Assembly: GCA_964565265.1 (NCBI GenBank) | Contig: CAZMEC010000002.1 | Span: forward strand, 1 to 48,454 | Direction of reading: 5' to 3' | Length of the DNA stretch: 48,454 nucleotides | DNA from: an uncultured Myxococcales bacterium | GTDB lineage: Bacteria; Myxococcota_A; UBA9042; CAIXZC01 | In this document: positions 1 to 48,454 of the stretch, piece by piece | How positions within the stretch are numbered: the stretch's first letter is position 1 | Layout: each line of letters starts with the position of its first letter | The notes under the pieces: model-generated | The model's input: the letters and a program-made list of their open reading frames with translations, nothing else | Told to the model about the DNA's origin: nothing | Databases searched by the model: none | Translations under genes and position numbers: made by a program

Positions 1-296
1 TCACATCTCGCAAGGTACTGCCCTGGGGCCGTTCATGGGGGAACAGGTAGGTGCTAGGTGTCGGGGTGTCGGAGTGTGAAGTGTTTGGGTGAGAGGTGTC
101 GGGGTGGATGGACTGAAGGCCGTAGGCACTGTCCGGCCGGCCGGACCCAAAACACCCAAAACACCCAGACACTTCCAAGGGCCCAATCCTAGATGTGATC
201 AATAGCAGGCCCACTGGGGGAAGGGAATTTTGTAGGGGACCTTGGCGCTTCCTTCTTGCTCCTTGCCTGCCTTGGGGCGCTTGGGTTATCTTGCCT

Positions 297-311
297 TGGC
301 AAAATTGTCGC
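297..311 (+). promoter_or_regulatory. possible sigma54-type (-24/-12) promoter upstream of the TPR gene
   Basis: TGGCAAAATTGTCGC has its GG and GC dinucleotides in the same register as the TGGCAC-N5-TTGC consensus. It lies about 30 nt upstream of the ATG at 341. This is a motif match only. Confidence 0.2.
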
Positions 312-340
312 CTTAGTGACACGAAGAGGGGGAATGGCCC

Positions 341-2440
341 ATGATCACTGCTGTTCAATGGTCGGTTCTTGTGGTGTTGGGTACCTCGGCCCTTGGGGGC
401 GCTCCTGCTGCGGCCCCCGAAGCCCCCGCGCAGATCGAGGAACTGGAGGCCGCCCCGGCCCCCGTGAACCAACGCCGGCCCTGGAGCACGGACCGCTACT
501 TCGCTGAGGAACTCAACGACCTGGAGTTCCAGGCCGAGATGAAGAAGTCCCCCCTGCGAGAGGAATACATCAAGAAGACCCTCTCCCTGGTCGAGAGCAA
601 CCCCAACCACCCCCAGGCGGCGGACCTCTACTACCGCATCGCGGAATACATGACCCAGAATGTGGAGGCCGAGTACCAGAACGCCCTGCGGGCCTTTCAC
701 CTGATGGACTCAGAGGGTGCCGGGCGCCTGGCGCCGCCCAAGCCGGATTTTTCCCGCTCCCTGCCCTACTACCGGAAGATCCTCCAGGAGTTCCCCGAGT
801 ACCAGAAGGTCGAAGAGGTCTACTACTACTTCGGGCGCAATGCCCTCCTGACGGCCTCCTTCAAGACCAACCCGGGGCTGGCCCAGGACGCGGCCCTCTA
901 CCTGGAGAGTTTCATCCAGAAGTTCCCCGACAGCCGCTTCCGCACCCGCGCCGAGCTCATGCTCGCCGAGTACTACTTCGAGGCCAACAACCTGGGCAAG
1001 GCCCTGGAGCACTACAAGACCATCTCGGACAACTTCCCGGACGCCCCAATGGTGGACTACGCCACCTACAAGCTGGGCTGGGTCTACTACAACTACCAGC
1101 AGTATGACGCCTGCGTGGCCGCCTTCCGCAAGGTCCTCGAGGACCAGGAGAAGGCCGACCAGAAGGGCTCGGAGTTGTACGAGCAGGCCCTGAACGAGTA
1201 TGTGGTTGCCATCTCTGAGGCGGGCCTTGGCTGGAAGGAGGCCCTGGCCTTCCTCAACGCCCGCCTGGAGCCCGCCCAGGCCCGGGCAAGGATGCTGCAG
1301 GTGGCGGACCTCATGGCCACCAAGGACTTCTCCGAGGAGGCCGTCACGCTGTACCGACACTACATGAAGGCGGACCCCGTGGACCCCGGAGTGGTGGACC
1401 TCTGGAACCGCATGCTGACCGCCGCCCGGGTCAGCTATCCCCTCCCCCAGATGAACGACCTCCTGGACGAGATGCGGGCCTTCTTCGCCCCCGCCGGGGC
1501 CTTCCTGGAGAAGGCCACCCCGGAGACCCGGGCGGAGGCCAACGAGCTATTGCTCCGCTGGGACCTGGTGATGGCCGAGCGGGATCTGGAAGACGGCCTC
1601 TATCGCAGCGGCGGTGTCCCCGCCATGGAGCGCGCCGCCGCCAAGCTGGCCTCCCTCCAGGCCCAGGGCGGCAGCCTCCGGGGGCGCATCGACGCGGGGC
1701 TGGTCATGGCCTACGCGGGGCTGCTGAAGGAAGACTCCGGGGGCGCCATCATCTGGATCTCCGAGAACCTGCCGGGGCTGGCCGTTCCGGGCAACTTTGA
1801 GCTGCCCAAGAAACGCGAGGCCGAGGCCTGGACTCCCCTGGAGGAGAAGCTGCTGGCGGCGACCCAAAGCTATGTCTCTCAAAACGGCCACCCCGCCAAG
1901 CCCGACCTCCAGCCCCTGGCCAAGGCCGACATGCTGGCCGTGGTGCTTCAGGCCCAGACCCTGCTGCACTACCGTCGGGGTCACTTCGAAGAGGTGCTGA
2001 AGCTGGCCCGGGCCCAGCTTGCCCATGCCCCCGCCCACGAGGGCCTGGCCAGGCAGCTCTGGATGCTGCAGGACAGTGTCCGCCGCTTGCAGGACAACGA
2101 GACCGTGCTGGAGGTCACCACCAGCCTGCTGGAGTCCCGGAACCTGCCCAAGCCCCAGCGCCGGGATGTGCTGCACTACAACTGCGCCGCCCGCATCGAC
2201 CACGCCCCCGTCATCGCCGCCCGGGAGCTTTCCGCCGGTCTGGACTTCCTGGTGGAATCCGCCGAGTTCTGCCGGGACATCCCCGACAAGGCCGCCGAGG
2301 CCTGGTACCGCGCCGGCGAGATTGCGGCCGCCGCCAAGGACCTGGAGCGGGCCCGCATGGCCTTTGGTAATGTCCTGCGGGACTTCAAGGGCAGCCGCTT
2401 CGAGAAGTCCGCCCAGAAGGCCCTCCTCCGGCTGAAGTAG
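341..2440 (+). CDS. secreted tetratricopeptide-repeat (TPR) protein, 699 aa
   Basis: Long ORF whose ATG is preceded by a purine-rich GAGGGGG. The N-terminus has a hydrophobic signal-like segment (VLVVLGTSALGGAPAAA). TPR-like helix pairs recur (YYRIAEY, YYYFGRNAL, AEYYFEANNLGKALEHYKTI, YKLGWVYYNYQQYDACVAAFRKVLE, WYRAGEIAAAAKDLERARMAFGNVL). Confidence 0.75.
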   Translation: MITAVQWSVLVVLGTSALGGAPAAAPEAPAQIEELEAAPAPVNQRRPWSTDRYFAEELNDLEFQAEMKKSPLREEYIKKTLSLVESNPNHPQAADLYYRIAEYMTQNVEAEYQNALRAFHLMDSEGAGRLAPPKPDFSRSLPYYRKILQEFPEYQKVEEVYYYFGRNALLTASFKTNPGLAQDAALYLESFIQKFPDSRFRTRAELMLAEYYFEANNLGKALEHYKTISDNFPDAPMVDYATYKLGWVYYNYQQYDACVAAFRKVLEDQEKADQKGSELYEQALNEYVVAISEAGLGWKEALAFLNARLEPAQARARMLQVADLMATKDFSEEAVTLYRHYMKADPVDPGVVDLWNRMLTAARVSYPLPQMNDLLDEMRAFFAPAGAFLEKATPETRAEANELLLRWDLVMAERDLEDGLYRSGGVPAMERAAAKLASLQAQGGSLRGRIDAGLVMAYAGLLKEDSGGAIIWISENLPGLAVPGNFELPKKREAEAWTPLEEKLLAATQSYVSQNGHPAKPDLQPLAKADMLAVVLQAQTLLHYRRGHFEEVLKLARAQLAHAPAHEGLARQLWMLQDSVRRLQDNETVLEVTTSLLESRNLPKPQRRDVLHYNCAARIDHAPVIAARELSAGLDFLVESAEFCRDIPDKAAEAWYRAGEIAAAAKDLERARMAFGNVLRDFKGSRFEKSAQKALLRLK

Positions 2441-2478
2441 CCCAACCTGATTACAACTTGTGGGGAGCCTGGAGGGGC

Positions 2479-5400
2479 CTAGCGGCAACAGCCGCCGCTG
2501 CAGGTGTAGCCGGGGTTCAGGACTCTGGTGGTGGGATGATGAATCAGCTCCGAGGCCAGGGGATTGGCGTGCCCCAGCTTCACGGAGTCAACCAGCCCGT
2601 GGAAGAAGTCGCCGATGGCGGGGAAGCCGTCGTCATCCATCTGGGCGCTGCCGACTCGCAGCATGCCGCTCTCGCCGGTGACGGTCATGGCCAGTTCGCT
2701 CTTCGAGGCACCGTGGTTCACGGACAGGTAGGCCACGCCCTCGGAGAAACGCAGCAGGACCTGCATCCAAGTGTTGGCAGTAAAGGCGGGCAGCTCGACG
2801 CGCTTGCCCAGGGATTCAAAGAAGGGCACGCACCAGCCTCCCCCGGCGCTGGCGTTGATGCCCAGAACCCAGGCGGCCTGGCCACTGGTGGTGGTGTCCC
2901 GGGACACCAGGGTCATGCGGTTGGAACAGCTTGCGGGGCGGGCCAGGATCTCTATTGAGCCCCCCGTCTCCAGTTTGGGCGCCGAGGCCACCGTGACATA
3001 CTGGGACTCGCCGTCCAGGTTGAGCCCCGGGTCTTCGCCGTTCTCGGCCTCCGGGGGGTTGCCCTGGTAGGCAGCGTTGATCTTCGCCGTGCTGGTGTCC
3101 ACGCCCAGACTGTTGCGGTACTCATCGAAGCGCCACCAGGCCCGGACGCCATTGCACACCGAGGGCAGGCCCCAGCAGGGGGCGCTGCCGACAGTGATGC
3201 GGTCCTGCACCACCACCGGCTTCATGACCTCGGCCGCCTTCCACAGCAAGCGGTAGACCCGGTAGGGATAGGCCCCGCTGCCCACGGCAGAGCTCTCCGA
3301 GTGGGCCAGGAAGCGCAGGACGGGGGGACCGGGGCGGCCCCGACGGTGGAGGTACTCGGGGGTCTTGGCCACGCTGTGGATGAGGACCTCATCCAGGTAG
3401 CCCTTGAAGTAGGACAGGTGGGGCCCAACCAGTGAGGGATTGCTGCCCAGATGCAGGGGGATGGAGGGGGCCGCATAGGAGATGTTGTTCACCTTGGCAG
3501 CCAGGCTGGCCACCTTGAGGCCGTCCACGAAGAGGGACACCTCAGAGCTGTCCAGCACTGCAGCAAGATGATGCCAGGTGCCCAAGATCAGGGCCTGGGG
3601 CGCGGTCACCAGGTGGGCCGCAGTGGGGGCCGTACCGTTGACCCTGAAGTAGGGCTTGAGTTCGGGGTTGAGGCACAGGCCCCAGCCGCCACCCTCCTCG
3701 ATGTCCACCAGGCAGCCGCCATCGCTGGCCACGGCCTCAGCCAGCACCCAGGCCTCCACCGTCATCAGTTGCTTGGGCTTGAGGTTGGCGTTGCTGGCGG
3801 CAGGAAAGGCGATATAGGAGGCACCATCGAAGTAGAAGGCGCTGGCCGGCACCCCAAAGCGACCCACCGCTGCGGAGGCCCCGAAAATGCCGCCTGGATG
3901 CCCCGGGTTCACCTTGTCCTGGGCGTCCCCGTCCAGGGCCATGAAGGCGTTGACGCTGCAAAGGTCCTCCCGATCCTTGACGGTGTCTGCCTCCACCGAG
4001 GCGGGGCAGGGGCTGTCGGAATGGACCCGGGGGCCCACCACCTCCGTGGCCACTTCCGCGCTTTGGGAATTGGAGACCCGGTATTCCTTGAGGCGCAGGT
4101 CGTCCAGGTCCAGTTGGGCCTGGGGGGCAAGCTGGGAACCATAGGGGGCCCGGCTGTCGTAGATGGCCTTGACATCGAAGCGGGTCAGGGCCCGGGTGAA
4201 GACCGCCACCTCGTCGACCTCGGCGGCGAGAGCCCCCGTGCCAATGCCTCCAGCGGCAGAGATGCGCAGGGTGTCGTTGGCTGCAAGGCTGATGTCCAGA
4301 GCACAGCGTTTGCTGCCCTGGAAGAGGCCGTCCACCCACAGGGAGGTCTGGCCCCGGTCCCACACTCCCGCCACATGGTGCCAGGCGCCGTCGTTCAGGG
4401 GGCCCTTGGCCCTCACGCTGCAGTCGCTCACAAAGGCCCCGTCGGTGCGGACCCGGAAGTTGGGGTGGGGAGCGCCAGCCCAGGTGAGGATCTCCAGGCC
4501 CAGGCTCTCCTTGCCGTCCACCGCCGAGCGCCCCACCACGAAGCCCTTGCAGGCCGCTCCACAGTCCGCCTCAAGCCGCACCCAGGCGGAGAAGGACAGC
4601 TCGTTGTTCAGGTTCGCCGAGACCTTCAAGGGGGTGTTCAGGCTGGACCCGGCGCTGGGCTTGAAGGCGCCAATGGGATCGCCAAAGGCGTCCTCCTCCA
4701 GGGTACCGCTACCGCTCAGCGTGGCGTGGCGGTTGAAGTAGCTGCAGTCATTGAAGGAGTTGTTCCCAAAGCGCCAAAGAGCCCGCAGGGAATGGTCCAG
4801 GTAGCCAGAGGTGAGGGGAATCTCCATCAACTCGAACCGGCGGACCGACCCGGAAAGGCCAGGTCCGTAGGCCAGCCCGTAGGGATCGCAATCCCCGTCC
4901 GCGTGGGGCACGGAGGGGGCCAGGCAGGGTTCGTAGAGGACCAGATCCCGGCCCAGGTTGTCGCACACATCGCCCACCCCATTGCCGTCACTGTCCGTCT
5001 GGCTGCGGTTGGGCACGGCGGGGCAATTGTCCGTGCAGTTCGAGATCTCGCCGGCCAGGCAGGAGTGGTCGAAGCCCGCCGAGGGGACGCCGTCCAGGTC
5101 CTGATCGGGCAGACCCAGGCAGAGGCCCCCCACGCAGAGATCCTGGGCGGTGAGGTCGCTGCCATCGTCACAGGGGCCGCCGTTGACGACGGTCCATTCC
5201 GCTGAATCCATGGTGGGGTTGCACTCCAGGCAGCCGGAGTCATCGCTTTCGCCCCCGGCGAAGCAGACCCCGTCAATGAGGCAACTGTTGGTGCCCAAGG
5301 TGTACTTGCAGCCCTGGGTTGCATGGCAGGTGTCCAGGGTGCAGGGGATGAGGTCATCGCAGAGCAGGTTGGTGGCCTTGTTGATGCAGCCCTGGATGGG

Positions 5401-7593
5401 GTCGCAAAGATCCACCGTGCAGGCCACGGCGTCGGCACAGGAAGTGTCCACCGGAGTGTTGGCGCAGCCCTTGATGGGATCACAGGAGTCCGCCGTGCAG
5501 GCCAGGCCATCGTTGCAGTTCAGGGCATTCTTGGGTTTGCAGCCGCCGTTCAGGCCTGTGGCGCAGTATTCGACGCCGTTGCAGACATCGTCATCGTCGC
5601 AAATGGCATCCTGGGCCTGGTGGAAGCAGCCCGCCTGGGCCGAGCAGCCATCCAGGGAGCAGGAGATGCCGTCGTCGCAAAGGCCGTCGTCCTCCGTGTT
5701 GGAGCAACCCTCCAGGGGATCGCAGGCGTCCACGGTGCAGTTGATGCCGTCGTCGCAGTTGGGGATGTTGCGCACCCGGCAACCTCCGCCCACGCCCGCG
5801 GCGCAGTAGTCCGTGCCGTCGCAGGTGTCCTGGTTGTCGCAGAACTCGTCCTGGGGCTTGTTGACGCAGCCCCCTGGCTCGGCACAGTAGTCCAGCGTAC
5901 AGGCCACGGAGTCCTCGCACTTGGGCTCCGTGCCAGAGCACACGCCGCTCAGGCAGACCTCATCAATGACGCAGTCCAGCCCGTCATTGCAGGGGACCAG
6001 ATCCTCAATCAGGCTGGCGGTGCAGAAGGCCGACTCCTTCACGCAGACATCCACGGTGCAGGGCTCGCCGTCCTGGCAGTCGGAGTCCGCGTCACAACAG
6101 CGCCAACCCTCGTGCACGCCCTCCAGGGGAGAATGCACACAGCCCCCCGCCCCCGGCACGCACAGGTCCACGGTGCAGGGGGAGTTGTCGTCGCAGTTCC
6201 CGTCCAGTGGCAGGTTCACGCAGCCCTTGGCCTCGTCGCAGGAATCCGCGGTGCAGGCGTGGCCGTCGTTGCAGGTGGGGGCCGGCCCCGTCTTGCAACC
6301 CGCCGAGGGGTCGCAGAACTCCAGCCCGTCACAGGCGTTGGCGTTGTCGCAGAAGCTGTCCATGGGTTGGTGCTTCATCTCGTCATTTTCTTCGTCGCAG
6401 CTATCCACCGTGCAGGGTACCCCGTCGTCCAGGGCCGACAGCTCCAGGCGCTTGCAGCCGGTGGTGAGGTCGCAGACATCCACACCGGTGCAGAACAGGC
6501 CGTCGTCACAGACCTCGTGGAGGGGTTCATGTTTGCAGACCCCGCCCTCCAGGCAGCTATCCCGGGTGCAGTTGATGCCGTCATCGCAGTCCGCCGGGGT
6601 GTCGGAGACGCAGTTGCCCTCCAGGCAGTGGCCCAGACCGTTGCAGTACTCGGCCCCCAGGTTGCAAGGCGAGTTGTCGTTCTTCTGCAGGTAGAAACAG
6701 CCACTGGCCTCGTCGCAGGAGTCCGTGGTGCAGGGGTTCAGGTCGTCGCAGTCCACGGGCACGCCGTGGCACACCAGGACCTGGTCATTGCCCGTGCAGA
6801 CATCGTTCTCGGTGCAGGCATCCGAGTCATCGCAGCCGGTATTGGGAAGCCGCCACTCGTAGATGCAGGGGTTGCTGCCATCCTCCTTGCCAAGTTCGTT
6901 GCAGCGGGCCTTCATACAGGGGCTGGTGGCCACGCACTGGTAGGGGTCTCCGCCGCCGCACTGGCCGGCGTCATCGCAGGCATCCTTGGTGGTGCAGGGG
7001 TTGCCGTCCTTGCAGTTGTGGCCCTCGGGGCGCAACAGCAGGACCGAGCACTTGCCGGTCTTGGCTTCGCAGGAGTTGAAGCGGCAGTCGTCGGGGTTCG
7101 AGTCCTGGCACTCCACCACATCCCCGGGCACGCAGGTTCCGTCCTCGCAGGCATCGCCAATGGTGCAGAGGCTGCCGTCGCATTCCCCCGCCTTGTCCAG
7201 AGAGTTGAAGACGCAGCCCTGGGCAGGGATGCAGGTGTCCGCGGTGCAGGCGTTGCCATCCTCGCAGGTGACCTGGGTGCCAGCCTCGCAGATGCCCCGG
7301 GCCGAGCAACTCTCCGCCTCCGTGCACTCGTTGCCATCGTCGCAGCCCAGCCCCTGCAGCACCTCGTATTCGCAGAAGCCCCAGGCGTTGCAGAGGTTCT
7401 CGGTGCAGGGATTGTTGTCATTGCAGTCGTCGTTCATGCTGCAGACAATCACATCCCCCAGGTCCTCCTCGGTGTCATAACCCCCGAAGGAGACCTCATG
7501 GTTCCCCACCGTGTGCCCGTCCCCGCAGGCTGTGGCCATCAGGAAGGCGATCCCAAGGATTGAAAGCAGTCTGGCGTTGTTTTGCTTTGACAT
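2479..7593 (-). CDS. giant lipoprotein (about 1704 aa): Dictyostelium-type CTDC Cys repeats, thrombospondin type-3-like Ca-binding stretch, several LamG/concanavalin-like domains
   Basis: The frame is open to 7713, but the ATG at 7593 has a GGAGG a few nt upstream. That start gives a lipoprotein signal (MSKQNNARLLSILGIAFLMATAC). About two dozen C-D-D-x-N-x-C-T-x-D-x-C units follow (CDDGNECTEAESC, CEDGNACTADTC, CDDLNPCTTDSC and others). Next come DQDLDGVPS...TDSDGNGVGDVCD and LamG-like signatures (WHHVAGVWDRGQTSLWVDG, WHHLAAVLDSSEVSLFVDG). The protein ends in ...CSGGCCR. Confidence 0.85.
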   Translation of the reverse strand: MSKQNNARLLSILGIAFLMATACGDGHTVGNHEVSFGGYDTEEDLGDVIVCSMNDDCNDNNPCTENLCNAWGFCEYEVLQGLGCDDGNECTEAESCSARGICEAGTQVTCEDGNACTADTCIPAQGCVFNSLDKAGECDGSLCTIGDACEDGTCVPGDVVECQDSNPDDCRFNSCEAKTGKCSVLLLRPEGHNCKDGNPCTTKDACDDAGQCGGGDPYQCVATSPCMKARCNELGKEDGSNPCIYEWRLPNTGCDDSDACTENDVCTGNDQVLVCHGVPVDCDDLNPCTTDSCDEASGCFYLQKNDNSPCNLGAEYCNGLGHCLEGNCVSDTPADCDDGINCTRDSCLEGGVCKHEPLHEVCDDGLFCTGVDVCDLTTGCKRLELSALDDGVPCTVDSCDEENDEMKHQPMDSFCDNANACDGLEFCDPSAGCKTGPAPTCNDGHACTADSCDEAKGCVNLPLDGNCDDNSPCTVDLCVPGAGGCVHSPLEGVHEGWRCCDADSDCQDGEPCTVDVCVKESAFCTASLIEDLVPCNDGLDCVIDEVCLSGVCSGTEPKCEDSVACTLDYCAEPGGCVNKPQDEFCDNQDTCDGTDYCAAGVGGGCRVRNIPNCDDGINCTVDACDPLEGCSNTEDDGLCDDGISCSLDGCSAQAGCFHQAQDAICDDDDVCNGVEYCATGLNGGCKPKNALNCNDGLACTADSCDPIKGCANTPVDTSCADAVACTVDLCDPIQGCINKATNLLCDDLIPCTLDTCHATQGCKYTLGTNSCLIDGVCFAGGESDDSGCLECNPTMDSAEWTVVNGGPCDDGSDLTAQDLCVGGLCLGLPDQDLDGVPSAGFDHSCLAGEISNCTDNCPAVPNRSQTDSDGNGVGDVCDNLGRDLVLYEPCLAPSVPHADGDCDPYGLAYGPGLSGSVRRFELMEIPLTSGYLDHSLRALWRFGNNSFNDCSYFNRHATLSGSGTLEEDAFGDPIGAFKPSAGSSLNTPLKVSANLNNELSFSAWVRLEADCGAACKGFVVGRSAVDGKESLGLEILTWAGAPHPNFRVRTDGAFVSDCSVRAKGPLNDGAWHHVAGVWDRGQTSLWVDGLFQGSKRCALDISLAANDTLRISAAGGIGTGALAAEVDEVAVFTRALTRFDVKAIYDSRAPYGSQLAPQAQLDLDDLRLKEYRVSNSQSAEVATEVVGPRVHSDSPCPASVEADTVKDREDLCSVNAFMALDGDAQDKVNPGHPGGIFGASAAVGRFGVPASAFYFDGASYIAFPAASNANLKPKQLMTVEAWVLAEAVASDGGCLVDIEEGGGWGLCLNPELKPYFRVNGTAPTAAHLVTAPQALILGTWHHLAAVLDSSEVSLFVDGLKVASLAAKVNNISYAAPSIPLHLGSNPSLVGPHLSYFKGYLDEVLIHSVAKTPEYLHRRGRPGPPVLRFLAHSESSAVGSGAYPYRVYRLLWKAAEVMKPVVVQDRITVGSAPCWGLPSVCNGVRAWWRFDEYRNSLGVDTSTAKINAAYQGNPPEAENGEDPGLNLDGESQYVTVASAPKLETGGSIEILARPASCSNRMTLVSRDTTTSGQAAWVLGINASAGGGWCVPFFESLGKRVELPAFTANTWMQVLLRFSEGVAYLSVNHGASKSELAMTVTGESGMLRVGSAQMDDDGFPAIGDFFHGLVDSVKLGHANPLASELIHHPTTRVLNPGYTCSGGCCR

Positions 7594-7625
7594 GGCCCCT
7601 CCGAAACGAAGCACTTTGGCCATAT

Positions 7626-7652
7626 ATTGTATAGCGCCTGCGAGATTGGCAA
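7626..7652 (-). promoter_or_regulatory. possible sigma70-type promoter for the giant CTDC/LamG gene
   Basis: The minus strand reads TTGCCA-N15-TACAAT within an AT-richer stretch about 30 nt upstream of the 7593 start. The spacer is shorter than optimal. Confidence 0.3.
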
Positions 7653-7687
7653 AAAAAGCTGTGGTCTTGGCGGGTTGTCTGGCGGGC

Positions 7688-7879
7688 CTAGTCGAGGTTG
7701 TCGGTGGCATCACCGGGCTTGATCTTCTCCATCATGCGGAGAAATTTCCGGTAAAGGGTCACGAAGTCCTCGCGCTGGACGAAGCTCTTGAGGTCTTTGT
7801 TGCGGGTTGCGGCCTTGAGGATCTCAATGGCTATTGCGACTTCGCCAAGGGTGAAGGACTGACTCTTCCTGGATTCCAT
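7688..7879 (-). CDS. small hypothetical protein, 63 aa
   Basis: The ATG at 7879 is preceded by GGAGG (minus strand CAACGGAGGCCCATCCATG). The longer 81-aa version would begin inside the predicted promoter. The product (MESRKSQSFTLGEVAIAIEILKAATRNKDLKSFVQ...) is helical and charged with no recognisable family. The gene sits in a locally AT-richer islet. Confidence 0.45.
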   Translation of the reverse strand: MESRKSQSFTLGEVAIAIEILKAATRNKDLKSFVQREDFVTLYRKFLRMMEKIKPGDATDNLD

Positions 7880-7904
7880 GGATGGGCCTCCGTTGTTCGC
7901 GCGG

Positions 7905-7933
7905 AGTATAGACGGGGGAGGTTTTTCCGTCAA
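7905..7933 (-). promoter_or_regulatory. near-consensus sigma70-type promoter upstream of the 63-aa ORF
   Basis: The minus strand reads TTGACG-N17-TATACT (5/6 and 5/6 matches, optimal spacer). It ends about 25 nt upstream of the GGAGG/ATG at 7879. Confidence 0.5.
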
Positions 7934-7948
7934 CGCATTCCGCCGCCC

Positions 7949-10900
7949 CTACCTGAAGCCCAGGTCCTCATAGGCCCAGGCCCCCCAAAGGCGGGTGTTG
8001 AAATCGTAGAGGTTGAAGCGCCGGAAGTCGTGGTCTTCCTTGCGAACCGAGTAGATGCGAAGGCCCGCAGCCTTGGCCGCCAGGGGCGAGAAGCCCTGGG
8101 ACGAAAAGTCCGGCAGGGTGAAGTCGTGGACCCCCCCGGCGCTGGTGATTCGCCAGATGGTGCGACCATAGGGGTCCTCAAGGTACAACAGATTGAACGA
8201 GTCCTCGGCCCCCTCCTGCCCATTGGTCCAGGAGAGGTGCTGCTGGTCCCAGGCCTGCCCAGCCAGGGGGCTTAAAAACTCCGGCATTCCCATCATGGGA
8301 TGGAAGCTGAGGCCCGGCGCCCCCGCCACCAGCAAGGCCTGTGCCCCGTCCAGCACCGCCACCAGGGGTCGCTGTCCTGCCACCTGGGTCAGCTCCTGCC
8401 ACAGCCCACCCGCCAAGCCCACCACCCTACCCTTCAAGTCCACCAGCCACAACGCCTGGGCCGAGGCCCCCGTGCCGGCCTGCCAATTCCCCGCCGGCGC
8501 CCCCGGGTCAAGCCAGGTCCCGTCCTGCAGCAGCAGCGCCACGCAGTCCCGCCCCGTAAGCAACAGGGTCCCGTCGTCCAGGGCCCCCAGTCGCTGCCCC
8601 ACACAGGGAGCCTTGGGCAGGGCCTGCCACTCCAGGGAGGGGGTCCTCGCAAAGACCCCGCCATCCTCCGCCAGGACCAGCAGTTCCTGGCCGAGAAACC
8701 CCAGCGCCCTGACCATCAGGGCGACCCTGGTCCGCCCGGTCAACTCTCCGTCTCGAAACTCCGCCAGTTGGCCCTCCCCGGCTGCCACCAGACGCCCCGC
8801 CGGGTTGCCCGCCAGGGCCACCACGGGGCCGCCAAAGAGGCTACCGAGAAGCCTGGCTTCCCCCTGCGATTCCAACGCCACCAGGGCCCCCGACGCCCCC
8901 CCCAGGTACAGCACCTGACCGGCCACGGCCGAGGCCACCATGCTGCCGTCCACGGGCAGGAGTTGACGCCGGGCGCTGCCTCCCGGGAAAAGCCACAGGG
9001 CCTCCCCTCCGTCCCCGGCAAACACCAGGGCCTCTCCCAGGCGGGCCACCGTGCGAAGGGCTCCGGGGGGGGCCTCGGCCTGGGGCAGCGCCTTCCCTCC
9101 CTGGACCGCCACCAGGGAGGCGCCGGGGTCGGGCCGGGGCAGGGTCCGTTGGATTCTGCTCACGGGGAGGGCATCCAGCGAGCCCTCCCAGACGGCCCCC
9201 TGCACCAGCAGTGAGGCCCCCTCCAGAGAGCCCTCAAAGGCCAGGGGCAGACTGGTCAGTTCCAGGGAAGTGCCGGCGGCCTCCTGGGCAGAGGAGGGCA
9301 GAGGAATGAAGCCATCCGAACCCAGCTCGATGAAGGCCAGGATGGAACTCAGGGCGTTGGGGGGGCGCGGGGGGTCGGGCAGGTGGACCAGGAGTCTGCC
9401 GTCCAGGCGGTGCTCCGGCACCAGGGGCGGCAGGGTCACCTTGGCCCCCGGGTAGACGGTCAGATGGCGCCGCAGGGCCAGGGTCTGGGGCACGAAGCGC
9501 CCCGAGACGAAGTCCGTGTAACCCAGGAAGCAGACCAGCGCCCGCTCGCCGGGGGAGGCCACCAGTTCCAGGTTGAGGGTCTCGTCCTCCAGAGGCAGGG
9601 CGGGGGCCAGGGCCAGGCTGCTGGCATAGGGACCGTCCTGGGAGAAGAAGCAGCGGACGCCCGCCTCTCCGGCGGCCAGAATACAGAAGCGACCGCGGTT
9701 CCCAAGGCCAGCGCAGCGGGCCCGGTCCGGGCAGTCCTGATCCGCCCCACAGGGCAGGCTGCAATAGGTGCCCGTGCGGCCGAAGGGTACACACTGGGAG
9801 CCCTCCGGGCAGTCTGGGTTGTCCAGACAGGGCAGACAGAAGGCGTCGGTCTTGGGATAGGTGCTGCAATCCCCAGCGGGGGCCTGGGAATACTTCCGGG
9901 CGTCCAGGAGGCTGACCTTGACCAGGCCATCCGCCGGGGGGTCTGTCCCTCCCCCGCCGGGCCCCGTGGGCTTGGGTACGGTGAGGAACAGCGTGGCGTT
10001 TCTGGCCGAGGTCCCAACCACCGAAGAGGCCTCACTGCCCAGGCGGCTGACATGCACCGAGCAGGGCCCCCGGAGCCCCGCCTCGGAGATGGTCAACAGG
10101 CCCCGGTCGTCGGTCAGCCCGGTCCTCCATCCGCTGAAGGAAGGGCAGCTCACCAGGACCGTCGCCCCGGGGACCGGATCCCAGTCCCGGTTGTCCAGCA
10201 CGGCCAGGTTCAGGTCACCCTCCAGGGTCCCGCCCCAGAGGCCTCCAGAGTTCCAGTCCGTGGGATCGAAGAAGTTGAAGGGGGCCGCCCAGCGCAGCTC
10301 CCCGGAGGGGGCCTCCAGGCGCAAGGCAAGGTCCCCGGGGATGGGCACCGCCGGGGTCCGCACCAGGGCCAGGGAGTCCCCGGATTGGTATTCGAGGTCC
10401 GCCTCCAGGTCGCCGAAGAAGACCCGCAGGCCCGCACCCAGGCCGGCCCCCCGGAGTTCCACCAGGGTCCCCCCTGCGAGGGAGGCGTCCCCGGGGGTCA
10501 CGGAGACCAGGGCAGGGTTGGCAGGCAGGTAGGTCCAGAGGTCTCTAAAGGCCCACTCACCGTAGGCAGTGGTGAGCCGCAGCGTGCGCTTCCCCGGGCC
10601 TCCGTCGGGCATGGCCACCAGCAGCCGCTGGGGTCCCCGCTCCAGGATTGGCGCGGACCGGGCGCCCACATGAACGGCCGTCACCCCATCCAGGGCCTGA
10701 CCGGACAGCAACACCTGGGGCAAGCCCTGGAGGGGCCCCTCGGAGGGCAGCAGGGCGGTCAGTTCGGGCTTCTGGAAGATCACCACTTCGGGCCCCTGGA
10801 GGGGTCCCTGGGAGGACTGGATCTCCAGGCGAAGAACCCCCGGGCCCCCGAAGGCAGGAAAGTGCAGCAGCCAGGTGCAACTCCCCACGGGGTGGTCCAG

Positions 10901-11947
10901 CAGAAGCCCCGGAACGGCCCCCAGCAGGAAGGTCGGAGCGGGCTCCGAGGCCAGAGCACAGGCGCTGACCTGAAGCCGGCCACCCTCCAAGGGCAGGAAG
11001 GGCGGGTCCACCCGCAGCACCTGGGGGTCACCCTGCCAGGGGGCGTCCAACAGTTCCAGGCCTCCGGGGGCGGTGGCCCCACCCCAGGGTCCCTCAAGTC
11101 TCAAGGTCAGGGGGCCGGGGGGCAGGCCCTCGGGGACGAGGAAGGCAAGCTCACCCGGGAGCTTGTCCAGGATGGGCAGCGCCCGGCCACCAAGCCAGAG
11201 CTGTGCCACCGTGGACAGGCGCAGCCCCTGAACGCGGACCCTGGTTCCAGCGTTGACCACACGGGGGATGATTTCTTCGATGGTCGGTGGAGCAGTGAAG
11301 GTGAAGGCCCTCTCCAGGCGAGCCCCCCCCACTGGTCCCGCGGCATACAGCGCCGTGGGCCCCGTGGCCCCCGAAGGAGCAGTGAACCCCAGCGCCGTGC
11401 CCTGGTCCAGGATCTGCACTCCCTCCAGCATCTGTCCGCCCAGCATGAAGGCGGTCCCGGGCAGGAAACCCTGGCCCTTGATCGTCAGGGCAGTCCCGCC
11501 CGCCGCAGGGCCCTCCTGGGGTTGCAGCCCGGTGAGCTCGAAGGCGGCGGCGAACAGGAAGGCCTGGTCCAGGATGGCCACCACCCCGCCGGCCCCCAGG
11601 ACGGTCAGGCTGGCGAAGCCCGGCGGAGCCTCAGGCGTGGTGACCCACAGAGTGGAGCTGGATTCGAAGAAGACCTCGGGGGCCTCCTCGGCGTCGAAGA
11701 AGACCCGGCTGGACCGGGTGAAGGCCTGCCCCCTGACCAGGACCAACTCGCCCCCGGTGGGGAGGCCCCGGTCTGGAGTCACGCCCTCGATTGTCAACAC
11801 CGCCGGGGCATCCTCTTCCACCAACCCATCCTCGAGAGTATGAAGTGAGGAACTGCCCGGCTGGGGCACCCGCTGGGCGTCAAAGGGATCCAGCCCGCAG
11901 GCCCAAAGGCCCAGCAGCAGCAAGGCTACCCTGGAGGCCCGGAACAT
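7949..11947 (-). CDS. large lipoprotein (about 1332 aa) with multiple IPT/TIG domains, a Cys-rich segment and a beta-propeller-like C-terminus
   Basis: The frame is open to 12241, but that extension overlaps the upstream gene. The ATG at 11947 gives a lipobox signal (MFRASRVALLLLGLWAC). IPT/TIG-like units repeat (LTIEGVTPDRGLPTGGELVLVRGQAF; LTGLQPQEGPAAGGTALTIKGQGF; and others). A Cys-rich block follows (CLPCLDNPDCPEGSQCVPFGRTGTYCSLPCGADQDCPDRARC). The C-terminal region is Gly/Leu-rich and repeat-like. Confidence 0.85.
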   Translation of the reverse strand: MFRASRVALLLLGLWACGLDPFDAQRVPQPGSSSLHTLEDGLVEEDAPAVLTIEGVTPDRGLPTGGELVLVRGQAFTRSSRVFFDAEEAPEVFFESSSTLWVTTPEAPPGFASLTVLGAGGVVAILDQAFLFAAAFELTGLQPQEGPAAGGTALTIKGQGFLPGTAFMLGGQMLEGVQILDQGTALGFTAPSGATGPTALYAAGPVGGARLERAFTFTAPPTIEEIIPRVVNAGTRVRVQGLRLSTVAQLWLGGRALPILDKLPGELAFLVPEGLPPGPLTLRLEGPWGGATAPGGLELLDAPWQGDPQVLRVDPPFLPLEGGRLQVSACALASEPAPTFLLGAVPGLLLDHPVGSCTWLLHFPAFGGPGVLRLEIQSSQGPLQGPEVVIFQKPELTALLPSEGPLQGLPQVLLSGQALDGVTAVHVGARSAPILERGPQRLLVAMPDGGPGKRTLRLTTAYGEWAFRDLWTYLPANPALVSVTPGDASLAGGTLVELRGAGLGAGLRVFFGDLEADLEYQSGDSLALVRTPAVPIPGDLALRLEAPSGELRWAAPFNFFDPTDWNSGGLWGGTLEGDLNLAVLDNRDWDPVPGATVLVSCPSFSGWRTGLTDDRGLLTISEAGLRGPCSVHVSRLGSEASSVVGTSARNATLFLTVPKPTGPGGGGTDPPADGLVKVSLLDARKYSQAPAGDCSTYPKTDAFCLPCLDNPDCPEGSQCVPFGRTGTYCSLPCGADQDCPDRARCAGLGNRGRFCILAAGEAGVRCFFSQDGPYASSLALAPALPLEDETLNLELVASPGERALVCFLGYTDFVSGRFVPQTLALRRHLTVYPGAKVTLPPLVPEHRLDGRLLVHLPDPPRPPNALSSILAFIELGSDGFIPLPSSAQEAAGTSLELTSLPLAFEGSLEGASLLVQGAVWEGSLDALPVSRIQRTLPRPDPGASLVAVQGGKALPQAEAPPGALRTVARLGEALVFAGDGGEALWLFPGGSARRQLLPVDGSMVASAVAGQVLYLGGASGALVALESQGEARLLGSLFGGPVVALAGNPAGRLVAAGEGQLAEFRDGELTGRTRVALMVRALGFLGQELLVLAEDGGVFARTPSLEWQALPKAPCVGQRLGALDDGTLLLTGRDCVALLLQDGTWLDPGAPAGNWQAGTGASAQALWLVDLKGRVVGLAGGLWQELTQVAGQRPLVAVLDGAQALLVAGAPGLSFHPMMGMPEFLSPLAGQAWDQQHLSWTNGQEGAEDSFNLLYLEDPYGRTIWRITSAGGVHDFTLPDFSSQGFSPLAAKAAGLRIYSVRKEDHDFRRFNLYDFNTRLWGAWAYEDLGFR

Positions 11948-11955
11948 GGCGGCAA

Positions 11956-12747
11956 TCAGCGGGGAAGGCGCCGAAAGCCGGGGCCGAAGTCCACATCGGG
12001 GATGATGTAGACCTTGGTCCTGGTCTCGGGGCGCAGGAAGGCGTGGTCCTCTTCGCTCCAGATGAAGCGGCCGTTGCCCTGCTCGTTGGCGCTGGCGCAG
12101 GGACCGCCCTTGCCGGGGCAGCCCGCGGGGCAGTTCTTTTCCCGAAGGGTCCAGGTGAAGTCCCCGACGGCGGGGGCCTGGCCCCCTTCGGGGGTCTCCC
12201 ATTTCAGCTCCGACCGGTAGTTGTAATTGCCCTGCTGGCAATCCCCGCTCCAGGTGCCCTTGAGGCCCAGCGTGAAGAAGAAGCGGTATTCGACCTCGGC
12301 GCCCAGGGACGCCAGGACGATGAACTCCCGGGTGCGCCGGGACTTCTCGAAGGCCGAGGTGACCACGGCGTGGAGTAACAGGTCCGGCGTGCCGTCATTG
12401 CCAAAGTCCCCCAGCCAGGCGTTCTTGACCTTGGTGTCCAGGGGATTCCACATGGTGGCCTCCACGGCCAGCAACTCGGACCAGTCGCCCTTGGCGCCCT
12501 GGCCCATGAGGAAGACCTTGCCGCTGCCCTCGCAGTTGCGCTTGATGCCAAGCCCGAAGGCCGGAGCCCCCTCCCCCGTGACCAGCTTCACCGTGGTCGC
12601 ATCGAAGTCCGCGGGGGCCTTCGCCGTCGCGGGCAGGAACTTGTCCAGGCGGGTCACCGTCCCGGGACAGTCGAAGATGGGGCTGGGGTCATTGTGGCTG
12701 CACCCAACTACAAGCAAGGCGGCCAACAGGGCAAATCCAGGTTTCAT
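11956..12747 (-). CDS. lipoprotein, 263 aa, with one FG-GAP/VCBS-like motif
   Basis: ATG start with lipobox MKPGFALLAALLVVGCSHN. It contains a GDFGNDGTPDLLL motif. It ends 9 nt before the IPT/TIG gene start on the same strand. Confidence 0.7.
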   Translation of the reverse strand: MKPGFALLAALLVVGCSHNDPSPIFDCPGTVTRLDKFLPATAKAPADFDATTVKLVTGEGAPAFGLGIKRNCEGSGKVFLMGQGAKGDWSELLAVEATMWNPLDTKVKNAWLGDFGNDGTPDLLLHAVVTSAFEKSRRTREFIVLASLGAEVEYRFFFTLGLKGTWSGDCQQGNYNYRSELKWETPEGGQAPAVGDFTWTLREKNCPAGCPGKGGPCASANEQGNGRFIWSEEDHAFLRPETRTKVYIIPDVDFGPGFRRLPR

Positions 12748-12780
12748 GAACAGTCTCCCTTCAAGCTTCGACGCCAGGAC

Positions 12781-14148
12781 TCAGGCCCCAGCGATGGTCA
12801 TCTCGCGCACCAGGAAGGTAGGCGCATTTATTGAAAAACGGAACTCCAGATCATTGCCCACGGCCTCCAGTCGTCCCCAGAAGTCCTGGAAACGGCAGCC
12901 CACCGTGATCTCGTGAACTGGATGAACAATCTTGCCATTCTCAACCCAGAAGCCCTCTGCACCCTGGGAAAAATCTCCCGTGGCGGGGTTGAACCCCGAA
13001 CCGATGAAGGAGCTTACCAGAAGGCCCGTGCCAAGGCGACCAAGCAATTCCTCCGGGCTGGCCGGGCCGGGCTTCAGGTACAGGTTGTGGGGCGCCACAC
13101 TGCTGGGACCGGACAGACCCCGGGCGCAGTGGCCGGTGGTGGGAATCCCCAGCTTGCCCCCATACCAGGAGTCACAGGGAATGGCCTTGAACAGGCCCCC
13201 TGAGAACAGCTCCAGGGGCGCCGTGCGGCAGCCGTCCGAGTCAAAGACCGTGCGGCCCGGGGCCACCAGCATCAGGGGATCATCAATCAGCGTCAGCTCC
13301 TCTGAGCCCACCCGGGTACCCAGGGCGCCGTCGAGATAGGAGGCCCCCTTCTGCAAGAGGTCCCCACTGGCGGCCCGAAACAGGTTGCCGATGAGGGCTG
13401 CGCCGGCCTCCGGCTCGAACAGCACGGGCCAGGTCCCGCTGGGGATCTTTTTGGCACCCAGCTTGGCCACGGCCCTGGCCCCGGCCTTCTTCCCCACGGC
13501 CTCCGGGCTCTCCAGGCCCTCAGGGGCCCGGGCCGCGCTGAACCACCAGGAGGTCTTCTTGCTGCCGTCCGCCCCCTCGGCCACGGGCTCCACGGACAGC
13601 GAGCAGTTGCTGGTCAACTCCACCGCGGCCAGCCCGGCGCTGGAATACATGGCCTGGAGACTGGCCCCTCCGGCGCAGCTTGCGCCCTCCGTCATGGTCA
13701 CCGCCGAGTGGTGGCCCAGGGCCGCCTTCTCACAGCGAGACGCAAGCTTGAATGCGCTTGATAGATCAAGATCAAACACCTTGGAATCAAACGCTTCCAT
13801 GTCGGGCTTTCCCAGATACAGCGAGGCCCCGTCCGGCAGGCGGTTCCCCGGGTCCTGGCTTAGCAGCGTGGCATGTTTCAGCAGCCTGGCCACCAGCTCC
13901 GCCGGGGGCACGAAGCGCCCATCTCCCAGGGCCGCCGAGGCACAGCGACCATCCCGAAACAGGCGAATCCCCATCCCCGAGGGGTTGGACTGGAGCAGCT
14001 CCTCGGCCACCCCGGCCCGGCACTTCACCGAGAAGGAGCGCCCCGCCTGAAAGGCCAACTCCACCTCTGCCCCCTGGGCCCGGGCCTCCCGAAGCAGCCC
14101 CTCGGCCCGCGCTTCCCATTGCTGCATGGTCTTCTCGAAGGGGTTCAA
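12781..14148 (-). CDS. pmbA: PmbA/TldE-family metalloprotease subunit
   Basis: 455-aa ORF with the typical PmbA_TldD family layout (N-terminal ...AEVELAFQAGRSFSVKCRAGVAEEL; C-terminal ...GDFSQGAEGFWVENGKIVHPVHEITV). The TTG start at 14148 has GGAGG 6 nt upstream and overlaps the tldD stop (TTGA). An alternative ATG lies at 14127. Confidence 0.85.
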   Translation of the reverse strand: MNPFEKTMQQWEARAEGLLREARAQGAEVELAFQAGRSFSVKCRAGVAEELLQSNPSGMGIRLFRDGRCASAALGDGRFVPPAELVARLLKHATLLSQDPGNRLPDGASLYLGKPDMEAFDSKVFDLDLSSAFKLASRCEKAALGHHSAVTMTEGASCAGGASLQAMYSSAGLAAVELTSNCSLSVEPVAEGADGSKKTSWWFSAARAPEGLESPEAVGKKAGARAVAKLGAKKIPSGTWPVLFEPEAGAALIGNLFRAASGDLLQKGASYLDGALGTRVGSEELTLIDDPLMLVAPGRTVFDSDGCRTAPLELFSGGLFKAIPCDSWYGGKLGIPTTGHCARGLSGPSSVAPHNLYLKPGPASPEELLGRLGTGLLVSSFIGSGFNPATGDFSQGAEGFWVENGKIVHPVHEITVGCRFQDFWGRLEAVGNDLEFRFSINAPTFLVREMTIAGA

Positions 14149-15692
14149 GAGGCACCTCCCATGGTGATTCCGTCAATTCTCACGGTGGGAATCCCCACCC
14201 CCACGGGCACGGACTGGCCATCCTTGCCGCAGGTCCACATGCCGTCACTCATGACCAGATCGTTGCCCACCGCCACCACCCGGCTGAGGGCGTCGGGGCC
14301 GTTGCCGATGATCATCAGATCCTTCACCGGCGAGGTAATCTTCCCATCCTCCACCAGGTAGCTCTCCACGGCCCGGAACACGAAGTCCCCGTTGGCGATG
14401 TTCACCTGCCCGCCGCTGAAGTTGCTGCAGTAGACCCCTCGCTTGCAGTCGGCGACGATCTCCCCGGGGGGAGTCTGCCCGGCCGCCATGAAGGTGTTGG
14501 ACATGCGGGGGATGGGGGGGTGGCGGAAGCTCTGGCGCCGGCCGCTGCCCGCGGCCACCCCGAAGTGGGCGGCGCTGATCCGGTCCTGGAGATAGGCCCG
14601 CAGGATGCCGTCCTCAATCAACACGGCGCGGGCCCCCGGCGCCCCCTCATCATCAAAATGGAAGCTGCCCCGAGCCCCGGGAAGCCGGGGATCGTCAATG
14701 ACTGTGCAAAGCTCCGAGGCCACCTTCTGGCCCAGGCGCCCGGAGTAGCGCGAGCTGCCCCGGCGGTTGAAGTCCGCTTCCAGGGGATGCCCCACGGCCT
14801 CGTGGAGCAGCACGCCGGAGGGCCCCGGCGCCAGGATGAGGACCAGCTCGCCGGAGGGGGCGGGCACAGCGTCCAACATCTTGACCGCAGTGGAGGCGGC
14901 CTCCCTGCCCACGGCCTCAGGGCTGCGGCCTTCAAACCAGACCAGCCCCCGGCGCCCACCGCCACCCGCCCGGGCGGTCTGTCGCAGGTCTCCCCGCTGG
15001 GCCACCACCGCTACATTGAAACGCAGGAGGGGCTGGACATCCACGGCCACCCTCCCCTCACTGGTCAGCACGGCCACCTCGCGGAGCTCTTCCACCAGGC
15101 TCACATCCACCTTCCTGACCAGGGGGGACACGGCCAGGGCCGCTTCCCGGGCCCGGGTGATAAGCTCGACGCGGCGCTCCAGGCCGACCTTCAAATCGCA
15201 GGAGGCGCCTTGGTACAGCTCCTCCCGGAGGTGGGCCTGGACCAGAGACGGAAGCGTCCCCCCCGTCCCCCCTGCCTGTTGAAGGGAGGCCGCGGCCAGG
15301 TCTCCAGCAGCCGCCAGCACCAGGGAGGCGTCAAAGCTCTGGGTGTAGCCGCTGGCCACCGTGTCCCCCTTGAGGGACCGCAGCCCCACGCCGCCATCCA
15401 AATCCCAGGCCAGATCCCGAAACACCCCGTCTTCATTCATCAGGGCCAGGGACTCGCGCCGCTCAAGGAACAGTTCGGCAAAATCCGCCCCCCGGGAGCG
15501 CAGCCTCGCGAGGGCCTCCAGGGCCGCCTCCCGGGGAAGCCCAAAGAGCCCCTCCGATCCGGTGGCCTGCCCCCCAAACCCCTCCGGCAGCCCCCCCGCA
15601 AGGAGCGGGTCCAGGCCACTGAGCAGAAGGGCCACCACGGAGCCCCCGAGGAAGTCCCGGCGACTGAGATTCTTGGATAACTTCGTCAGCAT
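14145..15692 (-). CDS. tldD: TldD-family metalloprotease with twin-arginine (Tat) signal peptide
   Basis: HEAVGHPLEADF metal-binding motif and family-typical C-terminus (GGQVNIANGDFVFRAVESYLVEDGKITSPVKD). The N-terminus MLTKLSKNLSRRDFLGGSVVALLL matches the S-R-R-x-F-L Tat consensus. The ATG at 15692 is preceded by GGAG. A TTG at 15704 is an alternative start. Confidence 0.9.
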   Translation of the reverse strand: MLTKLSKNLSRRDFLGGSVVALLLSGLDPLLAGGLPEGFGGQATGSEGLFGLPREAALEALARLRSRGADFAELFLERRESLALMNEDGVFRDLAWDLDGGVGLRSLKGDTVASGYTQSFDASLVLAAAGDLAAASLQQAGGTGGTLPSLVQAHLREELYQGASCDLKVGLERRVELITRAREAALAVSPLVRKVDVSLVEELREVAVLTSEGRVAVDVQPLLRFNVAVVAQRGDLRQTARAGGGGRRGLVWFEGRSPEAVGREAASTAVKMLDAVPAPSGELVLILAPGPSGVLLHEAVGHPLEADFNRRGSSRYSGRLGQKVASELCTVIDDPRLPGARGSFHFDDEGAPGARAVLIEDGILRAYLQDRISAAHFGVAAGSGRRQSFRHPPIPRMSNTFMAAGQTPPGEIVADCKRGVYCSNFSGGQVNIANGDFVFRAVESYLVEDGKITSPVKDLMIIGNGPDALSRVVAVGNDLVMSDGMWTCGKDGQSVPVGVGIPTVRIDGITMGGAS

Positions 15693-15925
15693 CTTGGTCT
15701 CCAACTCCCGCTGGGGCCATTGGCGGCCCGGAAATGAGGCCCAATCCTAATCGGCCAACCCCAGATTGCACAACCGGAAAAGCCCCGCCGGGCGCGATTC
15801 CCGATGGTTGGCGCGGCCAGGATTGTGGGGGCTCTGCGGGATTGTGGAATGGGCCCTGGAAAATCGCTTTACCTGCTGGACGCGAATCAATAGGATAGGA
15901 CCGCTGACTTAGGCTGGAGGGAACC

Positions 15926-17047
15926 ATGGCTCGCAGCAATTTCCTGATGATTCTTGTGGCTGGTGCGTTTTTCTTGGCGTTGGCTGCCTGCGGAGGCAGC
16001 AACACCCCAGGAGCGGAGACCGATGGTCTGGGCCCGGATGGGCTCACCGATGGGGTCAACGACCCGGATGCTGACAGCACCATCGACCAGGACACCAAGG
16101 AGATGGGTCCCCAGCCTGATGGCGTGGACACGGATGGCCAGGCCCTGACGGATACCCTCAATGTGGATGGGGACGGCTTCATTCCCGATGGCATTGATGT
16201 GGACATCTACGGGGAGGACCTTGAGACCGTTGGCATTGACATTCCCGATGGCGGCCTGATTCTGCCCACCATCTGCGAAGACAACTCCGACTGCAACGGT
16301 GGCTACTGCATGGAAATGCCCCCCAGCAGCGGCAAGTTCCTCTGCGCCGCCCCCTGCGAGGACGGCTGCCCCACGGGCTGGAGCTGCAAAGACATGTATG
16401 TGGATGGCCCCGACGCAGTCTTTGTCTGTGTGCCATCCTTTGACAACCTCTGCCGGAACTGCACCAAGGACTCCGACTGCCTCTTCTCGGGCTCGATCTG
16501 CATCAAGGAGGGTTCCGATACGGGCTTCTGTGGCAAGTCCTGCAACCCCGCCAAGACGGATTGCCCCACGAACTTCGAGTGCCGCATCGTGAAGGACAAC
16601 ACCGGCGCCCCCCTGGCCTACCAGTGCGCCCCCAAGCCCGGCTCCTGCTGCGGCGGCAACAAGTGGCTGAACTGCGACGACGAGAACGAATGCACCGGCG
16701 ACTCCTGCGTGCCCGGCACGGGCTGCGTCTTCAACCCGGCCGAGGACGGCACCACCTGCGGCACCGAAGAGCCCTGCTTCACCTCCACCTGCGCCTCCGG
16801 GGAATGCACCAGCTGGCCCATCCCCGACGACCTCACTTTCAACGGTGTGGACGACGACTGCGATGGCGAAACCGATGAAGATGTCTACAAGGGCCTGCGC
16901 GTTGACCACTTCACCTACGGGTCCGGCGCGGCCACCATGTCCGGCGGCAACTTCCGCCTCATGGGCGTCATGAACGCTCCTTCCTACCACGGCATTTCCG
17001 CTGGCGGCGGCTACAGGGTCAACCCCGGTATGCCCCTGGTGCAGTGA
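15926..17047 (+). CDS. Cys-rich lipoprotein with CTDC-like unit and DDDCDG metal-binding-type motif (cassette 1, small gene)
   Basis: GGAGGG SD before the ATG and a lipobox (MARSNFLMILVAGAFFLALAAC). An acidic D/G/T-rich linker follows, then many paired Cys, CDDENECTGDSCVPGTGC and FNGVDDDCDGETDED. It is a paralog of 20668-21657. Confidence 0.8.
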   Translation: MARSNFLMILVAGAFFLALAACGGSNTPGAETDGLGPDGLTDGVNDPDADSTIDQDTKEMGPQPDGVDTDGQALTDTLNVDGDGFIPDGIDVDIYGEDLETVGIDIPDGGLILPTICEDNSDCNGGYCMEMPPSSGKFLCAAPCEDGCPTGWSCKDMYVDGPDAVFVCVPSFDNLCRNCTKDSDCLFSGSICIKEGSDTGFCGKSCNPAKTDCPTNFECRIVKDNTGAPLAYQCAPKPGSCCGGNKWLNCDDENECTGDSCVPGTGCVFNPAEDGTTCGTEEPCFTSTCASGECTSWPIPDDLTFNGVDDDCDGETDEDVYKGLRVDHFTYGSGAATMSGGNFRLMGVMNAPSYHGISAGGGYRVNPGMPLVQ

Positions 17048-17083
17048 TTTGATTCTTACCTTTCGGATACCACGGAGGACACC

Positions 17084-20000
17084 ATGAATCGCATCTGGTT
17101 GCTTTCACTGCTGTTGCTGGGGTGGATGTTCCCTGGGCAGGACCTTTCCGCTGAGCCCGTCAAGACGCTGGTGCACTACCAGGGTTACCTCACGGATCTT
17201 GAGGAGACCCCGGTTAGCGGCGAGTGGTCCCTGACCTTTGCATTCTTCGCTGAAGCGAGCGGCGGGACGGCCTTCTTCGTTGAAAGCCAGACCGTGGAGG
17301 CCCACGACGGCGTATTCTCCGTGTCCCTCGGGGCCAAGCCCAACCTCGCCATCAACCCGGCGAAGTTCCAGACGGGCGTGGTCTGGCTTGAGGTCTCCGT
17401 CTCGGGCGACCTGGGCGACAACATGGTGATGCAGCCCCGGCAGCGCGTGACCAGCCAGCCCTTTGCCATGTGGTCAGGCTTTGCCGAGACCTGCGGCAGC
17501 GCCACCAACGCCCTCAGCCTGGGGGGCAAGGCCGCAAGCGCCTTCGTGACCCTGGACTCCATTGGGGACCTGTGCCTGGGCACGGAGGACCTCAACGGGC
17601 TGCTGACTGCGGCGGGGTACCTGCCCGGCGCCCACTACACGGACGCTGATGCCCAGATCTACCTGAACTCCATCGGCGTGGTCCCCGGCAACGGCTATGG
17701 CGACGACGATGTGGGCGCCTACCTCCTGGCCAACGGCTACGAGCCCGGCCCCTACTTCAGCGGCCTGTGGCAGGACCTCCAGGGCGCCCCGGATGTCTCC
17801 CAGTATGTCACCACCGCCCAGCTCTCCACCTATGTGACTCCCGACAATGTGGATGAACTCCTGGCCGGCGATACGGTCAAGAATGCCATGGCCCAGAAGG
17901 GCGTCTTCCTTATGGCAGATGGCTCCGTGGCCGCCAAGGGCAACCTGGACTTTGCGGGCAACCAATTGCTGAACATGGTGGTTCAGAACAGCGCCGCCGA
18001 CAAGGCCCCCACCAATCCCCAGAAGGGCCAGCTCTGGTACGACAGCACGGGCAACTTCCTCAAGGTCTACGACGGTACCAAATGGTCCACCCTGGGCACC
18101 ATCGACAGCATCAACCTGAACTGTCAGGGCTGCGTGGATCCCCAGGATGTGTCCTTCAACTATGCCGCTTCTGCGGAAAAGGGCGGCCCCGCCCTGGCGG
18201 CCCTCTCCCTGGTTTGTGACGGTTGCGTCGACGCCCAGGATCTGGGCATCAACTGGGCCATGGCTTCCGGCCCTGGGGGCGAGGCCCTCTCTGCCCTGGA
18301 CCTGAACTGCGACGGCTGTGTCAGCCTGGGCAACCTTGCGGCGGAGGTCATGCGGGCCAGCAATGTGAAGTATGACAACTCGGGCAGCGGCCTGGCCGCC
18401 ACCACGATTCAGGGCGCCATCGATGTCCTGGCCAAACAGGGCCCCTCCAATGTCGTTGAAGGCAACGGCACTGTGGTTTCCCACATGGGCGACTGGTCCC
18501 TCAAGGCCTTCGCCAGCGGCACCATGTACATGCACCTGATGAACCCCGCGACCCCCAAGGTGATCGCCTATCTCTACGGCCTGGAAAGCATGGAGTTCAC
18601 CACCGCCGCGGACTCCGTGGTCACCAGCGACACGGGCCTCAATGACTACGGCCACAATGTCACCGGCACGGCTGGCCAGTCCAACCTCAATGTGGGCTCC
18701 AACGCCTCGGTGTTCGTGGCGGGCGATCGCATCCTGATCTACCAGCAGGTGGGCACGGGCAACAGCGCCACCAATGCCGGTCGGTGGGAACTGGGCGAGG
18801 TCAAGTCCGTCTCAGGCAACACCCTGACCCTGGCCGCCCCCCTCAAGAACAGCTACTTCGACAACGGCCCCACGGACGGCCAGGCCCAGGTGGTCAAGGC
18901 TGCCACCTACAACAGCCTGGAAGTCCAAAGCGGTGGCAACCTCCACCCCAAGTATTACCTGGAAGACGACGCCGACCGGGGCGGCATCATCTATATCCGC
19001 GCCAACACTGTCACCGTGAAGAACGGCGGCAAGATCCACGCCGACGGCTACGGCTACGAGTCCATCGACGCCAGCCAGCGCCCGGGTGACTCCGAGTGCT
19101 CGGCCAATCGCGGCAGCCAGCACGAGCCCGTCTGCTCGGGTGGCGGCGGCGGCTATCCCGACGGCACCTGTGGCGGCGGCGGCGGTGGCAACAAGACCGT
19201 GGGCAAGGACGCCTCCACCACCAGTTGCGGCCAGGCCAATATCGGCCTCGCCGGTCAGGCCAAGGGCGCCAACAATACCACGCTGCTCACCATGGGCGGC
19301 GCCGGTGGCACCTCCGGGCAGTCCTCCAACTCCAGCCGCATGGGCAATGGCGGCGGTCTGGTCGTCATTGGGGCCAAGACCATGACCGTGGAAGCGGGCG
19401 GCATTATCTCTTCCAACGGCAACAACGGCCAGTCCAACAACTGCGGCGCCGGCGCCGGCGGCACGGTGGCCCTGTTCGTGGACAAATTGACCAACGGCGG
19501 CACCATCCAGGCCATCGGCGGCAAGGGTCACAACACCCCCAATGGCGGCGGCGACGGCGGCGACGGCTGGGTCCTCAACAGCAACACCGTGGCTGGCATC
19601 GTGGAGACCGCGGTGCCCATGGGCGTCGAGATCTGGGTTGACGGCAACAATGTCACCAACGCCCTGGGCGACCCCAACGGCCGCAGCACCCCCCACTGGG
19701 ACGCCACCAACAAGAAGTGGGGCCAGACGGGCACCCTCGAGTGGAACTCCGGCCCCCTGGATCTGACCGCCGTTGCGGCCTGGGGCCTGGGCGAACACAA
19801 CATCCAGCTCAAGGAGACCGGCGGCGTGGGCGGTCTGGTCAAGATGTACACCTATGTGGTCTACCCCTTCACCAAGGCCCAGCCTCCCACCAACGACACC
19901 TGCGCCACCGCCACTACTCTCAATGTAATGGGCGGCCACCTGGTGGTCTCCGGCACCACGGAAGACCTCATGGGCAAGATCAAGGCCGCGGACGACCTGG

Positions 20001-20650
20001 TTCAGCCCTTCTGTGGCGGCGCCGGCGGTCCCGATGTGGTCTACAAGTTCGAGCTCACCGACTGGCGGCACCTCAAGTTCACCGTGAACGCGCCCTTCAC
20101 GCCGCGCCTCTACATCCGCAAGGACAACTGCACCACCGGCAAGATGGTGGCCTGCGGCTCGGGCAGCTTCGAACCTGACGACCTCAAGCCCGGCGTCTAC
20201 TATCTGGTCGTGGACAGCGACGGCAACTCCCTCAAGGGCAACTTCAACATCACCATCGACGCCACCGTTCCCGGCCCGCCCCCCAACGACACCTGCGCCA
20301 ACCCCGCCGAGTTGATCTTCAACGACGCCGGCAAGGCCGAGCGCTACGGCGTGAACCTGTTCTCCGTCAACGACTACTTCGCCGGCTGTGGCGGGGTCAC
20401 TGGTCTGGACAATGTGTTCAAGTTCACCATTCCCAACGGGGCCACGAAGTTCACCGTCAGCATCGCTGCGGACTTCAACCCGGTGATCATGGTGGCGAAC
20501 AACCTCTGCTCCACCAACTCCCTGGTTGGCTGCGTCGCAGGAAAGACCTATTCGCTGCAATACCCGAACCCAGGTGACTTCTACCTGTTCGTGGATGGCA
20601 AGACCGCAGCGGACAAGGGCGAGTACACCGTCACTGTCACCATTGAATGA
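17084..20650 (+). CDS. secreted 1188-aa protein: tail-fibre-like N-terminal half, Gly-rich beta-helix-like core, two PPC-like C-terminal domains (cassette 1, large gene)
   Basis: GGAGGA SD and a signal peptide (MNRIWLLSLLLLGWMFPGQDLSA). Tail-fibre-like motifs are present (LVHYQGYLTD..., KGQLWYDSTGNFLKVYDGTKW, YDNSGSGLAATTIQGAIDVLA). The core is Gly-rich (CSGGGGGYPDGTCGGGGGGNK...GGAGGTSG...GAGAGGTVALF...GGGDGGDGWV). Two PPxNDTCA-led domains each end in a GxY...I-type strand. Confidence 0.85.
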   Translation: MNRIWLLSLLLLGWMFPGQDLSAEPVKTLVHYQGYLTDLEETPVSGEWSLTFAFFAEASGGTAFFVESQTVEAHDGVFSVSLGAKPNLAINPAKFQTGVVWLEVSVSGDLGDNMVMQPRQRVTSQPFAMWSGFAETCGSATNALSLGGKAASAFVTLDSIGDLCLGTEDLNGLLTAAGYLPGAHYTDADAQIYLNSIGVVPGNGYGDDDVGAYLLANGYEPGPYFSGLWQDLQGAPDVSQYVTTAQLSTYVTPDNVDELLAGDTVKNAMAQKGVFLMADGSVAAKGNLDFAGNQLLNMVVQNSAADKAPTNPQKGQLWYDSTGNFLKVYDGTKWSTLGTIDSINLNCQGCVDPQDVSFNYAASAEKGGPALAALSLVCDGCVDAQDLGINWAMASGPGGEALSALDLNCDGCVSLGNLAAEVMRASNVKYDNSGSGLAATTIQGAIDVLAKQGPSNVVEGNGTVVSHMGDWSLKAFASGTMYMHLMNPATPKVIAYLYGLESMEFTTAADSVVTSDTGLNDYGHNVTGTAGQSNLNVGSNASVFVAGDRILIYQQVGTGNSATNAGRWELGEVKSVSGNTLTLAAPLKNSYFDNGPTDGQAQVVKAATYNSLEVQSGGNLHPKYYLEDDADRGGIIYIRANTVTVKNGGKIHADGYGYESIDASQRPGDSECSANRGSQHEPVCSGGGGGYPDGTCGGGGGGNKTVGKDASTTSCGQANIGLAGQAKGANNTTLLTMGGAGGTSGQSSNSSRMGNGGGLVVIGAKTMTVEAGGIISSNGNNGQSNNCGAGAGGTVALFVDKLTNGGTIQAIGGKGHNTPNGGGDGGDGWVLNSNTVAGIVETAVPMGVEIWVDGNNVTNALGDPNGRSTPHWDATNKKWGQTGTLEWNSGPLDLTAVAAWGLGEHNIQLKETGGVGGLVKMYTYVVYPFTKAQPPTNDTCATATTLNVMGGHLVVSGTTEDLMGKIKAADDLVQPFCGGAGGPDVVYKFELTDWRHLKFTVNAPFTPRLYIRKDNCTTGKMVACGSGSFEPDDLKPGVYYLVVDSDGNSLKGNFNITIDATVPGPPPNDTCANPAELIFNDAGKAERYGVNLFSVNDYFAGCGGVTGLDNVFKFTIPNGATKFTVSIAADFNPVIMVANNLCSTNSLVGCVAGKTYSLQYPNPGDFYLFVDGKTAADKGEYTVTVTIE

Positions 20651-20667
20651 AGCAGCAGGAGTTGAAA

Positions 20668-21657
20668 ATGAGCCCTCATCTGAAACTTGCGCTTCTGTCC
20701 TCCCTGCTGCTGGCCCTCGGGGCCTGCGGCGGAGGCACGGACCAGCCCCTGGGCCAGGACGGCGGGGTGGACACGATTGACGCCGTGGATGTCCCCGATC
20801 CGGAGACAACCACCGACCTGGACACCCAGGACCCCAAGGATGAACTCGACGGCGAGGTCGATGTTGAACTCAATGGCGAGTGCAACAAGCACGAGGACTG
20901 CGTGGGCGGCTACTGCATCGAGTTCCCTCCCGGCGGCGGCAGCAACATCTGCGTCATCCCCTGCCCCGAAGAGTGCCCCACGGGTAGTAGCTGCAAGCTG
21001 GTCTACATTGACGGTGGCTCGCCGGTCTCGGTTTGCATCCCCGACGCGGCCCAGCCCCAGTGCACCATCTGCAACAAGGATGCCGAGTGCGTCTACGCCG
21101 GGGCCCGCTGCGTCAAGGGCAATGCCCCCTACGGCTACTGCGTCAGCCCCTGCACGGGCGAAACTGACTCCTCCTGCGTCGCCGGCCATGAATGCCGTCT
21201 GGCCCCCGTCGAACTCAACGACGGCCTCTTCTACTGCCAGCCCAAGGCCCAGTCCTGCTGCGTCAACGGCGCCCTCTCCGGCTGTGACGACGACAACCCT
21301 TGCACCGAGGAATACTGCGGCCCGGCCCTGGGCTGCCTGCACCGCCCCCAGGAGGGCGAATGCACCGGCCCCAACCCCTGCATGGCCTACAGTTGCCTGG
21401 AGGGCGAGTGCCTGGGCTGGCCCATCACGGACGATCCGACCTTTGACGGTGTGGACGATGACTGCGACGGCTCCACCGACGAAGATGTGTGGCGGCAGCT
21501 CAAGATCCTGCATCACAACTACGGCTCTGGGGCTGGCTGGATGACTGGCCCCGGGATGAAGCTCTGGGGTGTGGTCAACGCCCCTGGCTACCACGGCGTC
21601 ATCAAGGATTTCAACAGCGGATTGATGCTGCGGCCCGGCATGCCGCTGAACCCCTGA
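20668..21657 (+). CDS. Cys-rich lipoprotein, paralog of 15926-17047 (cassette 2, small gene)
   Basis: The ATG at 20668 has AGGAG 6 nt upstream, with lipobox MSPHLKLALLSSLLLALGAC. An alternative ATG at 20647 overlaps the preceding stop (ATGA). It shows the same Cys pattern, CDDDNPCTEEYC, FDGVDDDCDGSTDED and the conserved tail NAPGYHG...PGMPL. Confidence 0.8.
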   Translation: MSPHLKLALLSSLLLALGACGGGTDQPLGQDGGVDTIDAVDVPDPETTTDLDTQDPKDELDGEVDVELNGECNKHEDCVGGYCIEFPPGGGSNICVIPCPEECPTGSSCKLVYIDGGSPVSVCIPDAAQPQCTICNKDAECVYAGARCVKGNAPYGYCVSPCTGETDSSCVAGHECRLAPVELNDGLFYCQPKAQSCCVNGALSGCDDDNPCTEEYCGPALGCLHRPQEGECTGPNPCMAYSCLEGECLGWPITDDPTFDGVDDDCDGSTDEDVWRQLKILHHNYGSGAGWMTGPGMKLWGVVNAPGYHGVIKDFNSGLMLRPGMPLNP

Positions 21658-21680
21658 GCGGTACCCCCAAGGAGGCCCAA

Positions 21681-24600
21681 ATGAACCTGCACAGACTGGC
21701 GTTGATGCTCACCGCGCTGTCCCTTCTGGCTGCGGCACCAAGGCAGGCCCTGGCAGCGGTGCCCGCCCTTATTCACTACGATGGCATGCTGGAGGATGCC
21801 TCCGGTACCCCCATCTCGGAGCAACGCACCATCACCTTCTCCATTTTTGATGTGGCCACGGGTGGAACCGCCTTGTTCAAGGAGTCCAAGCCGGTCACCC
21901 CGGTGGCGGGCGTGTTCTCGGTGGTGCTGGGTACCCAGCCCGGCAATTCGCTTGCCGCCGACCTGTCCGACGGCCGGGATCTCTGGCTGGAGATCAAGGT
22001 CCAGAAGTCCGGCGAGAGCGCGGTGACCCTTACCCCCCGCCTGGCTTTGGCCCGAAATCCCATGACGACCCTGGCCCGCACCGCCACCAAGGGCAACGAC
22101 ACTCTTGACGCCACCGCCATTGACGGCGTCCCTGCTGCCAACCTGATCTCCAGCGACAACCTTCAGGGCAACTACCTCACTGACAGCAACTTCGGCGAGC
22201 TCATGACCACCCTGGGTTACCTTCCAGGGGCAGAGTACAGCGACGCCCGCCTCCAGCAGTTCTTGGACTCCACCGGCGTGGTCCCCCACCCCAACTACAC
22301 CCATGCCACCCTCGGCACTTACCTTGGCGCCTCCGGCTACGAGCCGGGCCCCTATTTCAGCGGTCAGTACGAAGACCTCCAGAACAAGCCGGACCTGACC
22401 CCCTACGCCAAGAACCAGGCCCTGGTGGGGTTGGCTCAGGACACCGATTTGGTGCCCCTGGTCACCGACGATGCCACCATCGCCCAGCTCAAGGCCGCCG
22501 GGATCTTCCTGCTGGCGGACGGCACGGTGGCCCTCAGCGGCAGCCTGGACCTGGCCAACCATCAGGTAATCCGGGCCGTGGTGCACCGCACCGCCGCTGC
22601 CGCAGCCCCCGCCTCTCCCAAGAAGGGGCAGCTCTGGTACAACAGCACCAACAACTCCTTGAACCTTTACACCGGCGCTGTCTGGCGCACCCTTGGGGCC
22701 GTGGACGCCACCGACATTCAGTGCAACAAGTGCGTGTCCCCTGAAAACCTGGGCTTCGGCTTCGCCACCTCCGTGGCAGCCGGAGGCGTGGCCAGCCAGA
22801 CCTCCGATGTGGTCTGCGACGGCTGCATCACCCAAAAAGAGCTGGACCTCTCCTACGCCGAGGGCGAGTTCCCCGGTGGCCCGGCCCTGCTGGCCCAGGA
22901 TCTCAACTGCGTGGGCTGTCTGGCCACGGCGCAGCTTGATCCCATCGATTTTGGCGCCCACTCTTTGGAGTTCGACTCCACGGCCTCCGGGCTGGCTGCG
23001 GCCACCATGCAGGAGGCCTTGGATCAGATGGCCCTGGTCGGCCCCGGCGGCATCCAGGAAGGCAACGGCGCCACCATGGCCTACACCGGCGACTGGCAGG
23101 CCCGGGCCTCCTCCACCCAGACCCAGTTCCTGCACCTCTTCAACCCCGGCACCCCCAAGGTCATCACCTACCTGTATGGCGTGGACTCGCCCAGCACCAA
23201 CAACGCGGTGGACGCCACCATCAGCGGGGACACTGCGCCCAACCAGTACGCCTACAATGTGACGGGCTCCTCCGGGCAGACCTCCATGACGGTCTCTTCC
23301 AATGTGGGCATCCTGAAGGCCAACGATCACATCCTCATCTACCAGACGGTGGGCATCAACACCTCTGCCACCAATGCCGGCAACTTTGAACTGAACCAGA
23401 TCAAGTCCGTCAGCGGCAACACGGTCACGCTGTTCAGGGCCCTCAAGAACAACTACTCTGACAACGGCCCCACCAACGGCCAGACCCAGGTGGTGCCCGC
23501 CGCCGCCTACAAGAAACTGACGATGAACAACGGCGGCGCCATCCGCCCCTCTTCCTACCTGACCTCGGACGCGGACTACGGCGGCATCGTCTATGTCCGG
23601 GCCGACGAGATCATCATGAATAGCGGCTCGGCCATCCACGCCGACGGCTACGGCTTTGACGGCTACGACTCGAACAACTATCGCGGCGACTCCGAGTGTC
23701 GGGCCGACCAAAGCAGCGAGCGCGTGGCCAACTGCTCGGGCGGTGGCGGTGGCTGCTGCGATACCTACTGCGGCGGCGGCGGCGGCGGCAACAAGACCGC
23801 CGGCAAGGATTCCTCCTCCACCAACTGCAACTCCTCCTACATGGGCCGGGGCGGCACGGCCAAGGGCAACGACACCCCCACCATCCTGACCATCGGTGGC
23901 GCCGGCGGTGGCTCGTACCAGTCCTACAACAGCGGCACCAACGGCAACGGTGGCGGCCTCGTGGTCATCGGCGCCAAGAAGATCACCGTGAACAGCGGCG
24001 CCCGCATCTCGGCCAACGGCAACGCGGCCCAGAACGCCTACTGTGGCGGCGGCGCCGGCGGCACCGTGGCGGTCTTTGCGGCGAATATCACCAACAACGG
24101 CACGACTCAGGCCACCGGAGGAGCGGGTCACAAGAGTGGCGGCTACTTCGGCGGCGACGGCGGCGACGGCTGGGTGCACCTCAAGACCCCCATCACCGGG
24201 GCCATCGACAGCTCAGTGCCCAAGGGCGTGGTCCTGAAGATTGACGGAACCGACATGACCGCCCTCCTGGGGGACCCCAACGGCAAGGGCAGCCCGAATT
24301 GGGACTCCACCCTCAAGAAGTGGGGCAAGGACGGCGTCACCGGCTGGAGCAGCGGCCCCCTGGACCTCTCCAGCCTCATCACCTGGGGCCTGGGCGAACA
24401 CCGCCTTGACCTGGTTGAGACCGGGGGCATCGGGGGTCGCCTCAAGGCCTACACCTACATCATCTACCCCTTCAGCAAGGCCACCGTGCCGGCCAACAAT
24501 ACCTGCACCTCGCCCCAGGAACTGGATGTCATGGCGGGCTCCCTCAGTGTCTCCGGCACCACCGAGGACACCATGGGCAAGATCCGCGCCACAGACAACA

Positions 24601-25247
24601 ACTCCCAGCCTGGCTGCGGCGGCGCCGGGGGCCCCGACACGGTGTACAAGTTCACCCTCACGGACTGGAGAACCGTCAAGATCAACACGGCTGCGCCCTT
24701 CACTCCCAAGGTCTACCTGCGCAAGGACGACTGCCAGACGGGCCAGGCTGTGGGCTGCGGCGGCGCCGCCCTGTCCGCCGACCTCAAGTCCGGCACCTAT
24801 TACCTGTTCATGGATTCGGACGACGCGGCCCAGCGCGGCAACTACAACATCTCCATCACCGCCACCGCCCCGGCCCCGCCCCCGAACGACACCTGCGCCT
24901 CACCCCAGCTCATGAGCTTCGACGCCAACGGCGTGGCAGAAGCCTACGGGGTGACCCTCTTCTCCACCAACGCCTTCACCGCCTGCAACGGCGAGCAGGG
25001 CCTGGACAATGTGTTCCAGTTCACCGTGCCGGCCGGCACCCTCAAGGTGACCTACGACCTCACCACCACCTTCAACCCCATCCTGTCCTTCAAGCGTGAC
25101 GCCTGCACCAACGCCCCCTATAGCTGCGCGCCCACCAAGCACTTCGAATACGACTACCCCACCCCGGGCGTCCAGTTCGTAGTGGTGGACGGCAAGACCG
25201 CCGCCGACAAGGGCGAGTACACCCTGAAGATCACCCTCACCAAGTAG
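21681..25247 (+). CDS. secreted 1188-aa paralog of 17084-20650 (cassette 2, large gene)
   Basis: The ATG at 21681 has AAGGAGG upstream, and the longer ORF from 21489 overlaps the previous gene. It has a signal peptide (MNLHRLALMLTALSLLAAAPRQALA). It is collinear with the cassette 1 protein along its whole length and identical in length. Confidence 0.85.
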   Translation: MNLHRLALMLTALSLLAAAPRQALAAVPALIHYDGMLEDASGTPISEQRTITFSIFDVATGGTALFKESKPVTPVAGVFSVVLGTQPGNSLAADLSDGRDLWLEIKVQKSGESAVTLTPRLALARNPMTTLARTATKGNDTLDATAIDGVPAANLISSDNLQGNYLTDSNFGELMTTLGYLPGAEYSDARLQQFLDSTGVVPHPNYTHATLGTYLGASGYEPGPYFSGQYEDLQNKPDLTPYAKNQALVGLAQDTDLVPLVTDDATIAQLKAAGIFLLADGTVALSGSLDLANHQVIRAVVHRTAAAAAPASPKKGQLWYNSTNNSLNLYTGAVWRTLGAVDATDIQCNKCVSPENLGFGFATSVAAGGVASQTSDVVCDGCITQKELDLSYAEGEFPGGPALLAQDLNCVGCLATAQLDPIDFGAHSLEFDSTASGLAAATMQEALDQMALVGPGGIQEGNGATMAYTGDWQARASSTQTQFLHLFNPGTPKVITYLYGVDSPSTNNAVDATISGDTAPNQYAYNVTGSSGQTSMTVSSNVGILKANDHILIYQTVGINTSATNAGNFELNQIKSVSGNTVTLFRALKNNYSDNGPTNGQTQVVPAAAYKKLTMNNGGAIRPSSYLTSDADYGGIVYVRADEIIMNSGSAIHADGYGFDGYDSNNYRGDSECRADQSSERVANCSGGGGGCCDTYCGGGGGGNKTAGKDSSSTNCNSSYMGRGGTAKGNDTPTILTIGGAGGGSYQSYNSGTNGNGGGLVVIGAKKITVNSGARISANGNAAQNAYCGGGAGGTVAVFAANITNNGTTQATGGAGHKSGGYFGGDGGDGWVHLKTPITGAIDSSVPKGVVLKIDGTDMTALLGDPNGKGSPNWDSTLKKWGKDGVTGWSSGPLDLSSLITWGLGEHRLDLVETGGIGGRLKAYTYIIYPFSKATVPANNTCTSPQELDVMAGSLSVSGTTEDTMGKIRATDNNSQPGCGGAGGPDTVYKFTLTDWRTVKINTAAPFTPKVYLRKDDCQTGQAVGCGGAALSADLKSGTYYLFMDSDDAAQRGNYNISITATAPAPPPNDTCASPQLMSFDANGVAEAYGVTLFSTNAFTACNGEQGLDNVFQFTVPAGTLKVTYDLTTTFNPILSFKRDACTNAPYSCAPTKHFEYDYPTPGVQFVVVDGKTAADKGEYTLKITLTK

Positions 25248-25371
25248 ACGCCCCCCTGTGGGGTCAGGACCTTACACATTACACTCGCCTTCCCACCACC
25301 GGCCGGTCCCGGTCCCAAGCTTTTCCCAGGGCCGGGCCGGGGGTAGCGCCCGGGCCCTTTGGAGTCTCGCA

Positions 25372-25621
25372 CAAACCTGCCCTCCGAAGGGAGCGCGGAG
25401 GAAGCCCCATCCTGGCGAACGCCAGGCTATGGGGCTGTCCGGAGAGCGAGCGACCGGAGGAGGGCCAGCAAAGGGTAGTGATAGGTGATAGGTCCTGCCA
25501 CCTACGCAAACCTGCCCTCCGAAGGGAGCGCGGAGGAAGCCCCATCCTGGCGAACGCCAGGCTATGGGGCTGTCCGGAGAGCGAGCGACCGGAGGAGGGC
25601 CAGCAAAGGGTAGTGATAGGT
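25372..25621. repeat. two identical 115-nt copies of a structured element in tandem (period 135 nt)
   Basis: Copies at 25372-25486 and 25507-25621 are identical by direct comparison. They are separated by 20 nt that begin with a partial GATAGGT re-duplication. Each copy contains the hairpins CCTCCG-N9-CGGAGG, CCCCATCCTGGCG-AA-CGCCAGGCTATGGGG and TCCGG-N11-CCGGA. The pair lies in the convergent gap between 25247 (+) and 25630 (-). Confidence 0.85.
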
Positions 25622-25629
25622 TCTGACCC

Positions 25630-26436
25630 CTACAGGTCCACCTGCTCGATGGAACCGAAGCCCTCGCCCCAGAACCGGGCGCCGACCTTGCCGAAGGACT
25701 CGGGGCTGTCGGTGACGAAGCAACGAATGCTGCCCGCCCCACCTGAGGGACGGCGCTTGATGAGGCCGGCATTGATCAGCCGCTCCAACTCGTCGGCCAC
25801 TGCGGAGGCGCTGTCCACCAACTCCACCCCCAGCCCCCGCCCTCTTGTGATCTGGGCGATGTCGGCCTTGAACAGGGGATAGTGGGTGCAGCCCAGCACC
25901 AGGGAATCAACGCCCGCGGCCAGCACGGGCGCCAGATAGCGTTCCAGGACGAGGCGGGCCACCTCGGTGCCCATCCAGCCCTCCTCCGCCAGGGGCACCA
26001 GCAGGGGCGATACGGCGCTGGTCACCACGGCCTCGGGCCGCAGCCTGCGGATGGCCTGCTCGTAGGCGCCGCTGTTGATGGTGACGGGCTGGCCGATGAC
26101 CCCGATGCGCCCGCTGGGACTTCGGCGCACCGCTGTGGCCGCGCCAGGCTCGATGACCCCCAGCACCGGCACGGCCACCATGCCGGCGATGTTGGGCAGG
26201 GCCATGGAGGAGACTGTGTTGCAGGCCACCACCAGCGTCTTCAGGGGGAAGCGGGCCAGGAAGGCCGTGCAGCGAACGGCGTAGGATCGCACGGTCTCTG
26301 GGGACTTGCTGCCGTAGGGAAGCCGGGCCGTGTCCCCCAGGTAGACGAAGTCCTCGGAGGGAAAGCGGCTGGCCAGTTCGCGGGCCACGGTGAGGCCCCC
26401 AATGCCCGAGTCAAACACCCCGATGACACCGTTCAT
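25630..26436 (-). CDS. murI: glutamate racemase
   Basis: 268 aa with [11 protein letters not shown] and VVACNT motifs and the second catalytic-Cys region LVLGCTHYP. Its ATG overlaps the upstream stop (ATGA). Confidence 0.9.
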
Positions 26437-28712
26437 TGCGGGTCTCCTTTGGTTTGGAAGTCCTGGGGAAGCCGGAAGGGGAAGCTGTCCTGCCCCACGG
26501 CCAGGGAGTCCAGGTTCAGGTCCTCGAAGGCGAAGTCGTTGTGGAAGTCAAAGACCTTGCTCTCGCCCATCAGGTAGGCGGTCATCTCCACCTCCAGCGT
26601 GTCCGGGCCAAAATGCATCGGGGCCTTGGGGTCTTCCAGATTGGGCACCGGGTTCTTCAGTTCGGGGCCAGGGAAGCCCGCCGGCAGGCGCGGCAGCACA
26701 AAGCTGGTCCGGGCGGGTGGCAGCACCACCTCCCAAAGCAGGTGGGTGTCCGGGCCCCCGATGGCGTAGCCCTTCAGCAGCGGGTTGGCGGGCGCCGACA
26801 CCAGATAGGAGAGGCGCAGCACCCAGGCGTCCGGCTGGAAGGCCCCGCCCAGAGGCAGCCAACTGAAGTGCCGGTCCTTCAGGGTCCCGCCGCAGCGGTC
26901 CAGGGGATAGAAATGTCCAGGGGGCTCGGCCAGGACGCAGGACCCCGGGGGGTCAGGAATCTTCGTGGAGGAGGGGCAGCGCCGCGCCGGGGTCGGGTCC
27001 GGCGGGGACGGACTCTCCATCACGGGCAGGTCCAGCCACACGAAGGAACGATCCAACGCCAGGGGCTGGTCCTTTGGAAAGCGGCGGCGGATGACCGTGC
27101 TGATGCCCGGCGGATCGGAACCCAGATAGGCCCCACGGGCCGCCAACAGCACGAACATCCTCGAGAGGTCCAGCCCCAGGTCCAGCACTGACTGGCTGTC
27201 CGGCGCCGGGTACTTCAGGCCCACGGGGTTCTCGAACCCGGGCTGATTGTAGTCCGTGTTCACCTGACTGAAGATGTAGCCCAGGCCCCCGGTGTCCATC
27301 ACCGACAGCGCCATGCCGTTGGGGAGGGTGGCACCCGTAACGGGATCCGAGGGCAGGTCCCCCACATTGGCCTCCAGCACTTGAATCTCGCCGCTGCGCG
27401 TGAAGTCCACCGACAGATCCAGGTCCACCCAGCTCTCCTCGCCGGCCCGGATCTCCACCAGCTTCATCCCAAAGGCCAGGGGCTTGAAGTCCATGCGGTA
27501 GGGATCCTGCATGGCCTTGTCCACGCCCCGGGCCTGCCCCGCCAGCACGAAGATCAACTGCTTGCCCGGCTTCATGCCCTCAATCCTGAAGGTTGCGCTG
27601 CCAGGGTCGCCGTCGGTGTAGAGCACCATGTTGGGCGGCGTGAGGTCCGTGATCAAGGAGCCCAGGCCCCCCAGCTTCACATCCTTGTATTGCAGCACGA
27701 AGCCCATGTTCAGCGAACACAGCGGCGCATTGCGGATGGCCGTCTGGATCAGCCCGACATTGAGCAGCGAGAAGCCCTCCGACGGGGGAAAGGCCTCCAC
27801 CGCCCCGGTTCCGTCAAAGCCCCGCACCAGCCCCGTCAGCACGCCGGTCTTTTCGTCCTCCAGGCCGGGCACCGGGTCCAGGGGCACCAGGGGCAGGGAC
27901 ACGCTGGCCGCGTTGACCTCCACCACCGTGAAGTAGCGGCAGCCCTCGGCCCCCGCAGTGATGTCCACGGGGCCCTCCAGGTCCGGGTCCTGGAAGTCCA
28001 CCGAGCCGTCCGCCCCCGTGACCCCCACCCAACGCGTGGCCGGGTCCCTGCTGAGAGAAACCAGGATGCTTGCGCCCGCAAGAGGCAGGGGCTTGGTGGT
28101 ATCGGCCTCCAGGGCAGCCCCATCCACCGCGAACACCTTCAGATAGCCGTCAATTCCCCCTACCCCTTCAAAAGAGCCCGTCGCCACCCCGGCCGCAGGC
28201 ACCTGCACCGATCCCAGGTAGACCAGCAGAAAGGCGGTCACCCTGGTGCCCAGGTACTCGGCCTCAAAGGCCACCCTTGCCACACCCTCCTGGGCGCTGG
28301 TAAGGACGCACCCATAGCGCCCCTGGCCCTCTCCGACCACCGGGCTGAGGTCCCCCAGGTCGGCGCTGCCCAGGATGGCCAGCCCATCCACCGGGCCTCC
28401 ACCGGGAGCCCGGGCCACAACGGTCAGACGCACCAAATGCCCCGCCTGCGTTTCCTCCGAGGGCGCGGCCGTCACTGACAGCAGCAACGCCTCCACGGAG
28501 ACCTCGCCCAGGGGGGTCGGGTCCTCCCCATCCCCCAGCCCATCACCATCCGTGTCGGGGTTCAAGGGGTCCGTCCCAAAGCGCGCCTCCTGGGCATCAG
28601 AGAGGCCATCTCCGTCGGAATCCGGGGCCTCCTGGGGATCGCAGGCCGGCGCCGCCAGCAGGAGGAACAGCACCAACAGAGCCTTGCCAAGAAATCCCAG
28701 CCCAGGGTTCAT
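26433..28712 (-). CDS. lipoprotein (about 759 aa) with N-terminal thrombospondin type-3-like Asp repeats
   Basis: The ATG at 28712 gives [24 protein letters not shown]. It starts 5 nt after the upstream gene stop. It carries [35 protein letters not shown]. The rest is beta-rich with no recognisable catalytic motif. Confidence 0.8.
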
Positions 28713-28716
28713 GGGG

Positions 28717-29952
28717 TCACCTGAAGTCAAAGGAGAGGCCGCCCGAGAACTCCCACGCCACCGCACCCTGGCGGGCGCTTGGGTAGCCAGGATTCCCAGG
28801 CAACACCTGGTTTTTTTCCAAGACCTCCTGCCCCGTGAACCGGGCCCCAGCTTCCAGGTGTCCGGTCAAGGCCAGGGGGTCTTTGCTCAAGGGAGCCGCG
28901 AGGGCCGCCCCGACTCTGTAGATGGTCGCGCAGCGGGCGTTGGCCACGCCGTTGGAGTCCTCGCAGGCAGGCGTCTCCAGAGACAGGGCGCCCCCCAGCA
29001 GCAGCGACTCGGTCTGCCAGTCCGCTCCTACCTTGGCCACCAGTGCGTCCTTCAAGTCCAGGTCCGGGCGGTTCACCGCCAGACCGTCCTCGCCCTGGGC
29101 GTCGTACAGTTCCAGGTCCGCGTAGGGCGACGGCAGGGCTGAGTAGCGGGCCCAGTGGAGCTCGCCCCGCAGGGTCCAGGCCCGGTTCAGGTGCAGGGCC
29201 CCGCCCGCCCGCAGCACGGCGGGGCGCGCGAAGAGCTGGCCCAGGACCCGGGCATTGATGTCGATGGAACTCGCCAGCACCCGCACGGGCATATCCAGAT
29301 TCGCCGGCAGCTCCAGGGAATAGGCCAGCCCCAGGTCCAAGCTCGGGGCAGGCCTCCAAAGCAACCCGAAGGTCGGCCCCAGCGAGGACCGCACCTGGAT
29401 CTCCACCTGATTCCTGCCATCCGGGTCGTCCAGATCCAGCCGCACAAAGCCATCCACCCCGGGGACATACTCCACGGAGGCCCCCAGCACCAGCCCCCGA
29501 ACTGCCTCCACGGCGAGGCCGGCGGCCAACCTTGTGGTGGTCTCATCCAGGGCAAGCTGGGGCCAGAACTGGGAATCATTGGCCGGCATCTTCAACCTGA
29601 AGGCCCCATCCACCGGGGTCTGGACCAGCAAGCCGAAGACCGGCGTCCAGCGGGCCTTCCCCGGCAAGCGTGCCAGGTAGCCCAGTTCCACGCCCAGGGC
29701 GGCCCCGTAGTCCCCCCCCGCATTACCGCTGGCAACCGAGCCCAAGGCGCTGAGGTCCACGGTGGTCCCCGCCTGGTGCAGTCCCAGGGCCGCCGGGTTC
29801 CCCAGCACGGCGCCGGCATCCGTGGCCAGCACGGCCATCCCCGCCCGACCCCGGGCAAAGGCCCCGGCGGAGGGAAAATCCTCAGCCCGCAAGGCTTCAG
29901 GCAGCGCAAGCAGCAACAAGCACAGCAGCAACAGGTGACAAGGCCGCACCAT
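28717..29952 (-). CDS. outer-membrane beta-barrel protein, FadL/OmpP1/TodX-like
   Basis: GGAGG SD and a signal peptide ([23 protein letters not shown]). The N-terminal signature [28 protein letters not shown] is typical of the FadL-type family. The sequence alternates in an amphipathic pattern and has an aromatic C-terminal strand (GGLSFDFR). Confidence 0.6.
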
Positions 29953-30120
29953 AACCCCTCCGGGTCGACAAAACGCCCCCAGTCTAGAGCTTTGGCCAGC
30001 GGATTCAAGAGGGCACAGCGAGCTGGCCCTGCAAGTGCTTGCGGAGCGCCGCCGACTGGGGTTACATTCAGCGAGTCAACTCAGCGACATGCAAGGGAAT
30101 TTTGACCCCGGGAGGGCCAC

Positions 30121-33100
30121 ATGTTTCAGCGTCTCCAAGGCGTCCTTCTGGCCGTGACTTTGTTGTTCTTGGCCCCCGGCCACGCCCTGGCCGAAGAGAC
30201 GCCTGCCCCAGGGAATGTGCTGGAGGCGGAGTTCTCGGTCCACACCGCGACCTCGGTCTACACGCCTTCAACCATGATGGATGCGGCCTTCGGCGGCGGC
30301 GTCCATCTGCTTGTCTTTGGCGACCGGCGCAGCGGCGCCGAGGTCTTCCTGCATGGCGCCAGGGTAAGCCCCGAGGGCGTCCTGCTCGACCCCAACGGCT
30401 TTCGCATCTCCGGCCCCGTGAACTTCCAGCGCGCCCCCGTGGTGGCCTTCAACGGCACCCGTTTCCTGGCCGTCTGGGAGAACGACGGCATGGGCAATTC
30501 CGGGGACATCCTGGGTCGCTTCATCGAGCCCGACGGCACCCTGCCTGCACCCGCCTTCACCATCAGCAACGGCACCAACCGGCAGTTCAACCCCGGGATA
30601 GGCTCGGACGGCACGGACTTCATGGTGCTGTGGAACGACGATCGCAACTGGACCTCAGATATCTATGGCACCAAAGTCCTGGCCGACGGCACCGTGGCCA
30701 ATCCCTCGGGGGTTGCCCTGTGTACCGCGGACAAGAGCCAGCTGGGGCCCAGCCTGGCCTTTGACGGCACCGACTACCTGGTGGCCTGGCAGGACTACCG
30801 CGGGGGCGACTACAATGTCTATCTTCGACGCCTGGGGAAGACCGGCACCTGGAACGGCTCCGAGTCAATCCTGGACGGAGGCGCCTCCGATCAGGTCAGC
30901 CCCCGGGTGGTCCTGGGCACGGATCGCTTTTTGGTGGCCTGGAACGACTATCCGGCCAACCAGGTCATGACCTCCCTGGTGACCACGGCGGGTGCGGCCA
31001 CACCCCATGTGGCCCTCACCGCCGGCCAATATCCTCAGCCATCCTTTCGGCCCGGGGCGGCCTTCTCGGGGGACCAGTATCTTGTGTCCTGGGCCGGCCC
31101 TTCGGGTGGCAACGAGTCCCCCTTGCGGGCTGCCCGCCTGGGCGCTGACGGGGCCCTCAAGGACCCTTCGGGCCTGACCCTTCCAACCCTCTACACCGAG
31201 TCCAGCAGCGGCAACACCACGGTCACCTGGGACGGCACCAACTTCCTGGTCGCAGCCTCCAATGCCCGCCGGGGCCTGCGCTCCATCTTGGTGGACCCGG
31301 ACGGCCAGGTCCTGGGCGATCCCCTCCTGGTAAGCCGGGCCGCTGGCATCCAGACCAAGCCCGTCGTTGCCTCGGGCCGGAACGGCTCCTGGCTGGCCAC
31401 CATGACCAACCAGCGCCTGGACGACAGCGGCACCATGGTCTGGGAACTCCTCGGGGTCCTCTTCAACAATCTGGGCGAGCCCCTGGGCCAACCCAGCGTC
31501 CTCTTCCCCGCCTACGGCTCGGGCCACACCGCGGGCTTCACGGGACGCTATTTCCTGGTGGCCAGCACCCAGGGGCAATACCCCGTCGCCCGGATCCAGG
31601 GCCGCACCTTCCAGAACGGGTCCCTGGGCGAGGCCAACCCCTTCGAACTGGTCCCCGGTCTGGCAGGCCAACAGACCCAACCCGCTTTGGGCTGCGCCAG
31701 CTCAGGCTGCCTGCTGGTGTTCATGGAGATCCTCAGCGCCGGGATGGGCGGCAACTATGGCGTGCTGAGGGGCGCCCGAATCAACGAATACGGCGTCACC
31801 CAGGACCCGGCCAGCTTCGTCATCGGCGCCGCCGGGGAAAAGCTGGACACCTACAACACCACCCTCGCCGTGGCCTACTCTGGCACCCACTACTGGGTAC
31901 TGCGCGTCTACAACAACTCCGACCTTCGGCTGACCCGGGTGAACAACTCCAGCACCCTGGCGGACGCCAGCCCCAGGACCCTGTTCAACGGCTCCTACAC
32001 CAAACGCCCCGCCGTTGCCTGCGCCACCGGTGGCCCCTGTCTGGTGGCCTGGGAGTACAGCGCCACCTGGGGCCAGCCCGGCGAGGTCAAGGCCCTGCGC
32101 GTGGGCAGCGACGGCGTCCCCCTGGACGCTGCACCCCTCGCCCTCAGCGGCCTCGTGGGTGCCCAACGGCCATCCGTCGCCTACAACGGCAGCCAGTTCA
32201 TCGTGGCCTGGCAGGATGACAAGACCGCCGCCAGCGCCACGGATGTCCGCACCGTGGCCGTCAACCCCACCACCGGCGCAGTGACCCCCGTGGGCGTCGG
32301 GGACCTCTCCGCCACCCCCGAACGCGAGACCGCCCCCGTGACCGCCTCCGATTCTGCGGGCCGCACCGCCATCCTCTACGAGCGCTGGGTCTCCCCCGTC
32401 GAAGGCGGCAACACCCTGGTCAAGGGGCGCTTCCACCTGGCCCTGCCCCTGGGCGCGACCTGCACCGACCCCAACCACTGCCTGACCGGGCTGTGCGTGG
32501 ATGGCGTCTGCTGCGACAGCGCCTGTGGCGACGGCGACCTCACCGACTGTCTGGCCTGCAGCCAGGACCTGGGCGCTACGACAAGCGGCACCTGCGGCCC
32601 CGTGATGCTGGGCCGTGTCTGCCGGCTCTCCGCTGGAAGCTGCGACCTCCCCGAGGCCTGCGACGGCATTAACGGCGCCTGTCCCGACGACGCCAAGTCT
32701 GACCTGGAATGCCGCCCCGCCGCCGGCGACTGCGACCTGCCCGAGCTGTGCGACGGCCTCTCCAACGACTGCCCCGACGACCTCAAGTCGGACCAGGAGT
32801 GCCGCCCGTCCCTGGGCGACTGCGACCTGCCCGACTTCTGCGATGGCCTCACCGACGACTGCCCAGACGACGAAAAGGCCGACCAGGAGTGCCGCCCGGT
32901 GGGCGGTCCCTGCGACCTGCCCGAGACCTGCGACGGCGTCTCCGACCTGTGCCCCGACGACAGCTTCCTGCCCGACACCGAGGTCTGCCTGGAGGCCGGC
33001 TGCGCCGAGGGCCTGGCCCACGAACAGACCCTCTGCACGGGCCTGGCCGCCGACTGCCCGGACCCCGTCACCACCTCCTGCGGCCTCTACGCCTGTGGCG

Positions 33101-34170
33101 AACTGCTCTGCCGTGATTCCTGCGAGGCCCAAACCCACTGTGCCCCCGATCACCTTTGCTTCGGCGGCCTCTGCGTGGTGCCCATCATCCTGGGCCAGGG
33201 CTGCGAGGACCGGGGCCAATGCGCCTCGAACTTCTGCGTGGACGGCGTCTGCTGTGACACGGAATGCGAGGGCCAGTGCGAGGCCTGCGACCTGGACGAC
33301 GCCGCCGGCACCTGCACCCCCGTGGAGGGCCAGCCCCGCGGCGACCGCAGCCCCTGCACCACCGACGACAGCGCCTGCGCCGGCGCCTGCGACGGCCAGG
33401 AACCGGCCTCCTGCACCTACCCCGGCGAAGAAACCATCTGCCGCCCCGGCTCCTGCGAGGAAGGCCTGGCCGTGCTGCAGGCCCTCTGTCAAGGCACGGG
33501 TCTGTGCCCCGAACTCCAGCAACAGGCCTGCGGTAACTACCGGTGCGGCGAAACCGCCTGCGCCGGCGACTGCGAAGACGACAGTCCCTGCGCCACCGGC
33601 GCCTGGTGCTCCGCCGGCATCTGCATACCTCAGCTTGCCCAGGGCGACGACTGCGGCGGCCCCAATCAGTGCCAGACGGGCTTCTGCGTGGACGGCGTCT
33701 GCTGCGTCGGCCTCTGCAGCGAGGCCTCCTGCGACGGCAGCCTCTTCCAGCCCAGGGGCACCTGCAACGACACCGGCACCTGCACCACCCCGGACGCCCA
33801 GGACTGCGCCCCCTACCCCTGCAGCCCCCAGGGTTGCCTGGAGACCTGCGACGACCTGCGCCCCTGCTCCGAAGGCTTCCTGTGCGAAGACGCCGCCTGC
33901 GTGCCGGAGCTCCCCACGCCGGATGTGTTGCAGCCCGACCTCACCGCCGATGTCGCCGTCGACCTCGCCGCCGACCTCACCGCCGACCTGCCCGAGGTCG
34001 TCGCCGACACCGCGGCCCCTGACGCCGCCACCTCCAGCGACCTGGAGTCCCACGAACCCAGGCACGGCTCCGGCGGTTGCTCCGCCGCCCCTGGCGCCAC
34101 CCCGCCGCTCACCCTCCTGCTCCTCCTGGCCCTCCTCTCCCTGGCCCGCCGCCGCCGCACCTGCCCCTGA
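30121..34170 (+). CDS. 1349-aa secreted repeat protein: propeller-like W-rich repeats, Cys-rich modules, MYXO-CTERM-type sorting tail
   Basis: GGGAGGG SD and a signal peptide (MFQRLQGVLLAVTLLFLAPGHALA). The motif (F/Y)L(V/A)(A/V)W recurs at least seven times (FLAVWENDG, FMVLWNDDRNWTSDIYG, YLVAWQDYRGGDYNVY, FLVAWNDYP, YLVSWAG, FIVAWQDDK). Four 30-aa CDLPExCDGxxxxCPDD repeats and CxxGxCVDGVCCDxxC units follow. The C-terminus is GSGGCSAAPGATPPLTLLLLLALLSLARRRRTCP. Confidence 0.85.
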   Translation: MFQRLQGVLLAVTLLFLAPGHALAEETPAPGNVLEAEFSVHTATSVYTPSTMMDAAFGGGVHLLVFGDRRSGAEVFLHGARVSPEGVLLDPNGFRISGPVNFQRAPVVAFNGTRFLAVWENDGMGNSGDILGRFIEPDGTLPAPAFTISNGTNRQFNPGIGSDGTDFMVLWNDDRNWTSDIYGTKVLADGTVANPSGVALCTADKSQLGPSLAFDGTDYLVAWQDYRGGDYNVYLRRLGKTGTWNGSESILDGGASDQVSPRVVLGTDRFLVAWNDYPANQVMTSLVTTAGAATPHVALTAGQYPQPSFRPGAAFSGDQYLVSWAGPSGGNESPLRAARLGADGALKDPSGLTLPTLYTESSSGNTTVTWDGTNFLVAASNARRGLRSILVDPDGQVLGDPLLVSRAAGIQTKPVVASGRNGSWLATMTNQRLDDSGTMVWELLGVLFNNLGEPLGQPSVLFPAYGSGHTAGFTGRYFLVASTQGQYPVARIQGRTFQNGSLGEANPFELVPGLAGQQTQPALGCASSGCLLVFMEILSAGMGGNYGVLRGARINEYGVTQDPASFVIGAAGEKLDTYNTTLAVAYSGTHYWVLRVYNNSDLRLTRVNNSSTLADASPRTLFNGSYTKRPAVACATGGPCLVAWEYSATWGQPGEVKALRVGSDGVPLDAAPLALSGLVGAQRPSVAYNGSQFIVAWQDDKTAASATDVRTVAVNPTTGAVTPVGVGDLSATPERETAPVTASDSAGRTAILYERWVSPVEGGNTLVKGRFHLALPLGATCTDPNHCLTGLCVDGVCCDSACGDGDLTDCLACSQDLGATTSGTCGPVMLGRVCRLSAGSCDLPEACDGINGACPDDAKSDLECRPAAGDCDLPELCDGLSNDCPDDLKSDQECRPSLGDCDLPDFCDGLTDDCPDDEKADQECRPVGGPCDLPETCDGVSDLCPDDSFLPDTEVCLEAGCAEGLAHEQTLCTGLAADCPDPVTTSCGLYACGELLCRDSCEAQTHCAPDHLCFGGLCVVPIILGQGCEDRGQCASNFCVDGVCCDTECEGQCEACDLDDAAGTCTPVEGQPRGDRSPCTTDDSACAGACDGQEPASCTYPGEETICRPGSCEEGLAVLQALCQGTGLCPELQQQACGNYRCGETACAGDCEDDSPCATGAWCSAGICIPQLAQGDDCGGPNQCQTGFCVDGVCCVGLCSEASCDGSLFQPRGTCNDTGTCTTPDAQDCAPYPCSPQGCLETCDDLRPCSEGFLCEDAACVPELPTPDVLQPDLTADVAVDLAADLTADLPEVVADTAAPDAATSSDLESHEPRHGSGGCSAAPGATPPLTLLLLLALLSLARRRRTCP
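32620..32965 (+). repeat. in-frame tandem repeat inside the 30121-34170 CDS, four copies, 90-nt period
   Basis: TGCGACCT(C/G)CCCGA recurs at 32641, 32731, 32821 and 32911. It encodes CDLPE(A/L/F/T)CDG....CPDD...D.ECRP... Confidence 0.7.
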
Positions 34171-34217
34171 CCGCCTCACAATTGGCGCAGCCCCTCAAGG
34201 CGCGTTATTGTCCACCC

Positions 34218-34961
34218 ATGAAGACGCCCATCACCCTTCTGGTCGCCCTGTTGCTTGCCCTGCCCCTGACCTCCTGCGATCAACCCCCGGAGGAGGACAG
34301 CAGTTCCCTGGATCGGGACCTGGTCGCCGAGGATGACCTGGGCACCTGGGGCGAACTGCTGGCCATCTGGGACGAGGCCACTTGCGCCGTTCCCAACCCC
34401 GCCGGCCCCCCACCCTCCAATTTTGCCCCCGCCCTCCTGGACGCCCTCGGCTGCCAGATCTGGTACCCCGCCACCTTCCTGGCCCTGGGGACCCCCGGCG
34501 CCGTGGCCTATGCCTCGGACCAGAACCAGACCCTGTATTACTCCAGCATGTTGGTGAACACTCCTGGGGACCCCTGGACCTATCTTGACCAGGTCCCCGA
34601 GGCCCTGGCCAATCAGTTCGGGTTCGACGAACCCACCATGCTCGGCCTCACGGTCAAGGATGGAGACTCGGGGCGGACCATCGACGCAGCCTTTGGGTTC
34701 CTCCGGGGCCAGACGCCCTGCCTGGGCCACGCCCGCCTCTTCACCGGCGCCGACGCCCAGGGGCTGCTGCGAAGCCGCCTCACGGTGTTCTGGTCCCCCG
34801 CCCAGACCATCCAGGCCAGCCGCTGCCTGTTCGAACAGATAGACGCCTCCGTGGCCTGCCCGGCGGGGCCGGGTTGCAATGACCAGGCCTGTTTTGCATA
34901 CTGCCAGGACGCGTTCGCTGCCGGCCTTTGTATGGGCCGTTCCTGCGGCTGCATTCCCTGA
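34218..34961 (+). CDS. lipoprotein, 247 aa, hypothetical, Cys-rich C-terminus
   Basis: The ATG at 34218 gives lipobox MKTPITLLVALLLALPLTSC, whereas the upstream extension of the ORF is Pro-rich and overlaps the previous gene. No family was recognised. Confidence 0.65.
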   Translation: MKTPITLLVALLLALPLTSCDQPPEEDSSSLDRDLVAEDDLGTWGELLAIWDEATCAVPNPAGPPPSNFAPALLDALGCQIWYPATFLALGTPGAVAYASDQNQTLYYSSMLVNTPGDPWTYLDQVPEALANQFGFDEPTMLGLTVKDGDSGRTIDAAFGFLRGQTPCLGHARLFTGADAQGLLRSRLTVFWSPAQTIQASRCLFEQIDASVACPAGPGCNDQACFAYCQDAFAAGLCMGRSCGCIP

Positions 34962-34977
34962 CCTTCCGGAGGCCCCA

Positions 34978-35544
34978 ATGAGTGCTTTTGTAGAGATTCC
35001 CTTGGAAAAATGCTACCGCCTGACCAACAGTGGCCCGGTGATTCTGGTGAGCGCCGGCGACGGCAGCCGGGTCAGCGCCTGCCCCGTGGCCTGGTACCAC
35101 AGCCACAGCGACTCCCCGCCCCAGTTCGTGCTGACCCTGGCCAGCAGCCACCTGACCTATGAGCTGGCCCTGGCTTCCGGCTACCTGTCCATCGGCATCC
35201 CGACGGCGGATCAGGCCGGCGTGGTGCTGTACCTGGGCCAGGTCAGCGGCCGCGAAGAGGACAAGCTTGCCCGCCTGGGCCTCAAAGTAACCTCCGGCCA
35301 GGCCCACCCCAGCGTGCCCGTGCTGGCGGACCTGGCTGCCTTCATGGAGTGCGCCGTGGTGAAGGTGCTGGACGAGGATCTGGTCCTGGTGGAGGCACTC
35401 CGGGCTGAGGTCAGGGAGGGGGCTTTGGGGGCGGATGCGGTGTGGAACCAGCGTCAGTTCCCGACCCTTCACCACCTGGGCGGGGCCAGCTTCGGCGTGC
35501 TGGACAATCGCACGGACTTCAAGCCCGCAAAGGTCGGGCAATAA
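34978..35544 (+). CDS. flavin reductase-like (FMN-binding split-barrel) protein
   Basis: The ATG at 34978 is preceded by GGAGG. LTNSGPVILVSAGDG...ACPVAWYHSHSDSPPQFVLTLASSHLTYELALASGYLSIGIP resembles the Flavin_Reduct family pattern. Its 3' end overlaps convergent ribD by 26 nt. Confidence 0.65.
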   Translation: MSAFVEIPLEKCYRLTNSGPVILVSAGDGSRVSACPVAWYHSHSDSPPQFVLTLASSHLTYELALASGYLSIGIPTADQAGVVLYLGQVSGREEDKLARLGLKVTSGQAHPSVPVLADLAAFMECAVVKVLDEDLVLVEALRAEVREGALGADAVWNQRQFPTLHHLGGASFGVLDNRTDFKPAKVGQ

Positions 35545-36619
35545 TCAACAAATCAACGCCCTGGCGCTCCACCGAGCGGAACTCCAGTTGGAGGGCCTGG
35601 GACATGCGTTCAAGCCGAAGGCTGCCCACCGAACAGATGCCCTCCGAGCCCACCAGCTTGGGTGCCACGAACCAATAGATCTCGTCCACCAGGGAGGCCC
35701 CCAGCAGGCCCGCCGCCAGCCCCCCGCCGCCCTCCACCAACAAGCGGCTGACCTCCCGCCGACCAAGCTCAGCCAGCACGGACTCCAGGTTCAGGTGGCC
35801 CGCCGCCAGGGGGGTCTCCACACAGGCCACGCCCTTGGCCTCCAGGGCCCCACGCTTTTCGAGGTCCGTCCCTGGACCATGGAACAACACCACCGGGCCG
35901 CCGTCCCCGGGGTTGGCCAGGCGATGGGTCAGGGGCAGGGCCAACCGGGTGTCCAGGGCAGCCCTCAGCAGCTTCTTGCGGTGGGGCACCAGGCGGCAAT
36001 CCAGGGAGGGGTTGTCCTGCAACAGGGTCCCCGAGCCCACCAGGACAGCGTCCGCCTGGGCCCGCAGGCGGTGGACCGTGAGGGCGGCATCCTCCCCGCT
36101 GACCCACCGCGAATCCCCGCAGCCGGTGGCAAGCTTGCCGTCCAGGCTGGAGGCCAGCTTCAGGGTCACCCAGGGGCGCCCCGTGGTGATGTACTTGAGG
36201 TAGGGCTCGTTGAGGGCGGCGCAGGCCTCAGGCAGACAGGGTTCCTGCACCTCCACGCCCGCCTGACGCAGGAGGGCCACCCCCTTCCCCGCCACCAGGG
36301 GATTGGGGTCAAGCATCCCCACCACCACCCGGGCCAGGCCGGCCTTGATGATGGCCTCCGCGCAGGGGGGAGTGCGGCCATGGTGGCTGCAGGGTTCCAG
36401 GGTCACCACCAGGGTGGCCCCCCGGGCGCCCTCGGGACTGAGTTTGGAGAGCGCGTCCACCTCCGCGTGGGGGCCCCCGACCCGGGCGTGATAGCCCGTG
36501 GCCAGCACCAGCCCGTCCCGGTGGATCACCGCCCCCACCAGGGGATTGGGACCCGTACCCCCCAGCCCCCGCCGCGCCTCGGCCAACGCCAGTTCCATGA
36601 AGTGTTCGGCTTGGATCAT
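35519..36619 (-). CDS. ribD: bifunctional riboflavin biosynthesis deaminase/reductase
   Basis: CMP/dCMP deaminase zinc motifs (HAEVDAL; TLEPCSHHGRTPPC) are followed by a RibD C-terminal reductase domain. Its ATG overlaps the nrdR stop (ATGA). Confidence 0.9.
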   Translation of the reverse strand: MIQAEHFMELALAEARRGLGGTGPNPLVGAVIHRDGLVLATGYHARVGGPHAEVDALSKLSPEGARGATLVVTLEPCSHHGRTPPCAEAIIKAGLARVVVGMLDPNPLVAGKGVALLRQAGVEVQEPCLPEACAALNEPYLKYITTGRPWVTLKLASSLDGKLATGCGDSRWVSGEDAALTVHRLRAQADAVLVGSGTLLQDNPSLDCRLVPHRKKLLRAALDTRLALPLTHRLANPGDGGPVVLFHGPGTDLEKRGALEAKGVACVETPLAAGHLNLESVLAELGRREVSRLLVEGGGGLAAGLLGASLVDEIYWFVAPKLVGSEGICSVGSLRLERMSQALQLEFRSVERQGVDLLIIARPLRA

Positions 36620-37077
36620 TGGGGCTCTGGCGCCTCGCAGCTTCGGACCAGATTGATGAACTCGTCGGCGTCCTTGCAGTCCTTGAAGACGCTGGCGTAA
36701 CGAATGTAGGCAATCATGTCCCAGCGCCGCAGGAAGGCCAGGACCTGGTCCCCAATCTCCACGCTGGTGACCTCGGGCCTGCCACTGCCGGACAGCTTGG
36801 CTTCAAGGATCTTGAGGAACTCTTCAATTTTCTTCTGGGGGATCTCCCGCTTCTTGGCCGCCAGGTTGATGGAATGGCGGACCTTGCTGGGGTCGAAGGC
36901 GGTGCGATTCCCAGTGCGCTTCAGCACCATGGGCAGGCAGTTCTCGACCCGCTCGTAGGTGGTGAAGCGCTTGGTGCAGGCCGGGCATTCGCGGCGCCGG
37001 CGGATCTCGTGGCCTTCCATGATGGTCCTGGAGTCCACCACTCGGGACTCCTGTTGATGACAGAAGGGGCACTGCAT
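36616..37077 (-). CDS. nrdR: transcriptional repressor NrdR
   Basis: MQCPFCHQQESRVVDSR...RRRRECPACTKRFTTYE zinc ribbon plus an ATP-cone domain, 153 aa. Confidence 0.93.
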   Translation of the reverse strand: MQCPFCHQQESRVVDSRTIMEGHEIRRRRECPACTKRFTTYERVENCLPMVLKRTGNRTAFDPSKVRHSINLAAKKREIPQKKIEEFLKILEAKLSGSGRPEVTSVEIGDQVLAFLRRWDMIAYIRYASVFKDCKDADEFINLVRSCEAPEPQ

Positions 37078-37079
37078 GG

Positions 37080-37535
37080 CTAGACCTCTTTCAGGAGGAA
37101 CCTGGCTTCCACGGCGCTGATCTTGTCCACCCGGCGGCGATGTCGTTCGTCAAAGGGGGTGGCCAGCCAGGCCTTTACCATTTCGGCGGCGAGGGCCGAG
37201 GCCAACAGCCTCCCCCCAAGCACCAGCACATTGGCGGCGTTGTGTTCGGAGGCGAGGGTGGCGGTCTGGATCGAATGAACCAGGGCGGCCCGGATGCCGG
37301 GCACCTTGTTGGCCACGATGCTGACCCCGATGCCCGTCCCACAGACCAGGATGCCGCGCTGGCACTCCCCCGAGGCCACAGCCTGGGCCACGGGCAGGGC
37401 AAAATCCGGGTAGTCGACACTGAGCTCCGAGCCCGTGCCATAGTCCACGAAGTCGTGGCCCAGGGTCACCAGGGCTTTCTTGAGTTCTTCTTTGAGGGCG
37501 AATCCGCCGTGGTCGGCACCAATTGCAACTTTCAT
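37080..37535 (-). CDS. rpiB: ribose-5-phosphate isomerase B (RpiB/LacA/LacB family)
   Basis: MKVAIGADHGGFALKEEL...GILVCGTGIGVSIVANKVPGIRAAL, 151 aa. Confidence 0.9.
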   Translation of the reverse strand: MKVAIGADHGGFALKEELKKALVTLGHDFVDYGTGSELSVDYPDFALPVAQAVASGECQRGILVCGTGIGVSIVANKVPGIRAALVHSIQTATLASEHNAANVLVLGGRLLASALAAEMVKAWLATPFDERHRRRVDKISAVEARFLLKEV

Positions 37536-37597
37536 GGCGTGCAGAATAAGCCGCGCCTTCTTCCCCAGTCAAGGGGTCCGGGCCCAAAAAAAATGCC

Positions 37598-37627
37598 TTA
37601 GACCGGGGCCGGCTGCTCGTGTACAAT
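37598..37627 (+). promoter_or_regulatory. possible sigma70-type promoter for the aminotransferase-epimerase-hutI string
   Basis: TTAGAC-N18-TACAAT lies in the divergent rpiB/aminotransferase gap. The -10 element ends about 30 nt upstream of the GTG at 37657. Confidence 0.4.
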
Positions 37628-37656
37628 CGGCCCGTTTTACGCTCAAGGAGGCTGCT

Positions 37657-38775
37657 GTGGTCCAACTCCTCGATATCTCCCGGATGCACGCTGAAGTGGA
37701 CGGAGCTATTCGCAAGGCCCTGCTAGGGGTCTACGAGTCCGGCCAATACATCCTGGGCCCCTGGGTCCCCCAGCTTGAGACCCAGCTCGCCGCCTGGCTT
37801 GGCGTGCCCTTTGCGGTGGGCGTCTCCAGCGGCACCGACGCCCTGGTGGCGGCCCTCGACGCGGTTGGCTTCGCTCCCGGCGGGCAGTGGATCACCACGC
37901 CCTTTACCTTCGTTGCCACGGCGGACGCCATCGTGCGCGCCGGCGGCGTCCCGGTCTTCGTGGATGTGGACGAGGACACCCTCCTGGTGGATCCCGAACA
38001 GGTCGATGCCGCCTGCGGCCCCCGCACCGCCGGCCTCCTGCCCGTCCATCTCTTTGGCCAGTGCGCGGATCTGGATGCCCTCCTGGCCATCGCCGGCGCC
38101 CGGTCCCTGCCCCTCATCGAGGACAACGCCCAGGCCATGGGCGCCCTTTGGCATGGCCGGCAGGCGGGCTCCCTGGGGCGCTTCGGCTGCTTCTCCTTCT
38201 TCCCCTCCAAGAATCTTGGCTGCCTTGGGGACGGCGGCCTGGTCACCGCCCAGACCGAGGCCGACGCCATTGAATTGCGGGCCCTGCGCGCCCACGGCTC
38301 GAAGAAGAAGTACCACCACGACCGCATCGGCGGGAACTACCGCCTGGACTCCCTTCAGGCCGCCGTGCTGCTGGCCAAGCTGCCCTCCCTGGAGGCCTGG
38401 AACCGGGCCCGCCAGGAGGTCGCCGCACGCTACCACACGCTCCTCGAACAGGCGGGGCTTGTCTCCCGCGGGTTGCTGCGCCCCCTGGGCCTGAACCCCG
38501 GCTCCACCCATGTCTTCCACCAGTTTGTGGTCCGCGCCAAGGACCGGGACGCCCTGGCCGCCCACCTGGGCAAGCACAACATCGGCAACGCCATCTACTA
38601 CCCCGTCCCGCTTCACCTCCAGCGCTGCTTCGCCAACCTGGGCTACCGCGAGGGATCCTTCCCCGTGGCCGAGAAGGCCTGCCGGGAGGTAATCGCCCTG
38701 CCCATCTTCCCCGGCCTCACCCAGGCCGAACAGGAAGAGGTGGTGGGCCGCATCGCCTCGTTCTATGGAGCTTGA
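37657..38775 (+). CDS. DegT/DnrJ/EryC1/StrS-family PLP-dependent sugar aminotransferase
   Basis: The GTG at 37657 is preceded by AAGGAGG, with an alternative ATG at 37684. Family pattern: QYILGPWVPQLETQLAAWLGVPFAVGVSSGTDAL...FFPSKNLGCLGDGG...GGNYRLDSLQAAVL. Confidence 0.85.
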   Translation: MVQLLDISRMHAEVDGAIRKALLGVYESGQYILGPWVPQLETQLAAWLGVPFAVGVSSGTDALVAALDAVGFAPGGQWITTPFTFVATADAIVRAGGVPVFVDVDEDTLLVDPEQVDAACGPRTAGLLPVHLFGQCADLDALLAIAGARSLPLIEDNAQAMGALWHGRQAGSLGRFGCFSFFPSKNLGCLGDGGLVTAQTEADAIELRALRAHGSKKKYHHDRIGGNYRLDSLQAAVLLAKLPSLEAWNRARQEVAARYHTLLEQAGLVSRGLLRPLGLNPGSTHVFHQFVVRAKDRDALAAHLGKHNIGNAIYYPVPLHLQRCFANLGYREGSFPVAEKACREVIALPIFPGLTQAEQEEVVGRIASFYGA

Positions 38776-38781
38776 CCAAGC

Positions 38782-39747
38782 ATGAAATCCTACTTGATAA
38801 CCGGCGGCGCCGGGTTCATTGGAAGCACTCTCTCGGGGCGGCTCCTTGCCCAGGGGCAGCGGGTGGTCATCCTGGATAACCTGGATCCCTACTACGACCC
38901 CGCCATCAAGCGCTTCAATCTGGCGCGGCTTCAGCGCCTGGGCCAGGACCGGCTGACCTTTGTGGAGGGCGATCTGCGCCGGGACAGCGACCTGGACCGG
39001 GTCTTCTCCCTGGGGCCCTTCGAGGTGGTCATCCATCTGGCCGCCAAGGCGGGGGTCCGCCCCTCCATTGAGATCCCCCACGAATACAACGAGGTCAATG
39101 TCACAGGCCTCCTCAAGATGCTGGAGGCCACCCGCACCCGGGGGCCGGGCCGCATGGTCTTTGCCAGCTCCAGTTCGGTGTACGGCGACGGCGCCTCCCG
39201 GGCCCTCTCCGAGGACCTCCCGGCGGATCAGCCCGTCTCGCCCTACGCGGCCTCCAAGCGCGCCGGCGAGCTCTACTGCCACACCTGGGCCCACCTCTAC
39301 GGCATGGACATCACGGCCCTGCGGTTCTTCACCGTCTATGGCCCCGCCCAGCGCCCCGAGATGGCCATTCACAAGTTCGCCCGCCTCATGGTCGAGGGCA
39401 AAGAGGTCCCCGTCTTCGGCGACGGCCAGTCCAGCCGCGACTACACCTTCGTGGAGGACATCGTGGACGGCATCCTGGCCGCGGCGGACCACCTCCAGGG
39501 CTATCAGGTCTTCAACCTTGGCGGCGGCCGCCCCGTGACCCTGGATCGCCTGGTCACCGTGCTCTCCGACGCCCTGGCTCTGACCCCGCGCATCGTCCGC
39601 TACCCCGCCCAGTCCGGGGATGTCTCCCACACCCTGGCCTCCGTGGAGAAGGCCCGGCGCCTCCTGGGCTACCGCGCCGAGACCCCCATTGAGGTCGGCA
39701 TCGCCGCCTTCGTGGCCTGGTTCAAGGAGTTGAACAGCACCCCATGA
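38782..39747 (+). CDS. NAD-dependent nucleotide-sugar epimerase/dehydratase (SDR, extended)
   Basis: ITGGAGFIGS Rossmann motif and YAASKRAGE catalytic YxxxK, 321 aa. Confidence 0.85.
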   Translation: MKSYLITGGAGFIGSTLSGRLLAQGQRVVILDNLDPYYDPAIKRFNLARLQRLGQDRLTFVEGDLRRDSDLDRVFSLGPFEVVIHLAAKAGVRPSIEIPHEYNEVNVTGLLKMLEATRTRGPGRMVFASSSSVYGDGASRALSEDLPADQPVSPYAASKRAGELYCHTWAHLYGMDITALRFFTVYGPAQRPEMAIHKFARLMVEGKEVPVFGDGQSSRDYTFVEDIVDGILAAADHLQGYQVFNLGGGRPVTLDRLVTVLSDALALTPRIVRYPAQSGDVSHTLASVEKARRLLGYRAETPIEVGIAAFVAWFKELNSTP

Positions 39748-41093
39748 GCCAGTCCCTCCAGACCCAGCCCCGGACCCTCCTGACGGGCATTGCCACGCTG
39801 GTCACCATGGTGCCCGGTCAGGCCAACTGCCAGGAGACCCAGCCGGCTTCCCTGGGGGCCATCTCCAAGGCAGCCCTGCTGATGGAGGGTGGCCGGGTCC
39901 TGGCCGTGGATACGGAGCTTCGCCTGGAGGCTCAGGTCCCCAGGGAGGTGCCCCGCCAGAATCTGGACGCACCGCTGGTGTTGCCGGGCCTGGTGGACTG
40001 CCACACCCACATCGTCTTTGGGGGCAACCGCATCGGCGACTTTGAGGCCCGCTGCAGTGGCCTGGGCTACCAGGAGATCGCCCGCCGGGGCGGGGGCATC
40101 GCCAGCACCATGAAGGCCACCCGCGCCGCCACCACTGAGGAACTCACGGACCTGGCCCGGGGCCGCCTCCAGCACTTCCTGGCCCAGGGGGTCACCTGCC
40201 TTGAGGCCAAGAGCGGCTACGGCCTCTCCACCGCCAGCGAGCTGCGCCTCCTGGAGGTCTGCCGCCACCTTCCCGATCACTTCGGCCACAATGTCCGCTG
40301 CACCTTCCTGGGCGCCCATGTGGTCCCCCCCGAGCACCGCGCCGACCCCCAGGTCTACGAGCAGATCATCCTCCAGGAGATGCTGCCCGAGGTGGCCCGC
40401 CGGGGCCTGGCGGATTTTGCCGATGTCTTCGTTGAAGAGGGCGCCTTCTCCCCCGCCCAGGGCCGCCGCATCCTGGAGGCCGCCAGGGGCCTGGGTCTGG
40501 GCCTCAAGGTCCACGCCGAGCAGATGGGCAACACCGGGGGCTGCGAACTGGCCGCCGAGCTTGGCGCCATCAGCGCCGACCATCTTGACTACGCCGGTCC
40601 CCGGGAGATCCGCTTGCTGGCCGACGCTGGGGTGATTCCCGTGTTTTTGCCCGCCGCCACCCTCTTCCTGGGACACCGCCATTTCCCCGCCGGGCGGGCT
40701 TTTGTGGAAGCAGGTCTTCCCCCCGCCCTCTCTACTGATTACAATCCCGGGTCGGCCATGAGTCCCAACCTGTTGCTGACGGGGACTCTGGGCTGTGTTC
40801 AGTGTGGTCTGACCCCTGAACAGGCGTTGGCTGCTGTGACCACCAGGGCCGCCGCTGCCATGGGTGTTGACGATTCCGGTATTCTGGCTCCTGGTTCCCG
40901 TGCTGATTTTTTTGTCGCCGACAGCCCCGATTGGCGCCAGTTGTTCTATCATTTCGCAGTCTGCCCTGTGGAACGGACATTCATTCTGGGAAGGTGCGTA
41001 TGGAAGCGCTATTCGGAGGTTGCCTCTTATGAAGCCACAAGACCTTCAGTCCAAGCTGAAGGAGGTCACCCAGGTTCTGGGCCCCGCGGCTAA
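39744..41093 (+). CDS. hutI: imidazolonepropionase
   Basis: PGLVDCHTHIVFGGNR, GGGIASTMKATRAA, EAKSGYGL, GAHVVPPE, KVHAEQ, SADHL and STDYNPGS follow the HutI amidohydrolase pattern. Its ATG overlaps the epimerase stop (ATGA). The last ~30 codons lie beyond the expected family end and overlap the next gene. Confidence 0.88.
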   Translation: MSQSLQTQPRTLLTGIATLVTMVPGQANCQETQPASLGAISKAALLMEGGRVLAVDTELRLEAQVPREVPRQNLDAPLVLPGLVDCHTHIVFGGNRIGDFEARCSGLGYQEIARRGGGIASTMKATRAATTEELTDLARGRLQHFLAQGVTCLEAKSGYGLSTASELRLLEVCRHLPDHFGHNVRCTFLGAHVVPPEHRADPQVYEQIILQEMLPEVARRGLADFADVFVEEGAFSPAQGRRILEAARGLGLGLKVHAEQMGNTGGCELAAELGAISADHLDYAGPREIRLLADAGVIPVFLPAATLFLGHRHFPAGRAFVEAGLPPALSTDYNPGSAMSPNLLLTGTLGCVQCGLTPEQALAAVTTRAAAAMGVDDSGILAPGSRADFFVADSPDWRQLFYHFAVCPVERTFILGRCVWKRYSEVASYEATRPSVQAEGGHPGSGPRG

Positions 41094-41880
41094 GTCCTTC
41101 AAGGGCCTCCAGCGGGTCCTGGCCAGCCAGGATCAGGATCCCCTTCTGCTCCATGGTCCCCTGGAGGAGGCCTCGGCGCTGCTGCTTCGCCTTGGGCAGA
41201 CGGCGGCCTCCCTCTCCCTCGAGCTGGATCTGGCTCGCCAGCAGTTGGCCCCGACCCTTAGGGACCGCCAGACCACCTTTGGCGCGGACCTCGAGGACGC
41301 CTTCAAGGAAGCTGGCCTCAAGCTCCACGGCAGATGGCCCCGCTGGACCTCCGGCCCCTGGCAGTTCCTGGCCTCCGACGACCTCAAGACCTGTGAACTT
41401 CAGTGGGGCCCCGGGGTGGAGACCCTGGAGCGCTTCCCCGTTGGCGTGGAGGCCGCCCTGGAGGCCCTCCGCCAGCAGGAGACCCAGTTCGCCTCCGCCC
41501 ACGACCCCGCCGCCCTCCCCCAGTTGCTGCTGGCCGCCACCCGCATGGCCAGCGCCCGCCTGGGCCTTCGCGAAGGCGACCCCGCCCCCCTGAACACCGT
41601 CCACGCCTGTCTGGCGTTCTTGCAGCAGGGCCAGGGCTTTCTGGATCGCCCCACCCGGGCCTCCTGGAAGCAGGACTACTCCCGGGCACGCTTCTCCTTC
41701 GACCTGTCCCGCCTGCGGGGGCTTCGCCTGGAGGACCAGGAACTGCGCCTCCGCGTGGCCACCAGGGACCAGACCAGAAAACCCGGCAACGCCTTCTGGT
41801 TGCCCGATGACGCGTCCGGCAACGGCACGCTGTTCCACTCCGTCCAGTTCGTGAAGAGGGAGGATCAAGTTGGCAGATAA
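41029..41880 (+). CDS. hypothetical protein, 283 aa, first gene of the ATPase-helicase operon
   Basis: The ATG at 41029 has GGAGG 9 nt upstream, and the longer ORF from 40864 lies wholly inside hutI. The product is helical and Leu/Ala/Arg-rich with no recognisable motif. Its stop overlaps the next start by 11 nt. Confidence 0.5.
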   Translation: MKPQDLQSKLKEVTQVLGPAAKSFKGLQRVLASQDQDPLLLHGPLEEASALLLRLGQTAASLSLELDLARQQLAPTLRDRQTTFGADLEDAFKEAGLKLHGRWPRWTSGPWQFLASDDLKTCELQWGPGVETLERFPVGVEAALEALRQQETQFASAHDPAALPQLLLAATRMASARLGLREGDPAPLNTVHACLAFLQQGQGFLDRPTRASWKQDYSRARFSFDLSRLRGLRLEDQELRLRVATRDQTRKPGNAFWLPDDASGNGTLFHSVQFVKREDQVGR

Positions 41881-43102
41881 TCTCAGCAGACAGTGGGCCC
41901 GCCGGATCATTGAAGTCGTCGGGGCCCACGGCATTCCCCCCGAGTGGGGTTCCAACCAGTTCTCTGTGGGCCTGGACCCCTGGCTGGATGTGATGGCCCG
42001 GGACTACCTGGACAGCTATGTGGGTGAGGACGGCGGGGCGGCCTTCAAGTTGGTGGTGGGCGCCTACGGTGGCGGCAAGACCCACTTCCTCTACAACATG
42101 AGGGATCTGGCCTGGCGTCGGGGCTTCGTGGTGGCCTATGTGCCCCTCTCCAAGGATGAAACCCCCTTCCACCGGATGGAACTGGTCTACGCCGCCGTGG
42201 CCCGCACCATCGCCCCCCCCCAGGGTCCCGAGGACCTGGCCGAGGGCGGTCGCCGGGGCCTGGGCGCCATCATCGACCAGATCGCCGTTGGCTTGAAGGC
42301 GCTCAAGGGTGAGGCCCTGGAGGCCGAGATCGAGTCCCGCCTCGCCTCCATCGAGAACCTGGGTTTCCTCCAGGCCATGCGCCGCGCCCTGACCTACGCG
42401 GCCCAGGGCGACCACCGCAACCTCGAACAGGTGCTGGGCTTCCTCATGGGCCAGGACTTCGACCGCAAGTTCCTGCGCAACCTGGGCCTCTCCCGGGGCA
42501 TTGACCGCTCCAACGCCTTCTCCATGCTGCGCTCCCTGGTGCAGTTCCTCCGGGCCTTCAACTACCGCGGCCTGGTGGTCCTCTTCGACGAGGCCGAGCT
42601 CCTCCCCTCCCTGTCCTCCCGCGAGAAGCAAAACCTCCTGGCCAACCTCCGCGAGCTGGTGGACTCCTGTGGCAACAACCAGTTCCAGAATGTGATGTTC
42701 TTCTACGCCGTCCCCGATTACAGCTTCTTTGACGGCAAGCTCAATGTGTACGAGGCCCTCAAACAGCGCCTCGGCTCGGTCTTCGACTTCGACAACCCCA
42801 CGGGCGTCAGCATCGAGCTGGAGCGCACCCTGGGCGACCCCGAGACCGCCCTGCGCCAGATTGGCAGCCGCCTCCTGGCCATCTACCAGACGGCCTACGA
42901 CTGGAAGGCCCCGGGGGACATGGAGCCGCAAATCCAACAACTGGCCAAGGAGGCCTTCCGTCGCCGAGGCGGTGAGATTGGTTACAAGCGCCTCTTCGTG
43001 AAGTCCGCAGTCCGCCTCTTCCACGGCGCCCGCGCCGGCAAGCTCCTCAACGCCACCGCCGAGGAACTCGCGGACCTGCTGCTGCAGGGGGGCGCGGCTT
43101 GA
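41870..43102 (+). CDS. P-loop ATPase, DUF2791/BrxD-like (paralog 1), 410 aa
   Basis: The TTG start has GGGAGGA 6 nt upstream. Walker A is GAYGGGKTHF and Walker B is LVVLFDEAE. The N-terminal region (RRIIEVVGAHGIPPEWGSNQFSVGLDPWLD) resembles the regulatory N-terminus of the family. The family call is by eye. Confidence 0.7.
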   Translation: MADNLSRQWARRIIEVVGAHGIPPEWGSNQFSVGLDPWLDVMARDYLDSYVGEDGGAAFKLVVGAYGGGKTHFLYNMRDLAWRRGFVVAYVPLSKDETPFHRMELVYAAVARTIAPPQGPEDLAEGGRRGLGAIIDQIAVGLKALKGEALEAEIESRLASIENLGFLQAMRRALTYAAQGDHRNLEQVLGFLMGQDFDRKFLRNLGLSRGIDRSNAFSMLRSLVQFLRAFNYRGLVVLFDEAELLPSLSSREKQNLLANLRELVDSCGNNQFQNVMFFYAVPDYSFFDGKLNVYEALKQRLGSVFDFDNPTGVSIELERTLGDPETALRQIGSRLLAIYQTAYDWKAPGDMEPQIQQLAKEAFRRRGGEIGYKRLFVKSAVRLFHGARAGKLLNATAEELADLLLQGGAA

Positions 43103-44505
43103 AGATCGAAGGCTCCCTGCGCGTTTTCCACCGCCATCTTGGCCGTGGCACCCTCCAGTCCCTGATGTTTCGGGGACGGCGGGCCCTGGTCTACTTTGAC
43201 CGCGGCCCCACCCTGGCGGTCTGGGTCAGCGAGCTCACCACCGTGCTGGACGAAGGGCCCATGGGCCGGGGCGTGAAGCTCCGGGCGGACCTGAACCTGC
43301 CTTTGCTGGGGGGGGCCGGGGGGGACCGCAAGATCATTGAGAGCTTCCGCCTGGGCATCGTCCCCGAGTCCGCCGTCCAGGAGTGGACCTTTGGCCGGGA
43401 GGGTGAGCTGTCCTACCTCTCCGAGTGGCTTGCCGACCCGGATGAATCCGTCTTCTATCTTTTCGGCGACTACGGCAGCGGCAAGACCCACTTCCTGAAC
43501 GCCGCGGCCCTGGCCGCCGAGCGCGAAGGCTGGGTGGTGGCCATGGTCCCCCTGGACCCCCTGGACTCCCCCCCCAGCGCCCCCCGCAGGGTCTACAACC
43601 GCATCATGCAGAACCTCCGCTGGCGGGGCCCCGACGGGGCGGCCTGCGACGCCCGGGATTTGATCCAGCGCTGCATCGACGGGGGCATGGACGCGGGCAC
43701 CCCTGACCACCCCTACCTGACCGAGTTCCTCCAGCGCCTGGGGCGCTGCCGCAACCCCGAGCGCCTCTGGGCCTGGCTCATGGGGGAGGAGGAGGGCATC
43801 CTCACGGACCTGCCCACCATGCACGACCACACGACGGCCTCCAACCTGTATTGCAACCTGCTGAGCTTCTTCGGCCACGCCGCCAAGACCTGGTGTGGGG
43901 CCAAGGGGCTGCTGCTGCTGCTGGACGAGGCCGAGATGGTCACGGCGGTGCGGTGGCATCAGCAGATCCAGCGGGGCCTGGACTTCATCACGGGGCTGTC
44001 CCTGGCGGCCAACCTGGACGAACGCCTCATCGACGAGCCCGTGGTCAAGGAAGAGGGCCTGCACATCTATCGGGGGGCCAACACGGGGCTGGTCTATTCG
44101 GGACACCTCAAGGCCCTGCCCTACCTGCACCCCCTGGCCCGGGACGAGCGCACCCTCAAGGTCATCTTCGCCGTCACCCCCACGGACCTGATGCGGGACC
44201 TGGTCGAGCGCCACGACTTTGACGCGATGGACCTGGAGCCCCTGCCCCAGAAGGCCTTGGAGACCCTGTTTGACCGCTTCACGCGGCACTACCGGGAGGT
44301 CCTGGGGGTGTCTGCGGGGCGCCGCGAGATGGACCGCATCAAGCGGGCCCTCTTTGGGGACCTGGCCGTGCACGGCACCCAGCGCCGCTTCATCAAGGGG
44401 ATGGTTGAGGCCATGGACTACCTGCGCTTCCACCACGCCCGGGGCCTGGACTCGCTGCTGGGCATGGACCTGAATCCCGACACCACCTTCGGTGCGAAAT
44501 GGTGA
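43099..44505 (+). CDS. P-loop ATPase, DUF2791/BrxD-like (paralog 2), 468 aa
   Basis: The TTG start overlaps the previous stop (TTGA) and follows a G-rich SD. Walker A is GDYGSGKTHF and Walker B is LLLLLDEAE. A conserved pre-P-loop segment is present (IIESFRLGIVPESAVQEWTFGREGELSYLSEWL). It has about 60 extra N-terminal residues relative to paralog 1. Confidence 0.7.
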   Translation: MKIEGSLRVFHRHLGRGTLQSLMFRGRRALVYFDRGPTLAVWVSELTTVLDEGPMGRGVKLRADLNLPLLGGAGGDRKIIESFRLGIVPESAVQEWTFGREGELSYLSEWLADPDESVFYLFGDYGSGKTHFLNAAALAAEREGWVVAMVPLDPLDSPPSAPRRVYNRIMQNLRWRGPDGAACDARDLIQRCIDGGMDAGTPDHPYLTEFLQRLGRCRNPERLWAWLMGEEEGILTDLPTMHDHTTASNLYCNLLSFFGHAAKTWCGAKGLLLLLDEAEMVTAVRWHQQIQRGLDFITGLSLAANLDERLIDEPVVKEEGLHIYRGANTGLVYSGHLKALPYLHPLARDERTLKVIFAVTPTDLMRDLVERHDFDAMDLEPLPQKALETLFDRFTRHYREVLGVSAGRREMDRIKRALFGDLAVHGTQRRFIKGMVEAMDYLRFHHARGLDSLLGMDLNPDTTFGAKW

Positions 44506-46070
44506 ACCCCTCCCGGCTGCTCAAGCGCACCTGGCCTGTGTTCTTCCAGGTCTTTGGCAGCCTCACGGAGGTCCAGAAGCGGACCCTTCAGCCCCTGCTG
44601 GCGGGCCGCAACACCGTGGTCTCGGCCCCCGCTGCCAGTGGAAAGACGGAGGCCGTCTTTGCCCCCATGATCGAGCGCATGCTGCACTTCGGGGTCTTCG
44701 ACCAGCCGGGCTACGGCTTGCTTTATGTGGCCCCCACCCGGGCCCTGGTCAACGACATCTACGAGCGCCTCCGGGACAAGCTGCCGCGCCTGGGGATTGC
44801 GCTGGCCAGACGCACGGGCGACAAGAAGGACCGCCAGGGCAGCGAACCCTCGGGGGTGCTGCTGACAACCCCGGAATCTCTGGACGCCCTGCTATCCAGG
44901 AAGGGCGATGTGTGGGGGCCCCGCCTGGGGGTCATCCTGGACGAGCTTCACATGGTGGACGGCAGCCTCCGGGGAGACCAACTCCGGGTCCTGCTGCGGC
45001 GCCTGGCCCATTCCCCTGGCGCCCCGGCCCTGCGCTTCGCGGCCATGTCCGCCACCTTCAGCGATCCGGCGGCGGTGGCCGAGCGCTACTTCCCCGTGGA
45101 GTCCGTGGTCATCCAGGAGAGCCAGCGGGCCATGCGCGTCCACCGGATCAAGGAACTGCTGGACCTGCCCGACCTCATGGGCAACTTCGGCTGGAAGAAA
45201 CTGCTGGTCTTTGCCAATACCCGGGCAGCCACCGAACAAACGGCCCGGGACCTGCACCAGGTCTGGCCCGGGCAACGGGTCTGCGTCCACCACGGCAGCA
45301 TTGACCGGGCCGAGCGCCTGGAAGCTGAGGCGGCCCTGCGGGAATGGAAGAGTGGCATCTGCGTGGCCACCTCCACCCTGGAGGTTGGCATTGACATCGG
45401 CGATGTGGATGCGGTGCTGCTGGTGGACCTGCCCACCACGGTGGCGGCCTTCTCCCAGCGGGTGGCCCGGGGCAGCCGCAGGCGGGGCACCGTGGAGGTG
45501 GTGGTGCGCATCGCCAATGAGGGCGACGAGGCGGCCTTCCATCTGTTGATGGGCGCCCTGGAGAACCACCCCGATGCCAGCCTCGTCCCAGAGCCGGATC
45601 CAAGCGTGGCGGTCCAGCAGATCTTCTCGCTGTTCTACAGCCGCCGGGAGGGCATGACCCTGGCCGAGGTCACGGATCTGCTGCTGCCCATTGCCTCGCC
45701 CCACCGGGTGGAGCTGATCCTCCTGCACCTGACCACGCTTGGGCTGGTCAAGCACAGCCGGGGCCGCTTCATCCCCTCCACGGAAATGCTGGACCTGGGC
45801 GAACGGGGCCTCATCCACTCCAACATCCCCGACACCCGGGAGCGCCAGGTCGTGGACGCCGACTCGGGCCATCCCCTGGCCAGCCTCTCCTTGAACGCCA
45901 ACGCTGGGGAGACGGTCTTCCTGGCGGGGCGACACTGGACCGTGGTGGAGGCCACCAACAGCCGGATCATCGTGCGCTCCTCAGGGGAACGGGCGGAGGG
46001 CGACATCCGGTTCCGCAAGCGCGCCACCCGCAGCCCCTTCGCCCGCTACCTGCCCCCAGAGCTGGCTTAA
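44499..46070 (+). CDS. SF2 DExH helicase, Lhr/BrxHI-like, 523 aa
   Basis: The ATG overlaps the upstream stop by 7 nt. Motifs seen: motif I SAPAASGKT, motif II ILDELH, motif III MSATFS, motif V VATSTLEVGIDIGDVD and motif VI QRVARGSRR. The C-terminal segment is of Lhr DEAD_assoc type (IHSNIPDTRE...GETVFLAGRHWTVVEATNSRIIV). Confidence 0.85.
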   Translation: MVNPSRLLKRTWPVFFQVFGSLTEVQKRTLQPLLAGRNTVVSAPAASGKTEAVFAPMIERMLHFGVFDQPGYGLLYVAPTRALVNDIYERLRDKLPRLGIALARRTGDKKDRQGSEPSGVLLTTPESLDALLSRKGDVWGPRLGVILDELHMVDGSLRGDQLRVLLRRLAHSPGAPALRFAAMSATFSDPAAVAERYFPVESVVIQESQRAMRVHRIKELLDLPDLMGNFGWKKLLVFANTRAATEQTARDLHQVWPGQRVCVHHGSIDRAERLEAEAALREWKSGICVATSTLEVGIDIGDVDAVLLVDLPTTVAAFSQRVARGSRRRGTVEVVVRIANEGDEAAFHLLMGALENHPDASLVPEPDPSVAVQQIFSLFYSRREGMTLAEVTDLLLPIASPHRVELILLHLTTLGLVKHSRGRFIPSTEMLDLGERGLIHSNIPDTRERQVVDADSGHPLASLSLNANAGETVFLAGRHWTVVEATNSRIIVRSSGERAEGDIRFRKRATRSPFARYLPPELA

Positions 46071-46365
46071 GCGAGGCTAGGGCTGATGGACCCCGGCTCC
46101 CTGCCGCGCACGAAGTAAGCGGGAAGGCTACCCCTTCCCAGCCGCGCACGAAGTAAGCGGAAAGGCCGTCCAAGGTCTTCCCAGGGCCTTCGCCGGGGCA
46201 GGGCCCTGGAGAGCCGGCGGCCCGGGGGGATTGTTCCCCCCAGACCGCCTACCCGCTTCGGGCCGCGCACGCCCCCCTTGAAGAGGAAGGCGGCCCGAAG
46301 AGGGTGCCTCCAGGGCTCCTGCCCCTGCTGCGGCCTCCCACGCTTGTCCCTTCCCAGCCGCGCAC
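45812..46365. repeat. copy A of a 554-bp direct duplication (helicase 3' end plus downstream spacer)
   Basis: It aligns base for base with 46465-47018 at a constant offset of 653. I found two mismatches by eye (45830 C vs 46483 G; 45869 C vs 46522 G). Confidence 0.9.
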
Positions 46366-46377
46366 GAAGTAAGCGCC

Positions 46378-46455
46378 AGTGACCGGAACCGGTACCAACT
46401 GAGCCCTCCCTCAAGGAGCGGGCGGCGAAAACAAAAAGTGACCGGAACCGGTACC
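46378..46455. repeat. pair of perfect 19-nt direct repeats inside the 99-nt junction between the duplication copies
   Basis: AGTGACCGGAACCGGTACC occurs at 46378-46396 and 46437-46455. Each contains the small inverted repeat ACCGG-AA-CCGGT. Confidence 0.85.
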
Positions 46456-46464
46456 CACACGCCC

Positions 46465-46723
46465 CATCCACTCCAACATCCCGGACACCCGGGAGCGCCA
46501 GGTCGTGGACGCCGACTCGGGGCATCCCCTGGCCAGCCTCTCCTTGAACGCCAACGCTGGGGAGACGGTCTTCCTGGCGGGGCGACACTGGACCGTGGTG
46601 GAGGCCACCAACAGCCGGATCATCGTGCGCTCCTCAGGGGAACGGGCGGAGGGCGACATCCGGTTCCGCAAGCGCGCCACCCGCAGCCCCTTCGCCCGCT
46701 ACCTGCCCCCAGAGCTGGCTTAA
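46465..46723 (+). pseudogene. duplicated 3' fragment (last ~86 codons) of the Lhr-like helicase gene
   Basis: It has the same reading frame and an identical peptide to the helicase C-terminus. The frame is closed by a TGA at 46439-46441, so there is no helicase core upstream. The only internal start is a GTG at 46505 with no SD. Confidence 0.7.
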
Positions 46724-47018
46724 GCGAGGCTAGGGCTGATGGACCCCGGCTCCCTGCCGCGCACGAAGTAAGCGGGAAGGCTACCCCTTCCCAGCCGCGC
46801 ACGAAGTAAGCGGAAAGGCCGTCCAAGGTCTTCCCAGGGCCTTCGCCGGGGCAGGGCCCTGGAGAGCCGGCGGCCCGGGGGGATTGTTCCCCCCAGACCG
46901 CCTACCCGCTTCGGGCCGCGCACGCCCCCCTTGAAGAGGAAGGCGGCCCGAAGAGGGTGCCTCCAGGGCTCCTGCCCCTGCTGCGGCCTCCCACGCTTGT
47001 CCCTTCCCAGCCGCGCAC
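46465..47018. repeat. copy B of the 554-bp direct duplication
   Basis: See copy A. Copy B ends at ...CCCAGCCGCGCAC, followed by a C-rich CCCCAACACC-type tract. Confidence 0.9.
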
Positions 47019-47067
47019 CCCAACACCTCCACACCCCAACACCCCAGTCCCCGCATCCGCACAGCCT

Positions 47068-47097
47068 TTGACAAACTGCCCCCTTGCCGTCTATCGT
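47068..47097 (+). promoter_or_regulatory. possible sigma70-type promoter for the SOD gene
   Basis: A perfect -35 TTGACA, an 18-nt spacer, and TATCGT as -10. It lies about 40 nt upstream of the ATG at 47135. Confidence 0.45.
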
Positions 47098-47134
47098 AGC
47101 GGCTGCCATTTTTGTCGTCATGCCGGAGGAACCC

Positions 47135-47845
47135 ATGTCTGCATTCTTGCCTGCCCTGCTGTTGGCTTTGTCCCTTGCTGCCGCGCCCGATCAAGGCCTC
47201 AAATGCCTCTCCTTCACGGATCTGCCCTACCCCGCTGATGGGCTGCAGCCGGTGATGGACTCCCAGACCATCTATCTGCACCACGGCGCCCACCACCTGG
47301 GCTATGCCAAGAAGGCCGACGAGGTCCTCGCCAAGCATGCGCCCGCCCTCTGCGGCAAGGACCTGGAGACGACCCTGCGGGGGCTTGCCACCGTGCCCTC
47401 TGAACACCGGGCCTTCGTAAAGAAGAACCTGGGGCAGCACTACAACCACGACCTCTTCTTCAGCCAGTTGGCCCCCGTGGGCAAGGCCGTGGCCGAGCCC
47501 GAGGGCCCGCTGGCCGTGGCCATCAAGGGCGAGTTCGGCACCCTGGATGCCCTGAAGAAGCGCCTGGAAGAGACGGGCGCGGCGGTCTTCGGGTCGGGCT
47601 GGGCCTGGCTGTACCTGGGCCGCGACGGCAAGCTTGCGGTGGTGGGCCTTCCCAACGAACAAAGCCCAATCACCGAGGGCCTGGGCACCCCCATCCTGAC
47701 CCTGGATGTCTGGGAGCACGCCTATTACCTTCAATACCGCAACAAGCGCGCTGACTTCCTTGCCGCCATCTGGCAGATCGTGGACTGGAAGGTGGTCTCC
47801 GATCGGTACCGCAAGGCCATGATGAAGAACGGAGCCAAGAAATGA
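47135..47845 (+). CDS. Fe/Mn-family superoxide dismutase with N-terminal signal peptide
   Basis: The ATG at 47135 is preceded by GGAGGA. The N-terminus is MSAFLPALLLALSLAAAP, then LPYPADGLQPVMDSQTIYLHHGAHH...DVWEHAYYLQYRNKRADF. Confidence 0.9.
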   Translation: MSAFLPALLLALSLAAAPDQGLKCLSFTDLPYPADGLQPVMDSQTIYLHHGAHHLGYAKKADEVLAKHAPALCGKDLETTLRGLATVPSEHRAFVKKNLGQHYNHDLFFSQLAPVGKAVAEPEGPLAVAIKGEFGTLDALKKRLEETGAAVFGSGWAWLYLGRDGKLAVVGLPNEQSPITEGLGTPILTLDVWEHAYYLQYRNKRADFLAAIWQIVDWKVVSDRYRKAMMKNGAKK

Positions 47846-48454
47846 AACTTCAAGGTCTGACAGCAGGTTTCCTGGTCCTGGGCCTGGCCCTGGCCGGTTG
47901 CGACTCCAAGGAAGCCGCCGCCCCCTACGGGATGGCTGACAAGGCCGCCCCGGCCCAGGCGGGCCAAGCCCCAGAGGCCCCAGCCGTCGCCAAGGCCAGC
48001 CCCGGCGAGGCCGCCCTTGAGGTCCTGCTCTCCCGGCGCTCCATCCGCAAGTTCCAGCAGAAGGCCGTCCCCGACGCCATGGTGCAGAAGATCCTGGAGG
48101 CCGCCATGGAGGCCCCCTCCGCTGGGAACCAGCAGCCCTGGCGCTTCATCGTCATCCGGGACCGCGCCATGCTGAATGACATCCCCAGCGTCCACCCCTA
48201 CGCGGGCATGCTCAAGGAAGCAGATCTGGCCATCCTGGTGGTGGCCGATGTGAGCGCCGAGAAGTACCCCGGGTACTTCCCCCAGGACTGCTCGGCAGCC
48301 ACTCAGAACATCCTGCTGGCCGCCCACGCCCAGGGTCTGGGCAGCGTCTGGCTGGGCGTCTTCCCCGACGAAGAGCGCGTCCGGGCCGTGGGCCAGAAGC
48401 TGGGCGTCCCCGGCAACCTCATGCCCTTCTCCCTGGTGGCCATCGGCTGGCCCG
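47842..48454 (+). CDS. nitroreductase-family protein with lipoprotein signal (3' end truncated by the window)
   Basis: My own translation; this open-ended frame is not in the supplied ORF track. The ATG overlaps the SOD stop (ATGA). Lipobox MKLQGLTAGFLVLGLALAGC is followed by an Ala/Pro-rich linker. Then comes RRSIRKFQQKAVPDAMVQKILEAAMEAPSAGNQQPWRFIVI...QNILLAAHAQGLGSVWLG. Confidence 0.8.
   Translation, partial: MKLQGLTAGFLVLGLALAGCDSKEAAAPYGMADKAAPAQAGQAPEAPAVAKASPGEAALEVLLSRRSIRKFQQKAVPDAMVQKILEAAMEAPSAGNQQPWRFIVIRDRAMLNDIPSVHPYAGMLKEADLAILVVADVSAEKYPGYFPQDCSAATQNILLAAHAQGLGSVWLGVFPDEERVRAVGQKLGVPGNLMPFSLVAIGWP

Follow-up and report, generated by a model that had tools for sequence, protein, structure and literature searches.

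Comparison with described fibre systems

The closest described counterparts of the proteins reported here are the mosaic adhesive trimer (MAT) fibres of Bdellovibrio bacteriovorus. Predatory bacteria have no other described family of prey-recognition fibres. In this superfamily, the surface holder of the invariant N-domain is an open question (Caulton et al. 2024, PMC10769870). The Peptidase_S74 domain serves as a trimerization chaperone both in phage fibres and in the S74-type MATs (PMC10769870). A review (PMC12428579) mentions no myxobacterial MAT equivalent.

In the window, a 48,454-nucleotide stretch of DNA from an uncultured Myxococcales bacterium (contig CAZMEC010000002.1), we have analysed two consecutive pairs of genes, each encoding a Cys-rich lipoprotein (S) followed by a large secreted protein (L). 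Like the MATs, L proteins are ~1000–1200 aa products of predatory or social delta-type bacteria; they have a conserved β-rich N-domain of ~100–130 aa right after the signal peptide, then a stalk like that of a fibre, and a mosaic design in which the distal modules can be exchanged. Moreover, both form multigene families that are multi-copy within one genome, and both include relatives that carry a Peptidase_S74 domain and others that lack it. There are, however, several differences: the matches of L to the NCBIfam MAT_N model fall under its curated cut-off; the distal part of L consists of a large AgmC_N-like β-rich module and two PPC-like domains; the most variable part is the middle module rather than the extreme C-terminal tip; L genes occur in long tandem arrays; and these arrays are headed by a conserved lipoprotein gene, whereas no partner is known for MATs. 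We give about an even chance to the explanation that we favour, namely that the locus specifies MAT-like fibres on the cell surface, with two lipoproteins as their cognate partners.

Organization of the locus

The four genes form a single block on the + strand: S1 (15926–17047; 373 aa), L1 (17084–20650), S2 (20668–21657; 329 aa from the ATG at 20668) and L2 (21681–25247). Each L gene is 3567 nt long and encodes a secreted, modular protein of 1188 aa, L2 being a paralogue whose modules follow the same order as those of L1. All four ORFs are confirmed at the coordinates given for them in an earlier, sequence-only reading of this DNA, as is the length of the two L genes, and the tight junction between the cassettes is also as that reading described it: the L1 stop codon overlaps an ATG (ATGA at 20647–20650), which is an alternative start for S2 (yielding 336 aa), and a GGAG lies 7 nt upstream of the ATG at 20668. 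Ribosome-binding sites additionally precede L1 (GGAGGA) and L2 (AAGGAGG), and the S1–L1, L1–S2 and S2–L2 intergenic gaps are 36, 17 and 23 nt, respectively. A scan for σ70 promoters and terminators over 15.6–25.7 kb returned matches at shuffle level, and the operon boundaries are hence not defined. As part of the overall explanation, and standing or falling with it on roughly equal chances, we regard the block as an operon-like four-gene unit in which each of the two L proteins has its own Cys-rich S.

The block is flanked by genes for TldD/PmbA, a racemase and other surface proteins, and by ribD, nrdR and rpiB; these neighbours led us to reject a prophage or tailocin origin for the locus. The host is a myxobacterium, in agreement with the predatory or social bacterium that had been surmised. 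No glt, agl or cgl genes were found within the window. One of the neighbouring genes encodes a lipoprotein with TSP3 repeats, which gives a faint match to CglD.

Modular architecture of the large proteins

From the N- to the C-terminus, L comprises a signal peptide, an N-domain, a repeat stalk, a middle module and two β-sandwiches. The N-domain (aa 26–125, 17159–17458 in L1; 21759–22058 in L2; both +) is β-rich, directly follows the signal peptide and weakly resembles MAT-N; between L1 and L2 it is only 36% identical. In the AF2 model of L1, strands are predicted for this region with pLDDT values of 55–76. Thirteen of the 15 family members give sub-threshold matches to NCBIfam NF053851, Bdello_MAT_N (best E 2.4e-5), with L1 and L2 scoring 19–23.6 bits against a cut-off of 60, and an N-domain profile search of a 5.8-billion-protein set retrieved short unnamed fragments only, with no link to named Bdellovibrio proteins.

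The stalk (aa 126–463, 17459–18472 in L1; 22059–23069 in L2; both +) is built from repeats. In L1, these are 20-aa helical repeats, 'GYxPGxxYxDxDxQxYL' (about aa 177–225), and three CxxC repeats of ~31 aa (aa 344–420, 18113–18343), with a phage-fibre-like GQLWYD...W motif at aa 284–336; in the monomer AF2 model, aa 123–463 have pLDDT < 50. The CxxC repeats also occur together with the N-domain in P0016, a Peptidase_S74-bearing protein, and we count this combination as indirect support for a putatively trimeric L. The stalk matches PHROG 8309, and its motif is 45–47% identical to the N-termini of Streptococcus prophage genes annotated as 'tail fiber protein'; the annotated protein is the product of a 257-aa lysis-region gene and the match is limited to its N-terminal motif, such that the likeness offers weak support for a fibre. 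Phage tail fibres chaperoned by S74 and tailspikes (β-helix depolymerases such as LKA1 gp49 and AP22 gp54) share with L this stalk motif, the occurrence of the N-module fused to Peptidase_S74 and, in predicted structures, a resemblance to tailspike β-helices, albeit with low fold scores. In contrast to phage fibres, the L genes are chromosomal and encode Sec signal peptides, no phage genes were found near the block, and L is without a virion-attachment domain.

The middle module (aa 464–930, 18473–19873 in L1; 23070–24470 in L2; both +) is β-rich and Gly-rich. As judged by profile alignment, it is homologous to the N-domain of Myxococcus xanthus AgmC at the domain level: NF047640 (gliding_AgmC_N) aligns L residues 511–835 with model positions 36–397 of 412, and is matched in all 15 family members. 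L is not an AgmC equivalog, however: the scores of 75.5 and 73 bits for L1 and L2, over model positions 32–397, are far under the 275-bit equivalog cut-off (about a quarter of it), the overall architecture differs and there are no linked motility genes. The L1 model of this module is β-rich, with pLDDT values of 80–93, and the fold is probably a β-helix: Foldseek aligns L1 with the tailspikes 4ru4 and 4y9v (E ~1e-6, at least 600 columns), but with TM-scores of only 0.14–0.15, and a search of BFVD gave β-helix and depolymerase matches, including the KP34 depolymerase, similar to those against the PDB tailspikes. The module also contains invariant acidic and His residues.

The C-terminal domain pair (aa 931–1060 and 1061–1188, 19874–20647 in L1; 24471–25244 in L2; both +) is an internal repeat, revealed by a second BLASTP HSP, with conserved Cys in each domain. 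The PPC-like character ascribed to these domains in the sequence-only reading is borne out by structure prediction: the top Foldseek PDB match to the L1 C-terminus, and the best structural match to these sandwiches, is the s3a–s3b tandem of clostridial ColG (5iku; E 1.6e-9, TM of 0.36 on the target, with pLDDT 70–84 in this region), and in the model the pair has a PPC/collagen-binding-like tandem β-sandwich fold. L differs from these domains in its conserved Cys pairs, and L1 and L2 match no Pfam family at E up to 0.1, PPC (PF04151) included. Modules of the PPC type are found in thousands of Myxococcota proteins, in some of which they reach 19 copies. Searches of Pfam and NCBIfam matched no catalytic family in L, PDB sequence searches with L1 and the family profile gave nothing at E up to 1, and no outer-membrane export route for L is evident.

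The lipoproteins

The S1 translation begins with a signal peptide and the lipobox LAAC (Cys22 at 15989–15991), followed by an acidic, disordered linker (aa 23–115), a Cys-rich region (aa 116–322, 16271–16891) with a Dicty_CTDC-like repeat and the sequence DDDCDGETDED, and a Cys-free tail (aa 323–373, 16892–17044). The corresponding elements of S2 are the lipobox LGAC (Cys at 20725–20727), the Cys-rich region (20881–21501) and the tail (21502–21654), all features of both genes being on the + strand. Within S, constraint is strongest on the tail, whose dN/dS is 0.09 in S1 and 0.14 in S2. The two proteins are 38% identical by BLASTP (E = 2e-70), and their alignment agrees with the common Cys pattern, DDDCDGxTDED motif and NAPxYHG...PGMPL tail noted earlier. 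The lipobox, [LVI][ASTVIG][GAS]C, is present in both; an equivalent Cys follows the signal peptide in all S homologues, which have at least 22 invariant Cys.

With the MopE-type (PF11617) and Dicty_CTDC lipoproteins of Myxococcota, S shares a DxDCDGxxDE motif, a CTDC-like repeat, the lipobox and an acidic linker. Nevertheless, its matches fall under both 27-bit Pfam gathering scores (Dicty_CTDC, PF00526, 23.8 bits for S1 and 26.0 bits for S2; MopE motif, 16.6 bits in S2), and it has the distinctive ~50-aa Cys-free tail, which is found only beside N-module genes. The AF2 model of S1 has a mean pLDDT of 52 and is confident for aa 112–240 only; Foldseek returned no match at E < 1 with this poor model, and a PDB sequence search with S1 gave nothing at E up to 1.

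Duplication, divergence and selection

L1 and L2 are collinear and about half identical, as had been estimated by eye: the BLASTP alignment spans 1163 aa at 48% identity and contains 4 gap positions (E = 0). Their equal length had been read as a sign of strict length constraint, but it is a coincidence: global alignment inserts 6 gap columns into each of the two proteins, and the totals are equal because these indels compensate for one another. Indeed, family members range from 1107 to 1199 aa, with one of 1364 aa and a subfamily with reading frames of ~1370–1440 aa, as counted from the upstream stop; the orthologues of L1 and L2 in an independent MAG (L007) have 1189 and 1188 aa, respectively. 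The duplication of the S–L pair is old, as previously supposed, by the evidence of protein identities: L1 is nearer to L proteins of other lineages (52–54%) than to L2 (48%), and S1 is likewise nearer to S proteins of other lineages (49–51%) than to S2 (45% in this comparison). A DNA repeat search of copy 1 against copy 2 found no tract of more than ~75% identity and no recent gene-conversion tracts.

It had also been proposed that divergence would be concentrated in the C-terminal domains, but between L1 and L2 it is instead the N-domain that has diverged most (18–40% identity; dN 0.74, versus 0.40 for the middle module), with divergence lowest in some stretches of the middle module and of the C-terminal ones. 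The L1–L2 dN/dS ratio, which the sequence-only reading had put forward as a check, is of little use at such divergence, and comparisons between orthologues and within arrays were used instead. Against their L007 orthologues, purifying selection is seen in every one of the four genes (dN/dS 0.24–0.36, with L1 at 0.24 and S2 at 0.36), and each N-domain type has an ω of 0.19–0.24 between orthologues. In arrays with one S, the N-domain is the slowest part (dN 0.04–0.06, dS 0.33–0.70) and the middle module is the most variable among paralogues (52–79% identity, dN 0.16–0.42). Recent gene conversion as the source of the near-identical array N-domains was rejected, since their dS resembles that of the rest of the gene; their constancy indicates purifying selection instead. 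The diversification of the middle module in arrays points to this region as the putative location of ligand specificity.

Distribution of the family and linkage of S to the N-module

Members of the L family are rare and carry no annotation, and all of them come from Myxococcota MAGs. The usual arrangement is a single S at the head of a tandem row of L genes, which number 2, 3, 5 or more, or ~13; the arrays found in other MAGs, of 3 to ~13 genes, are often fragmented (contig CAZFVN010000002.1, for example, has 11 L genes and a 12-kb gap), and at least seven L genes (L002, L008, L009, L010, L012, L014 and L027) are without S in the available upstream sequence. The earlier picture of a two-gene unit, with a lipoprotein dedicated to each large protein, fits the window, where the N-domains differ far more than in the one-S arrays, but it does not hold as a general rule, the 1:1 cassette not being the norm in related genomes. 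The two-S arrangement is known from a single lineage (the window and L007), so that only one evolutionary event underlies the contrast between one-S and two-S loci.

In other proteins, the N-module is joined to different distal parts, namely, P_proprotein, FGE-sulfatase, pectinesterase-like, VOMI and Peptidase_S74 domains. Within a 1.27 Mb six-frame translation, a profile of the S tail identified 14 genes only, every one of which adjoins an N-module gene; one of them encodes a 221-aa mini-S ahead of a protein that has the N-module, but no other part, in common with L. No S-tail genes were present at 47 loci carrying only the PPC-type module. In genomes, then, S tracks the N-module of L. The S74-bearing relative, P0016, is without an adjacent S, and the genome with L005 and L001 has two S types but one N-domain type. 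Mirror-tree correlations of the Cys-rich part and tail of S with four L regions were uniformly high because of shared phylogeny, and did not single out the N-domain. Overall, the comparative data point to S as the putative partner of the N-terminal module of the fibre.

Proposed function and alternatives

The data show how the genes are built and that they are paralogous, as well as the homologies of their modules, the co-occurrence of S and the N-module in genomes and the patterns of selection; beyond these, we infer that L may form surface-exposed trimers that contact S physically and bind a ligand. L would be a chimeric adhesin, built as a fibre of either the Bdellovibrio MAT or the phage tail-fibre type. 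Following export via its Sec signal peptide, the β-rich N-domain would act as a cell-proximal docking module, the repeat stalk would probably trimerize, and, beyond the β-rich middle module, the two PPC/collagen-binding-like sandwiches could bind a ligand on prey, matrix or substratum, which they might also cleave. S, as an envelope lipoprotein, may engage the N-module through its conserved elements (the first Cys-rich subdomain, the DxDCDGxTDED motif and the ~50-aa tail), either holding the fibre at the envelope as an anchor or aiding its assembly. In most relatives, one S would serve a tandem L array, in which the N-domain sequence is kept while the middle module diversifies; in the lineage of the window, two S types and two N-domain types would constitute two cognate pairs. 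This accords with the diversifying surface adhesin or receptor-binding protein suggested in the sequence-only reading, as the MAT_N likeness, mosaic tips and S74 relative give these proteins the appearance of such fibres.

Much of the same evidence can be read differently. The likeness of the middle module to the depolymerases 4ru4, 4y9v and KP34 and of the C-terminus to ColG, the relative that joins the N-module to a pectinesterase-like domain, and the invariant acidic and His residues would all suit L proteins that are released as polysaccharide- or matrix-degrading enzymes, with a tailspike-like β-helix and two binding modules, S being an unrelated co-expressed lipoprotein, an inhibitor or an immunity factor. 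We consider this unlikely, given the low tailspike TM-scores and the lack of a catalytic family match in Pfam or NCBIfam; moreover, it leaves unexplained why S tracks the N-module even where the enzyme-like part is replaced, and why the dN of array N-domains is only ~0.05. The two functions are not exclusive, as tailspikes are both anchored and enzymatic. A rather improbable variant, which draws on the same genomic link between S and the N-module as the anchored-fibre explanation, makes S a periplasmic helper for folding, trimerization or export of the N-module, comparable to phage tail-fibre chaperones and absent from the final structure. That one S suffices for up to ~13 L genes would suit a catalytic helper, and relatives with a Peptidase_S74 chaperone domain lack an adjacent S; however, a lipid anchor, an acidic spacer of 50–90 aa and >20 disulfide-type Cys would sooner be expected in a structural envelope protein than in a chaperone, and seven L genes have no nearby S.

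The AgmC N-domain model matched throughout the family, the nearby TSP3-repeat lipoprotein and the myxobacterial host might instead indicate gliding-motility or substratum-adhesion machinery based on AgmC/CglD-type adhesins, rather than prey recognition. Such a role seems very unlikely: the AgmC homology is at the domain level, with a score of 75 against a cut-off of 275, the window is devoid of glt, agl and cgl genes, and large arrays with a diversifying middle module suit variable ligands better than they do a single motor adhesin; a literature search on AgmC yielded nothing usable. Finally, the uncultured source and the frequent fragmentation of family arrays in MAGs could prompt the suspicion that collapsed or expanded alleles, or strain variants, were assembled in tandem, a concern that the sequence-only reading had itself raised. 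The chance of this is negligible: the S–L–S–L order is found in the independent MAG L007, with L proteins that are 84% and 79% identical (79% for the L2 orthologue), and the repeat is therefore not an assembly artefact; besides the low DNA identity noted above, the copies are only 48% (L) and 38% (S) identical as proteins, and each is under purifying selection.

Returning to the MAT-like fibres, the locus and its relatives would represent a myxobacterial family with MAT design logic, and S is a concrete, testable candidate for the partner of the N-module; the contrast of one-S arrays with a two-S pair provides a natural experiment. It is possible, though on balance doubtful, that S is the envelope receptor for MAT-type N-domains, the surface element that the Bdellovibrio work did not identify, with N-domain and S falling into specificity classes. 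If so, a cell could mount several separately anchored fibre sets, and each tandem array would amount to a library of binding modules sharing a single lipoprotein socket. Even if S has no role, a multigene family of myxobacterial surface proteins, rare and unannotated, is described here for the first time; in a sister MAG, Loclat_bin-20748, it has two clustered L copies and at least six more.

A conserved S-L-S-L block

The block consists of two genes for Cys-rich lipoproteins, S1 (15926-17047, + strand) and S2 (20668-21657, + strand; alternative start at 20647), each followed by a gene for a secreted modular protein, L1 (17084-20650, + strand) and L2 (21681-25247, + strand), respectively. All four are reading frames in which third-position GC is high, as in real genes, within a window of 64-72% GC. 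The sequence-only reading had described two tandem paralogous cassettes, with large proteins that are equally long, collinear and identical at about half of their positions, and this description holds: L1 and L2 both have 1188 aa and align end to end by BLAST at 48% identity with four gap positions, and S1 and S2 are 38% identical, sharing the Cys pattern, the DDDCDGxTDED motif and the NAPxYHG...PGMPL tail that it had listed. The junctions are as tight as claimed, the intergenic gaps being 36, 17 and 23 nt, with a Shine-Dalgarno-like sequence before each downstream gene. S1 and L1 lie in the same reading frame, and only a TGA and 12 codons separate them (window 17045-17086). DNA comparison of the two S-L copies found no tract above ~75% identity.

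The four-gene feature is real. The same block lies behind the same TldD/PmbA gene pair in an independent contig (locus L007; CAIXZC010000473.1) from a sister MAG, uncultured Myxococcales Loclat_bin-20748, where the counterparts of L1 and L2 share 84% and 79% identity with them. Moreover, comparison with these orthologues gives dN/dS values of 0.24-0.36 for S1, L1, S2 and L2, that is, purifying selection on all four. Both observations speak against collapsed or expanded alleles, the outcome that would have undone the reading of tandem paralogues, and the probability that the repeat is an assembly artefact is, in our estimation, negligible.

The equal length of L1 and L2 is a coincidence. A global alignment requires six gap columns in each protein, the L1 orthologue has 1189 aa and full-length relatives range from 1107 to 1199 aa, with a single member of 1364 aa; additionally, frames measured from the preceding stop reach ~1370-1440 aa in one subfamily, which has an insertion near aa 800-830. 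The strict length constraint that had been proposed is thus not upheld: the fold is collinear and modular, with no indication of a constraint on total length.

Organization of S and L genes in other lineages

The expectation that the S-L pair would recur as a unit holds for L007; elsewhere, a single S precedes an array of L genes, or L genes occur without S, and the one-to-one cassette is peculiar to the lineage of the window. Among the homologous loci in other MAGs, L003, L004 and L005 are arranged S-L-L-L..., L082 has an S gene and then at least five L genes, L022 and L021 show S-L-L... and at least three L genes, L006 has three L genes, and L001 has the order L-L-S followed by a gene for a 1412-aa Cys-rich protein. 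The longest array, in CAZFVN010000002.1 (L019, L020 and L011), has one S at ~30.9 kb and then tandem L paralogues to ~83.7 kb (~52 kb); 11 L genes are seen in the retrieved pieces, and ~13 are inferred across a 12-kb gap. For at least seven L genes (in L002, L008, L009, L010, L012, L014 and L027), no S was found in the available upstream DNA. At ~3604-3608 of L012, in the sister MAG, an in-frame stop interrupts an L paralogue, through either pseudogenization or sequencing error.

L1 is 52-54% identical to L genes of other lineages versus 48% to L2, and S1 is 49-51% identical to foreign S proteins versus 45% to S2, so both duplications are older than the separation of these lineages. The TldD/PmbA pair (window 12781-15704, - strand, divergent from S1) is also near the S-L clusters of L003 and L005, with PrkA-DUF444-SpoVR in between. 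Two further loci, L031 and L032, encode far larger S-like Cys-rich lipoproteins (777-870-aa frames) with numerous CTDC-type repeats and a C-terminal tail that differs, preceding genes that match L only in its C-terminal third (~aa 815-1188).

Domain architecture of L

No Pfam model matched L, nor did a PDB sequence search, family profile included. The signal peptide (MNRIWLLSLLLLGWMFPGQDLSA/EP in L1; ending ...APRQALA/AVP in L2) is directly followed by a beta-rich N-domain (aa 26-125); 13 of 15 family members match the NCBIfam N-domain model of the Bdellovibrio mosaic adhesive trimers (MATs), with a best E-value of 2.4e-5, below the curated cut-off. The stalk (aa 126-463), for which placement by AF2 fails (monomer pLDDT <50), contains three CxxC repeats and 20-aa GYxPGxxYxDxDxQxYL repeats (three in L1, ~9 in one relative), and its GQLWYD...W motif is common to PHROG 8309 and the N-termini of prophage 'tail fiber' proteins. 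The middle module (aa 464-930) is Gly- and beta-rich, with pLDDT 80-93, and is homologous to the N-domain of Myxococcus xanthus AgmC; all 15 family members match that model, albeit below the family threshold (~75 bits versus a cut-off of 275). Its fold also weakly resembles the beta-helices of phage tailspikes. The C-terminus comprises two Cys-containing beta-sandwiches, best matched structurally by the tandem collagen-binding (PPC-type) domains of ColG (5iku; E 1.6e-9).

These modules travel separately: a profile search of 1.84 billion representatives yielded ~40,000 proteins with some L module, and only ~7 full-length clusters. Giant proteins carry the PPC-type pair up to 19 times, the AgmC_N-type module is part of proteins with 2000-7700 aa, and the N-module is paired elsewhere with distal P_proprotein, FGE-sulfatase, pectinesterase-like, VOMI or Peptidase_S74 domains. 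The last of these is exemplified by P0016 (694 aa; 3080-5164 of locus L083), in which an L-type N-domain and CxxC repeats are fused to Peptidase_S74. In phage fibres and in the S74 class of Bdellovibrio MATs, this domain acts as the intramolecular trimerization chaperone (PMC10769870). The fusion in P0016 is the best, albeit indirect, evidence that the L stalk may be a trimeric fibre. No S gene adjoins P0016; a 95-aa ORF overlaps its start. All genomic matches of the L family fall in Myxococcota-type MAGs, and the window also encodes a MYXO-CTERM protein.

The lipoprotein S and its association with the N-module

Every S homologue has a lipoprotein signal peptide at its N-terminus and then, in this order, a spacer of 50-90 aa that is acidic and of low complexity, a region with more than 20 conserved Cys, the DxDCDGxTDED motif and a Cys-free tail of ~50 aa. 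Within S, constraint is strongest in this tail (omega 0.09 for S1 and 0.14 for S2). The predicted fold has some confidence for aa 112-240 only, and a structure search with this model gave no match.

An HMM built from 11 S tails found exactly 14 genes in a 1.27-Mb six-frame translation of the window and 83 loci: each directly adjoins an N-module gene, two were absent from the model-building set, and there was no match in the 47 loci with PPC-type repeats only. In L081 (353-3092), a 221-aa mini-S, reduced to lipobox, spacer, first Cys subdomain, DxDCDG motif and tail, lies directly upstream of a gene for a 681-aa protein that has in common with L only the N-domain and stalk repeats (~9 of the 20-aa GYxPGPxYSDxDxQxYL type) and ends in a P_proprotein domain; the association of S therefore follows the N-module rather than the distal modules. 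Downstream of this pair are alpha-2-macroglobulin genes.

In one-S arrays, paralogues are 83-100% identical in the N-domain versus 52-85% in the middle module, with dN of 0.04-0.06 versus 0.16-0.42. Recent gene conversion is ruled out as the cause, since N-domain dS (0.33-0.70) is on a par with that of the remaining gene; thus, selection holds all paralogues behind one S to a single N-domain sequence. The order is reversed between L1 and L2, each with its own S (dN 0.74 in the N-domain and 0.40 in the middle module; identity 36% and 54%), a contrast that rests on a two-S arrangement representing one evolutionary event. Each N-domain type is constrained between orthologues (omega 0.19-0.24), and the sister MAG has a third type, common to its solitary L genes at 73-86% identity, so that N-domains form discrete classes. 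One genome (L005 and L001) has two S types and only one N-domain type, and a mirror-tree test of S against regions of L did not single out the N-domain.

Proposed mechanism and relation to known systems

We propose that L proteins are extracytoplasmic MAT-like fibres, probably trimeric, whose N-module would dock, like a plug into a socket, to S, serving as envelope anchor or possibly as assembly helper. The middle module and PPC-like domains would attach to variable ligands of prey, matrix or substratum and perhaps cleave them. The arrays would then keep a fixed plug and diversify the middle module behind it, and the window would hold two plug-socket pairs. As a whole, this mechanism has, in our judgement, an even chance of being correct.

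That L is a secreted depolymerase and S unrelated to it is unlikely; the weak similarity of the middle module to tailspikes would suit it, and the adjacency of S tails to N-modules would not. Equally doubtful is that S is a chaperone and not an anchor; S bears a lipoprotein signal in all homologues. That L is a gliding adhesin, as the match to AgmC (an NCBIfam gliding model) might suggest, is more improbable still, this match being well below cut-off.

Docking of a MAT-like fibre to S is our preferred reading. Among known systems, the Bdellovibrio MAT superfamily comes closest, although matches below the curated thresholds do not establish membership. The design logic is shared: a conserved N-domain after the signal peptide, a fibre (putative in L), exchangeable distal parts, a repertoire of several genes and members that carry or lack S74. 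L departs from MATs in that its distal parts are an AgmC_N-like middle module with a PPC-like pair, variation lies in the middle module rather than the tip, the genes form long tandem arrays and a lipoprotein is associated. MAT N-domains have no known partner, its identification being left by the authors to further study (PMC10769870), and a 2025 review lists MATs for Bdellovibrio only (PMC12428579).

Neighbouring genes

Many genes around the S-L block encode giant secreted or Cys-rich proteins. A protein of 1744 aa (2479-7713, - strand) has two LamG-type and five Dicty_CTDC repeats, and one of 1430 aa (7949-12241, - strand) is of the TIG/choice-of-anchor-Z type. A TSP3-repeat protein of 777 aa (26433-28766, - strand) faintly matches CglD, and a disintegrin-like protein of 1349 aa (30121-34170, + strand) ends in MYXO-CTERM/JDVT-CTERM. 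Further downstream, a possible defence island (41870-46070, + strand) comprises two BrxC/BrxD-family ATPase genes (PF10923) side by side and, after them, a gene for a DEAD/Cas3-like helicase.

Follow-up and report, generated by a model that had tools for sequence, protein, structure and literature searches.

The operon at positions 41029–46070 (+ strand) of the window, the whole 48,454-nucleotide stretch of DNA that was analyzed, raises the question of whether two BrxD-like ATPases and an Lhr/BrxHI-like helicase, preceded by a first gene of no recognizable type, form a known defense system, a piece of one, or a module of their own. Here, we propose, by homology, that this cassette (genes g1 to g4) is probably an undescribed Shango/BrxD–BrxHI-like variant of anti-phage or anti-mobile-element defense, a reading to which we assign a probability of roughly 0.55. 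The g1 family, the cross-phylum four-gene order, the paralogy and Tudor-like domain of g3, and the BREX and AbiE contexts are newly described here.

The four genes and their products

The ORF coordinates agree with the original prediction of four co-directional genes overlapping by 11, 4, and 7 nt. The predicted placement was also confirmed: hutI, which clears its NCBIfam cut-off (374 versus 298 bits), lies upstream, sod lies downstream, and the repeat DNA beyond the operon is a tandem duplication with a period of 653 nt. The G+C content of the cassette (0.67–0.68) matches that of the surrounding genome.

The ORF of g1 opens at position 40864, and the ATG at 41029 gives a protein of 283 aa (41029–41880, + strand) that agrees with the N-termini of its homologues. 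As anticipated, the product carries no recognizable motif: Pfam, PADLOC, and NCBIfam returned no match. A profile search collected 528 clusters (at 50% identity) at E ≤ 1e-3 and 353 at E ≤ 1e-10, all of ~270–290 aa. The family conserves the motifs G..P.L..G.FT, WYGP, Q...F..DP.R..F..Y.R..FSYDL.RL, and LRLxVATRxQTR....LW[VI]P....G.GT, has a median pI of 9.0, and lacks a hydrophobic run of transmembrane length. In the confident AlphaFold2 model (pLDDT 93.2, pTM 0.82; 51-sequence alignment), a long N-terminal helical hairpin (residues 3–94) is followed by a basic α/β domain (residues 100–276), and Foldseek found nothing at E ≤ 1e-3 for this model in the PDB or BFVD. As judged from the profiles and the predicted fold, g1 is the founder of a sizeable unannotated family of ~280-aa proteins with no known structural relative. 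Within the cassette it always comes first; it shows no catalytic signature and is the fastest-evolving component.

The second gene, g2 (41870–43102, + strand), encodes a putative BrxD-type ORC/Cdc6-like P-loop ATPase of 410 aa. Its Walker A (GAYGGGKTHF; G64-x-Y66-G67-x-G69-K70-T71-H72) and Walker B (VVLFDEAE; D240-E241-A-E243) motifs do not vary among 15 diverse homologues and are conserved to 90% or more across 36. The protein matches PF10923 (BrxC_BrxD) over its full length (residues 8–383, E 3.1e-43) and the PADLOC models BrxD (3.5e-39) and SngB (7.5e-17). It is the most conserved component of the cassette, sharing 37–44% identity with copies from other phyla and archaea and at most 31% with bona fide BrxD.

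The third gene, g3 (43099–44505, + strand), encodes a second putative BrxD-type ATPase, of 468 aa, whose Walker A (GDYGSGKTHF; G123-x-Y125-G126-x-G128-K129-x-H131) and Walker B (LLLLDEAE; D276-E277-A-E279) motifs are invariant in 15 homologues. Its matches to PF10923 (residues 77–180 only, E 2.4e-16), BrxD (1e-13), and SngB (5.5e-7) are weaker than those of g2. The two proteins are 27% identical over 248 aa, and their family profiles align over the full length in hhalign (probability 99.9%, E 5e-31, 347 columns). By this profile comparison, g3 is paralogous to g2 over its full length, though diverged, in line with the two diverged BrxD-like ATPases originally proposed; the HMM matches place neither in an unrelated housekeeping family.

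An extra N-terminal domain of ~45 residues distinguishes g3 (43099–43260, + strand). Its family motif is VxHxxYGxGxV...GFEL.V.F.DG..RWVR.DEL, and the copy in the window is degenerate: VFHRHLGRGTLQSLMFRGRRALVYFDRGPTLAVWVSEL. Of 15 family members, 3 are matched by the Pfam model PF21196 (PcrA_UvrD_tudor), with 1.3e-4 as the best E-value, and the top five matches of a PDB profile search are all UvrD/PcrA C-terminal domains (6yi2, 4.9e-3; 7egs, 5.6e-3; 7egt; 5dma; 9dqs). These E-values are individually marginal and mutually consistent, and they point to a resemblance to the PcrA/UvrD C-terminal Tudor domain, with which the region shares the pattern V-x-H-x-x-[FY]-G-x-G-x-V ... V-x-F. In g3, however, the domain precedes an AAA+ ATPase, whereas in PcrA/UvrD it is C-terminal to an SF1 helicase. 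Known partners of the PcrA/UvrD Tudor domain are RNA polymerase and UvrB.

The last gene, g4 (44499–46070, + strand), encodes a putative Lhr/Ski2-like SF2 DExH helicase of 523 aa. The full DExH motif set foreseen for it is present: I (ASGKTEA, including K49), Ia (PTRAL), Ib (TTPESLD), II (DELH; D148-E149-L-H151), III (SAT), and VI (QRVARGSRR), all kept across 25 homologues. Pfam matched DEAD (2.6e-29) and Helicase_C (4.2e-16). The best PADLOC match is SngC (1.7e-66, positions 19–560 of 720), and BrxHI matched at 1.4e-64 (22–515 of 698); the alignment stops at these points, and g4 therefore lacks the last ~160–180 residues of both. The expected likeness to BrxHI was confirmed in this shortened form, without the C-terminal region of BrxHI and SngC. 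Among solved structures, those nearest to g4 are 5v9x, the core of mycobacterial Lhr (2.7e-26), and 7lhl. Like these and Ski2-like helicases, g4 has two RecA-like domains, but its match is confined to the motor region (best stretch, residues 9–197), and Lhr is a single-gene repair helicase without dedicated ATPase partners. The proposed Lhr-type C-terminal domain is weakly supported, WH_Lhr being barely detectable (E 0.095 over 32 residues); two motifs, D.SV.VQQ.FS and G.IHSNIPD, are conserved in the C-terminal region of ~180 aa.

Gene order, distribution, and neighborhoods

A non-exhaustive pattern scan of 185,579 GTDB species genomes found at least 35 loci in more than 10 phyla plus archaea. 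The order g1-g2-g3-g4 occurs in 25 of the 29 informative loci, which span more than 10 phyla of bacteria as well as archaea; among the sources are Planctomycetota, Poribacteria, Brocadia, Atribacterota, Chloroflexota, Acidobacteriota, Cyanobacteria, Nitrospira, Clostridia, Tectomicrobia, Methanosarcinales/ANME-2, and Methanodesulfokora. This recurrence strengthens the original prediction of a distinct, compact system that is not a fragment. Because the same order is seen in dozens of unrelated genomes, the arrangement is not due to chance, and the cassette is very probably a conserved, self-contained four-gene module that occurs sporadically across bacteria and archaea. The helicase is missing at two loci and one g1 is an orphan; such decay forms fit a dispensable accessory module. 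Different lineages have no flanking genes in common, and with the patchy occurrence across phyla this argues against a universally syntenic core locus.

In the Myxococcota lineage of the window, the cassette lies downstream of DegT-epimerase-hutI, and this gene string is kept down to 40–65% protein identity. Identities within the lineage are 64% for g2, 52% for g3, 50% for g4, and 41% for g1, compared with 61% for DegT, 58% for the epimerase, and 48% for hutI; the cassette diverges at about the rate of its neighbors. Host synteny is conserved and no mobile-element marks were found at the window locus. From these comparisons, the cassette is in this lineage a locus that behaves as long resident and vertically inherited. 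The description "stand-alone" holds for the cassette as a unit, but not in this lineage, where it is joined to the end of the DegT-epimerase-hutI string.

The window-type cassettes in the sample are all chromosomal. Their g1 is absent from the 72,556 plasmids of PLSDB, the cassette was not found in phage and IMG/VR searches, and no integrase, transposase, or replication genes occur among the 25 most frequent Pfam families in the pooled flanks and ten individual ORFs. A distant variant with a long helicase and the same architecture is found on plasmids. On a conjugative Aulosira plasmid, it lies downstream of pglZ-brxD-brxHI (BREX-2; g1 homology probability 97%, E 6e-11), and on a 27-kb Desulfomonile tiedjei plasmid, of which it makes up ~20%, it lies beside AbiEi/AbiEii and ParA.

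At one locus (L026), the cassette is embedded in a type 1 BREX system, with pglX on one side and pglZ-brxL on the other, and the pglX-pglZ interval of type 1 BREX is known to house embedded defense systems (PMC11341690). An Mrr_N gene overlaps the helicase stop at L010, a GmrSD/Orf5-like gene is a neighbor at L031, and other neighbors carry PIN domains or are type I RM subunits. Housekeeping genes of ordinary kinds make up most of the surveyed flanks, for example, RecG (upstream of the cassette in L005), TPR proteins, luciferase-like enzymes, and lyases. A recognizable defense neighbor is present at only about one-quarter of the non-redundant loci, as a raw frequency uncorrected for background.

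Comparison with Shango, BREX, and ORC/Cdc6

In Shango (Millman et al. 2022), as in the cassette, a non-enzymatic first protein is followed by a PF10923-type ATPase and an SF2 DExH helicase, and the core genes include no nuclease. Shango consists of the TerB-like protein SngA, the ATPase SngB, and the helicase SngC, and protects against phages (PMC10250203, Johnson et al. 2023). Both g2 and g3 match SngB, but they score better against BrxD. The first gene of the cassette is g1 and not a TerB protein: neither TerB_N nor TerB_C matched any of 51 g1 family members, and hhalign gave a probability of 0.35% against a Shango TerB_N protein, so that g1 was rejected as a TerB-type SngA. The cassette also has two fixed ATPase paralogues, one with the Tudor-like N-terminus, and g4 (523 aa) is ~200 residues shorter than the 725-aa Roseovarius helicase. 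Canonical Shango was rejected on the lack of a TerB protein and the presence of two ATPases.

BrxD belongs to the AAA+ ATPases of the ORC/Cdc6 type; it is tightly linked with BrxHI, and a role as loader of this helicase has been proposed (PMC12839542). The BrxD–BrxHI pair of type 2 BREX shares PF10923 with g2 and g3, and in both cases an ATPase gene directly precedes the helicase gene (dyad linkage, PMC12839542). However, g2 scores 132 bits against NCBIfam BREX_BrxD, under the 350-bit equivalog cut-off, and the cassette has two ATPases instead of one, plus the extra g1. The Lhr-CTD-like domain of BrxHI has been placed in its C-terminal part (PMC12839542); g4 aligns only to BrxHI 22–515 and therefore lacks the part that holds this domain. 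As originally stated, PglX, PglZ, PglW, and an obvious TerB protein are absent from the window, which also lacks BrxC/PglY; tblastn found no PglZ, PglX, BrxL, or SngA anywhere in it. Canonical BREX was rejected on the lack of PglX, PglZ, and BrxL. On the Aulosira plasmid, a genuine BrxD–BrxHI pair and the cassette variant are adjacent as separate units. By homology, the cassette is the same kind of machine as BrxD–BrxHI and SngB–SngC.

ORC/Cdc6 initiators offer a mechanistic analogy, not family membership. BrxD-type ATPases belong to ORC/Cdc6-clade AAA+ proteins (PMC12839542), and the pairing of two paralogous ATPase subunits with an adjacent helicase gene is suggestive of a loader built as a hetero-oligomer. 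The difference is that g4 is a monomeric-type SF2 enzyme and not a ring-shaped MCM or DnaB, and an origin-binding winged-helix domain was not identified in the cassette.

Proposed mechanism and alternative explanations

The defense reading is favored because of the homology to BrxD–BrxHI and SngB–SngC and the minority of loci with defense neighbors. The specific loader/adaptor mechanism is put forward tentatively. Together, g2 and g3 would form a hetero-oligomer that, powered by ATP, loads or activates the helicase on nucleic acid that is foreign or aberrant, as proposed for BrxD with BrxHI. The basic g1 may be a nucleic-acid- or target-binding adaptor or sensor that takes the place of the Shango TerB protein, and the Tudor-like N-terminus of g3 may tether the complex to a partner, for example, RNA polymerase. 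Since the cassette encodes no nuclease, interference would be due to the helicase itself, through unwinding or the stripping of intermediates of replication or transcription, or to host nucleases that attack its products. None of the four proteins has an effector domain, for example, a nuclease, and this counts against the defense reading, as do the mostly housekeeping flanks, the vertical stability by hutI with matching G+C content and neighbor-like divergence, the absence from the phage and IMG/VR searches, the absence of the window-type g1 from PLSDB, and the marginal Tudor E-values.

Several of these observations favor a role in housekeeping genome maintenance, which is rather unlikely but is the alternative that survives best. 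In this reading, the Tudor-like domain would bring an Lhr-like helicase, together with its dedicated pair of AAA+ loaders and an adaptor that binds DNA, to RNA polymerase, where it would resolve R-loops, transcription–replication conflicts, or stalled complexes, like PcrA/UvrD and Lhr. The solved relatives nearest to g4 are DNA-repair helicases, the g3 N-terminus matches the PcrA/UvrD domain, and neither nuclease nor toxin is encoded. The stable synteny, host-like composition, and neighbor-like divergence in the Myxococcota lineage, the housekeeping flanks elsewhere, and RecG in L005 agree with this role. A maintenance function is harder to reconcile with the very patchy distribution in the non-exhaustive scan, the change of neighbors between lineages, the incomplete copies, the cassette within BREX-1, and the plasmid variants adjoining BREX-2 and AbiE; moreover, the nearest homologous modules, BrxD–BrxHI and SngB–SngC, are defense components.

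It is improbable that the cassette serves plasmid or mobile-element competition or maintenance, excluding or destabilizing rival replicons or aiding replication of its carrier, with the chromosomal copies domesticated or remnant. The long-helicase variant on the small Desulfomonile plasmid, beside ParA and AbiE, and on the conjugative cyanobacterial plasmid fits such a role, and ORC/Cdc6-like ATPases with a helicase recall replication initiator/helicase logic; the chromosomal location of the sampled window-type cassettes, their absence from PLSDB, and the conserved host synteny without mobile-element marks at the window locus oppose it. Finally, three of the four proteins match BrxD/SngB and BrxHI/SngC models, but it is highly improbable that the locus is a remnant in decay, or an accessory part split off from type 2 BREX or Shango, without independent function, and this reading was largely refuted by the locus census: the catalytic motifs are all intact and conserved across phyla, g2 is far from bona fide BrxD in both bit score and identity, and the unit with its own first gene and duplicated ATPase recurs without PglX, PglZ, PglW, or TerB at nearly all loci.

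Gene layout and protein families of the cassette

The region 41029–46070 contains four genes on the forward strand (g1–g4), referred to here as the cassette. The first gene, g1 (41029–41880, +), encodes a 283-aa protein; its ORF is open from 40864, and the ATG at 41029 agrees with the N-termini of the homologs. Two BrxD-type ATPases are encoded by g2 (41870–43102, +; 410 aa) and g3 (43099–44505, +; 468 aa), and an SF2 DExH helicase by g4 (44499–46070, +; 523 aa). The overlaps of 11, 4, and 7 nt between these co-directional genes, as given in the original prediction, were confirmed from the ORF coordinates. The Walker A (G-x-Y-G-x-GKTHF) and Walker B (hydrophobic-DEAE) motifs that it had assigned to the two middle products are present in both, and g4 has the complete set of SF2 DExH motifs that was claimed for it.

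In HMM searches, g2 and g3 matched PF10923 (BrxC_BrxD) with E values of 3.1e-43 and 2.4e-16, respectively, and their scores (148.7 and 60.1 bits; Pfam gathering score, 22.2) make both of them members of this family. Among the PADLOC models, BrxD (3.5e-39 for g2 and 1e-13 for g3) scored higher for both proteins than SngB, the ATPase of the Shango system (7.5e-17 and 5.5e-7). They are not BrxD equivalogs because the NCBIfam model NF033438 (BREX_BrxD) gave 132.5 bits for g2 and 49.6 bits for g3 against a cut-off of 350 bits. The identity of g2 to annotated plasmid BrxD was at most 31%, and PDB sequence searches with g2, g3, and the g2 profile gave no meaningful relatives. An extra N-terminal domain of ~45 residues is found in g3 alone, not in g2. 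Its motif (V-x-H-x-x-Y-G-x-G-x-V ... V-x-F) agrees with the Tudor domain of PcrA/UvrD, PF21196 matched 3 of 15 g3-family members (best E value, 1.3e-4), and the five best PDB profile matches were all C-terminal domains of UvrD/PcrA. These matches, individually marginal and mutually consistent, suggest a resemblance to the PcrA/UvrD Tudor domain. The copy of this domain in the window is degenerate.

In Pfam, the helicase g4 matched DEAD and Helicase_C, and among solved structures it is closest to those of Lhr (5v9x and 7lhl). Its best PADLOC match was SngC, the Shango helicase (1.7e-66), over model positions 19–560 of 720 only; BrxHI was matched (1.4e-64) in the helicase core, over model positions 22–515 of 698 only. 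Since g4 (523 aa versus ~700 aa for BrxHI) ends at about position 515–560 of these ~700-position models, it is a shortened helicase. The Lhr-type C-terminal domain originally attributed to g4 is weaker than stated, as WH_Lhr was barely detectable (E value, 0.095; 12.5 bits against a threshold of 27).

The first product had been described as free of recognizable motifs, and g1 indeed had no match in Pfam, PADLOC, or NCBIfam. A word-indexed search with g1 returned six close clusters only, and one with a 51-sequence g1 profile returned only 7 proteins, which added nothing further. When a profile was searched against 1.84 billion representative proteins, 528 clusters were recovered at E ≤ 1e-3 and 353 at E ≤ 1e-10, nearly all of which were 270–290 aa long and matched over the full length. 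When 51 diverse members were compared with Pfam, no meaningful family was matched. AlphaFold2 with the 51-sequence alignment gave a confident model of g1 (pLDDT 93.2, pTM 0.82), in which a long N-terminal helical hairpin (residues 3–94) is followed by an α/β domain (residues 100–276). Foldseek searches with this model found nothing at E ≤ 1e-3 in the PDB or in BFVD (viral structures), and the weak matches were generic coiled coils; an earlier model built on 7 sequences was of low quality (pLDDT 65), and its Foldseek matches were noise. g1 represents a real and new family of >500 clusters at 50% identity, with no Pfam entry and no structural relative. Conservation falls chiefly on Gly, Pro, aromatic, Arg, Gln, and Thr residues, as in LRLxVATRxQTR and W-[VI]-P. 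Because the alignment has no conserved acidic, His, or Cys cluster suggestive of catalysis, and the proteins are basic (median family pI, 9.0) and lack a hydrophobic run of transmembrane length, g1 is probably non-enzymatic and a putative binder of nucleic acid or of a partner protein.

Recurrence and genomic neighborhoods

A pattern scan with a g1 sub-alignment, using one genome per GTDB species, detected 35 loci. The bacterial sources are Planctomycetota (including Candidatus Brocadia), Poribacteria, Atribacterota, Chloroflexota, Acidobacteriota, Kapaibacteria, Cyanobacteria, Nitrospira, Clostridia, Tectomicrobia, and one Deltaproteobacteria MAG, and the archaeal sources are Methanosarcinales/ANME-2 and Methanodesulfokora. 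Gene order was read by searching the ORFs of each locus with the window proteins; the contigs were long enough at 29 loci, and 25 of these have g1-g2-g3-g4 on one strand and tightly packed. Complete cassettes are carried, for example, by Candidatus Brocadia pituitae (AP021856.1; L008) and Candidatus Chloroploca asiatica (L027). The window shows the elements by which the cassette is defined (a g1-family gene, two PF10923 paralogs, and a DExH helicase gene, closely spaced on one strand), and this shared architecture strengthens the proposal that the region is a distinct compact unit. The exceptions look like decay or rearrangement. Two ANME/Methanosarcinales loci (L033 and L035) keep g1-g2-g3 and miss the helicase, and a Poribacteria chromosome (OZ240244.1; L009, 8986–9855) has an orphan g1 homolog with no g2–g4 nearby; these three are either decay forms or alternative partnerships. 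At one further locus, an unrelated ORF occupies the position of the helicase, and at another, all four genes are present with a 1-kb gap ahead of g4. A 3.7-kb contig labeled Candidatus Micrarchaeota (L007, CAYHPR010000029.1) was rejected as a case of inter-domain transfer; it is probably misbinned and not archaeal because its g2 and the Candidatus Brocadia pituitae copy share 94% identity.

The catalytic motifs of g2, g3, and g4 are all kept across the surveyed lineages, and the Walker motifs of g2 and g3 are invariant among the homologs. The duplication of the ATPase, noted originally from the window, holds for every complete cassette as two fixed paralogs. The g2 and g3 families are full-length paralogs (hhalign probability 99.9%, E value 5e-31, 347 columns), which indicates that the duplication is ancient and fixed in the cassette.

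No flanking gene family is shared between non-close genomes among the surveyed loci, which indicates that the cassette is a self-contained unit. A conserved fifth gene was likewise rejected, as flanking ORFs cluster within close genomes only and the immediate downstream genes are all different. The 131 pooled flanking ORFs are mostly ordinary (RecG, TPR proteins, luciferase-like enzymes, lyases, and radical SAM enzymes), and a minority are defense genes (type I RM subunits, PIN domains, PglZ, and PglX). In a cyanobacterial locus (L026), the order is pglX, g1-g2-g3-g4, an RNase III-like gene, pglZ, and brxL. With pglX before it and pglZ and brxL after it, the cassette is embedded in a type 1 BREX system, and embedded defense systems such as BrxU and PARIS have been documented in the same BREX interval (PMC11341690). 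The RNase III-like gene of this locus (6074–6817), directly after the cassette and before pglZ, encodes a 247-aa protein with a dsRBD (Ribonucleas_3_3, 3.4e-21). It was not seen at the other loci and may be an additional effector of the BREX-1 locus. Elsewhere, a GmrSD/Orf5-like gene lies upstream of the cassette (L031), a gene with an Mrr_N domain overlaps the stop codon of the helicase gene (L010), and a PIN-domain gene adjoins the cassette (L035).

In a distant variant, a 279-aa g1-like protein (97% probability and an E value of 6e-11 in hhalign) is combined with two PF10923 ATPases, both lacking the Tudor domain, and with a ~700-aa helicase. The variant is located directly after pglZ-brxD-brxHI on a conjugative Aulosira/Tolypothrix plasmid and, in the cultured Desulfomonile tiedjei DSM 6799, on a 27-kb plasmid (NC_018026.1, 10215–15641) next to AbiEi/AbiEii and ParA; a genome scan for the long-helicase variant found the identical Tolypothrix plasmid only.

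In the lineage of the window, an uncultured Myxococcales MAG is the nearest genome, with 82–95% protein identity. The contig of a close relative carries ribD, nrdR, rpiB, the DegT gene, and the epimerase gene upstream. More distant relatives (40–65% identity) keep the string of a DegT-type aminotransferase, an NAD-dependent sugar epimerase/dehydratase, hutI, and g1–g4, and their genes downstream of g4 differ. The three-gene string preceding the cassette (37480–41093 in the window, 6648–10008 in L001, and 1781–5132 in L002) is tight and co-directional and runs straight into g1. The hutI gene of the window is bona fide (TIGR01224, 374 bits against a 298-bit cut-off), and the genes called on the relatives' contigs include no further hut gene. 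It overlaps g1 by 65 nt in the window versus 8 nt in the 40–65%-identity relatives. The cassette in this lineage is probably cotranscribed with hutI, and the association may reflect either a shared transcript only or a lineage-specific functional link. The cassette genes (identities: g2, 64%; g3, 52%; g4, 50%; g1, 41%) diverge about as much as their neighbors (DegT, 61%; epimerase, 58%; hutI, 48%), and the G+C content is uniform across the cassette and its surroundings. This synteny, divergence, and composition mark the cassette as a long-established, vertically transmitted part of the genomes in this Myxococcota lineage and not as a recent island.

Relation to Shango and BREX and possible function

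The cassette is a conserved four-gene module with three enzymes, whose families are those of BrxD/SngB and BrxHI/SngC. [quoted passage not shown] BrxD is an ORC/Cdc6-clade AAA+ ATPase that is tightly linked to BrxHI and has been proposed as its loader (PMC12839542). As in Shango, g4 is an SF2 helicase matching SngC, and g2 and g3 are of the SngB family; unlike in Shango, the ATPase is present as two fixed paralogs, whereas SngB is single. As in type 2 BREX, the ATPases belong to PF10923 and the core of g4 matches BrxHI, but BrxHI is a helicase with a wHTH, a HAS barrel, and an Lhr-CTD-like C-terminal domain, and g4 covers only positions 22–515 of the 698 in its model. With Lhr/Ski2-like helicases, g4 shares a motor with motifs I–VI, and WH_Lhr is below the threshold.

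The absence of PglX, PglZ, and an obvious TerB protein from the window, as first reported, held up in tblastn searches: PglX and PglZ queries were blank across the 48 kb, and so was the TerB_N protein of Roseovarius. Neither BrxL nor SngA is encoded anywhere in the window, and a PADLOC scan of its ten large ORFs, which would cover PglW and BrxC, gave no match. The identification of g1 as TerB/SngA was also rejected by hhalign against the Roseovarius TerB_N protein (probability 0.35%) and by the family search, in which 0 of 51 members matched TerB_N or TerB_C at E < 0.01. The locus is neither a canonical Shango system, as there is no TerB first gene and there are two ATPases versus the single SngB, nor type 2 BREX, as the core genes are absent and g2 reaches 132 bits versus the 350-bit BrxD equivalog cut-off. 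No description of the four-gene architecture was found in the open-access literature. The Roseovarius indicus plasmid NZ_CP031599.1 (L041, 77610–85375) carries a canonical Shango-type trio of TerB_N protein, ATPase, and helicase. A PD-(D/E)XK nuclease gene follows the helicase after 3 nt, and its product may be a nuclease partner of the trio that the window cassette lacks.

Here, we propose that the cassette is a putative defense or conflict module (probability of roughly 0.55), based on protein families and gene context. It plausibly works like both the Shango and the BREX-2 modules. A g2–g3 hetero-oligomer would load or activate the g4 helicase, and g1 would serve as an adaptor or sensor. 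Through its Tudor-like domain, g3 might anchor this complex to another factor, for example RNA polymerase. Since the cassette encodes no nuclease, interference would occur through the action of the helicase or through host nucleases. A more specific and tentative proposal is that the cassette is an unrecognized nuclease-free immune system of bacteria and archaea. The new-fold g1 would sense the invader, and the heteromeric ORC/Cdc6-like ATPase pair, Tudor-docked to the transcription machinery, would load a minimal Lhr-like helicase, and the helicase itself would stop the replication or transcription of phages.

The strongest competing explanation is a housekeeping module for repair or R-loops. 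It is favored by the affinity to Lhr and PcrA/UvrD, by flanks that are mostly ordinary, and by the stable synteny within the Myxococcota lineage; we consider it rather unlikely. A module for competition among plasmids or mobile elements is clearly less likely. The distant variant is plasmid-borne, window-type g1 was absent from PLSDB plasmids, and no match suggesting a phage or prophage origin was found in INPHARED (with g2) or IMG/VR (with g1 patterns). Decay from a BREX or Shango system is very improbable for a cassette with a first gene of its own and a doubled ATPase.

The roles of the ATPase–helicase pairs in type 2 BREX (BrxD–BrxHI) and in Shango are unexplained, and the cassette is a minimal and widespread form of them. 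It isolates the pair from methyltransferase, phosphatase, and TerB partners, with the ATPase doubled and a new first protein added, and g1 is the source of a new protein family. If the nuclease-free immune system proposed here is real, the cassette would be the simplest natural model for how these modules work, and an active cassette would permit direct tests of PF10923 ATPases as helicase loaders and of defense without a nuclease. Nearly all of its carriers belong to lineages that are uncultured or seldom studied, among them anammox bacteria, Poribacteria, ANME archaea, and Myxococcota, which makes it an example of candidate defense content confined to poorly studied phyla; defense discovery built on E. 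coli, Bacillus, and Pseudomonas would miss it.

Downstream repeats and antisense reading frames

A direct duplication with a 653-nt period spans 45808–47021 of the window (copy 1, 45808–46368; copy 2, 46461–47021; about 99% identical). It repeats the last 263 nt of the helicase gene, the stop codon, and ~300 nt downstream, leaving a truncated second helicase 3′ end at 46461–46723, and could be either a real tandem duplication or an assembly artifact. The spacer between the helicase gene and sod, about 1 kb long in the window, does not exceed about 100 nt in the close relative L003. In the window it contains short dispersed repeats (46098–46819 and 46128–47019), including five copies of a 31-nt unit (TCCC[T/A]GCCGCGCACGAAGTAAGCGG...), six copies of a 23-nt unit, and a AGTGACCGGAACCGGTACC repeat pair at 46378 and 46437, which may be REP- or MITE-like elements. 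Long antisense ORFs of 324–546 aa lie on the reverse strand at 39669–40952, 40981–41955, 41384–43024, and 42982–44436; such shadowing of real genes is typical of DNA with 67% G+C. The public annotation of a close relative lists a 428-aa antisense ORF instead of hutI.
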